NCBI GenBank assembly: GCA_046540795.1
Contig: JBKHEN010000002.1
Location: forward strand, 1 to 41,789
Direction: 5' to 3'
Source: Spirochaetaceae bacterium
Lineage (GTDB): Bacteria > Spirochaetota > Spirochaetia > DSM-27196 > PWMO01
DNA length: 41,789 nucleotides
Below are positions 1-41,789 of the stretch, one piece after another; the stretch's first letter is position 1; every line of letters begins with the position of its first letter. The notes under the pieces were generated by a model, which did no database searches, was not told the origin of the DNA, and worked only from the letters and a program-made list of their open reading frames with translations. The position numbers and the translations under genes were made by a program.

Positions 1-1
1 C

Positions 2-901
2 GCCGATACCCGCGCCGCCACCGAGGACGCCGAAAACGCCGAGAACGCCGAGAACGCCGTTGACCGCCGGAAGGCGGGGGCCGTCGCGGCGGCCGATGTG
101 GAAGAAGCCGAGGAGGTGCGAACGGCGCGGAGCGGCGAAAAACTCCGCCGGGCGGGTCCTGCCGGAGATAGCGAGCGCACCGGCGCGGGGGAGGCCCGTG
201 AGCAGCTTGCTTCGGCGGGGAGCGAGCGTCGGCGGAGCGCCGGAAGCGGCGAGAACGGCGGAGAAGGCCGCGGAGCGTCCGACGCGGAAGGCGACAACGA
301 TAGCGAAAGCGACGGTCAAACGGTCAAACCCGCACAGGGCCGCACACAGGGCGGCAATGCGGAGAGTAACGGCGGTCGTGAGCGTGACTCCCGGGGCTCA
401 CTGTTCGAGCGCTTGATCGCGGAGACCGACGCCAACCGCGGCTCGGAACGTTCGGCGCAGAGCGCGCGGCGCTCCGATGCCGGCGCACAGCTCGGACGGC
501 AGCTGCGGGAAGCGCACCCGGAGATCGTGAAGCACGCGCGGCTGCTTATCCGTGGCGAGCGTGGCGGAGAGATACGGCTGCATTTGAAACCGGAGTCCCT
601 CGGAAGCATCCGTATCCGGCTGCATCTACAGGATAATCATATAGCCGGTCGGATTATTGTCGAGAATTCTAGTGTCCGCGAGGCCTTCGAGCAGACCCTC
701 GGGGAGCTCGAGCGGGCGTTTCACGAATCCGGTATAGAAACCGGCGAGCTCGAAGTAACCGTGGAGGAGCGTGAAGGGGAGCATCTTCCACAACAGGCGT
801 CCAAGAATCAGGACACTCGGGCCGTTCAAGCGCTCGAAGAGAGTGTGCCGCTTCTCGCGGAGATCGAGCTGGACAACAAGCTCGTCGATTTAATCGCATA
901 G
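2..901 (+). CDS. fliK: Flagellar hook-length control protein FliK (Tap1-like), 5'-truncated by the window edge
   Basis: The frame is open from nt 2, with no stop before the listed GTG at 98. The C-terminal 'EIRLHLKPESLGSIRIRLHLQDNHIAGRIIVENSSVREAFEQTLGELERAF' looks like the conserved FliK C-terminal (Flg_hook) domain. It lies directly upstream of flgD-flgE. The N-terminal part is Ala/Glu/Gly/Arg low complexity. Confidence 0.75.
   Translation, partial: ADTRAATEDAENAENAENAVDRRKAGAVAAADVEEAEEVRTARSGEKLRRAGPAGDSERTGAGEAREQLASAGSERRRSAGSGENGGEGRGASDAEGDNDSESDGQTVKPAQGRTQGGNAESNGGRERDSRGSLFERLIAETDANRGSERSAQSARRSDAGAQLGRQLREAHPEIVKHARLLIRGERGGEIRLHLKPESLGSIRIRLHLQDNHIAGRIIVENSSVREAFEQTLGELERAFHESGIETGELEVTVEEREGEHLPQQASKNQDTRAVQALEESVPLLAEIELDNKLVDLIA
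29..58 (+). repeat. In-frame 9-nt tandem repeat (GCCGA[A/G]AAC x3, encoding AEN-AEN-AEN) inside fliK
   Basis: Read directly: GCC GAA AAC / GCC GAG AAC / GCC GAG AAC / GCC in the fliK frame. Confidence 0.6.
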
Positions 902-916
902 GAGGGATGGAGAAAA

Positions 917-1378
917 ATGGAAGTTCCCAGTGAGCTGCCGAATGAACTGCAAGGCGAGGCACTTTCACGGTTGAAGTCCCAGGTCGAATCGTTCAACAAG
1001 AGCGTTTCGGGCTCGCGTGAGCCGAAGGAAGAAATGGGCAAGGACGAGTTCCTCAAGCTCCTGCTCACGCAGTTGCAGAACCAGGACCCCACTAAACCGA
1101 TGGAGGACAAGGAGTTCATTGCACAGATGGCGCAGTTCTCCTCCCTCGAGCAGATGACGAATATGGCGACGGAGTTCGCCAAAGTGGAAAAGTTGGTCTC
1201 GGCGGGACAGGCGTCGGATCTCCTCGGGAAAACCGTGGAAGTGGCCGACGGGGACTCGGTCGTGAGTGGCCGGGTTAAGGACGTCACCTTCGGGGAATAC
1301 CCGCAGATCAACGTGGACGGCACCTATTACGACTACCAGAGCGTCCAGAGGATTAGGGAAGAGGGGGCACAGCCATGA
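917..1378 (+). CDS. flgD: Flagellar hook assembly/capping protein FlgD
   Basis: The canonical FlgD N-terminal motif 'KDEFLKLLLTQLQNQDPTKPMEDKEFIAQMAQFSSLEQM' is present. GGAGGGA RBS at 901-907. The stop overlaps the flgE start (ATGA). Confidence 0.95.
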   Translation: MEVPSELPNELQGEALSRLKSQVESFNKSVSGSREPKEEMGKDEFLKLLLTQLQNQDPTKPMEDKEFIAQMAQFSSLEQMTNMATEFAKVEKLVSAGQASDLLGKTVEVADGDSVVSGRVKDVTFGEYPQINVDGTYYDYQSVQRIREEGAQP

Positions 1379-2784
1379 TGCGGTCGCTGTATGCCGGCGT
1401 ATCCGGACTGCAGAATCATCAGACACGGATGGATACTATCGGTAACAACGTGTCGAACGTGAATACCACCGGATTTAAGAAGGGCCGTGTGCAGTTTCAG
1501 GATATGATCTCCCAGACGTTGCAGGGAGCAGCGCGGCCGCGAGAGGAAATCGGCGGGATCGATCCGAAGCAGATTGGTCTCGGAATGCAGATTGCCTCGA
1601 TCGACACGCTTCATAACCAGGGGTCGCTACAGACCACCGGCGTTAAGAGCGACTTGGCGATTCAGGGGAACGGCTTCTTCGTGCTCCGGGACGGCGAGAA
1701 CCAGTTCTATACCCGCGACGGTAGCTTCTCCATAGACGAGGAGGGCATGCTGGTCAACCCGGCAAACGGTATGCGCGTGCAGGGCTGGGCGGCCGAGCAG
1801 CGCGACGGCGAGGCACGGATCAATACCTCGGAATCGGTGCAGGATCTGAGTATCCCGGTGGGAAGCAAGGATCCCGCTCAGGAAACCACCGAGGTGTTCC
1901 TCGCGAGCAATCTCAACAAGAACACCCCGGAGATACCGGAAGACGCCACACAGGCGGAGATCGACGAGGGCACGTGGACCGTGGAGTACGATATCTACGA
2001 TTCCTACGGAAACACCCACACCTTGCGGGTCGACTGGACGAAGGTGGACGACGTGGCCAACCAGTGGGAGGCTGCCGTGCAGATCGATCCCGAGCAAGAC
2101 GTGCCGCCGAACCAGGCGGTGTCGGTGGCCGGAGTGGACAGCGCCGATGATCAGACGTTCCTGGTCGATTTTGCCAACGACGGGACCATTCAACAGGTTT
2201 CCAATGCCGACGGCGGGGTCGTCGACGAGGGTGAGCTCTCGGTAGACGTGAGCTACGAGGTCCCGGAGTCGCAGGTCGTCCTGGACGAGGAGCAGGGGCT
2301 TCCCCTTGGGCCGCAGACGCAGACCTTCAGCCTGGAGCTTGGTGAGGTCGGGGCCTTCGTCGATTCCATGACGCAGTACGCCTCGGAGAGCTCTACCAAA
2401 GTCTTCAGTCAGAACGGCAATGCCATGGGCTACCTGGAAGACTACCGCATCGACGAAAGCGGGGTCATTACCGGTATCTTCTCCAACGGAACCAAACGTC
2501 CGTTGGGGCAAGTGGCCCTTGCATCGTTCACCAATCCCGGGGGTCTTGAGAAATCGGGAGAAAATAACTATGTTCAAACCAATAACTCCGGGCTGGCCGA
2601 TATTGCGGAATCCGGTGTAGCGGGAAAGGGGAAGGTCATCTCGGGTAGCCTGGAGATGAGTAACGTGGATCTCGCCGAGGAATTCACCGATATGATCACC
2701 ACGCAGCGCGGGTTCCAGGGCAGCTCACGCACAATCACTACATCCGATGAGATGCTTCAGGAGATCCTCACGTTGAAGCGCTGA
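1375..2784 (+). CDS. flgE: Flagellar hook protein FlgE
   Basis: N-terminal 'SLYAGVSGLQNHQTRMDTIGNNVSNVNTTGFK' and C-terminal 'SNVDLAEEFTDMITTQRGFQGSSRTITTSDEMLQEIL' are the conserved flagellar rod/hook family termini. Size is 469 aa, and it follows flgD. Confidence 0.97.
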   Translation: MMRSLYAGVSGLQNHQTRMDTIGNNVSNVNTTGFKKGRVQFQDMISQTLQGAARPREEIGGIDPKQIGLGMQIASIDTLHNQGSLQTTGVKSDLAIQGNGFFVLRDGENQFYTRDGSFSIDEEGMLVNPANGMRVQGWAAEQRDGEARINTSESVQDLSIPVGSKDPAQETTEVFLASNLNKNTPEIPEDATQAEIDEGTWTVEYDIYDSYGNTHTLRVDWTKVDDVANQWEAAVQIDPEQDVPPNQAVSVAGVDSADDQTFLVDFANDGTIQQVSNADGGVVDEGELSVDVSYEVPESQVVLDEEQGLPLGPQTQTFSLELGEVGAFVDSMTQYASESSTKVFSQNGNAMGYLEDYRIDESGVITGIFSNGTKRPLGQVALASFTNPGGLEKSGENNYVQTNNSGLADIAESGVAGKGKVISGSLEMSNVDLAEEFTDMITTQRGFQGSSRTITTSDEMLQEILTLKR

Positions 2785-2798
2785 GGATAGTGCGATAG

Positions 2799-2996
2799 AT
2801 GATTAGGGTTACACGGCTCGATGGGAAAGAATACTATGTGAACCCGCACCAGATCGAATACATCGAGACCAATCCCGATACCACCCTCATCATGCTGTCG
2901 GGAAAGCGGCTGATAGTCCGTGAGGACTATCAGCTCATAACCGACCGGATCGTTGAGTACCGCAAGCGCATCGGGGCGTTCAAGAGCGAGGAGTAA
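2799..2996 (+). CDS. flbD: Flagellar protein FlbD
   Basis: 65 aa beginning 'MIRVTRLDGKEYYVNPHQIEYIE...', typical of FlbD. The position between flgE and motA matches spirochaete and clostridial operons. Confidence 0.9.
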   Translation: MIRVTRLDGKEYYVNPHQIEYIETNPDTTLIMLSGKRLIVREDYQLITDRIVEYRKRIGAFKSEE

Positions 2997-3002
2997 TCGG
3001 TT

Positions 3003-3782
3003 ATGGATTATGGTACGATAATCGGCATCGGTGCCGGGCTGATGCTCATCGTTATGGGTATTGTCACCGCCGGCGGCAACCTGGCCAATTATCTGAACCT
3101 GCCCTCCGTTCTCATTGTCATCTTCGGCTCCTTCTCGGCGATGATTGTGGCGAATCCGCTGACCCGCATGCTCGGGATCATGCGCTATGTGCGCAACGCG
3201 GTGCGGGTGCCGGACTGGCAAGAGCAGCGCATTATAGAGGAGCTGGTGCGTTTTGCAGATAAAGCCCGCAAAGAGGGGTTGTTGGCACTGGAAGACGATC
3301 TCGAGACCATCGAGGACGAGTTCATGCGTAAGGGAATTCGGCTCGTCGTCGACGGTACCGACCCCGAAATCATCAAGAACATCCTCTACAACGATCTCGG
3401 CCAACTGCAGGAACGCCACGAGACCGGTATCAAGATCTTTGACGATTGGGGAAAAATCGCGCCGGCGTTCGGTATGATCGGAACCCTCGCCGGCCTCATC
3501 GCCATGTTGGCAGATCTCGGTGGAGATGAGAGTGCTATCGGTTCCGGAATGGCTTTGGCGTTGATCACGACGATGTACGGCGCGATTTTCGCGAACCTGG
3601 TGCTGATTCCCGTTCGCAGTAAGCTTGAAGGGCACGACAAGGCGGAGACTCGCGCAAAAGAGATTATCGTGGAAGGCGTCCTTTCGATTCAGTCCGGCGA
3701 CAATCCGCGGACTCTCGGAGAGAAGCTTGTCGCCTTTCTCCCTCCCGCGGAGCGCTCGGGCCTTCAGAGTGAGCTGGAGTAG
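3003..3782 (+). CDS. motA: Flagellar stator protein MotA
   Basis: Four predicted TM segments. The conserved C-terminal channel region 'AFGMIGTLAGLIAMLA...ALITTMYGAIFANLVLIP' is present. It lies immediately upstream of motB. Confidence 0.93.
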   Translation: MDYGTIIGIGAGLMLIVMGIVTAGGNLANYLNLPSVLIVIFGSFSAMIVANPLTRMLGIMRYVRNAVRVPDWQEQRIIEELVRFADKARKEGLLALEDDLETIEDEFMRKGIRLVVDGTDPEIIKNILYNDLGQLQERHETGIKIFDDWGKIAPAFGMIGTLAGLIAMLADLGGDESAIGSGMALALITTMYGAIFANLVLIPVRSKLEGHDKAETRAKEIIVEGVLSIQSGDNPRTLGEKLVAFLPPAERSGLQSELE

Positions 3783-3785
3783 TGC

Positions 3786-4520
3786 ATGGCCAACGGCAGG
3801 ACGAGGAAGAAGAAGTGTCCCCGGGAAGGCGCAGCCGACTGGCTGCTCACCTATGGGGACATGGTCACGCTGTTGCTTACGTTCTTCGTGCTCCTCTACA
3901 CCACCGCGGAGGTGGACGGGTATCGACTGCGGTTGATCCTGGCGTCCTTTCAGGGCCTCGGCAATCTGCGCGGTGGGGTAACGCTATCGGAAGGGCCGCT
4001 CGCGGAACTCGGTAACACCATAGAGTCGCTTCCCTCCATGGAACAGGGACGCGCTCTCGACGAGGCCCGCCGGGAGGCGGTGAGCATTTTCGAGCCGGAG
4101 GTCCGCAGCAATCAGGTGCGTATCACGCAGGATGAGCGCGGCCTGGTTGTGTCGCTCGCGGCGGATGCCTTTTTCGAGTCCGCAAGCGCCGAGATCAACA
4201 TCGAGGCATCGAGGGACGTGTTCATCAAGCTCTCGCAACTGCTGCAATCCGATGTGGTGGAGGATCGAAAGTTCCGGATCGAGGGGCATACGGACGACGT
4301 ACCGACGGACCCGGAAGGTGAGTGGGAGACCAACTGGGAGCTTTCGACGGCGCGCTCACTGAACGTCTTACGGCTGCTGCGGGACTACGACGTTCCCGAG
4401 GAACGGTTTCAGGTCATGGGACTTGCCGACACGCAGCCGCTGGTGAGTAACGACACTCCCGAGGGGAGAGCCTACAATAGGCGGGTCGACGTCATCATTC
4501 TGACGGAAGGCCACCTGTAA
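3786..4520 (+). CDS. motB: Flagellar stator protein MotB (OmpA-like peptidoglycan-binding C-terminus)
   Basis: 'WLLTYGDMVTLLLTFFVLLY' is a single TM helix with the conserved proton-binding Asp. The C-terminal OmpA-like 'IEGHTDDVP...NWELSTARSLNVLRLL...NRRVDVII' is present. Confidence 0.93.
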   Translation: MANGRTRKKKCPREGAADWLLTYGDMVTLLLTFFVLLYTTAEVDGYRLRLILASFQGLGNLRGGVTLSEGPLAELGNTIESLPSMEQGRALDEARREAVSIFEPEVRSNQVRITQDERGLVVSLAADAFFESASAEINIEASRDVFIKLSQLLQSDVVEDRKFRIEGHTDDVPTDPEGEWETNWELSTARSLNVLRLLRDYDVPEERFQVMGLADTQPLVSNDTPEGRAYNRRVDVIILTEGHL

Positions 4521-4540
4521 TACTGTGAGGAGACCAGGGC

Positions 4541-5095
4541 ATGTCCGATGATCTGCTTGGTAACGAGGAAGAGTTAGAGGCTGAAGAGCAAGCTGCGGGA
4601 CAGAAAGGCGGCGGCTTCTTCTCCGGGCTACTCATAGAGGTTCTCAAATGGGCAGGCATCGTCATAGGTGCCATCATTTTCATCGTAACCGTAGTTGTGC
4701 TGACGTTACGCATCATGGACACCGGGTCGGCCTCCCAGACCGAGATCCCCGAAAGCGAGGAGTACCGCAGTGCACCACCGATGTTGGAGTGGTATTCCCA
4801 GATCGGCGAGGTGCGCGGTCAAACCAACGACGAGGTGCGAAAGACCTTCATCGTGGAACCATGGCTCGGATACGAAGGGGAGAATAATCAGCTCCAGAGC
4901 GAGCTCATTCAGCGCGAGCCTATGCTCAAAGACGAGGTGCGGCAGTATTTCAGCAACAAGACCGAGGATGATCTCGTTGGCCCGGAGAACCTCAACCGGG
5001 TCAAGGAAGAGCTACGCCGCCGTCTGAACGACATTCTGAGCACCGGACGGATCGAAACGGTCGTTTTTGACCAGTATACGGTTGTTGATTTCTAG
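4541..5095 (+). CDS. fliL: Flagellar basal-body-associated protein FliL
   Basis: Acidic N-terminus, one TM helix ('IVIGAIIFIVTVVVL') and the FliL-type C-terminal domain ('LKDEVRQYFSNKTEDDL...VKEELRRRLNDIL...VVFDQYTVVDF'). GAGGAG RBS at 4525-4530. Located between motB and fliM. Confidence 0.85.
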   Translation: MSDDLLGNEEELEAEEQAAGQKGGGFFSGLLIEVLKWAGIVIGAIIFIVTVVVLTLRIMDTGSASQTEIPESEEYRSAPPMLEWYSQIGEVRGQTNDEVRKTFIVEPWLGYEGENNQLQSELIQREPMLKDEVRQYFSNKTEDDLVGPENLNRVKEELRRRLNDILSTGRIETVVFDQYTVVDF

Positions 5096-5157
5096 CTCGC
5101 GGTTGCAATTTCTCTTGGTGTGTGAGAGAATTACCGGCAGGAGGGGAAATTTAATTC

Positions 5158-6183
5158 ATGACGGAGGTTCTTTCTCAGGACGAGATTGATCAGCTCTTAA
5201 CGGCTATCACGTCCGGAGATGTCGAGACGGAGGAAGTCAGTAGACCCGCGGATCAGCGGAAGATAAAGATTTATGACTTCAAGCGTCCGGATAAGTTCTC
5301 CAAAGAACAGATCAGAACCGTCTCGATCATGCATGAGACGTTTGCCCGTCTGACCACCACGTCTTTGAGCGCACAGCTGCGCTCCATTGTAACCGTCCAT
5401 GTCGCCTCCGTCGATCAGCTGACATACGAAGAGTTCATCCGCTCCATTCCCAGTCCGGCCACTCTGGCGGTCATAAACATGGACCCGTTGAAGGGCTCCG
5501 CCATTTTCGAGCTGGACCCGGCCATAACGTTTTCGGTGATAGACCGGCTATTCGGTGGTCCCGGCGACGAAGCCAAGCTCGACCGAGAGCTTACCGACAT
5601 AGAGAGCTCGGTCATGGAGAACGTGATCGTTCGGATCCTCGGCAACATGCGGGAGGCGTGGAGCCAGGTCATTGATCTGCGCCCTCGGCTCGGTCAGATC
5701 GAAACTACGCCGCAGTTCGCCCAGATCGTCCCGCCCACCGAGATGGTCGTGCTCGTGACACTGGAGACCAAGGTCGGAGAAGTAGAGGGTATGATGAACT
5801 TCTGTATCCCCTACCTCACCATAGAGCCCATCATTTCCAAACTCTCGGCGCAGTACTGGTATTCCTCGGTACGCCGCGGGGCGACTACGGAAAACTTGAA
5901 CATCCTCAAGGAGCGGCTGTCCTCCACCGAGCTGACAATGGTTGCGGAGATCGGTGCCATGGATCTTACCGTGCGCGACGTTCTGTCGCTGCAAGTAGGG
6001 GACGTCGTTCGGTTGCAAAACACTCGCGTGACGGATCCGATGGTACTGAAGATCGGAAATAAGAGGAAGTTTCTTTGTAAGCCCGGCCAGATAGGCAACA
6101 AATTGGCCGTGCAGATTATACAACAGCTCGAAGATATCGAGCAGGAAGAGTTCGAAGAGCTTGCCGCCGAGGAAGGAGAGTGA
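5158..6183 (+). CDS. fliM: Flagellar motor switch protein FliM
   Basis: N-terminal CheY-P binding peptide 'LSQDEIDQLL', a CheC-like middle domain and a C-terminal SpoA/FliN-like domain. AGGAGG RBS upstream. Confidence 0.96.
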   Translation: MTEVLSQDEIDQLLTAITSGDVETEEVSRPADQRKIKIYDFKRPDKFSKEQIRTVSIMHETFARLTTTSLSAQLRSIVTVHVASVDQLTYEEFIRSIPSPATLAVINMDPLKGSAIFELDPAITFSVIDRLFGGPGDEAKLDRELTDIESSVMENVIVRILGNMREAWSQVIDLRPRLGQIETTPQFAQIVPPTEMVVLVTLETKVGEVEGMMNFCIPYLTIEPIISKLSAQYWYSSVRRGATTENLNILKERLSSTELTMVAEIGAMDLTVRDVLSLQVGDVVRLQNTRVTDPMVLKIGNKRKFLCKPGQIGNKLAVQIIQQLEDIEQEEFEELAAEEGE

Positions 6184-6185
6184 GA

Positions 6186-7292
6186 ATGAGCGACGGATCT
6201 CTTTCTCAAGATGAGATTGATGCTCTACTGCAAGGAAGCGGCGATATGGACTTCGGCGGTGGAGGCGGGGCCGCGTCGGGCGGAGGCGGGGCGTCCATCT
6301 CCGAAGCCGAAGCAGATCGTTTCAGGCAGATAGTCGCGGCCACCCTCGAGTCGCAGAAGTCGAATCTCTCGATGTTGCTGAACCAGCAGGTGCTCCTCGA
6401 GCGGCCGTCGGCGGAGGTCGTCGATGCAGATGCGCTCACCGAGGCTCTACCGGAGCAGATTGTGGAGATAAAGCTCGACTTCACCGATGGTGTGGTCGGA
6501 GGACATTTATACGTCATGGGCGAGGATGTCGCTCTTGCGATTGCCGGTCCCATGATGGGACAGGAGGGGGTGGAGCTGGATGACGCTGCCGTCAACGCGT
6601 TGCAGGAGGCGTTTTCGCAGGTCTCCGGTCCGGTGATAACGGCGCTCGGAGAGAAGTCCGGCACTACCGTGCTTACCGGCCCCCCGAACGGTCGGCAGGT
6701 CTCCCGGGATCAGGTGCAGGCTCCGGCCGGTAACTTCGTGAAGATGACCTACGGGTTGCAGGTCGGCGGGTCGAAGGTAGGCGACATCGTCGAGGTGTAT
6801 GCGCCGGAGGTCGTGCAAGCCGTCGCCGGCGCGCCTCAGCAGGGATCGCAGGCGGCCGCGCCGCAGGGCGGGTTCTCGCAGCCTCAGGCGGCCGGGTCGG
6901 CAGGCGGGCCGGGGTTTGCTCAACAACCGACGCCACAGCAGGGCGGACAGGCCATGATGGGCGCCGGTCAGGGCCCCAGCGCTCAGTCGGTTCAGTTTCC
7001 GAGCTTCCAGTCCCAGTCGTCCCAGGGTGAACAGGGCAACATCAGTCTCCTGATGGATGTCTACATGGAGATGACGGTGGAGCTCGGTCGCACCCGAAAA
7101 CTGATCAAGGAAATTCTCGGTATGGGCGAGGGCACGATTATTGAGCTCGACAAGCTCGCCGGTGAACCGGTTGATATTCTCGTGAACCACAAGTTGATCG
7201 CAAAGGGTGAGGTCGTGGTCATCGATGAAAACTTCGGTGTCCGTGTAACGGAAATCGTGTCGCCGATGGAGCGGGTGAGCAACATGACGTAG
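6186..7292 (+). CDS. fliY: Flagellar motor switch protein FliY (CheC-like N-domain + FliN/SpoA C-domain)
   Basis: 'LSQDEIDALL' peptide, a CheC-like region and a Gln/Gly/Pro-rich linker. The C-terminal FliN domain is 'LLMDVYMEMTVELGRTRKLIKEILGMGEGTIIELDKLAGEPVDILVNHKLIAKGEVVVIDENFGVRVTEIV'. ATG 6186 is preferred over the listed GTG 6180 because of the GGAAGGAG RBS at 6170-6177. Confidence 0.9.
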   Translation: MSDGSLSQDEIDALLQGSGDMDFGGGGGAASGGGGASISEAEADRFRQIVAATLESQKSNLSMLLNQQVLLERPSAEVVDADALTEALPEQIVEIKLDFTDGVVGGHLYVMGEDVALAIAGPMMGQEGVELDDAAVNALQEAFSQVSGPVITALGEKSGTTVLTGPPNGRQVSRDQVQAPAGNFVKMTYGLQVGGSKVGDIVEVYAPEVVQAVAGAPQQGSQAAAPQGGFSQPQAAGSAGGPGFAQQPTPQQGGQAMMGAGQGPSAQSVQFPSFQSQSSQGEQGNISLLMDVYMEMTVELGRTRKLIKEILGMGEGTIIELDKLAGEPVDILVNHKLIAKGEVVVIDENFGVRVTEIVSPMERVSNMT

Positions 7293-7346
7293 TTAGACAC
7301 CGCACGCGGCGACAGGTGAAATCGCGCGGCAGGTAGGGCCGCGCCC

Positions 7347-8138
7347 TTGGGGAGGGGAACGATCAAACGTACAATCATCATTCTTACACTCGTAGTTTGC
7401 GCGTTGCCGTTCGGGTTTGCCGAGTCGGATGAGTCCGGCCAGGAAGGGCAGGCCGAGGGTGCTCCGGCGGGGGACTCGTCCGCACAGGCGGCGGATGAGA
7501 CGCAGATGACCTTCGAGAGCGAGGACGATGCCGACGCCGGTACTGCCGCCGAGAACGGCGAGCCAAGCGCCATAAACTCTCTCGGCGTGTGGGACTTCGT
7601 TCGGATGATCCTGGTCCTCGGTGTCGTGATCGCAGCCATTTACGTCGTGTTCTACCTCCTGAAGCGGGCATCCGGTGGTCGTCTCGAAAACAGTCCCATC
7701 ATCCGGGTGCTCGGAAGTAGGGCGTTGCCGGGAAACAAGGGACTGCACCTGATCGAGGTCGGAAGACAGGTGTTTCTCATCGGCGTGGGGGATGACTCGA
7801 TCGCCCTTGTGTCCGAAATCTCGGATCAGGAGAGCCTGGACGAGTTGCGTCTTTCGGCCTCGGCGCAAGCGCCTCCCTCCCGAGGCAGCTTTGCCGATAT
7901 GCTCTCGGGATTTTTTCATGCCGGCGGGGCCCGGTCGTCACCGCGAGCGTCGGACCGAGCCGCCGGTGGGCCGAGGGGTGGCGAGAGCGGCGCGGAGGAC
8001 AGCGGTGGTGAGAGTAGAGACGGCCGAAGCCGTCCCGGCGAGGGGTCCGGCGGAGGACCGGCGCGACCTTCCGGCAACGGGGGGCAGGCCGCTTCCTTCT
8101 TCGAATCACAGAAGGAGCGGTTGCGAAAATTGCGGTAG
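7347..8138 (+). CDS. fliO: Flagellar biosynthesis protein FliO/FliZ with acidic N-region and long disordered tail
   Basis: TM helix plus FliO core 'VWDFVRMILVLGVVIAAIYVVFYLLKR...IIRVLGSRALPGNKGLHLIEVGRQVFLIGVGDDSIALVSEI'. Located between fliY and fliP. The TTG start is uncertain. Confidence 0.75.
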   Translation: MGRGTIKRTIIILTLVVCALPFGFAESDESGQEGQAEGAPAGDSSAQAADETQMTFESEDDADAGTAAENGEPSAINSLGVWDFVRMILVLGVVIAAIYVVFYLLKRASGGRLENSPIIRVLGSRALPGNKGLHLIEVGRQVFLIGVGDDSIALVSEISDQESLDELRLSASAQAPPSRGSFADMLSGFFHAGGARSSPRASDRAAGGPRGGESGAEDSGGESRDGRSRPGEGSGGGPARPSGNGGQAASFFESQKERLRKLR

Positions 8139-8188
8139 GTAATCCGGCGGTCCGAAACGGGGGCCGCATTCGTAAAACTGGGGGGGAC

Positions 8189-8977
8189 ATGAAACGAAAG
8201 AGACTCTATGCCGTGGCGTTTCTGCTGTTGGCGGTGATGCTGGCGGCGCCGGCGGCGAGCGCCCAGGAGGGACCGGGGGAGGAGAGTCTTCAGGTCCCGT
8301 TCATAGATCTCAATGTGCGTGAGCCGCAGAACAACGAGGAAGTTGCGCTCTCGGTGCAGCTTTTGCTGATTCTTGCGGTGTTGAGCCTCGCGCCCTCGAT
8401 CATCATTCTTACGACCTCCTTCCTGCGTATCGCCATCGTGTTCGACTTCGTGAAACGGGCCCTGTCGCTGCAGCAGGTGCCGCCCACGCAGGTGCTGATG
8501 GGTGTCGCGCTGTTCATGACGGTATTCATCATGTGGCCGACCCTGGAAACTATGTACGAAAATGCCTATGAACCGTTTCGCGACGGGGAGATCGGGATCG
8601 AGGACGCTTACGACGAGGCGATCGGGCCGCTGCGGATCTTCATGTATCGACAGATGCGGGAAGACCCGCAGAGTATCCGGCTGTTCATGCGAATGGGCGG
8701 GCTCGAGCGACCGGCGAACCTCTCGGAGGTGCCGACGCGTGTCCTGTTGCCGGCGTTCGTGCTCCACGAGCTGACGGTTGCATTCAAGATCGGTATACTA
8801 CTGTTTATCCCCTTCATCATCATAGACATGGTGGTTGCCTCGACGTTGATGTCGATGGGCATGATCATGCTACCGCCGATCATGATTTCCCTGCCGTTCA
8901 AGTTGATTCTATTCGTCCTGGTGGACGGCTGGAACCTGATTACGCAACAACTCGTAACGAGCTTTGGAGGATTCTGA
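8189..8977 (+). CDS. fliP: Flagellar export apparatus protein FliP
   Basis: Signal peptide followed by the conserved FliP core ('LLTTSFLRIAIVFDFVKRALSLQQVPPTQVLMGVALFMTVFIMWP...', 'AFKIGILLFIPFIIIDMVVASTLMSMGMIMLPP'). Confidence 0.97.
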   Translation: MKRKRLYAVAFLLLAVMLAAPAASAQEGPGEESLQVPFIDLNVREPQNNEEVALSVQLLLILAVLSLAPSIIILTTSFLRIAIVFDFVKRALSLQQVPPTQVLMGVALFMTVFIMWPTLETMYENAYEPFRDGEIGIEDAYDEAIGPLRIFMYRQMREDPQSIRLFMRMGGLERPANLSEVPTRVLLPAFVLHELTVAFKIGILLFIPFIIIDMVVASTLMSMGMIMLPPIMISLPFKLILFVLVDGWNLITQQLVTSFGGF

Positions 8978-9246
8978 TGGATACCGCATATGCCATCTAC
9001 ATCGTTCGTGCGGGGGTGCTGCAGGTACTGCTGATGGCCGGACCCGTGCTGGGCATCGGTATGGGCGTCGGGCTCATCGTGGCCATCTTTCAGGCCACCA
9101 CTTCCATACAGGATCAGACCCTGTCGTTCATCCCGAAGATCGCTGCAATTCTCTTCTCGATCGTGCTCTTCGGGCCGTGGATGATTCAGTCGCTCTTGCG
9201 GTTCACCCAGGGGCTCTTCGAGCAGATTCCTAATATGGTCGGGTGA
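8977..9246 (+). CDS. fliQ: Flagellar export apparatus protein FliQ
   Basis: 89-aa two-TM protein with 'GLIVAIFQATTSIQDQTLSFIPKI', typical of FliQ. The start overlaps the fliP stop (TGATG). Confidence 0.95.
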   Translation: MDTAYAIYIVRAGVLQVLLMAGPVLGIGMGVGLIVAIFQATTSIQDQTLSFIPKIAAILFSIVLFGPWMIQSLLRFTQGLFEQIPNMVG

Positions 9247-9256
9247 GAGGAATCGA

Positions 9257-10048
9257 ATGATAGACGCCGTGGCAGCCAACAGTCAGCTCTTCCTGCTGGT
9301 GTTCGTGCGTGTATTTGCGTTGCTGGCGGTGGCTCCCATGGTGTCGTCGACTTCGTTTCCCGCCTTGGCTCGGGTTGCGCTCGCGCTCTTGACCGCAGCG
9401 GTGGTTTTCCCGGAAGCGGTAAGCGCGGAGTACCCGATTCCGGAGACGGGACTGGCCTTCGTTCTTCTCCTCGTGGGCGAAGCCATGGTCGGGATCATCA
9501 CCGGGTTCCTCCTGGTGTTGGTGTTCGCCGCATTTCAGCTCGGCGGCCAGATGTTCTCGCTTCAGATGGGGTTCGGTGCCTCTCAAGTGTTCGATCCTCT
9601 TTCGCAGGTCCAGATTCCCCTGATGGGTCAGTTCCTGAACATCGTGGGGATGCTCGTCTTCGTGAACATCAGTGGGTTTCAGCGGCTGTTTTTCATCGGC
9701 GTCATGCGATCCTTCGAGCGCTTTCGGGCGGTGGACCTGTTGCTCATGCGCGAAGATATCGTCAACGGCGTCATGCGGCGCCTTTCGGGGCTGTTCCAGG
9801 ACGCCCTGGTCATCGCATTCCCGATCCTCGGCACGCTGATCCTGGTCTATGTAACGATGGGGCTGCTTGCCAAGGCGGCGCCGCAGATGAACCTGCTGGT
9901 CCTCGGCTTCCCGATCTCCATCGGGATCACCTTCCTGATGCTGATGGTGGGGATGCCGTTTCTTGCGGAGGCCATGTCGCGGCTGATAGACGACGGATTC
10001 GAGCTGATTGCGACGATGCTCGAATCGGGTGCGGGAGGTGGCCCGTGA
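9257..10048 (+). CDS. fliR: Flagellar export apparatus protein FliR
   Basis: Polytopic membrane protein of 263 aa ('FLLVFVRVFALLAVAPM...', 'FQLGGQMFSLQMGFGASQVFDP'), located between fliQ and flhB. Confidence 0.93.
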   Translation: MIDAVAANSQLFLLVFVRVFALLAVAPMVSSTSFPALARVALALLTAAVVFPEAVSAEYPIPETGLAFVLLLVGEAMVGIITGFLLVLVFAAFQLGGQMFSLQMGFGASQVFDPLSQVQIPLMGQFLNIVGMLVFVNISGFQRLFFIGVMRSFERFRAVDLLLMREDIVNGVMRRLSGLFQDALVIAFPILGTLILVYVTMGLLAKAAPQMNLLVLGFPISIGITFLMLMVGMPFLAEAMSRLIDDGFELIATMLESGAGGGP

Positions 10049-11232
10049 TCGTGCTCGGTCCCCTCACGGAAGGGGCGTGCGCCCCGGATGCCGCTCACGT
10101 GACGACTTCGTCCTTGCACGCGGACCTTGCCGCAGTCCATCTGCAATGGTTCGCCGCGCCGGAGGATGAGGGGCGAACCGAGGAGCCGACGGAGCACAAG
10201 ATTCGCAAGTCCCGCGAGGAAGGCAAGGTCGCCAAGTCGCAGGACGTCACCGGAGCGATCATCCTGCTCTTCACGGTCGTGACCCTCGCGCTGTTCTCTC
10301 GCTACCTCCTGAACACCATGATCGCCATGATGCGGTTCTTCTTCGGCGGTGCGGCGGAAATGGATGTAACCCAAGGCGATGCGGTGATGCCGGCGTTCTA
10401 CTCATTTTTCATCCGGCTTACGCTGCCGGTGGGGCTGGTTGCCTTCGTGGCTGCGGTCATGGGGAACATCATTCAGGTGGGCACGCTCTTTACTCTCAAG
10501 CCGATAAGCCCGGATTTCAACAAGATCGTTCCGCGTTTCGACAAGTTCCTCGAGCGAACGCTCACCTCCGTAGAAGCGCTGTACAACTGGTTCAAGTCCA
10601 TGGGCAAGGTAATCGCCCTCGGTGTCCTCGCCTTTGCAAATATCTGGGTGGAGGCCGAACGGCTGATCAATCTGGTGCACGTGCCGTATCTGCAGGCGTT
10701 CGGAGCAGTCGCGGGAATAGCCTTCCGGATTCTGTTGCAGGCGGCGATCCTGCTCCTGTTGCTGTCGGTTTTCGACTACATGTTTCAACGCCGACAACAT
10801 CTGGAATCTTTGAAGATGACCAGGCAGGAGGTAAAGGAAGAGCGCAAGACCTACGAAGGGGATCCGCAGGTTAAGAGCCGACTGAGACAACGAATGCAGG
10901 AGATGATGTCACGTAACATGGTGCGAAACGTGCCGGAAGCCGACGTGGTCGTCACGAACCCCAGCCACTATGCGGTGGCGCTTCAGTATGATCGTGAGAC
11001 GATGATCGCGCCGACGGTGACCGCGAAGGGACAGGACCACATGGCACGAGTCATCAGGGATACGGCGGAAGAGCACGGCGTCCCGGTGATAGAGAACCGG
11101 CCGCTGGCGCGGGCACTCTATGCGGAGGTCGAAATCGGGGACGTCATCCCGGAGAAATTCTATGAGGCGGTGGTTGCCGTGTTGAAGCAAGTGTATCGCA
11201 TGACCGGTCGCCGGGCAGGAGTGGTAGGATAA
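10045..11232 (+). CDS. flhB: Flagellar export switch protein FlhB
   Basis: N-terminal 'LQWFAAPEDEGRTEEPTEHKIRKSREEGKVAKSQD', four TM segments and the autocleavage site 'NPSHY' (NP[TS]H). The GTG start overlaps the fliR stop (GTGA). Confidence 0.95.
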   Translation: MIVLGPLTEGACAPDAAHVTTSSLHADLAAVHLQWFAAPEDEGRTEEPTEHKIRKSREEGKVAKSQDVTGAIILLFTVVTLALFSRYLLNTMIAMMRFFFGGAAEMDVTQGDAVMPAFYSFFIRLTLPVGLVAFVAAVMGNIIQVGTLFTLKPISPDFNKIVPRFDKFLERTLTSVEALYNWFKSMGKVIALGVLAFANIWVEAERLINLVHVPYLQAFGAVAGIAFRILLQAAILLLLLSVFDYMFQRRQHLESLKMTRQEVKEERKTYEGDPQVKSRLRQRMQEMMSRNMVRNVPEADVVVTNPSHYAVALQYDRETMIAPTVTAKGQDHMARVIRDTAEEHGVPVIENRPLARALYAEVEIGDVIPEKFYEAVVAVLKQVYRMTGRRAGVVG

Positions 11233-11244
11233 TGGAGCGGATCC

Positions 11245-13329
11245 ATGGCTGACGCGCAGTCGATTCTCTCGAACGCGTTTCTCAAGCAGCGCAGCGACGT
11301 TCTCGTGGCGGTCGGTGTCGTCGTGGTGGTGATGATGCTGATTATCCCGCTTCCGACGGTGCTGCTTGACGCGATGATGTCGCTCAACCTGGTTTTTGCG
11401 CTGCTTACGATCTTGATAACGCTCTACATCAAGAGCGCTCTCGAGTTCTCGGTCTTTCCCACGCTCCTTCTCGTCATTACGGTGTACGGCCTGGCGCTCA
11501 ATGTCTCCTCGACGCGCCTGATTCTCTCGCAGGGAGAGCAGTTCGACGGACAGATCATCCTGGCATTCTCGAGCTTCGTCATAGGAGCCGAGGGGCAGGA
11601 AGGGCTGGTCATCGGACTCATTATCTTCATCATTATCATTGCCGTTCAGTTCATCGTTATCACCAAGGGAGCCACCCGTGTCGCCGAGGTTGCCGCGCGT
11701 TTCACACTTGATTCGTTGCCCGGTAAGCAGATGGCGATTGAGCAGGAATACAGTTCCGGCGCCATCACCGAGGAGGAGGCGACCAAGCGGAAACTGGAGC
11801 TCGAGCGGGAAGTGGACTTCTACGGCGCCATGGACGGTGCTTCCAAGTTCGTGCAGGGAAACGTGCGCGTCGGCCTTCTTATCACCGCGGTGAATATCGT
11901 CGGGGGAATCGTGGTCGGCATGACCATTCACGGGGAGACTTTTCAGGCGGCGGTGAACACGTACATCTCCCTTGCAATCGGCGACGGTCTGGTGACGCAG
12001 TTTCCGGCGCTCATGGTTTCCACCGCTACCGGTCTCATCGTCACCCGGGCTATCTCGGAGGAGACCTTCGGAGAAGAGCTTACGGCGCAGTTCACCGGGC
12101 AGGCGCGCATATACTGGATAGCGGCGGCGTTCCTCTTCGGCTTATCCCTTCTGCCGGCGTTCCCTTGGTACGTATTGATGCCGCTGGCAGGGCTCTCCGG
12201 GCTGCTCGCGTGGAGGATCGGTAGCAGGCAGGTCGCCGAGGAGAAGGAGGCCGCGGAGGCCGCCAAGCCGAAAGAAGAGGTCGAGCCGCAGCAAATGTCG
12301 CCGGTTGCCCCGCTGGACCCGCTGTCGCTGGAACTGGGATACGGGCTTGTGCCGCTTGTGGACAAGGACAAGGGTGCGGAGCTGCTCGACCGGATAACCC
12401 GTATCCGCCGCGAAGCGGCGCTGGAGCTCGGGCTGGTAGTGCCGCGTATTCGGATCATCGACAACATGCGCCTCGAGCCCTCGGAATACACCTTCAAGAT
12501 CCGGGGCGTGGAGGTCGGCAGGGCGCGGATTCGCATGGGCTACTATCTGTGCATCAATCCGGGCGGAGAACGGGAGGAGATACCCGGGGAGGAGACTACC
12601 GATCCGGCCTTCGGGTTGCCGGCAAAGTGGATCACCGAGGAGTACCGGGATCAGGCCGAGCGGGCGGGGTATACCGTGGTCGATTCGCCGTCGATCATCG
12701 CCACCCACATCACCGAGCTCATCAAGCGGAATGCCGCGGATATTCTCGGACGGCAGGAGGTGAAGTCGATGCTCGACACCCTCAAGCGGGACTATCCCGC
12801 GGTGGTGGAAGACGTACAGTCCGTGCTCTCGCTCGGGGAAATTCAGAAGGTGCTTCAGGGTCTGTTGCGTGAGCAGGTGTCGATCCGGAACCTAGTGGTC
12901 ATATTGGAATCGCTGGCGGACTATGGTAACATTACCAAAGACGCTGGATTTCTCGTCGAGAAGGTGCGGCAGGCGCTGAAGCGACAGATTTCGCTTCAGT
13001 ATGCCGATGACGATAAAACGATGAAAGTCCTTACCCTCGATCCGTCTCTGGAGCAGCGGATCATCGATTCGCGGGTCGAGACGACGGGAGGAGTGGTGCC
13101 GGCATTGCAGCCGGACGTTCAGCGCAAATGGATCAACGCCCTCGTCAACGCCGTGGGACAGGCGCGCTCGCAGGGGGTCTTTCCCATCATTTTGTGCTCC
13201 GAGGCTGCGCGTCCGCTGGTCAAGGCAAGCGCACAGCGGGACGTTCCGGATCTGGTGGTATTGTCGGCGCCCGAAATCGTTCCGGAAGTGAAAGTCGAAT
13301 CGATCGGTGAAATACGAATAGAAGAGTGA
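11245..13329 (+). CDS. flhA: Flagellar export gate protein FlhA
   Basis: 694 aa with an N-terminal polytopic domain ('FVIGAEGQEGLVIGLIIFIIIIAVQFIVITKGATRVAEVAARFTLDSLPGKQMAI') and a large cytoplasmic C-domain, typical of the FHIPEP family. Confidence 0.97.
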   Translation: MADAQSILSNAFLKQRSDVLVAVGVVVVVMMLIIPLPTVLLDAMMSLNLVFALLTILITLYIKSALEFSVFPTLLLVITVYGLALNVSSTRLILSQGEQFDGQIILAFSSFVIGAEGQEGLVIGLIIFIIIIAVQFIVITKGATRVAEVAARFTLDSLPGKQMAIEQEYSSGAITEEEATKRKLELEREVDFYGAMDGASKFVQGNVRVGLLITAVNIVGGIVVGMTIHGETFQAAVNTYISLAIGDGLVTQFPALMVSTATGLIVTRAISEETFGEELTAQFTGQARIYWIAAAFLFGLSLLPAFPWYVLMPLAGLSGLLAWRIGSRQVAEEKEAAEAAKPKEEVEPQQMSPVAPLDPLSLELGYGLVPLVDKDKGAELLDRITRIRREAALELGLVVPRIRIIDNMRLEPSEYTFKIRGVEVGRARIRMGYYLCINPGGEREEIPGEETTDPAFGLPAKWITEEYRDQAERAGYTVVDSPSIIATHITELIKRNAADILGRQEVKSMLDTLKRDYPAVVEDVQSVLSLGEIQKVLQGLLREQVSIRNLVVILESLADYGNITKDAGFLVEKVRQALKRQISLQYADDDKTMKVLTLDPSLEQRIIDSRVETTGGVVPALQPDVQRKWINALVNAVGQARSQGVFPIILCSEAARPLVKASAQRDVPDLVVLSAPEIVPEVKVESIGEIRIEE

Positions 13330-13339
13330 GGTTGTGGGC

Positions 13340-14533
13340 ATGGAGTATTTCGTAGAGCAGGCACCGACGCATCTCGACGCCGAGCACAAAGTGCGGGCGA
13401 AATACGGTGACAGAGCGCGGATCATGCACCACAAGACCATTCGCATGGGCGGTTTTCTCGGTCTCTTCGCCAAAGAAGGTGTGGAGGTAACCGGCTACAT
13501 CTCCTCCGCGTCCGCTCGAACGGAAGCGCCCAAACGCTCGCAGGACCTGGAGGAGGAAAAGCAGAAGATCCTCTCCGCAGCGAGGAGCGAAAAGAGCATC
13601 GACATGGTCCTCGAGGAGCTGAAGGAGATCAAGGAGCGCATGGGGGAGCGCGACGCCTCGGCCGGGGCGCCCCCCGCTGACGGCAACGTTCACCCGACCT
13701 TGGCGGCCGTGCGGGAGAAGCTGTTTCAGAACGAGTTCACCCCCTCTTATGTGGACGGCATCCTTGCTCGGGCGCGACGAACCTTCTCCATGGAGGAGCT
13801 CGAGGACGAGCGCTACGTGCAGGATCGGGTGCTCGAATGGATCGGGGAGAGTATCCATATCTACGAGCCGCAGAAGTCGCAGCGTCCGCTGGTGTACGTA
13901 CTGGTCGGACCGACGGGGGTGGGAAAAACGACGACTATCGCCAAGCTCGCCGCACTATACGCCTTCAATGGCTCGCGTCCTCGGAACGTTCGCATCTTCA
14001 CCATCGACAATTACCGTATCGGTGCCAGGGAACAGATGGAGACCTATGGGAACATCATGGAAATACCGGTAACGGCGGTGGACTCTAAGAGCGAGATGAA
14101 GAAGCAGCTTGCCATCTCGCAGGATGCGGACATGATATTTGTGGACACCATAGGGAAGAGCCCGCGGGAGTTCACCAAGCTCGGGGAGATGAACGAGCTT
14201 CTCCGTGCCGCCGGCGGGGCGGCGGATACGCATCTCGCCGTCAGCGCCACCACGAAGACGGCGGATCTCGAGGAGACACTGCGACAGTTCGAACCCTTCG
14301 GCTACCGCTCGGTGGTCGTCACCAAGATGGATGAGACAAATCGTCTCGGGAACGTGATAAGCGTGCTGTCGGAGAAGCAGAAACCGGTGTCGTATCTGAC
14401 GAACGGTCAGAACGTGCCGGAGGATATTCGAAAGGCCACCGTCGAACACCTACTTCTTACACTCGAAGGCTTTCAGGTCGACCGACAAATGATCGAAGAT
14501 AAATTTGGGGAAGTTCAACGTACGGAGAAGTGA
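13340..14533 (+). CDS. flhF: Flagellar SRP-type GTPase FlhF
   Basis: G-motifs 'GPTGVGKTTTIAKLAA', 'DTIGKSP' and 'TKMDET'. ATG 13340 is preferred over the listed GTG 13334 on RBS spacing (GAGTGAGG at 13324-13331). Confidence 0.9.
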   Translation: MEYFVEQAPTHLDAEHKVRAKYGDRARIMHHKTIRMGGFLGLFAKEGVEVTGYISSASARTEAPKRSQDLEEEKQKILSAARSEKSIDMVLEELKEIKERMGERDASAGAPPADGNVHPTLAAVREKLFQNEFTPSYVDGILARARRTFSMEELEDERYVQDRVLEWIGESIHIYEPQKSQRPLVYVLVGPTGVGKTTTIAKLAALYAFNGSRPRNVRIFTIDNYRIGAREQMETYGNIMEIPVTAVDSKSEMKKQLAISQDADMIFVDTIGKSPREFTKLGEMNELLRAAGGAADTHLAVSATTKTADLEETLRQFEPFGYRSVVVTKMDETNRLGNVISVLSEKQKPVSYLTNGQNVPEDIRKATVEHLLLTLEGFQVDRQMIEDKFGEVQRTEK

Positions 14534-15415
14534 ATGGCTGATCAGGCAGAAACGCTTCGCGAGATGATGAAAAACCGAAATGGTGACTCGCAGTCCAAGA
14601 CGCGGATCATCACCATCGCAAGCGGGAAGGGCGGAGTAGGGAAAACCAATATCGCTACCAACCTGGCTATCGGTTACGCGCAGCTCGGAAAGAAGGTCGT
14701 CCTTATGGACGCCGATCTGGGTCTGGCCAACGTAAACGTCGTGCTGGGGATCATACCCAAGTACAATCTCTACCACGTGATCCGGAAACAGAAGTCCATG
14801 AGTGAGGTCATCATGGACACCAATTACGGTATTCGAATCGTCGCCGGGGCTTCGGGGTTTGCAAAGATCGCGAATCTCGGGGAAGAGGAGCGGAGAAACT
14901 TCGTTGACGAGCTAGCACATCTGGAGAATGCCGACGTGATCATCATTGACACCAGCGCGGGGGTTTCGAATAACGTGCTGTCTTTTGTGGCTGCGGCGGA
15001 TGAGGCAATCATCGTAACCACCCCCGAGCCCACCGCCATTACCGACGCCTACGGCATCATCAAGATCGTGGCCACGGAAATCGACAATCTGAACCTGGAC
15101 CTGAAGCTGATCGTGAACCGCGTGAAGTCGGTGACCGAGGGCAAAAAGGTCGCCGAGCGGGTGATCAACATCGCGGGACAGTTTCTCAATCTAAAGGTAG
15201 ACTATCTGGGCTATGTGTATGAGGATCCGAGCGTTCATCAGGCGGTGCTGAAGCAGAAGCCGTTTGCGGCTTCGGACCCCGACGGAAAGGCGGCCATCTG
15301 CGTGAAACACATCGTGAGCCGCCTGGAGAACGTGGAGTATAGGGAGGGTAACGGCCTCGGTCACTTCTTGAAGAAGCTCTTCGGGCGTAGCGAGGGGCGA
15401 CTGGAAACCGCATAA
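14534..15415 (+). CDS. flhG: MinD/ParA-type ATPase FlhG (YlxH/FleN)
   Basis: Deviant Walker A 'ASGKGGVGKTN', Walker B 'VIIIDTSAG' and a C-terminal amphipathic helix 'GLGHFLKKLFGR'. The start abuts the flhF stop. Confidence 0.9.
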   Translation: MADQAETLREMMKNRNGDSQSKTRIITIASGKGGVGKTNIATNLAIGYAQLGKKVVLMDADLGLANVNVVLGIIPKYNLYHVIRKQKSMSEVIMDTNYGIRIVAGASGFAKIANLGEEERRNFVDELAHLENADVIIIDTSAGVSNNVLSFVAAADEAIIVTTPEPTAITDAYGIIKIVATEIDNLNLDLKLIVNRVKSVTEGKKVAERVINIAGQFLNLKVDYLGYVYEDPSVHQAVLKQKPFAASDPDGKAAICVKHIVSRLENVEYREGNGLGHFLKKLFGRSEGRLETA

Positions 15416-15439
15416 AGTATTTGAGATATTGGATGAGCC

Positions 15440-15468
15440 TTGACTGGTATCGTCGAATTGCATAGTGT
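15440..15468 (+). promoter_or_regulatory. Possible sigma-70-type internal promoter ahead of the membrane ORF and fliA
   Basis: TTGACT (15440-15445), 17-nt spacer, TAGTGT (15463-15468), in the 75-nt flhG-ORF gap. The -10 element is weak. Confidence 0.3.
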
Positions 15469-15490
15469 TGATAGCTAGGGGAGTCGTTGC

Positions 15491-16315
15491 ATGGGGCCGA
15501 ACCTGAAATCAAGCGGATACTTCGCCGGCACGGCTTTTCTCATCGCGGGCCTCACGGGCGCTCTCGCTGGTGTCGGTCTCGGCGTCATTTTCCTACGCGC
15601 ACTCCTCGGCGCGTTCGTGTTCGGCGGCTTCGGATACCTAGCTTTTCTCGTCATCTCTCGGCGAATTCCTGAGCTTCTCACTACAACCGACGGGTCGGCA
15701 TCCGCACTGGCAGGGTCCCCTCCGGAGACGGGCGGGCACGTGGACATCGTCGTGGACGACGAAGATGAAGAGGCGCAGCCGGTGGAGGAAGTGCGGACAC
15801 CGGACTCCGCAATCGATATCGGCACCTCCAGCGTCGATGCTCCCGCCACCGGTCCTTCCGCCGCGGAAGCCGGCGGCGATGAGGACGCGGCCACCCTCGA
15901 AGAGCTCGGTGACGAGGAAGAGGAGACGCCGTCGGAAGGGCCGCCTCGGCCCGTGGAGGAGCTGGTGGAAGAGGTGACGGAGGTCGGCGACAGCGGCCGC
16001 CCCGGCACCAGCGGGGGGGGCACCGGCCGCGGTACCGGCACCGGCGGCGGCACCGGTGACTCCCGTGGGGCGGGCGGGGAGCCCGCACCCAATCCCCCGG
16101 CTGCCTCGGCGGCCGATGAGGTCGATGACGACTCCCTCGATTCTCTTCCTGATATCGGCGGTTTCGCCGGAAGCTTTGAGGGGGAGGGCTCCGAAACCAC
16201 AGAGGAAGAAGAGGTCACGGGTGGCGCCGGCAAGAGAGACGGCGGGCATGGGGTCGACCAGGACCCTGAGGTCATCGCAAAGGCACTCCAAACGGTGATG
16301 AAACGGGATGAGTAA
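15491..16315 (+). CDS. Hypothetical membrane protein (2 N-terminal TM helices + long acidic/Gly-rich disordered region), translationally coupled to fliA
   Basis: AGGGGAG RBS 8 nt upstream of the ATG. N-terminal '[25 protein letters not shown]' and '[16 protein letters not shown]' are hydrophobic. The rest is Asp/Glu/Gly/Thr-rich. The stop overlaps the fliA start by 8 nt. I recognise no family motif. Confidence 0.55.
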
Positions 16316-17120
16316 GAGCAAGAAGCAGGCAGATCAGGAAACGCTCCTCGCCGAGAAGTCCGAAGAGGAGTTGTGGCGGCTCTACAAAGACACCGGCGAC
16401 CCGGAGATACGTGACAGGATCGTCAGGCAATACGCTCCGTTGGTGAAGTACGTCGCCGGCAAGGTTGCAGTGGGGATGCCCCATAACGTGGAGTTCGACG
16501 ACCTCGTCGGCTACGGGGTATTCGGACTGTTCGACGCTATAGAGAAGTTCGATCCCCAGAAGCATGTGAAGTTCAAGACCTACGCGGTTACGCGCATTCG
16601 GGGTGCGATATTCGATGAGTTGCGCTCGATCGACTGGGTGCCCCGATCGATCCGGCAAAAGGCCCGGGAGATCGAAGATACCGTGCAGAAGCTGGAGAGT
16701 TCCCTCGGGCGGGCCGCCACCGACGAAGAAGTTGCCCGAGAGCTCGGTATCACTACCAAGGAGTACGAAAAGACCATTCAGAAGGTCAGCAGCACCTCTA
16801 TCTTGTCCCTGAACGATGTCTGGTATACCGGCGAGGACAACGATAAGGTCTCCATCGCCGACAGTATCGAATCGCCCCAGAGCCTCAACCCGGACGTGAT
16901 CGTTGAAAAGGACGAGATAAAGCGGGTCATTGCCGAGTCCATAAAGGAGCTCCCGGAAAAGGAGAAGAAGGTCCTCGTGCTGTACTACTACGAGGATCTC
17001 ACACTGAAGGAAATCGGCCAGGTTCTCGAGGTAACGGAATCCCGGGTGTCACAGTTGCATACGAAGGCCATTATGAGGCTCCGTACCAAGCTGACCAACA
17101 TCAAGAAGGGGATCATGTAG
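16308..17120 (+). CDS. fliA: Flagellar RNA polymerase sigma factor sigma-28 (FliA/WhiG/SigD)
   Basis: Sigma-70 family regions 2-4 are present: '[12 protein letters not shown]', '[19 protein letters not shown]...[18 protein letters not shown]' and the region 4.2 HTH '[29 protein letters not shown]'. It sits at the end of a flagellar operon. Confidence 0.93.
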
Positions 17121-17122
17121 CC

Positions 17123-19069
17123 ATGGTTCGGATATCGGAGATTCAAGGCTACATGCAGAAGCAGATGGAGGAGGATCGCCGACGGAACTACGTGAACGTT
17201 CAGGGAGATACGCTGGACGAAGCGCTCGAGCAGGCTGCGGTCGAGCTTTCCCGGCCGGTTAAGAACATCGATTTCGAGATACTGCAGAAGGGCAGCCGAG
17301 GAATATTCGGTGCCGGCCGGAAACCTTATCTGCTCCTTGCCTACCCGGCGACGGGTGAGTCGAAAGAACAGGACATGGACGACGTCTTCGATGTGGACTT
17401 CGGCTTCGAAGAGGAAGCTCAGCAGGTCGAGCGAGACGGAGAGGCCTTCGTGAGGCTTTCCTCCACGGGTATCCTGCTGAAAGTTACGCCGCCGGTTGGA
17501 AAGGGAAAAAGAGTCACCGAGCAACAGGCGATGGAGCGTATTCGGGCGCGTACCGACGCCAGACTCGACACAGGCAACGTTGCCAAGGCGGTGAAGCTTG
17601 CGGAAGGTGAGTTCAGAAAGGTCGGCGACTACGACTATAACCCCGCAGCGGACGCAGTGCTGTCGGTAGAAATTGCGGATTCGGAGATGAGAGCCTACCT
17701 TACCGCCCTCCCTCCCGGCCCCGGTGGTGCGGACCCGGATTACGACAGCCTGGTGACGTTCTTGCAGGACAACGGCGTTGTCTCCGGCTGGAAAGAGAAC
17801 GTGCTTAGCCGCTTCGCCGATGACCCGGTATACCGGGAGCCGGTGCTCGTCGCCGAGGGGACATCGCCGAAGGACGGGGGCGATGCCCGTATCGCGTATA
17901 ATTTCGAGACCGACGGTAGCCGCGTGAGGCTTAAGGAGCAGGACGGCAGGGTAGACTTCAAGGAGCTCGACATTATCCAGAATGTGGTTGAGGGGCAGGT
18001 ACTTGCCAAAAAGATACCGGCTGAGCGGGGCACGCCGGGGCGAACGGTCACCGGGAAGCTGCTGCCGGCCAAAGACGGAAAGGACACGCCCTTACTCGTC
18101 GGCAAGAACGTCAGGCTGTCGGAGGACAAACGCACGGCGATCGCGGAGCTCAACGGGCAGGTGTTTCTCCACAACGGAAAGATACAGGTGGAGGAGGTCT
18201 ACGTCGTCAACGGCGATGTGAATCTCAAGACGGGGAATATCACTTTTCTCGGCGGCGTGGTCGTAAAGGGCAACGTAGACGACGGTTTCAACGTAAAGGC
18301 ATCCGGAAATATCGAGGTAGCCGGTAGTGTAGGAAAGAGCCTGCTCGACGCCGAAGGCGACATTATCGTGCGACAGGGCGTGGCGGGCAAAGAGACCGGT
18401 ATCATACGTTGCGGCGGGAACCTGTGGTCCAAGTTCGTGGAGAATGTCACCGTAGAAGCCGGCGGCATGGTCATCGTGACCGACGGGATCATGAACTCGG
18501 AGATCTATGCCAACCGTAAGGTCATCTGCCGGGGCAAGCGGGCAAGTATTGTGGGAGGGCGCGTGCGTGCGGCGGAAGAAATCGACGCCAAGGCCCTCGG
18601 CACTCCCGGTGGGCGTGAGACCATTCTCGAGGTGGGGTACGATCCCAAGAGCAAACAGAAGCTCGTTGAGCTCAAGGAGAAGCGCGATGAATACAACGGG
18701 GAGCTCGACGGGATAAAACGTGATCTGAAGACGCTCATAAACCAGAGCAAGCAGAAGAAGGAAATTCCTAAGGAAAAGGTGCAGCAGTTCAAGAAGTTGC
18801 AGGCCCGCCGGAAGGAACTTGCCGAGGAGATAGAGCGGCTGGACACCGAAATCGGGGAGCTCGAGTCCTATCTGGAGGGCCTCAAGGTTTCCGGCAAGGT
18901 TGGTGCCTCCGGAACGGTGTATCCGGGAGTCAAGCTCTATGTGAAGGACGCGTATCTCGATGTGCACAACGAGTTCAACGCGGTTACCTTCAGCGCGGTG
19001 GCACAGCAGATAAAGGTCGGGAAGTACGAGGAATCAAGCGAGAATATCGAGATGATCCGGAAGGATTAG
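17123..19069 (+). CDS. DUF342/FapA-family flagellar-associated protein with a Jag_N-like N-terminal domain
   Basis: The N-terminal 'VNVQGDTLDEALEQAAVELSRPVKNIDFEILQKGSRGIFGAGRKPYLLLAYP' resembles the Jag N-terminal domain. The central beta-helix-like repeats ('GNITFLGGVVVKGNVDDGFNVKASGNIEVAGSV...'), a C-terminal coiled coil and 'GTVYPGVKLYVKDAYLDV' are typical of DUF342. Confidence 0.8.
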   Translation: MVRISEIQGYMQKQMEEDRRRNYVNVQGDTLDEALEQAAVELSRPVKNIDFEILQKGSRGIFGAGRKPYLLLAYPATGESKEQDMDDVFDVDFGFEEEAQQVERDGEAFVRLSSTGILLKVTPPVGKGKRVTEQQAMERIRARTDARLDTGNVAKAVKLAEGEFRKVGDYDYNPAADAVLSVEIADSEMRAYLTALPPGPGGADPDYDSLVTFLQDNGVVSGWKENVLSRFADDPVYREPVLVAEGTSPKDGGDARIAYNFETDGSRVRLKEQDGRVDFKELDIIQNVVEGQVLAKKIPAERGTPGRTVTGKLLPAKDGKDTPLLVGKNVRLSEDKRTAIAELNGQVFLHNGKIQVEEVYVVNGDVNLKTGNITFLGGVVVKGNVDDGFNVKASGNIEVAGSVGKSLLDAEGDIIVRQGVAGKETGIIRCGGNLWSKFVENVTVEAGGMVIVTDGIMNSEIYANRKVICRGKRASIVGGRVRAAEEIDAKALGTPGGRETILEVGYDPKSKQKLVELKEKRDEYNGELDGIKRDLKTLINQSKQKKEIPKEKVQQFKKLQARRKELAEEIERLDTEIGELESYLEGLKVSGKVGASGTVYPGVKLYVKDAYLDVHNEFNAVTFSAVAQQIKVGKYEESSENIEMIRKD

Positions 19070-19393
19070 ATGGCGATTCAACCCATCGACCTTCAAACGC
19101 TTATTCTCAGACTGGACAACGTGGGCAAGGAAGAGTCCGCCGCAAGGCAGGCTGCGGCGCAGAGTCAGTCCGTCGCCGGGAGTGAGATCGCCAGGCGTAG
19201 CGTAGAGCAACAGCGGGCGGTAAGTGAGACCAGAATCCTCGAAGACGGTGCCGAGCAAGTCCACGACGATGAGAGCGGTGAAGGCGCCGAAGGCGGACAC
19301 GAACAGGAGCGGCGCAAGGGGAAAACTCCGGGCGACGAAGACGGGGTTTTCCGGGATCCCGACCTTGGGCAGAACGTCGACATATCCGGATAA
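19070..19393 (+). CDS. Hypothetical small acidic protein (107 aa)
   Basis: The ATG abuts the DUF342 stop, with a GGAAGGA RBS. No recognisable motif. It lies on the same strand as a tightly packed operon. Confidence 0.45.
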   Translation: MAIQPIDLQTLILRLDNVGKEESAARQAAAQSQSVAGSEIARRSVEQQRAVSETRILEDGAEQVHDDESGEGAEGGHEQERRKGKTPGDEDGVFRDPDLGQNVDISG

Positions 19394-19399
19394 GGATGT

Positions 19400-19999
19400 A
19401 TGCATCCGATCGTTGTCGTGCTTCTGAACATCGGGCTCGCCGCCGTGGTATATATTCTCATTGTCCGTCGAGTAGACCGGCGTATGCGGCCGGAGCGGAT
19501 TGTCGGGGAGCTGCGTGGAGAGATCGAGAGCATCATCGTGGAGTTGAATCAGACGACCGACCGCAACATTGATCTGATAGAAGACCGGGTAAACCGCCTC
19601 AACGGCTTGCTTCAGCAAGCCGACAAACGCCTTGCGGTGTTGAAGCGGGAGTTCGAAACCCGGAGCACCGGAAGCGTCGGATATAACGACATCTTGCGCC
19701 GGAGTGCGCACGGTGTACAGAATGTGCAGGGTGTCGCCCCCTCGCGGGAACCGGCCCCTGAACAGTCGACGGAAGCCGGCGGAGGGCCCGACAACGCCTC
19801 ACAGCGGCAGGAAGGGGGTGCGGCCGGCGTCAGTACCGACGGCGAGAGCGCCGCCCCGGAGGGCGGTCGAGAAGCCAGACGGAAGAAGATCCTCGACCTC
19901 CACAGGAAAGGCATTGCGGCAAACATCATTGCCAATCGGACGGGTACGACGGTAGGGGAAGTCGAGCTCATCATTTCTCTTGCCGAGAGGAAGAAGTAG
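19400..19999 (+). CDS. Hypothetical membrane-anchored coiled-coil protein with C-terminal HTH-like segment
   Basis: N-terminal TM 'IVVVLLNIGLAAVVYILIV', coiled-coil 'RLNGLLQQADKRLAVLKREFE', a disordered linker and a C-terminal 'ILDLHRKGIAANIIANRTGTTVGEVELIISLAERK' that resembles a sigma region-4/LuxR-type HTH. This architecture is reminiscent of DUF2802-type flagellar-cluster proteins (from memory). Confidence 0.55.
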   Translation: MHPIVVVLLNIGLAAVVYILIVRRVDRRMRPERIVGELRGEIESIIVELNQTTDRNIDLIEDRVNRLNGLLQQADKRLAVLKREFETRSTGSVGYNDILRRSAHGVQNVQGVAPSREPAPEQSTEAGGGPDNASQRQEGGAAGVSTDGESAAPEGGREARRKKILDLHRKGIAANIIANRTGTTVGEVELIISLAERKK

Positions 20000-20000
20000 C

Positions 20001-21683
20001 ATGGGACGTGTCATCGGTATCGACCTTGGCACAACGAACTCGGTTGCCGCGTTCGTGGACGGGGGAGAGCCGCGGATTATCCCCAATGACCGCGGCGCAC
20101 ACCTGACCCCGTCGGTGTGCAGCTTCTGCGAAAACGGAGATATCCTCGTCGGCGAGTCCGCTCGCAACCAGGCGATCGTGGCCGCGGAACGCACCGTGAT
20201 ACACGTCAAACGGCGTATGGGGAAGACGGAGACCATCGACATAGGGGACGCCCGCTACAGCCCGCCGGAAATCGCCGCGTTCATTCTCGGGCACATCAAG
20301 TCGTACGCCGAGCAGTATCTGGGCGAGTCGGTGGACGGAGCCGTCATCACCGTGCCGGCGCGGTTTTCCGAGGCGGCGCGTCGGGCTACGCGGCAGGCGG
20401 GTGAACGAGCCGGCCTGTCGGTGCATCGGATTCTCAACGAGCCCACCGCCGCGGCTCTGGCATATGCACGGCGAGACGCCGTGACTCGACGGATACTCGT
20501 ATATGACTTCGGCGGAGGGACCTTCGACGTTACCTGTCTACTCCAGGAGGGAACTGAGTTTACCGTGCAATCGACCCGAGGCAACGAGTACCTCGGCGGG
20601 CTCGATTTCGACCTCCGACTCGAACGTATCGTCGCCAAGAGCTTCGAACGGGACTACGGTCTTTCGGTGACCACGGACCCGGGGCTCCTTCAGCAGATTC
20701 GAGAGCTCGCGGAGCGGGCAAAGATAGAACTTTCCTCCCGCGAGACGGCGATGGTGGCGCTGCCGTTCATCGCCGGCGGCGGAAAGCCGATGCACCTCCG
20801 TCGCAGTGTAACCCGGGCGGAGCTCAACGAGCTGATCGGGGAACAGGTAGAGCAGAGCATTTCCCTTACCAAGGAGGCGCTTACGGACGCGGGCTTCGAG
20901 GTTTCGACCCTGGACAATCTGGTTCTCGCCGGGGGCTCGACACGGATTCCGCTGGTGCGGGCCCGCTTGGCCGAAGAACTGGGACTCGAGGCAACCTCAC
21001 TCGTGAATCCCGACGAAATTGTCGCTCTCGGTGCGGCCGTGCAGGCACATATGGTCGAGACGAAGAAGCCGGTTTTCCGCCTCACCGACGTCAATTCGCA
21101 GCCCCTCGGGGTGGAGATCGACGAAGATCGTTATGTGACGCTCTTGGAACGCAATACACGACTCCCGGCCGAGGTGAAGCGCGTGTTCACTACGGTGAGC
21201 GACAATCAACGCTCGGTGGAGATCAACGTTCTCCAGGGGGATGCCGAACGTGCGTCGAAGAACCGCTCCCTCGGAAAGTTCATGCTCAGCGGCATCCGAA
21301 CGGGGCGTCGCGGAGAGCCGAAGATCGAGGTGGGGTTTGAAATGGACGCGGACGGGATCGTACACGTCTCCGCCCGAGACGTGGATACCGGGGCGGTGCA
21401 GCGCATAACGGTCACCGCCTCCCCGGGAGACGAGAATCTCGACGATCCACGGCTCACGGAGCAGCGTGTTCGGGAGCTGACCGAGCATATCGCCGAGCTC
21501 ACGGGGCGGGAGAACCTCTACATTGACGAGGAGTTTCGAGGGGAAGTGAAAGAGCTGCTCGATCACGTGCGCCGAAACCGGAATCCGGCAAAGCTCCGGG
21601 AGTATCGGGTTGCCCTGGAGGCCGTGCTCGTCGAGTTGGGCACCATCTTTGAGGACATGGAGGTGAGCAACGAAGGTGCGTGA
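20001..21683 (+). CDS. Atypical Hsp70-family chaperone (HscC-like paralogue of DnaK), 560 aa
   Basis: Nucleotide-binding-domain motifs '[10 protein letters not shown]', 'ITVPARFS', 'ILNEPTAAALAY', 'DFGGGTFDVT' and 'LAGGSTRIP' are present, and the beta-sandwich SBD looks intact. The interdomain linker is 'FRLTDV' rather than DnaK's 'VLLLDV', and the helical lid is short and divergent. ATG 20001 (RBS GAGAGGAAGAAG) is preferred over the listed 19980 start. Confidence 0.9.
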   Translation: MGRVIGIDLGTTNSVAAFVDGGEPRIIPNDRGAHLTPSVCSFCENGDILVGESARNQAIVAAERTVIHVKRRMGKTETIDIGDARYSPPEIAAFILGHIKSYAEQYLGESVDGAVITVPARFSEAARRATRQAGERAGLSVHRILNEPTAAALAYARRDAVTRRILVYDFGGGTFDVTCLLQEGTEFTVQSTRGNEYLGGLDFDLRLERIVAKSFERDYGLSVTTDPGLLQQIRELAERAKIELSSRETAMVALPFIAGGGKPMHLRRSVTRAELNELIGEQVEQSISLTKEALTDAGFEVSTLDNLVLAGGSTRIPLVRARLAEELGLEATSLVNPDEIVALGAAVQAHMVETKKPVFRLTDVNSQPLGVEIDEDRYVTLLERNTRLPAEVKRVFTTVSDNQRSVEINVLQGDAERASKNRSLGKFMLSGIRTGRRGEPKIEVGFEMDADGIVHVSARDVDTGAVQRITVTASPGDENLDDPRLTEQRVRELTEHIAELTGRENLYIDEEFRGEVKELLDHVRRNRNPAKLREYRVALEAVLVELGTIFEDMEVSNEGA

Positions 21684-22272
21684 GCTATATCGCGTACTCG
21701 AAGTGGAGCCGGGGGCGGACTTCGAGACCGTTCGAGCGTCCTATCGGCGGCTTCTCAAACGGTATCATCCGGATTCCGGGGGCGCAACGGCGGACCCGGG
21801 GCGTCTCGATTCGGTGCTCGAGGCTTTTCGTCGCCTCTCCCGGTCTTATGACGTCTCTTTTGGACCGCGACGACATTCCTCCGGTGAGCAGCCGCAGAGC
21901 GTGTTCGATCTCGGACAGACCCTGGCGTCGGCGGAGAGCGTGACGACCCGAACCTTTGCCGCACGAAGCCTCGGTAATCTCGGAAAACGCAGCGCATATC
22001 CGTATCTCAGGACCGGGCTCGAAGATCCGGATCAACGGGTCGTGATCGCTTCGTTGCGAGCAATCGGGCGCCTACGGGTAACGCATGCGGTGGGCGATCT
22101 GTCGGCCCTCTTCCATGGTGCGGAGGCGGAAGTGCGACGGGTTGTCATGGAAACGGTCGGGGAAATCGGACGGCTGTCGGTGTTTCGGAACCTGCTGCTG
22201 GCGGGGCTGGAAGATGCCGACCCGGCGGTCCGGCGGCGGGCGTTGCGATTGTACGTGCGCCTCGAACGATAA
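21676..22272 (+). CDS. J-domain protein fused to HEAT (PBS-lyase-type) repeats
   Basis: J-domain 'LYRVLEVEPGADFETVRASYRRLLKRYHPDSG' with an intact HPD (21766-21774). The C-terminal 'ARSLGNLGKRSAYPYLRTGLEDPDQRVVIASLRAIGRL...LLAGLEDADPAVRRRAL' forms HEAT-like repeats. The GTG start overlaps the Hsp70 stop by 8 nt. Confidence 0.8.
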   Translation: MRELYRVLEVEPGADFETVRASYRRLLKRYHPDSGGATADPGRLDSVLEAFRRLSRSYDVSFGPRRHSSGEQPQSVFDLGQTLASAESVTTRTFAARSLGNLGKRSAYPYLRTGLEDPDQRVVIASLRAIGRLRVTHAVGDLSALFHGAEAEVRRVVMETVGEIGRLSVFRNLLLAGLEDADPAVRRRALRLYVRLER

Positions 22273-22303
22273 AGACGCGGAACGGGAAGAGGTTGTTGAG
22301 AAC

Positions 22304-24139
22304 GTGAGTAGCAAGCAGGCTGATCCGGAAATCTTTCACCTCTTCAGACAGGACGGGCGTCGGTATCTGGCGCTCCTGCGCCGGACGCTCCAAGAGGCCG
22401 GTGGACGGCATCTCGGCCCCGAAGAGCGACGGAAGGCGTTACGATACGCACATTCGGTGAAGTCCGAGGCGGCGTTTCTGGGCTACGACGCCGTCGCCGG
22501 GACGGCTCACCGGATCGAGGACCAACTCTCGGGGAGTTCGAGGGTCGATACTTCCTCCCTTCTCGTTGTTCTCGGGGAGCTGGAAGCCGCCTTCGACGAA
22601 GCCCTCGAGCGGGTGCAGGAAGGGGCACCCGATCTCGCCCGGGAGTCCGAGGAAGAGGAGCCGGCGGAGGAGTTGCTGGTGCGGCAGATGGGCCCCCGGG
22701 AACGTGATCGTCTCGTGGAGGCCCGCAAGCGGGGAGAGCGGCTGTTCGTTTTGGAGTGCACGCTTACCGAGCACACGCAGATGTTGGCTCCCCGGCGCTT
22801 CCTGCTGGTCAGTAATCTCGAGCAGGCCGTCAACCTGGTGGTCGGCTTTCCGGAGGTGCAGGCGGAGCGTCCGATCCGGCGCTTTGTTGCGTTACTGACC
22901 ACCGACGGAGACCGGTCGGAAATCGAGGCGGCGGTCGACGTCGACCTGGTACGGTTGCTTCGACTCGAGGAAATCGACTACGACGGGTTGCTCAGACGCA
23001 AGGACGAGACCGTGGTCTCGGGGATGATTGCCGGATCGCGGGAAGTCCAGGTGACCATGTCCGTTCGTTCCTACGAGGAGCTGTGTCTCTACGCCGGCGA
23101 GCTGCATCGGCAGCTTGAGCAGCTACGCGGTCTCCTCGGGCCGGAGGAGACGGATGCGCAGACGCAGGCAATGTTGCACACCGCCGGGCGACTTGCGGAA
23201 GCCGTAGACGATACGGTAGCGCGAACATCGATGGTTACCTTGGCTCACGTATTCTCCGCGATAGAGTCTCACGCTCGCAACCTGGCGGAATTCTTGGACA
23301 AATCGGTGCGAGTCATCACCTCCGGCGCCGAGCACGAGGTATTCCTGCCGGTTGCCGAGGTGTTGAGGAACGCGTTGCTACACCTCGTGCGCAATGCCAT
23401 GGACCACGGCGTGGAGCCGCCGGACGAACGGAAGGCGGCGGGAAAAGATCCGACGGCGACCGTGCGTGTTTCGGCCGGGGTGCGTGGGGATAGCCTGGTC
23501 ATTCGGGTGTCGGACGACGGTCGCGGTATACCCGAGGAGTTTTACGGCATCGGAAACGGCGGGCACGGAGAGGACCGGGGAGGCGATGCAGGCCTGTGGG
23601 AAGCCGTCTCTCGCTCGGGGGTGAGTACCCGGCGGCAGGCGGATCAACTCTCCGGTCGGGGCGTGGGGCTCGACGTAGTGCGCACGCAGGTGGAACGGTA
23701 CATCGGTGGTGCAGTTGCTCTGGACTCCGGGAGGGGCACCGGGACGACGGTGGAGATTCATCTGCCCCGGGCCGGGCGGCTACTGAGCATTCTGGTGGCC
23801 CGGCACGGCCGCATGGAGTTCGCGCTTCCGTCCGCCCATGTGTACGCCGTATTCGACCTCGAGGGCCGTTATGCATCGCGTGACCACTCGGGGAACCTGT
23901 TCTATCGCTATCATGGAGAGGCAATACGGCTCTATGCGGTGGAGCTCTCCGCGGTACCGACCAGCGTAGACGGGCTACGGGGGATCCTCCTGCGGATCGG
24001 GCGCCGGCGCGCCGTCGTACTTGCCGAGGAGATCGTTTCGCAGGAAACCGTGATACGGAGCAAGGATCATCCCGAGCGCGTGTTCTCCCAGGTTTTGAAC
24101 CGGAATGTGGGGCTGGTCTTTCCGGTGCAGTTTCTCTGA
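22304..24139 (+). CDS. CheA-like histidine kinase (HPt - atypical linker - dimerisation - HATPase_c - CheW-like)
   Basis: HPt 'ALRYAH(50)SVKSEAAFLGYDAVAGTAHRIEDQL'; N-box 'LLHLVRNAMDHGVE'; G1 'DDGRGIP'; G2 'SGRGVGLDVV'; C-terminal CheW-like 'LLSILVARHGRMEFALPSAHVYAVFD...'. GTG 22304 (RBS GGGAAGAGG) is preferred. The listed 22085 start would overlap the J-protein gene by 188 nt. Confidence 0.85.
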   Translation: MSSKQADPEIFHLFRQDGRRYLALLRRTLQEAGGRHLGPEERRKALRYAHSVKSEAAFLGYDAVAGTAHRIEDQLSGSSRVDTSSLLVVLGELEAAFDEALERVQEGAPDLARESEEEEPAEELLVRQMGPRERDRLVEARKRGERLFVLECTLTEHTQMLAPRRFLLVSNLEQAVNLVVGFPEVQAERPIRRFVALLTTDGDRSEIEAAVDVDLVRLLRLEEIDYDGLLRRKDETVVSGMIAGSREVQVTMSVRSYEELCLYAGELHRQLEQLRGLLGPEETDAQTQAMLHTAGRLAEAVDDTVARTSMVTLAHVFSAIESHARNLAEFLDKSVRVITSGAEHEVFLPVAEVLRNALLHLVRNAMDHGVEPPDERKAAGKDPTATVRVSAGVRGDSLVIRVSDDGRGIPEEFYGIGNGGHGEDRGGDAGLWEAVSRSGVSTRRQADQLSGRGVGLDVVRTQVERYIGGAVALDSGRGTGTTVEIHLPRAGRLLSILVARHGRMEFALPSAHVYAVFDLEGRYASRDHSGNLFYRYHGEAIRLYAVELSAVPTSVDGLRGILLRIGRRRAVVLAEEIVSQETVIRSKDHPERVFSQVLNRNVGLVFPVQFL

Positions 24140-24156
24140 ACCGGTTCCAGCCGAGC

Positions 24157-24185
24157 TTGACTACGCACAGAGCGCTGATTACTTT
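24157..24185 (+). promoter_or_regulatory. Possible sigma-70-type promoter of grpE-dnaK-dnaJ
   Basis: TTGACT (24157-24162), 17-nt spacer, TACTTT (24180-24185), about 30 nt upstream of the grpE ATG. I see no CIRCE inverted repeat in this gap. Confidence 0.3.
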
Positions 24186-24215
24186 TCCAGCAAAGCCACA
24201 AAGCACGAGGTAAGT

Positions 24216-24989
24216 ATGTCCGGCGAAGAACGCAGATTCGACGATAGAGCTACAGACAAGGAACGCACGCAAGCCGATCAGGCAGCGGAACAATACGCAG
24301 CGGAGCAATACGCGCAGAACGCCGGCGGGGACGGTGCCCCGGAAGACACGGGTAACCGTTCCTCGGAATCAGCGGTTCCCGGCAATGCAGGGGGTGATGC
24401 CCCGGCCGCTGAGGAGGGGGCTTCGGCGCAAGCGGCGGAGGATGCTCAGGACGAGGTTGGTCGCCTTCTTGCCCGGGTCCAGGAGCTCGAACAGGAGAAC
24501 AGCGACCTGAAAGACCAGTACCTACGCAAGCAGGCCGATTTCGAGAACTTTCGCAAACGCATGGCTCGCGAGAAGGCGGACGCCATCGCATATGCCAACA
24601 AGCAGTTGCTCCTCGATTTGGTAACGATCATCGACGATTTCGAGCGGGCTATCAAGTCGGCAGAGGAGTCGCGGGATTTCGATTCCTTCCATGAAGGCGT
24701 GGCGCTGATCGAAAAGCAATTCACCAATATGCTCGAGAGCAAATGGGGTCTGAAACGCTTCGATTCCGAAGGACAGGAGTTCGACCCGCAGAAGCACGAA
24801 GCGCTCATGAGTGAGGAAGCGTCGGATGTTGATCACCCTGTGGTCGTGGAGGATTTTCAGAAAGGCTACTTTCTGAACGACAAGGTGCTTCGGTCGGCAA
24901 AGGTCAAGGTGGCCGTGCCGGCGGAGAGCAACGAGGGTGCCGGGACGGAGGAGAACGTCGGCGGCGGCGGCGACGGTGCGGAATCCTAG
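24216..24989 (+). CDS. grpE: Nucleotide exchange factor GrpE
   Basis: 'LKDQYLRKQADFENFRKRMAREK' and the C-terminal beta-domain 'FDPQKHEALM...GYFLNDKVLRSAKVKV' are present. ATG 24216 with a GAGG RBS. The N-terminal ~80 aa is low complexity. Confidence 0.93.
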   Translation: MSGEERRFDDRATDKERTQADQAAEQYAAEQYAQNAGGDGAPEDTGNRSSESAVPGNAGGDAPAAEEGASAQAAEDAQDEVGRLLARVQELEQENSDLKDQYLRKQADFENFRKRMAREKADAIAYANKQLLLDLVTIIDDFERAIKSAEESRDFDSFHEGVALIEKQFTNMLESKWGLKRFDSEGQEFDPQKHEALMSEEASDVDHPVVVEDFQKGYFLNDKVLRSAKVKVAVPAESNEGAGTEENVGGGGDGAES

Positions 24990-25070
24990 GAGCCGGGCCC
25001 AAAGTAGTGGACGCCACAGATCGAACTTCGTATGTTAGGCGGGCAGTGCCGCCATGAGAGGAGCAATTGA

Positions 25071-27002
<1,932 letters not shown>

Positions 27003-27036
27003 CGGCAAACACTCAAGCGAGATCGGATACGAGGCT

Positions 27037-28173
27037 TTGGCTAAAAGAGATTACTACGAAGTGCTCGGGCTCCAGCGGGGAGCTTCAAAAGAAGACATCA
27101 AAAAGGCGTACCGCAAGGTTGCCGTTGCGAATCACCCCGACAGGAATCCGGGGGACAAGCAGGCGGAAGAGCGGTTCAAGGAGGCCACCGAAGCGTACGA
27201 AGTCCTTGCGGATGATCAGAAGCGCCAGGCGTATGACCAGTTCGGCTTTGCCGGCGTGGAAGGAATGGGCGCTCAGGGCGGCTATTCCCACGCGTTCCAC
27301 GACTTCGAGGACATCTTCGGCGGGTTCTCCGACATCTTCGAGAGCATCTTCGGCGGAGGTTTCGGCGCGGGCTTCGGGGGTACCCGCGGTAGGCGCGGCA
27401 GCAGGGTTCGGGCCGGTGCCGACCTCCGCTATGACATGGAGATCAGCTTCGAAGAGGCCGTCTTCGGTGCAAAGAAGGAGGTCACGTACAAGCGCCATGT
27501 CCACTGCGATCGGTGTAACGGCACCGGCGCGGAAGGCGGCGGTGGCAGAAAAACCTGTCCCACCTGTGGTGGCGTCGGTCAGGTGCGGCGCAGCCAGGGG
27601 TTCTTTTCCATCGCAAGTACGTGTCCGACCTGTGGCGGAGAAGGTCAGGTCATAGAGAACCCCTGCAGCAAATGCGACGGTACGGGGCTTCTCAAGAAAG
27701 AGCGGACCGTAAAGGTCACCATCCCCCCGGGTATCGATAGCGGTAAACGGATCAGCTTGCGGGGCGAAGGAGACGCCGGGCCGAACGGCGGACCCGCCGG
27801 GGACCTCTATGTAGTCGTGCGTGTACGTCCGCACGAGTATTTCGAGCGGCAGGGACATGATCTCTACTGCATGATTCCCATCTCCCTTACCCAGGCCGCC
27901 TTGGGCGCGGAAGTCCAGGTGCCGACCCTGGACGGCAAGCGGGTGAAGCTGGGCATACCTGCAGGCACCCAGAACGAGAAACTTTTTCGGCTGAAGAATC
28001 TGGGCGTCCCGCACCTCAGAGATTCCTCCAAGCGCGGAGATCTCTACGTCAAGATCCACATCGAAGTGCCCCGCAAACTCTCCGGGAAGGCGAAAAAGCT
28101 TCTACGGGAGCTCTCGGAGGCCCAGGGGGAAAACGACACCCCGGATCCCGTTCCCCTCTCTCGGCTGAAGTAA
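27037..28173 (+). CDS. dnaJ: Co-chaperone DnaJ (type I)
   Basis: J-domain with HPD, a Gly/Phe-rich region and four CxxCxGxG zinc-finger motifs (CDRCNGTG, CPTCGGVG, CPTCGGEG, CSKCDGTG). TTG start. Confidence 0.97.
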   Translation: MAKRDYYEVLGLQRGASKEDIKKAYRKVAVANHPDRNPGDKQAEERFKEATEAYEVLADDQKRQAYDQFGFAGVEGMGAQGGYSHAFHDFEDIFGGFSDIFESIFGGGFGAGFGGTRGRRGSRVRAGADLRYDMEISFEEAVFGAKKEVTYKRHVHCDRCNGTGAEGGGGRKTCPTCGGVGQVRRSQGFFSIASTCPTCGGEGQVIENPCSKCDGTGLLKKERTVKVTIPPGIDSGKRISLRGEGDAGPNGGPAGDLYVVVRVRPHEYFERQGHDLYCMIPISLTQAALGAEVQVPTLDGKRVKLGIPAGTQNEKLFRLKNLGVPHLRDSSKRGDLYVKIHIEVPRKLSGKAKKLLRELSEAQGENDTPDPVPLSRLK

Positions 28174-28277
28174 CCCGCCTCAACTGCACCTCGGTGCCGG
28201 TCCGATAATGTAGAATGTAGAGGTGACACGTTGGGGTGACGGGTCGAAGAGGACCTCGGCGTGACCGGGAGTATGCT

Positions 28278-28724
28278 ATGACGAAGATGTCGGGGTGCCT
28301 GGCGGGCTTGTTTCTCATTGCCGCTTTTCCGGCGGGTCCGAGTATGGCCGTGGTGGGGGCGGATTCCTCCGAAGAGCTCCCCCGAGAGCCGGCGGAGGAT
28401 CAGTATTTCGACGTTGAGAGATACGACGAAGACGAATGGATGACCGACGACCGCAACGACGACGGCAACACCGATTATGCCGTGCGGGTCAATGACGATC
28501 TCGAGAAAGAGCGCGAGGCCGTGGATTACAACCACGACGGCCTGATGGACGATTTCTATTTCTACGAGAATGAGGTTCTCGTGCGCCAGGAGATCGACAG
28601 CGATCATTCCGGTGCAATCGACCTGTGGATATTCGTGCGGGACGGCGCGTACATCGAGCGCTACGAGCAGGATACGACGGGTGACGGATACCCGGACGTG
28701 ATCGAAGACTATGGCAGAGAGTGA
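28278..28724 (+). CDS. Hypothetical secreted acidic protein with four DxDxDG-like (EF-hand-loop-like) repeats
   Basis: Signal-peptide-like 'MTKMSGCLAGLFLIAAFPAGPSMA'. Repeats are 'DDRNDDGNTDYAV', 'DYNHDGLMDDFYF', 'DSDHSGAIDLWIF' and 'DTTGDGYPDVIED'. GGGAG RBS 6 nt before ATG 28278. Confidence 0.5.
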   Translation: MTKMSGCLAGLFLIAAFPAGPSMAVVGADSSEELPREPAEDQYFDVERYDEDEWMTDDRNDDGNTDYAVRVNDDLEKEREAVDYNHDGLMDDFYFYENEVLVRQEIDSDHSGAIDLWIFVRDGAYIERYEQDTTGDGYPDVIEDYGRE

Positions 28725-29526
28725 TGCCCGCCGCGGGCGGCACAATGGCCCGGGTCCGGGAACCGGAGCAAGCACGTACGTCGGGTATCACGCGGTATTC
28801 GAAGTGCTCAGGCGGGGCCCCGTGGAGGGAACCGTGTACCTCGCGGCGACGAACCGAAAGGCCCGTGATATAGAGGCTGAAGCGCGTTCCCGCGGGGTCG
28901 ACGTCGTCCACGTCGAACGTGAAAGGCTGAAAGAGCTGGGTGGTGAGCAGGCGCGGGGTGCCGTACTCCATGGACGGGTGGCTCCGGACTCCGCGGTGAA
29001 GACCCTGGACGGCTTTCTTGCTACCCTGAAGGTTCCGGAAGCGCTTGTCATCGTCCTCGACGGCGTGACGGATCCCCACAACGTGGGGGCGATCATTCGC
29101 AGCGCCGACCAGTTCGAAGCGGACCTCGTGATCGTGCGGGAGCGCCGCGCCGCAGGCGACACGAGCACCCTTTCTCGAACCTCCGCCGGAGCGACGGCAT
29201 ACGTCAATCGCATCACCGTGACGAACATCGAGGCCGCCCTGCGGCGGTTGCAGGAGGCCGCTTTCTGGGTGTACGGCGCGTCGGCGGACGGTAAACCGAT
29301 CGGGGAAATCGACCTCTCCGGCCGGACCGCCCTCGTGCTCGGCGACGAAGGATCGGGGTTGTCGCCGGTGGTGCGGAGGCGGTGTGACGATCTGGTGGCA
29401 ATCCCCGCCGGAGGCAACGTCGACTCGTTGAACGTTTCGGTGGCCGCCGGAATTCTCATGTACGAAGTCCGGCGGTCCACCGGGTGGAAGACGGCTCCTC
29501 GTAGCGGTCGTCTCAGGGAAGCATGA
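28711..29526 (+). CDS. SpoU/TrmH-family RNA 2'-O-methyltransferase (RlmB-like)
   Basis: SpoU motifs 'VLDGVTDPHNVGAIIRSA', 'LVLGDEGSGLS' and 'IPAGGNVDSLNVSVAAGILMYE' are present. The start overlaps the upstream ORF by 14 nt. Confidence 0.88.
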   Translation: MAESDARRGRHNGPGPGTGASTYVGYHAVFEVLRRGPVEGTVYLAATNRKARDIEAEARSRGVDVVHVERERLKELGGEQARGAVLHGRVAPDSAVKTLDGFLATLKVPEALVIVLDGVTDPHNVGAIIRSADQFEADLVIVRERRAAGDTSTLSRTSAGATAYVNRITVTNIEAALRRLQEAAFWVYGASADGKPIGEIDLSGRTALVLGDEGSGLSPVVRRRCDDLVAIPAGGNVDSLNVSVAAGILMYEVRRSTGWKTAPRSGRLREA

Positions 29527-29537
29527 GGAAATGGGCC

Positions 29538-30308
29538 TCAGGAAATGTTGAACAACTGTGTCGTGTTTTCATACAAAGCGTCGGCCACTTCCTCGACCGG
29601 TTGCTCACGGAGCTCGGCTATGAATTTGAGTGTTTCCACGAGATACGACGGACGGTTCCGCTTGCCCCGGTACGCTGCGGGAACCATAAAGGGACTCTCG
29701 GACTCTATGAGGATCCGGTCCAGGGGCATGTTGCGGGCTGTCTCGTGAAGATTTCGGGCATTTCGATAGGTAACGTTCCCGGCAAACGAGATGTAGAGAG
29801 GCAGCTCGAGAGCCTGCTGCGCGTATTGCCAGTCCTCCGAGTAACAGTGTAGAACGCCGCCGCGAGGTGGTATGCGGTCCTGGAGAATCTCGAGAACGTC
29901 CTGCCCCGCCTCCCGATTGTGAATGACCACCGGAAGCTCGAGCTTAGAGGCAAGCTCCAGCTGTCGTATGAACAACTCGACCTGTGCGTCCTTGTTGCCG
30001 AACTTTCTGTAATAGTCGAGGCCCGTCTCACCGACGGCCACGACCCGGTCCATCTTGGCCCCTTCTTCGACTTGAAGTTCCCAGTCTCGACCGGGATTCA
30101 CTACTTCGGACGGTGATACCCCTACGCTGTGATAGACGTGGGCGGCAGTCTTGAGGTTCTCATGGACCTGGAAGAAGTCACGCAGGTTGTTGCAGATGCT
30201 CAGAATGCCGTGAACACCCGCCTGTCGAGCCTCTTGAACGATCATAAGCTGTTCGATCGGGTCTTCGTTTATAAGCCCGATGTGCGCGTGAGAATCAAAA
30301 AGCTTCAT
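29538..30308 (-). CDS. tatD: TatD-family metal-dependent hydrolase/DNase
   Basis: 'MKLFDSHAHIG', 'VGETGLDYY', 'VVIHNREA', 'VLHCYSEDW' and 'ILIESESPFM' are the TatD metal-binding motifs. The start is set at the MKLFDSHAH Met (30308) rather than the longer listed ORF. Confidence 0.9.
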   Translation of the reverse strand: MKLFDSHAHIGLINEDPIEQLMIVQEARQAGVHGILSICNNLRDFFQVHENLKTAAHVYHSVGVSPSEVVNPGRDWELQVEEGAKMDRVVAVGETGLDYYRKFGNKDAQVELFIRQLELASKLELPVVIHNREAGQDVLEILQDRIPPRGGVLHCYSEDWQYAQQALELPLYISFAGNVTYRNARNLHETARNMPLDRILIESESPFMVPAAYRGKRNRPSYLVETLKFIAELREQPVEEVADALYENTTQLFNIS

Positions 30309-30383
30309 AGTACTTCCACTGCTGTACGGGTATTGAACTCGAAGGCCAGTTCTTGCTGAAACATAGCACGGCATCTCGTAGGA

Positions 30384-30397
30384 GTCAAATGTTTGAC
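30384..30397. promoter_or_regulatory. Perfect 14-bp palindrome GTCAAATGTTTGAC (candidate operator) in the tatD / M23-peptidase divergent region
   Basis: Read directly. Its half-site ATGTTTGAC recurs at 30459-30467, overlapping the predicted -35 element. Confidence 0.4.
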
Positions 30398-30462
30398 GGC
30401 TTATGGGACGATTCGCCGGCGGCAGTCGATTCGCATGCCGACGATCTCGGTCCTTCGTATGT

Positions 30463-30491
30463 TTGACAAAGCCCGTGGGGCGTGCTAAGTT
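30463..30491 (+). promoter_or_regulatory. Sigma-70-type promoter for the M23 peptidase-bactofilin operon
   Basis: TTGACA (30463-30468), exactly 17 nt, TAAGTT (30486-30491), about 60 nt upstream of the start codon. Confidence 0.45.
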
Positions 30492-30550
30492 CACTTAAAT
30501 AGGAGAGATGCGTCTGATTCTTGCCGACAATATGAACGGAGGAATGGCTA

Positions 30551-31597
30551 TTGTCAGGAAGTTCCGATAGTACCCAAGCAGAGACGACAACGCATTCGCC
30601 CTTGTCGAAGCTTGCTCGCCGTCTGGGTCGGGCAGTTAAACGCGTATTGGTCGGCTTTGTCAGGCTCGGCAAACAGCGTTTCACCGTGATGCTCATACCG
30701 CATTCGGAGAAACGCGTCGTGAATTTCCAGATCAACACCTTCGCGATTGCGTTCATCGGCATATTGATCATCGGCGTTCTCGTCGGATTCTTCTATCTCT
30801 CGACCATGTTTTCGGGCTCCTCGCGTCTCATCTCGCAACGTTCACAGGAGTTGGAAAGCACGGAAGCCAGCTTGGAGGCTGTGCGGGAAGAGGTTGCCGA
30901 GGTTTCCAAGGCCGGCGAGGTTTTCGGCAGTCAGCTCACCGATACCCTGCGGTCGTTAGACCTGAGCTCGGAGGATGCGCTTTCGTCGGAAGACGGCGGC
31001 ACCGGGGACCTCTCGTCCTTTCTCGACGTCCAGGAGGTGGAACCGGGGGAAATACGGGAGCTGCAGGAACTGAGAGGCCTTGCCGGTATGCTCGAGGCCT
31101 CCGTACGACCGTTGGAAGACATTCGGGACGTGCTGGATTCGCAGAAGGAGCTCCTTGCGGATCTGCCGCACCACTGGCCCGTCGCCTCCGGGCTCGGTCG
31201 AGTGACTATGGAGTTCGGACCGAACATCCATCCGGTGACCAGTCAGTGGTACTTGCATAAGGGTTTCGACATTGCCGGAACCCCAGGGACCCCCGTGATT
31301 GCCAGCGCCAACGGCAAGGTTGTGGAGCTGGGTGTGGACCCGGGCTACGGTCTGTACGTGTGGGTGCGGCACAAATATGGCTTCCGCACGCGGTATTCGC
31401 ATCTCCAGACGGTCGATGTTGCCGAAGGGGATGAGGTCTATCAGGGCCAACGGGTCGGCCGTCTCGGGGACAGTGGCATATCTACGGGCCCGCACCTGGA
31501 TTTTCAGATTTGGCTTGGGACGGACGTGGTGGATCCCTCCGCATTCCTGAAAATTTCGAGCGAATTCAAGCGGTGGTCCCGAGATCGCATTCACTGA
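30551..31597 (+). CDS. M23 (LytM-type) family peptidase, membrane-anchored, with coiled-coil linker
   Basis: N-terminal TM 'FAIAFIGILIIGVLVGFFYL'. C-terminal M23 domain 'YLHKGFDIAGTPGTPVIASANGKVV...YSHLQT...GDSGISTGPHLDFQIW'. GGAGG RBS 8 nt before TTG 30551. The start is uncertain. Confidence 0.88.
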   Translation: MSGSSDSTQAETTTHSPLSKLARRLGRAVKRVLVGFVRLGKQRFTVMLIPHSEKRVVNFQINTFAIAFIGILIIGVLVGFFYLSTMFSGSSRLISQRSQELESTEASLEAVREEVAEVSKAGEVFGSQLTDTLRSLDLSSEDALSSEDGGTGDLSSFLDVQEVEPGEIRELQELRGLAGMLEASVRPLEDIRDVLDSQKELLADLPHHWPVASGLGRVTMEFGPNIHPVTSQWYLHKGFDIAGTPGTPVIASANGKVVELGVDPGYGLYVWVRHKYGFRTRYSHLQTVDVAEGDEVYQGQRVGRLGDSGISTGPHLDFQIWLGTDVVDPSAFLKISSEFKRWSRDRIH

Positions 31598-31613
31598 CGG
31601 GTAAGTTCGACGC

Positions 31614-32078
31614 ATGGGCTACAACTCGGAAGATTCCTTTATCAACTCGATAGTCGGCGAAGGCACTCATTTTCGGGGCCATTTGGAGTTGGCGGGTCTC
31701 CTGCGCATCGACGGGGATTTTACAGGCTCCATCAAGACCAAGGGTAAGGTTCTTGTCGGGAAAGATGGTCGCGCGGACTGCAATATCGAGGCCGGGACGG
31801 TAGTTGTCGGGGGCGTTGTCCGGGGGACTATTGCATCGACGGAAAAGGTCATTGTGCTGGCCTCCGGTATGGTTATTGGTGACATATATGCGGCCCGGCT
31901 GGTCGTCGAGGAAGGTGTTATCATCGACGGAACGCTATCGATCCGCGGAGATGGGGCAGAGCCGCGGGGAGAGCGGTTTTCGCCGCGCCGTGCCTACGGA
32001 ACGGTCGGACCGCTTCGATATCCGGCTCGAGCCCCCGCGGCGCGACCGGCGCGCTCCGCAACATTCGGCGTCGAATAG
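31614..32078 (+). CDS. Bactofilin (DUF583 polymer-forming cytoskeletal protein), copy 1
   Basis: Beta-helix repeat pattern 'IVGEGTHFRGHLELAGLLRIDGDFTGSIKTKGKVLVGKDGRADCNIEAGTVVVGGVVRGTIASTEKVIVLASGMVIGDIYAARLVVEEGVIIDGTLS' with a Pro/Arg-rich C-terminal tail. Confidence 0.88.
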   Translation: MGYNSEDSFINSIVGEGTHFRGHLELAGLLRIDGDFTGSIKTKGKVLVGKDGRADCNIEAGTVVVGGVVRGTIASTEKVIVLASGMVIGDIYAARLVVEEGVIIDGTLSIRGDGAEPRGERFSPRRAYGTVGPLRYPARAPAARPARSATFGVE

Positions 32079-32089
32079 AGGCGACGACT

Positions 32090-32593
32090 ATGGCGGCAAT
32101 GAAACGTATCGAGAACGACGGCTTCTTCTCGTTTCGCCGGCAGGCACGCGAGGCCCGAACCGGTGCCGGCAAAGCCGCCGAAGCGCCGGAGTTCGGGACG
32201 ATTCTCCGTCGGGAAGCGGAGGATTCATCGGCCGCCTCCGGGGTCTCGGAGACGAGTACCTCCCCGCCGAGCCCGGAGGAAATCGAGCATCTGCTCGACT
32301 CCGTTCACCGGCTCGGTGACGAGCTGATGCACAAGCGCACCTTCAGCGCCGTACAGCGCTACCGGGAGGCGGTCAAGGCGTTCGTTCGCCGGGTGGTGTC
32401 GAACTCCCTCGACGTGGAGGTCCATACCTCCGGCGCAAGCGTGCTGAGTCGCAAGAGGTTCTCCCTCGTGCAGATCATCGATCAGAAGCTCGATCGCTTG
32501 GTCGGCGGGATGTTGCAGAGTCAGGAGCCGCAAATGGAGCTCATGAGCAGGGTCGAGGAGATCCACGGGCTACTCGTCGATCTCTCCCATTAG
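32090..32593 (+). CDS. DUF327 (YaaR-like) family protein
   Basis: The C-terminal pattern 'AVQRYREAVKAFVRRVV...RKRFSLVQIIDQKLDRLVGGML...LMSRVEEIHGLLVDL' matches the B. subtilis YaaR family as I remember it. It lies next to a PSP1/YaaT gene, as in Firmicutes. Confidence 0.75.
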   Translation: MAAMKRIENDGFFSFRRQAREARTGAGKAAEAPEFGTILRREAEDSSAASGVSETSTSPPSPEEIEHLLDSVHRLGDELMHKRTFSAVQRYREAVKAFVRRVVSNSLDVEVHTSGASVLSRKRFSLVQIIDQKLDRLVGGMLQSQEPQMELMSRVEEIHGLLVDLSH

Positions 32594-32607
32594 AGGAAAG
32601 GTAGAGT

Positions 32608-33618
32608 ATGAGCAATAATCTCCCGGGAGTGCCGGCTGCTTCGCCTCCGGCATACGCAGGCTGCGGCATCTGCGATTCAATACCGGCGGGTACGCCGTTC
32701 ATCGTCAAAGTGCTTCACTCCAGTGAGACGGAGCTGTGTCGTATCGGCGACGAGGAGGATATCGGAGAGGTGCGCTGTGGGAATCTGGTGGTCGTCATGA
32801 CCCGTTACGGGGGCGACCTTGCCCGGGTTCTCGGCCCCGTGCGTCCCGAGAACGTCGGGGCATGGGAGCACGAGCGCACTATTCAGCGTATCGCCACCGA
32901 AAGTGACATCGCCCGTTACGAGCAGAATCTGGAGAAGGAAGAGCGCGCGGTGGATATTTGCCGCAACAAGATCGGGAAGCACGGGCTCGACATGAAGCTC
33001 GTGTCGGCCCACTACGTGCTCGAGGAGCCGAAGATCCTCTTCTTCTTTACGGCGGAGTCACGGGTGGATTTTCGTGACCTGGTGAAGGACCTGGTCGCCG
33101 AGTTTCGAATGCGTATCGAGTTGCGTCAGATCGGCGTGCGAGACGACTCCCGGGTGCTGGGGGGCACCGGCGTCTGCGGACGGGTATTCTGCTGTCACGG
33201 CCTTACGAACAAGCTGAAACCCGTGTCGATCAAGATGGCCAAGGTGCAGAATCTCAGTCTCAACTCCATGAAAATATCCGGACCATGCGGGCGCCTGTTG
33301 TGCTGCCTGGCGTACGAATACGAGCACTACACCGAGCAGAAGGACAAGCTCCCCTCCGACGGTACACGAATACGATTCGACGGCAGCACGTTTCAGGTGT
33401 GTGAGGTAAACGTCATTTCAAACGAGGTACGAATGTTCGCCCGCGAGGACGGCCGCTATGTGACCGTCGCCGGTGACCGGTTCAAATACTACTCGCGCGA
33501 GAGACGGTGGGCCGTCGACGAAGAGAGCGTGACGGAGGATCGCGAGGCGGGTATGGAGCGCGCCGTGGACAGGGAAATGGTGGACACGGAAGAACAGTAC
33601 CCGCGGAACGGGGAATGA
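32608..33618 (+). CDS. PSP1 C-terminal domain protein (YaaT/RicT-like)
   Basis: 'KILFFFTAESRVDFRDLVKDLVAEFRMRIELRQIGVRDDSRVLGGTGVCGRVFCCHGL...KISGPCGRLLCCLAYEYEHY' is the conserved PSP1 core, including the two Cys clusters. Confidence 0.9.
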   Translation: MSNNLPGVPAASPPAYAGCGICDSIPAGTPFIVKVLHSSETELCRIGDEEDIGEVRCGNLVVVMTRYGGDLARVLGPVRPENVGAWEHERTIQRIATESDIARYEQNLEKEERAVDICRNKIGKHGLDMKLVSAHYVLEEPKILFFFTAESRVDFRDLVKDLVAEFRMRIELRQIGVRDDSRVLGGTGVCGRVFCCHGLTNKLKPVSIKMAKVQNLSLNSMKISGPCGRLLCCLAYEYEHYTEQKDKLPSDGTRIRFDGSTFQVCEVNVISNEVRMFAREDGRYVTVAGDRFKYYSRERRWAVDEESVTEDREAGMERAVDREMVDTEEQYPRNGE

Positions 33619-33625
33619 ACCCTCT

Positions 33626-35728
33626 TTATCCGCGCTCGTATTGCAGCTTATAAAGGTTTGCGTAGACACCGCCCTCGGAAAGCAGCTCGTCATGCGTCCC
33701 GGCTTCCACGATCTCGCCGTGGGACAACACCAGAATCCGATCGGCGTTCTTGATGGTAGAAAGACGGTGCGCAATGACAAGGGACGTGCGGCGTTCAAGC
33801 AGCGCTTGCATGCCCTCCTGTATCAGCCGTTCGGTGTCCGTGTCCACACTGGAGGTGGCTTCGTCGAGAATGATTACGGTGGGATCGTGAACCACGACTC
33901 GTGCAAAGGAAACGAGCTGCCGTTGCCCGACCGACAGGTTTGCCCCTCGCTCGTCGAGTCGCGTCAGATAGCCCTCGGGTAAACGTCGAATGAAACTGTC
34001 CGCCTGCACCGCCTGTGCCGCCTGTTCGAGCCTTCCGTCCTGGAAAGCTTCTCCGAGGGCAATATTCTCGCGTATTGTATCCCGAAAGATGAACACGTCC
34101 TGGTCGATGGGCTGGACGAGCCCGCGAAGCTCGGCAATGGGAATATCTCGGATGTCGATTCCGTCGATGAGGATGCGGCCGGAGTCGACGTCCCACAACC
34201 GCGAGAGCAGGTTTGCAATCGTGGTCTTGCCGGCACCCGTATAACCGACGAGCGCAACGGTCTCTCCCGGCGGAATCCGGAAACTGAGGTTCCTGATTAC
34301 CGGCTCTCCCGGTCGATACGAGAAGGTGACGTCTTCAAATGCGACTTCCCCGCGAACGGGACGAGGGAGGCGTCGGGTACCGGAATCTTCGATCCGGTCC
34401 TCGTCTTCGAGGAGCTCGAGAATACGTTCGCCTCCGGCTAGTGCGCTCTGCAACACCACGAACTGCTCGGATATCGACATCAGTTGCCGAAAGAACCGCC
34501 GCACCAGATCAATGCCCGCAATCAACATCCCTAGAGTTACGACGCCCTCGAGTACCGAGGCCGCCCCGAGGTAGATTACCACGGCAACGGATGCGGAGGA
34601 GAGCAGATCGATGATCGGGCGAAACGTGGCGAATACATACATTTCCCCGAGGCCGGCTCGTAGGAGCGAGTCGCTCCGCTCCTTGAACGCGTTGCCGATC
34701 CGTCCTTCTTGAGTGAACAGCTGTACCACCGACATTCCCGAAATGTGCTCGGAGAGGAAGGTGTTTACCCGGGAGATCCATACACGAACGTTGCGAAACG
34801 CGTCGCGGGCCTTGGTTCGGAAATACAGCGTTACCAGCACTACCGGTGGGAGCGTCGTAGCCACGATTAATCCGAGCCGCGTGCTCAAGAGAAAAACCGT
34901 GACGATAACCCCTACCATGATGGAGATGTTCTTCAGCAAGTTGGCGAGAACGTTCGTGAAAAGCTCGTTGATCGTCTCTACGTCGTTGGTAATCCGCGTA
35001 ACCAGACGTCCAACGGGATTTCGGTGGAGAAAGGCCAGCCGCTGCCTGACAACGTGATCATAGAGTCTGGTTCTGAGCCCCTTCATCACGCGCTGACCGG
35101 CAGCCGCCATGAGGTACACCTGGGCGAAGGTGAAGACGAAAACACCGACAAGAAGGCCGAGGAAGAATAGGCTCTTCCGAGCGAGGGCGGTGAGGTCCTG
35201 AGAGCGGATGACCCGAAGCTCTTCCTCGCTCAAGTCCGAAAGCGCCTCGGCGGGGAGGGCGGCGTGGTCGGCGTCCTCGACGGTGTATACCGTCTCGGGG
35301 TGGGATGCCGCCACAAGCCGCGCCTCGGCGTCCCGCAGTGGAAAGACATAATAGCCTTCCCGCGAAAACACGCCGTCCTGCTGGAGCCCTCGCTTATCAA
35401 CGCCGGCGAGTGCCGTGAGAGAGCTTTCCAGAACGTAGGCTCTCTTGCCGATGAGGACAGGCTCTACGTCTGCGAGCTCGTCCGTTATCGCGGTGACCTC
35501 CTCGGGGTCTCCTCGCAGGTACTCCGAGGTCAGATCGCGGTCCACCGCGCGCTGAATGACCACCGGCAGCGCCAGCTCCGCGGCGGTGGCCAAACCCAGA
35601 GCCAGAACCGCGATTATGAGAATGACCAGGTGGGGCTTCACGAACACGAAGAGGCGACGGACTACCTCGGGGTTGTAGCCGGTGATTACCTTTTCCTCAT
35701 CCACCGAAGCCTCCCCGCGTCGAACCAT
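33626..35728 (-). CDS. ABC exporter, fused permease/ATPase subunit B (consensus Walker B, deviant signature)
   Basis: Six-TM type-I exporter domain, then Walker A 'GYTGAGKTT', signature 'LSVGQRQ', Walker B 'VIILDEATSSVD' and H-loop 'VIAHRLST'. The start is set at 'MVRRGEA' (35728), overlapping the partner gene by 32 nt. An in-frame GTG at 35704 is an alternative. Confidence 0.9.
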   Translation of the reverse strand: MVRRGEASVDEEKVITGYNPEVVRRLFVFVKPHLVILIIAVLALGLATAAELALPVVIQRAVDRDLTSEYLRGDPEEVTAITDELADVEPVLIGKRAYVLESSLTALAGVDKRGLQQDGVFSREGYYVFPLRDAEARLVAASHPETVYTVEDADHAALPAEALSDLSEEELRVIRSQDLTALARKSLFFLGLLVGVFVFTFAQVYLMAAAGQRVMKGLRTRLYDHVVRQRLAFLHRNPVGRLVTRITNDVETINELFTNVLANLLKNISIMVGVIVTVFLLSTRLGLIVATTLPPVVLVTLYFRTKARDAFRNVRVWISRVNTFLSEHISGMSVVQLFTQEGRIGNAFKERSDSLLRAGLGEMYVFATFRPIIDLLSSASVAVVIYLGAASVLEGVVTLGMLIAGIDLVRRFFRQLMSISEQFVVLQSALAGGERILELLEDEDRIEDSGTRRLPRPVRGEVAFEDVTFSYRPGEPVIRNLSFRIPPGETVALVGYTGAGKTTIANLLSRLWDVDSGRILIDGIDIRDIPIAELRGLVQPIDQDVFIFRDTIRENIALGEAFQDGRLEQAAQAVQADSFIRRLPEGYLTRLDERGANLSVGQRQLVSFARVVVHDPTVIILDEATSSVDTDTERLIQEGMQALLERRTSLVIAHRLSTIKNADRILVLSHGEIVEAGTHDELLSEGGVYANLYKLQYERG

Positions 35729-37481
35729 GATGGTGGGTTTCTTCCCGGGACTCCGCCTGCTGCAGGCGGTAGATGTCCCTATACATCCCCTCTTGCTCGG
35801 TGAGCTCCTCGTGTGAGCCGTGCTGGATAATCCGGCCTTCATCGAGGACGTAGATATAGTCGCACCGCGAGAGCGCCGACACTCGATGGGCTATGATGAC
35901 GTTGGTCATTCCCCGTCCCCGTCGCCGATCCAGAAGCCGGGAGAGAATCTTCTCTTCGCTCTCGGTGTCTACGGCGGAGAGCGCGTCGTCCAGCACGAGT
36001 ATAGGACGGCAGGCGGCGAGGGCACGTGAGATGGCAACCCGTTGTTTCTGTCCTCCGGAAAGCGTTACCCCCCGTTCACCCACCAGGGTGTCCCAGCCTT
36101 CCGGGAACTGCGCGACATCGCGGTCGATCGTGGAGATTTCCGCGACCTCTCGTACCAGGGAATCGGAGGCGTCCGGTCGGGCGAACCGGATATTATCGGC
36201 AATGGTGGCCGAGAACAGGAACGTGTCCTGGGGTACCATCGCAAACGCCTGGCGGAGGCTGGTGAGGTCGTATTCCCCCACGTCGTGACCACCGAGAAAG
36301 ACGGTACCCGGGGGCGGGTCGAGGATGCGCGGCAAGAGCGATACCAGCGTGGACTTTCCGGAACCGGTGCGGCCGAGGACGCCGACGGTCGAGCCCTCGG
36401 GTACCTCGATATGCACGCCGTTCAACGTGGGAGCGCGTCGTTCGTCATGCGAGAAGGTGAGCCCGCGAATTCCTATCCCGTAGTGCGGCACGGTGCCGAG
36501 AGCTCCCTCGGGGCTGCGGATATCCGGCTCTCGATGGATGACCGCGTTTAATCGCTTGAGTGATGCTCCTCCACGGGCGATGAGATTGACGAGGAAACCC
36601 GCTCCCATCATCGGCCACACGAGCATCTCCAGGTACGTCAGAGTGGCGACGAACTCGCCGGGCGTAATGCTTCCCACCACGACGGCGGTACCGCCGAAGC
36701 GCAAGAGCAGCAGGGAGGTGAGACCCGAGAGGAAGGTCACCGCCGGAAAGAACATTCCGGAGACGCGAACGTAGGCGAGATTCCTTCCGAGGTATTCGTC
36801 GTTGGCGGCGGCAAATCGGCGATTGAAGTATGCCTCCTTACCGAACGTCTTTATCACTCGAACGCCGGTCACCGATTCCTGCACGCCGCTGCTAAGCTCC
36901 GCGAAGCTCTCCTGCACTCGTCTGAAGAGCCTGGTCATTATCCGTCCCGCCACGAGGATCATGCCCGTCATGAAGGGCAGGGGAATGATGACGATTGCCG
37001 CGAGCCTGGGATTCTGCGAGAAGAGAATGATGAGTATGGCCAGGGTCATGAAGATCCCGTCCACGAAGGCAACCAGTCCCATCCCCGCGGCCATTCGTAC
37101 GTTCTTGAGATCGTTGGTTGCGCGAGCCATGAGATCCCCGGTCGTGGTTTCCCGATAGTAGCTCGACGACAACCGCAGCAGGTTACCGAACATGGCCTCT
37201 CGCAGCTCGGCCTCGATCCGTCGTGAGGCTCCATGAAGGAAGTACCGCCAGCCGAATCGGGCTACGGCAATGACCACGGCAAGCCCTATGAGCAGGAGCA
37301 TGTAGCGGCCGACTTCGGAGAGAGAAAAGCCGGTGACCGTCATGGTATCGACGGCACGGCGAATCAGTTGCGGGATGAACAGCTGTCCCCCGCTGGTTAC
37401 CACCAGGGTGAGAACACCGGCGATGTAATGCCAACGGTATTTCCGCACCAGCGGAAGAAGAGTTTTGTACGCGCCCAGCAT
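35697..37481 (-). CDS. ABC exporter, fused permease/ATPase subunit A (degenerate Walker B)
   Basis: Walker A 'GRTGSGKST', signature 'LSGGQKQR', Walker B 'ILVLDDALSAVD' (Asp in place of the catalytic Glu) and 'IIAHRVSA'. The start is set at 'MLGAYKTLLPLVRKY' (37481) rather than the longer listed ORF. Confidence 0.9.
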   Translation of the reverse strand: MLGAYKTLLPLVRKYRWHYIAGVLTLVVTSGGQLFIPQLIRRAVDTMTVTGFSLSEVGRYMLLLIGLAVVIAVARFGWRYFLHGASRRIEAELREAMFGNLLRLSSSYYRETTTGDLMARATNDLKNVRMAAGMGLVAFVDGIFMTLAILIILFSQNPRLAAIVIIPLPFMTGMILVAGRIMTRLFRRVQESFAELSSGVQESVTGVRVIKTFGKEAYFNRRFAAANDEYLGRNLAYVRVSGMFFPAVTFLSGLTSLLLLRFGGTAVVVGSITPGEFVATLTYLEMLVWPMMGAGFLVNLIARGGASLKRLNAVIHREPDIRSPEGALGTVPHYGIGIRGLTFSHDERRAPTLNGVHIEVPEGSTVGVLGRTGSGKSTLVSLLPRILDPPPGTVFLGGHDVGEYDLTSLRQAFAMVPQDTFLFSATIADNIRFARPDASDSLVREVAEISTIDRDVAQFPEGWDTLVGERGVTLSGGQKQRVAISRALAACRPILVLDDALSAVDTESEEKILSRLLDRRRGRGMTNVIIAHRVSALSRCDYIYVLDEGRIIQHGSHEELTEQEGMYRDIYRLQQAESREETHHHGSTRGGFGG

Positions 37482-37535
37482 GTGCCCGCCTAAGGTACAA
37501 TGTTCCCGCGGGAAAAGAAAGAGTGAGTCCTTTGC

Positions 37536-37564
37536 TTGACAGGAGATGAGGAATTTGATACGTT
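37536..37564 (+). promoter_or_regulatory. Possible sigma-70-type promoter of rpsT
   Basis: TTGACA (37536-37541), 17 nt, TACGTT (37559-37564), in the divergent ABC/rpsT gap. Confidence 0.35.
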
Positions 37565-37602
37565 TCAGCCTCACTGAGGGACAATTGAATAAGGAGTAAT
37601 TC

Positions 37603-37863
37603 TTGGTAATAAAGGGATCTGCAGCCAAGCGCCATCGACAGGCGCGTAAGCGGCGTATGCGCAACCGTGTCTCGCGGAGCCGGGTGCGCACCGAGATTCG
37701 GAAGTTTCTTGCCGCCGTAGAGAACAAGAACAAAGCGGAGGCGGAGGATCGGTTTCACACGGCCGCCAAGCTTGTGGATACCGCCGCCGGCAAGGGCGTT
37801 TATCACAAGAATACCGCAGCCCGAACAAAATCTCGTCTTCAGAAGAAGCTCAACGAACTCTAG
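37603..37863 (+). CDS. rpsT: 30S ribosomal protein S20
   Basis: 'AAKRHRQARKRRMRNRVSRSRVRTEIRKF...AAKLVDTAAGKGVYHKNTAARTKSRLQKKL' is typical of S20. AAGGAG RBS 6 nt before the TTG start. Confidence 0.93.
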   Translation: MVIKGSAAKRHRQARKRRMRNRVSRSRVRTEIRKFLAAVENKNKAEAEDRFHTAAKLVDTAAGKGVYHKNTAARTKSRLQKKLNEL

Positions 37864-37910
37864 GTGAGCTCCGGCTGCGCAAAGCTGCCGTCTTCCATCG
37901 AGGAGCGCAC

Positions 37911-38213
37911 GTGGCAAAGGACAAGCTTACCAAAGCGGAAATCGTCGACAACATCGCCGAGACGACCGACGTCAGCAAGAAGGAAATCCAGCGAATCATC
38001 GATTCCTTCTTCTCTCAGGTCAAGTCTGCCCTGCTCGAGGACCGGGTGGTAGAATTTCGGGGATTCGGTACGTTCGAGATTCGTACCCGTAAGGGGCGCG
38101 AGAAAGCCCGCAATCCCAAGACCGGTGAGACGGTCAGTGTACAGAACCACGGCGTGGTGGTTTTCCGCCCCGGCAAGGAGCTGAAAGACGCCTCGTGGTC
38201 GCTTCGGAGCTGA
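37911..38213 (+). CDS. hup: HU/IHF-family DNA-binding protein
   Basis: 'LTKAEIVDNIAETTDVSKKEIQRIIDSFFSQVKSALLEDRVVEFRGFGTFEIRTRKGREKARNPKTGETVSVQNHGVVVFRPGKELK' shows the full HU/IHF fold signature. Confidence 0.93.
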   Translation: MAKDKLTKAEIVDNIAETTDVSKKEIQRIIDSFFSQVKSALLEDRVVEFRGFGTFEIRTRKGREKARNPKTGETVSVQNHGVVVFRPGKELKDASWSLRS

Positions 38214-38309
38214 CCCCCCCCTACGATCGGCACTGCCTGCGGCGGGCGGACCGTGAAACGTAGCGGACCGAGCGGTCAGACGGAGTCCGGCAAGGGCGTA
38301 GACAATTGA

Positions 38310-38338
38310 TTGACAGGTCTCGGGGGTTCTGAGACAAT
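38310..38338 (+). promoter_or_regulatory. Sigma-70-type promoter of the receiver-TPR-bactofilin-cinA operon, flanked by an 8-bp direct repeat
   Basis: TTGACA (38310-38315), 17 nt, GACAAT (38333-38338). AGACAATT occurs at 38300-38307 and again at 38332-38339. Confidence 0.4.
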
Positions 38339-38357
38339 TACTCGAAGGTGCTTCCAA

Positions 38358-39110
38358 ATGAGCGACAAAGGGACCATTCTCATCGTCGACGACGAGCAAA
38401 TCAACCTGGACTTCTTCGATGTCATGCTTTCCAAGCTCGGTTTTCGGGTTGAAAAGGCTCACGACGGGGAGGAAGCCCTGGAACTGGTCACGGAGGTTGA
38501 ACCGGACCTCATTATTCTCGACAACATCATGCCGAAGCTCTCCGGCTGGGAAGTGACCCGCATCCTGAAACAGGATGAGGACTATGCCGATGTGCGGGAT
38601 GTGCCGGTCATCATGTTCTCGGCAATGGATGATGTTAAGGACAAGATCGAGGGGTTCGAGCTCGGGATCGAGGACTACATCACGAAACCGTTCAACTTCT
38701 CCGAAGTCCTTGCCAGAATCAAGGCGGTGCTCCGGCATCGGGAACTTTCCCAACAGGTCATAGAGCGAGAGCGCCGTATCGCCATCGCGGAATCGCTGAA
38801 CCAGTCCCTGGTATATTTTACGCGCCATCTCCGTCAGCCGGTGCTGGAACTACTGAACGCCGCTACTGAACTGGATCCGGAAGACCCGTCAGCTGTGCGT
38901 ACGTTCGTGGATCTGGTACGCAAAGAGTCCGAACAGACGCTGGCCACGCTCGACGGGCTGGAGGAGGAAATCGCGGAGCTTCAAAGCAAGGGCGACGAGA
39001 TAAAGGCACGGGAAACCACGCTGGAGATGCTCGAAGAGAAGTATCAGAAGCATTTCGATAACTACCGGAAGCAGACCGGGGTGCAGCACGGCGGATCACA
39101 AGACGGGTGA
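38358..39110 (+). CDS. Response regulator: receiver domain + C-terminal coiled-coil region with no recognised output domain
   Basis: REC signatures 'ILIVDDEQ', 'DLIILDNIMPKLSG', 'VIMFSAM' and 'DYITKPF' are present. The C-terminal ~120 aa is helical and charged. The start is set at ATG 38358 ('MSDKGTILIVDDE'). Confidence 0.85.
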   Translation: MSDKGTILIVDDEQINLDFFDVMLSKLGFRVEKAHDGEEALELVTEVEPDLIILDNIMPKLSGWEVTRILKQDEDYADVRDVPVIMFSAMDDVKDKIEGFELGIEDYITKPFNFSEVLARIKAVLRHRELSQQVIERERRIAIAESLNQSLVYFTRHLRQPVLELLNAATELDPEDPSAVRTFVDLVRKESEQTLATLDGLEEEIAELQSKGDEIKARETTLEMLEEKYQKHFDNYRKQTGVQHGGSQDG

Positions 39111-39129
39111 CTACGGAGAACGTGTCGCG

Positions 39130-39351
39130 GTGATATCCCAACAGAAGCGCGAGGTGCTTTTTCACTTCGCCGAGGGTCGAAAGCATTACAAGTTGATGAA
39201 CTTCGAGGACGCGCTTGCGTGTTTCGAGCGTGCACTGGAAGTGGACCCGGCCGACGGGCCCTCACGGGTGTATGTGGAGCGGTGTCGTCATTACAGCGAG
39301 ATTCCGCCGCCCGAAGACTGGGACGGCGTGTTCGTCATGCAAACGAAATAG
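39130..39351 (+). CDS. Small TPR-like protein (73 aa)
   Basis: 'GRKHYKLMNFEDALACFERALEVDPADGPSRVYVERC' looks like a single TPR hairpin. GTG start with an ACGGAGA RBS. It is tightly packed between the receiver and bactofilin genes. Confidence 0.5.
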   Translation: MISQQKREVLFHFAEGRKHYKLMNFEDALACFERALEVDPADGPSRVYVERCRHYSEIPPPEDWDGVFVMQTK

Positions 39352-39354
39352 CAC

Positions 39355-39774
39355 ATGGGTAGAAACACAGGAAAGAAGTCCAAGGATCTCCCGCGTATCG
39401 TGACTCGCCTCGGGCCGCGCACGGCGTTCAATGGAACCATGCGGTTCTCGGCCCCGGTGAAAATCAGCGGTCGGTTCGAGGGAGAAATCGTGGCCGAAGG
39501 GTTCTTGTATATCGATGAGAGTGCGCACGTGCGGGCCGACGTTACCGCCCCGGCGGTGGTTATCGCCGGTGAGGTGCATGGAAACGTCCAGGCCGGGCAA
39601 CGCGTGGAGATGCTGCCGGGGGGCAAGATCTACGGAAACGTTCGCACTGCAAAACTGAGGATAGCGGACGGGGTCGTATTTGACGGAAAGTGCGAGATGC
39701 TTCGCAATCCGGAAGGTATCGACGTATTCTCGGCTCCCGTGGAGCAGTTGAAAGAGTCGGCGCAACGTGTCTGA
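39355..39774 (+). CDS. Bactofilin (DUF583), copy 2
   Basis: 'FNGTMRFSAPVKISGRFEGEIVAEGFLYIDESAHVRADVTAPAVVIAGEVHGNVQAGQRVEMLPGGKIYGNVRTAKLRIADGVVFDGKCEM' shows the bactofilin beta-helix pattern, with a basic N-terminal tail 'MGRNTGKKSKDLPR'. Confidence 0.85.
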   Translation: MGRNTGKKSKDLPRIVTRLGPRTAFNGTMRFSAPVKISGRFEGEIVAEGFLYIDESAHVRADVTAPAVVIAGEVHGNVQAGQRVEMLPGGKIYGNVRTAKLRIADGVVFDGKCEMLRNPEGIDVFSAPVEQLKESAQRV

Positions 39775-41032
39775 GCGGGCGGCGCGCGCGGCAATACTAT
39801 GCGTCGGGGATGAACTCACCGAGGGGCGGACGCTCGATCGACATGGAAAGTACCTCGCGGAGCTGCTAACGGAACTCGGTGCGGAGGTCGATCGGGTAGC
39901 GCTGATACCCGACCGCTTGGACGCGTACCGCAGAGAGTTTTCCGACCTGATACCGCGGGTCGGTACATTGCTGGTGACCGGCGGGCTCGGCCCCACATCC
40001 GACGATCTTACCCGAGAAGCGGTTGCCGAGGCGGCGCAGGTAGGGCTGGAGTTCCGTGACGACGTCTGGAGATGGCTGCAGGAACGGTTTCGCGGCCGAC
40101 GCCTCTCGGAATCAAACCGGAAGCAGGCCCTGGTGCCCTCGGGGTTCGACATCATACCCAACCAGGCCGGCACGGCGCCGGGGTTCGCCGGCGAGATAGA
40201 CGGGTGTATGGTAATCGCGCTTCCCGGGCCGCCCGCGGAGCTCCGGCGTATGGTCGATGGACAGGTGCGCGGCTTTCTGCAGGAACGGTTGCAGGTTCCC
40301 GCGGCGCAGATCCAGTGGTTGACGGCCTTCGGCGTCCCGGAGTCGGAGCTCGAGGAGAGCCTGCGGCGTTGTGCAGACCCGGGGATACGGTGGGGTACCA
40401 ACGTCGAGGAGTTTCGGATTCTCGTGGCGCTGCGTGACGGAACCGCGGAAGTGCGGCGGAGTTTCTTCCGACGATTACAGGAGGAGCTCGGCGGAGACCG
40501 CCTCGTAGAGGGCCAGGTTCGGATCGGCGAGGTCATCCGCAGAGACCTGGAGGCGGCCGGCGAACAGCTGATGTGTGTTGAATCCTGTACCGGCGGTCTG
40601 ATTACCAAGCTGATAACGGACGTGCCCGGCAGTTCCGCCGTGTTCTGGGGCGGCATCACCGCCTATTCCTATGAGGCAAAGGAACGGCTGCTGGGGGTGC
40701 AACATGAGACTCTCGAGCGCTACGGGGCGGTGAGTGAGGAAACGGCCCGGGAGATGGCGCTGGGGGGTGTGCGTCGAAGCGGGGCTGCTGCCCGCATTGC
40801 GGTAAGCGTAACCGGAATTGCCGGTCCCGGCGGCGGTACCGAAGAGAAACCGGTGGGAACGGTGTGGCTTGCGGTGGCGATCGGCGAGGAGATCGTGCGG
40901 ACTCGACGAGTATTCCTGCCGCGGGGACGGGACCGGATTCGCCGGTGGTCGGCGGTCAATGCGTTACTGCTGCTGAGAGAGGCGCTTCGGGCGGGACCGC
41001 TTGAGGCTGCCGACTTGACAGGACGAGGTTGA
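39767..41032 (+). CDS. cinA: CinA-family protein (MoCF-like domain + PncC nicotinamide-nucleotide amidohydrolase domain)
   Basis: N-terminal 'AAILCVGDELTEGRTLDRHGKYLAELL...LLVTGGLGPTSDDLTREAVA' and C-terminal 'VESCTGGLITKLITDVPGSSAVFWGGITAYSYEAKERLLGV...VSVTGIAGPGGGTEEKPVGTVWLAV' are present. The GTG start overlaps the bactofilin stop by 8 nt. Confidence 0.93.
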   Translation: MSERAARAAILCVGDELTEGRTLDRHGKYLAELLTELGAEVDRVALIPDRLDAYRREFSDLIPRVGTLLVTGGLGPTSDDLTREAVAEAAQVGLEFRDDVWRWLQERFRGRRLSESNRKQALVPSGFDIIPNQAGTAPGFAGEIDGCMVIALPGPPAELRRMVDGQVRGFLQERLQVPAAQIQWLTAFGVPESELEESLRRCADPGIRWGTNVEEFRILVALRDGTAEVRRSFFRRLQEELGGDRLVEGQVRIGEVIRRDLEAAGEQLMCVESCTGGLITKLITDVPGSSAVFWGGITAYSYEAKERLLGVQHETLERYGAVSEETAREMALGGVRRSGAAARIAVSVTGIAGPGGGTEEKPVGTVWLAVAIGEEIVRTRRVFLPRGRDRIRRWSAVNALLLLREALRAGPLEAADLTGRG

Positions 41033-41043
41033 GCGGCTATATT
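41015..41043 (+). promoter_or_regulatory. Near-consensus sigma-70-type promoter spanning the cinA stop codon
   Basis: TTGACA (41015-41020), exactly 17 nt, TATATT (41038-41043). It would give a ~130-nt leader before ATG 41182. Confidence 0.5.
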
Positions 41044-41181
41044 ACTAGCAAGCCTTCTAATCCACGAGCACGTTCCGCCGCAACAAAGCAGAAAACAGAT
41101 GGAGCCGTGGACGGGGTTCCTAATGCCTCGCCCCCATATTACAACGCATTACCACCACTGAAGAACCGTTTGGAGTATCCA

Positions 41182-41789
41182 ATGGCTTTTGGGCAAGATG
41201 ATGGACAATCTCGGGGAAGTGCTTTCTGGGAGGACAGCAACGTGGAAAGATCCACCGAAATACAGCGGGAGTTCGAATTGCAGGCTGCCGAGGGAGATCG
41301 GGAGCCGACTCCTGAAGCGGAAAAGCCGTCCATGAACGAAGGGACGGACGGCAGCGCCGACGCCGAAGATGCCGAGACGGAGGCCTCTTCTAGGGAAGAC
41401 GGAGATGAGGAAGCGGCAGGCAAGAAGAAGGCTCCGAAGAAGAAAATCCGAGTGGCCCTGATAAAGGACAACGGCAAGCAAAACGGCAAAGATAACACCA
41501 AAGACACTCCCGGCACGCGTGGCAACACTACCCCCGGTGAGACCGCCACTTCCGGCGACGACACCGGCACGACACCGTCGGAAACGGGTGTCGAAAACGG
41601 CAACGATTCCGGCGAACAAGCCGTTACGCAGTCGCAGCAGGGGAGCGCAAGCGGGACCCGCTCCGGCAACGAAAAGACCTCCGAAGATAACACCGGTGAA
41701 GCCGCCGGCAACCGTAGCGGAGAAGGAGACGGCAGCGGCGGCCGCAACCGAGGAAAGCGGAACCGATCCAATCGTCGCGGCGGCGGCGG
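41182..41789 (+). CDS. Hypothetical protein, 3'-truncated; the visible 202 aa are low-complexity and disordered (Gly/Asp/Glu/Thr/Asn/Lys-rich, ending RGKRNRSNRRGGG)
   Basis: I translated frame 1 by hand from ATG 41182 (TGGAG RBS 6 nt upstream) to the window end and found no stop. It is not in the ORF track because it has no stop in the window. The listed minus-strand ORFs 41139-41771 look like shadow frames (Pro/Ser/Leu-rich). Confidence 0.4.
   Translation, partial: MAFGQDDGQSRGSAFWEDSNVERSTEIQREFELQAAEGDREPTPEAEKPSMNEGTDGSADAEDAETEASSREDGDEEAAGKKKAPKKKIRVALIKDNGKQNGKDNTKDTPGTRGNTTPGETATSGDDTGTTPSETGVENGNDSGEQAVTQSQQGSASGTRSGNEKTSEDNTGEAAGNRSGEGDGSGGRNRGKRNRSNRRGGG

Follow-up and report, generated by a model that had tools for sequence, protein, structure and literature searches.

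A recurring trio of genes at the tail of flagellar clusters in spirochaetes: an Hsp70, a J-domain/HEAT-repeat protein and a CheA-like kinase

Motility and chemosensory machines need chaperones, as exemplified by DnaK/DnaJ/GrpE for the flagella of E. coli, by HtpG and CheA, and by Mycoplasma TopJ, a J-protein required for the motility organelle. In the Che7 pathway of Myxococcus xanthus, a HEAT-repeat protein of the PBS-lyase type, Cpc7, is reportedly encoded beside a CheA-type kinase. CheA has also been predicted to be an Hsp90 client (PMC8082187). In Borrelia, an Hsp70 gene stands alone at the operon tail according to annotation (supplement of PMC3485029); this gene, bb0264, is co-transcribed with flagellar genes, and a flagellar sub-module with a "YjfB-like" gene has been described (PMC11607428). 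Our literature search found no paper describing an Hsp70, a J/HEAT protein and a CheA-like kinase together, in agreement with a first-pass annotation of the locus analysed here, which knew of no described system with this composition.

Gene order around the trio

The window, a stretch of 41,789 nucleotides from a Spirochaetaceae bacterium, carries, where its flagellar gene cluster ends, three co-directional genes on the forward strand, encoding the specialised Hsp70 that we call Hsp70L (20001..21683), a class-C J-domain protein with PBS-type HEAT repeats (J/HEAT, 21676..22272) and a CheA-derived kinase (22304..24139). The tight packing noted in the first-pass annotation was exact at all three junctions: 1 nt separates the stop of the preceding gene (19999) from the Hsp70L ATG (20001), the J/HEAT GTG (21676) overlaps the Hsp70L TGA (21681-21683) by 8 nt, and 31 nt lie between the J/HEAT stop (22272) and the kinase GTG (22304). 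The J/HEAT start has GGAGGTGA about 10 nt 5' of its GTG, and the Shine-Dalgarno sequence of the kinase, GGGAAGAGG, lies inside the 31-nt gap.

The preceding genes run on the same strand. A membrane protein with N-terminal TM segments and a long acidic, Gly-rich tail (15491..16315) had no Pfam or NCBIfam match; it corresponds by position to bb0268/flgV of PMC11607428, and wherever a related locus extends this far, flhG and fliA flank an unannotated gene of comparable length (212-279 aa). It is followed by fliA, encoding sigma-28 (16308..17120, forward strand; Pfam Sigma70_r2, r3 and r4; 74-92% identity across related loci), FapA (17123..19069; Jag_N, FapA_N and FapA beta-solenoid, Pfam E 9e-76), a 107-aa protein without a Pfam match at the position of the "YjfB-like" gene (19070..19393; 30-72% identity) and a protein with a TM segment, a coiled coil and a C-terminal HTH (19400..19999), DUF6115/DUF2802-like by weak Pfam matches and by reading of its sequence. 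FapA, the 107-aa protein and the TM/HTH protein were kept in all related loci.

Directly 3' of the kinase, after a 76-nt spacer (24140..24215) in which we found no terminator, CIRCE or inverted repeat, lies a co-directional canonical grpE-dnaK-dnaJ set (24216-28173) that the first-pass annotation had overlooked: grpE (24216-24989; Pfam GrpE), dnaK (25071-27002; Pfam HSP70, 925 bits; NCBIfam DnaK, 1057 bits against a 648-bit cut-off) and dnaJ (27037-28173; Pfam DnaJ, DnaJ_C and CXXCXGXG). A weak sigma-70-like TTGACT-N17-TACTTT was spotted in the spacer by eye rather than with a tool. The Pfam scan found no CheW, CheY, MCP, CheB or CheR gene among the window ORFs, as had been noted for the immediate neighbours, and the only receiver domain in the scanned ORFs lies 14 kb away (38310-39110).

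Domain architecture of the three proteins

Hsp70L matched Pfam HSP70 (E 9e-143), with the ATPase motifs, the linker FRLTDV and SBD-beta all intact, a full NBD lacking the 24-aa insert, and a helical lid that is about 80 aa shorter than that of DnaK and ends in EGA; the complete NBD and SBD-beta and the short lid of the first reading are thus borne out. The SBD-beta arch is altered (Met to Asp/Glu, Ala to Val), and these changes are common to the full-length Hsp70L orthologues aligned. Taken as kinship, the "HscC-like" label of the first reading was not supported, as identity was 44-46% (400-408 bits) to DnaKs versus 31% (227 bits) to HscC, and Hsp70L, unlike the HscCs, has no SBD-beta insertion of the kind that marks them (PMC8215388) and branches with DnaK, so we reject it as an HscC relative. 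In the tree, Hsp70L formed a separate clade (96/100) outside the true DnaKs (99/100). Judged by sequence, Hsp70L is a DnaK-derived specialised subfamily, for which "HscC-like" describes an architectural analogy and not ancestry.

J/HEAT (Pfam DnaJ, 36.7 bits; HEAT_2, 51.4 bits) consists of a J domain with HPD at residues 31-33, a disordered linker and four PBS-type HEAT repeats, which agrees with the intact HPD and HEAT repeats seen previously. HPD was invariant across orthologues (11 and 16 compared), and the J domain gave a weak match to the TopJ model. In the AF2 model, the HEAT solenoid spans residues 76-197 with pLDDT >95, and its best PDB folds were the PBS-HEAT-derived alphaRep proteins and CpcE/F.

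Pfam matched the kinase only with Hpt, HATPase_c and a weak P2. Alignment by phmmer of residues 291-597 with the P3-P4-P5 of T. maritima CheA (E 1e-37), together with AF2 and Foldseek, which gave the order P1-P2-P3-P4-P5 (top match 1b3q, E 3e-26), indicates that all the domains previously claimed (HPt, dimerisation, HATPase and CheW-like) are present, P3 and P5 being too divergent for Pfam. The protein thus has P1 with His50, P2, a divergent P3, P4 and a divergent, shortened P5, and scored 146 bits against NCBIfam CheA, where the cut-off is 950. His50 and the N, G1 and G2 boxes were invariant among the orphan kinases compared, whose P3 and P5 showed a similarity to canonical CheAs of 0.13 and 0.16. 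The alignments point to a kinase in which P1, P2, P4 and the catalytic motifs are kept and the domains of dimerisation and receptor coupling, P3 and P5, are remodelled.

Recurrence and alternative states of the locus

Co-occurrence outside this genome had been set beforehand as a test, and 11 distinct loci from spirochaetes proved to keep the trio, the kinases being as little as 29% identical; the related loci all come from uncultured organisms. The conserved block comprises FapA, the small protein, the TM/HTH protein, Hsp70L, J/HEAT and the kinase, always with sigma-28 ahead of it, and with many diverged genomes sharing it, chance does not account for the adjacency of the three genes. When loci were fetched via Hsp70L alone, J/HEAT adjoined it in 6/6; the orphan kinase was present in 4/6, a full che set in 1/6 and a convergent cheW in 1/6, so each sampled chaperone pair abuts a che gene. 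Hsp70L and J/HEAT overlap at stop and start by 8-29 nt in 8/10 lineages, and J/HEAT and the kinase gene by 4-23 nt in six lineages, but such overlaps are common along the whole superoperon and are therefore not specific evidence for the trio.

Other arrangements occupy the same slot. In locus L017, Hsp70L-J/HEAT is followed by a complete cheW-cheA-cheY-cheB set; L018 has the pair and no kinase; L025 has a basal orphan-type kinase and no chaperones; and L023 has cheW-cheA-cheY, again without chaperones. With Borrelia, by annotation, the operon tail has five states other than the trio. Since each part is also found without the others, the trio is a real yet loosely bound module: the first-pass module proved to recur, and the states above speak against an obligate three-part system. 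What stays constant as the anchor of the locus is not the kinase but the tail of the flagellar superoperon (sigma-28, FapA, small protein, TM/HTH protein).

The che genes in this slot in L017 and L023 imply positional homology of the kinase with them. In the NJ tree, the orphan kinases were monophyletic (100/100) in a separate long-branch clade and were sister to the tail CheAs in 0/100, so that synteny and the similarity of P2 carry the case for descent; P2 similarity was 0.29 to the L017 and P0025 tail CheAs, 0.31 among the orphan kinases and 0.19 to other CheAs. On these comparisons, the best reading is that the kinase diverged from a CheA of a flagellar operon; "orphan" fits its lack of che neighbours, not a de novo origin.

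These states would suit a reading without direct interplay, which we consider somewhat unlikely, in which Hsp70L, together with J/HEAT in the loci that have it, acts on the flagellar tail module upstream (for instance on FapA or the TM/HTH protein, on flagellar export or on sigma-28 control), and the kinase works independently with partners encoded elsewhere, both units merely riding the same superoperon end. FapA, the small protein and the TM/HTH protein precede Hsp70L in every locus, in Borrelia the Hsp70 gene comes straight after BB0265 and both J/HEAT and kinase are missing, L018, L025 and L023 separate the pair from the kinase or che genes, and P2, to which CheY docks, is still present in the kinase, which on this reading implies an ordinary response-regulator partner elsewhere. 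Against it, J/HEAT adjoins a che gene in all sampled lineages; the loss of cheW/cheY neighbours and the remodelling of P3/P5 occur almost always where the pair is present, L025 being the sole exception; and J/HEAT and the kinase diverge at similarly fast rates (34-37% and 31-35% identity), versus about 80% for FliA.

Possible roles and comparison with known systems

What has been observed directly is the gene content, the intactness of domains and motifs, the recurring synteny and the other states of the locus; the proposal that we set beside these observations infers the binding partners and any influence on the activity of the kinase. We tentatively favour a lineage-specific flagellar-superoperon tail with its own dedicated chaperone pair, which would serve the neighbouring Che kinase or the polar motility machinery. 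By position, Hsp70L corresponds to BB0264 "dnaK-1" of B. burgdorferi, with which the flgB superoperon ends, and J/HEAT would be its dedicated class-C J-domain adaptor. The HEAT solenoid would hold a specific folded partner, the HPD J-domain would trigger ATP hydrolysis by Hsp70L, and Hsp70L would clamp a segment of the partner in its altered-arch pocket beneath the short lid. The kinase would descend from the cheW-cheA-cheY set found in the same slot of sister lineages, keeping the phosphotransfer parts (P1 His, P2, P4) and remodelling P3 and P5, and thereby dimerisation and CheW/receptor coupling. The pair may thus be a client-specific chaperone for polar motility/chemosensory machinery, and in the window lineage its main client would be the kinase encoded right after it, in folding, assembly or placement. 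The first reading had suggested that the pair may assemble or gate the kinase or be a target of it, and we keep this as a suggestion. The pair without the kinase (L018), the kinase without the pair (L025), Borrelia keeping only the Hsp70, by annotation, and the L005 Hsp70L, which lacks its entire ATPase domain, count against servicing of the kinase by the pair; J/HEAT in L005 retains HPD, so its J domain must use another Hsp70.

Direct gating of the kinase by the chaperones is possible, though we hold it to be quite unlikely. By analogy with DnaK/DnaJ-sigma32 and BiP/ERdj4-IRE1, J/HEAT would load Hsp70L onto the degenerate dimerisation/P5 region and keep the kinase inactive or monomeric, until titration of the chaperones by unassembled flagellar subunits or proteotoxic stress frees it, the pair replacing CheW and receptors as input. 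Divergence is confined to precisely P3 and P5, with P1, P2 and P4 preserved, cheW is gone from the locus in the orphan lineages and present in L017 and L023, and grpE-dnaK-dnaJ lies right beside the cassette in two lineages (the window and L005), on a different side in each. Hsp70 control of native regulators is moreover an established mode (PMC8215388). This scheme is purely inferential, however, and L025 has the kinase without the pair, L017 joins the pair to a normal CheA with CheW, and the L005 truncation also speaks against it.

Very unlikely, in our estimate, is that the chaperone is a pathway output, the kinase phosphorylating a CheY encoded elsewhere and CheY~P binding the HEAT domain to recruit or release the J domain, which would switch Hsp70L action on a flagellar assembly factor. 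The orphan kinases do retain P2, J/HEAT in L017 is directly followed by cheW-cheA-cheY-cheB, and J/HEAT has HEAT repeats of PBS-lyase type, presumably the Cpc7 class, with the CheY7-Cpc7 binding reported in M. xanthus as a precedent. A CheY gene adjoins the trio in 0/11 loci, however, and the Che7 likeness, already drawn at first reading, is one of description.

Returning to the favoured reading of a dedicated pair, a close counterpart of the locus is Borrelia BB0264, likewise an extra Hsp70 gene at the very end of the flagellar superoperon, after FapA (bb0267) and two small genes and overlapping the preceding gene (PMC11607428; supplement of PMC3485029); orthology of Hsp70L and BB0264 is positional only. 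The downstream Borrelia genes (signal peptidase S26, M23 peptidase) match those of L005, L016 and L019. Unlike the window, Borrelia has no J/HEAT or kinase after the Hsp70, the next gene being lepB-3 on the other strand, lacks sigma-28, and has a shorter Hsp70 (491 aa by the coordinates given). E. coli HscC resembles Hsp70L in size (556 versus 560 aa), short lid, absence of the 24-aa NBD insert, L-T-D linker and dedicated J-proteins encoded alongside (DjlB, DjlC), and its locus also has alpha-solenoid (Sel1) proteins, YbeQ and YbeT; in the window, however, J domain and solenoid are fused in one protein and the context is flagellar/che. The kinase shares with the canonical CheA of chemotaxis operons, flagellar-operon-linked che genes of the B. 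subtilis fla/che type included, the P1-P5 order, the phospho-His motif and intact ATP-binding boxes and lies at the flagellar-operon tail where L017 and L023 have cheW-cheA-cheY, but no CheW, CheY, CheB, CheR or MCP gene adjoins it. Compared with M. xanthus Che7, the HEAT protein carries a J domain and is paired with an Hsp70, no CheY is found in the cluster, and the context is a flagellar operon. Finally, whereas DnaK/DnaJ/GrpE, HtpG and TopJ are housekeeping chaperones or unrelated J-proteins, the pair in the window would be dedicated, paralogous and hard-wired into the flagellar operon.

Position of the trio in the flagellar superoperon

The public proteins closest to those of the window (97-99% identity) carry the label 'MAG: Spirochaetaceae bacterium'. 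Up to 29.8 kb the genes lie nearly throughout on the + strand, and a Pfam scan of the ORFs identified them as a flagellar superoperon, whose 5' part comprises fliK-like, flgD, flgE, motA, motB, fliL, fliM, fliY/N, fliO and fliP, followed by fliR, flhB, flhA, flhF (SRP54) and flhG (ParA-like). Next on the same strand come a membrane protein in the FlgV position (15491-16315, assigned by position), fliA/sigma-28 (16308-17120, Pfam Sigma70), FapA (17123-19069, Pfam), a small 107-aa protein (19070-19393, also assigned by position) and a protein with TM, coiled-coil and HTH segments (TM/HTH; 19400-19999, weak Pfam DUF6115). This arrangement matches the sub-module order flhF-flhG-flgV-fliA-fapA-small-TM/HTH; the sub-module of sigma-28, FapA, YjfB and TM+HTH was defined in PMC11607428 and here precedes the trio formed by Hsp70L, a short-lid specialised Hsp70 (20001-21683), a J-domain/HEAT-repeat protein (J/HEAT; 21676-22272) and an orphan CheA-like kinase (22304-24139), all on the + strand. 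The protein in the FlgV position, which had no Pfam or NCBIfam match, has N-terminal TM segments followed by some 200 residues of acidic, Gly-Thr-rich low-complexity sequence, and across loci its ends align while its middle is poorly conserved.

The tight junctions described in the first-pass annotation were confirmed exactly in the sequence: the Hsp70L ATG at 20001 follows the upstream stop after 1 nt, the J/HEAT GTG at 21676 overlaps the Hsp70L stop by 8 nt and has a good Shine-Dalgarno sequence, and the kinase GTG at 22304 lies beyond a 31-nt gap with a Shine-Dalgarno of its own. That annotation did not mention the canonical grpE, dnaK and dnaJ genes (24216-28173, +; grpE start at 24216 probable, dnaK at 25071-27002), which are located 3' of the kinase after a 76-nt spacer. 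From Hsp70L through dnaJ the terminator scan found no intergenic intrinsic terminator; its matches in this range, at 21803 and 22540, both fall within coding sequence, and the scan total was near the shuffle expectation. The promoter scan gave no sigma-70 match upstream of the trio, no CIRCE element or Rfam family was found, and neither the J/kinase nor the kinase/grpE spacer contains an inverted repeat, the latter showing by eye a weak TTGACT-N17-TACTTT. A sigma-28-like pattern (TAAAG-N14-GCCGATAA, up to 3 mismatches) matched 15 times in the window against 5.7 expected, a number that no shuffle reached; this whole-window scan gave no match ahead of 20001, 22304 or 24216, and most matches lie inside coding regions. 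The trio is likely co-transcribed with the flagellar genes, and transcription could possibly read through from it into grpE.

Further downstream of the cassette, genes for an M23/LysM peptidase, a bactofilin, DUF327 and PSP1 proteins occupy 30551-33618. An M23 peptidase recurs 3' of the cassette in distant spirochaete loci (L005, L016, L017, L019 and L023 regions compared), and a signal peptidase S26 is also found there in L005 and L019. These recurring genes match BB0262 and BB0263, the neighbours of the Borrelia Hsp70 gene BB0264 ('dnaK-1'), which suggests an old synteny. According to the supplementary tables of PMC3485029, BB0264 has coordinates that correspond to 491 aa, shares 29 nt with BB0265 and is followed by lepB-3 on the opposite strand and then an M23 peptidase; the same paper reports reduced mouse infectivity for 'dnaK-1' transposon mutants. 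The gene closes the 31-gene flgB superoperon and is co-transcribed in the bb0272-bb0264 stretch (PMC11607428). The orthology between Hsp70L and BB0264 is positional only. Although annotations have listed this additional Hsp70 closing the Borrelia flagellar operon for decades, it has, to our knowledge, never been characterised.

A DnaK-derived Hsp70 and its J/HEAT partner

Hsp70L (560 aa) belongs to the Hsp70 superfamily (PF00012; Pfam HSP70 477 bits, E 9e-143) and, as had been proposed, has a complete nucleotide-binding domain (NBD) and SBD-beta; DLGTTNS, the K70-equivalent, NEPTAAA, DxGGGTFD and GGxTRIP were all found. Its earlier designation as 'HscC-like' holds for architecture, namely the short lid, the altered linker and the neighbouring J gene, but not for kinship, which identity, SBD-beta and neighbour-joining (NJ) trees all contradict. 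Hsp70L shares 31% identity (227 bits) with E. coli HscC against 44% (408 bits) with DnaK, and 46% with the window's own DnaK; on these comparisons and the NJ trees we rejected HscC kinship. HscCs are marked by an insertion in SBD-beta (PMC8215388, legend of Fig. 1), seen within the L1,2 loop of E. coli HscC as the additional residues 'NRQG', a place where Hsp70L aligns to DnaK without gaps. The linker reads FRLTDV, compared with VLLLDV in DnaK and VILTDI in E. coli HscC, SBD-beta is well conserved and the lid falls short of that of DnaK by about 80 residues.

Hsp70L is not DnaK proper either: DnaK is its best NCBIfam model, but PRK00290 gave 535 bits, below the cut-off of 648 and over residues 1-476 only, while the real DnaK of the window reached 1057 bits. 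A database search retrieved an orthologue group of around 50 clusters (553-576 aa, 47-70% identity) ranking ahead of true DnaKs, and an NJ tree recovered this group as monophyletic (96/100), with all true DnaKs from spirochaetes, E. coli and Bacillota in another clade (99/100). Family traits are the absence of a 24-aa NBD insert that is present in both the window and E. coli DnaKs, a weakened hydrophobic linker, the replacement of the arch residues Met and Ala by Asp/Glu and Val, and the short lid. Bacillota DnaKs among the DnaK-type database matches also lack the 24-aa insert, and in the NJ tree Hsp70L still falls outside the DnaKs as a whole. By its sequence, Hsp70L forms a subfamily of its own, derived from DnaK and similar to HscC in architecture only, and it may have originated as an ancient paralogue or by transfer. 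No named isolate was found among the orthologues. P0191, a 585-aa database protein that we first read as an orthologue, groups with true DnaKs; it is encoded on a 5.3-kb contig, shows 44% identity to Hsp70L, lacks the NBD insert and is intermediate in length.

A conserved (N/Y)EGA tail closes most Hsp70L orthologues (21669-21680 in the window); it is reminiscent of EEVD, the docking tail of eukaryotic Hsp70s, and, by analogy, could possibly dock the HEAT domain or another partner.

The adjacent 198-aa protein fits its initial description as a J-protein with an intact HPD, since H31, P32 and D33 are invariant among orthologues, and with PBS-lyase-type HEAT repeats, which as a class are tandem units of about 31 aa stacked into an alpha-solenoid and are borne out by Pfam, AF2 and Foldseek. 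The Pfam DnaJ match (36.7 bits, cut-off 27.8), together with the HPD and the absence of Pfam matches to DnaJ_C or a zinc finger, places it among class C J-domain proteins, which lack a G/F region. HEAT_2 scored 51.4 bits (cut-off 27.7) and HEAT_PBS 20.3, just under its cut-off of 20.9; the AF2 model has a mean pLDDT of 84, exceeding 95 over the HEAT residues 76-197, and its nearest solved folds are the PBS-HEAT-derived alphaRep and the CpcE/F lyase (Foldseek, probability 1.0). A profile search yielded about 65 small representatives whose taxon labels reach at most 'Spirochaetales MAG', a word-indexed search gave close relatives only, and an exact-peptide scan of genome contigs led only to unrelated J-proteins and to five close loci from Spirochaetaceae MAGs. 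A J+HEAT architecture is not set apart in large surveys of J-proteins. At the E. coli hscC locus (K-12 676000-688000), djlB and djlC are each paired with a DUF1266 and a Sel1-repeat gene (ybeQ, ybeT), so that E. coli also combines Hsp70, J-protein and alpha-solenoid, there as separate proteins.

The orphan kinase and the variable operon tail

In the 611-aa kinase, for which HPt, dimerisation, HATPase and CheW-like domains had been listed, Pfam recognised Hpt (38 bits), HATPase_c (61.7 bits) and a weak P2 only; the dimerisation and CheW-like domains went undetected by Pfam (H-kinase_dim, CheW) and are indicated by phmmer and AF2. Residues 291-597 align by phmmer to P3-P4-P5 of T. maritima CheA (1b3q, E 1e-37), and the AF2 model comprises a P1 bundle, a P2 alpha/beta domain, a P3 helical hairpin (254-307), P4 and a beta-rich P5 (492-604), with CheA-289 (1b3q) as the best structural match (E 3e-26) and a TM of 0.75-0.83 between its P4 and the CheA P4 domain (Foldseek). 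In the predicted structure, then, the P3 and P5 folds are present. His50 of the P1 motif AHSxKS is invariant in alignment A3 and nearly so in alignment A5, the P4 residues H360, R363, N364, H368, D404, D405, G406, G408, S450-G455 and D457 are invariant in the orthologue alignments, and the N box, G1 (DDGxG) and G2 (SGRGVGxDVV) persist across orthologues down to 29% identity. This conservation of His50 and of the three boxes indicates that the kinase should be catalytically competent. The curated CheA models reject it, with 146 bits for CheA_Halo against 950 and 111 for PRK10547 against 793.

The kinase had been reported to stand without adjacent CheY, CheW, MCP, CheB or CheR genes, and our Pfam scan of the window ORFs found none; CheW, MCP and CheY genes are likewise absent 3' of the kinase in 11/11 loci of the orphan type. 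The only receiver domain among the scanned ORFs (E 7e-28) lies 14 kb away, in a 266-aa response regulator (38310-39110, +) whose C-terminal half has no assignment. An antisense ORF of 322 aa without Pfam match (37860-38828, -) overlaps that gene.

Orphan kinases form a long-branch clade (100/100) apart from ordinary CheAs in the NJ tree. Among the domains of CheA, P2 usually shows the lowest conservation. Orphan P2 is as close to the tail CheAs, the full CheAs in the same operon slot (L017 and database protein P0025), as to other orphans, with identities of 0.29 and 0.31, respectively, against 0.19 to canonical CheAs and 0.19 within these. The corresponding values (to tail CheAs, within orphans, to canonical, within canonical) are 0.13, 0.24, 0.13 and 0.29 for P3 and 0.16, 0.27, 0.16 and 0.29 for P5. 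A P2 kept close beside sharply diverged P3 and P5 suggests that the phosphotransfer half was kept and the half for dimerisation and CheW-receptor coupling was remodelled. That the orphan kinase descends from a tail CheA is supported by synteny and by its similarity in P2; the NJ tree lends no support, as a sister relation to the L017 tail CheA scored 0/100. The selective P3/P5 divergence, together with the loss of cheW, favours an explanation in which the chaperones gate the kinase, replacing the CheW/receptor input, a role that we consider unlikely.

Neighbourhoods of related loci, all from uncultured organisms, were fetched through three independent entries (kinase, J/HEAT and Hsp70L) and cross-checked by tblastn. 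Eleven distinct loci (the window, L001, L003, L005, L006, L008, L009, L016, L019, L020 and L021) carry FapA, the small protein, TM/HTH, Hsp70L, J/HEAT and the orphan kinase in order, so the trio does co-occur beyond this genome and chance adjacency is excluded. Hsp70L shares 8-29 nt with J/HEAT in 8/10 lineages, and J/HEAT shares 4-23 nt with the kinase in six; the genes 3' of the trio vary by locus (PP2C, DAGK, MptE, SDR, GATase).

Other loci present different states of the tail after TM/HTH: L023 and L024 have cheW, a full cheA and cheY without chaperones; L017 has Hsp70L, J/HEAT, cheW, a full cheA, cheY and cheB; L018 has Hsp70L, J/HEAT and then a convergent cheW without kinase; and in L025 an orphan-type kinase follows directly, without chaperones. 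The MptE-like, PBP and LysM/M23 genes downstream, common to L023, L017, L016 and L005, argue that these four loci are states of one ancestral locus. The invariant anchor across the states is the flagellar tail. The pair of Hsp70L and J/HEAT adjoins a che gene in every sampled case. Pair and Che kinase are thus two accessory units, together usually though not always, and the trio is not obligate. The Borrelia, L018 and L025 states favour an absence of interplay, whereby Hsp70L would serve FapA, TM/HTH or sigma-28 and the kinase would be independent; we regard this as rather unlikely.

L005 carries a reduced form. Its Hsp70L (8871-9434, 187 codons) can be aligned with residues 365-471 of Hsp70L from the window and retains SBD-beta and the short lid without the ATPase domain. 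The reading frame is nevertheless intact and overlaps the genes on either side, and HPD is preserved in the J/HEAT next to it. There, grpE-dnaK-dnaJ (2057-5918) lies directly upstream of fapA, and in the window directly downstream of the kinase, so that two distant lineages have it next to the cassette, each at a different end; it is not adjacent in the other nine. The L005 variant gives a hint that the housekeeping DnaK can serve as partner of the J-domain and that Hsp70L may be dispensable except for its substrate-binding part. A metagenome scan for relatives of this SBD-only form gave ordinary DnaK loci only.

Possible functions and comparison with known systems

The reading that we tentatively prefer, possible though short of probable, is that of a dedicated chaperone/adaptor pair built into the flagellar superoperon, whose prime client in the lineage of the window would be the neighbouring CheA-derived kinase. 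The HEAT solenoid would pick a folded partner, the HPD J-domain would set off ATP hydrolysis, and Hsp70L would clamp a segment of that partner in a pocket of changed specificity, assisting folding, assembly or polar placement of the kinase. Precedents are the requirement of E. coli flagella for DnaK/DnaJ/GrpE and the prediction of CheA as an HtpG client (PMC8082187).

If the pair services or controls the kinase, a dedicated Hsp70/J system would be linked to a chemosensory kinase for the first time, a fourth type of bacterial Hsp70 would join DnaK, HscA and HscC, and Borrelia 'dnaK-1' would acquire a function. The loci also offer a natural series for a CheA losing receptor coupling, from a full che set, through a che set with chaperones, to an orphan kinase with chaperones. 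Without interplay, a conserved spirochaete flagellar superoperon tail and a distinct Hsp70 subfamily would still be useful annotation.

The components are of known kinds: an Hsp70, a class-C J-protein, PBS-type HEAT repeats, a CheA and a flagellar superoperon tail. Our literature search found no paper linking an Hsp70/J pair to CheA in spirochaetes, and the literature searched describes neither a separate Hsp70L subfamily distinct from DnaK, HscA and HscC, nor a J domain fused to HEAT repeats as its partner, nor the recurrent pairing of chaperones with a CheA that has lost its receptor-coupling context. A further comparison is the Che7-like pathway, in which CheA, CheY and a HEAT protein are clustered; an equivalent Che7/Cpc7-like arrangement, with CheY~P acting on the HEAT domain and the chaperone as the output of the pathway, is very improbable here, and the trio cluster, unlike that pathway, is without CheY. 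Beside the client role that we prefer, it is conceivable, though distinctly unlikely, that the CheA-derived kinase now takes the pair as its input in place of CheW and receptors, and that the chaperone cycle, and through it the burden of unfolded proteins or unassembled flagellar ones, directly gates the phosphorelay. Control of the kind known from BiP/ERdj4-IRE1 or DnaK-sigma32 would then have a bacterial equivalent acting on a chemosensory kinase.
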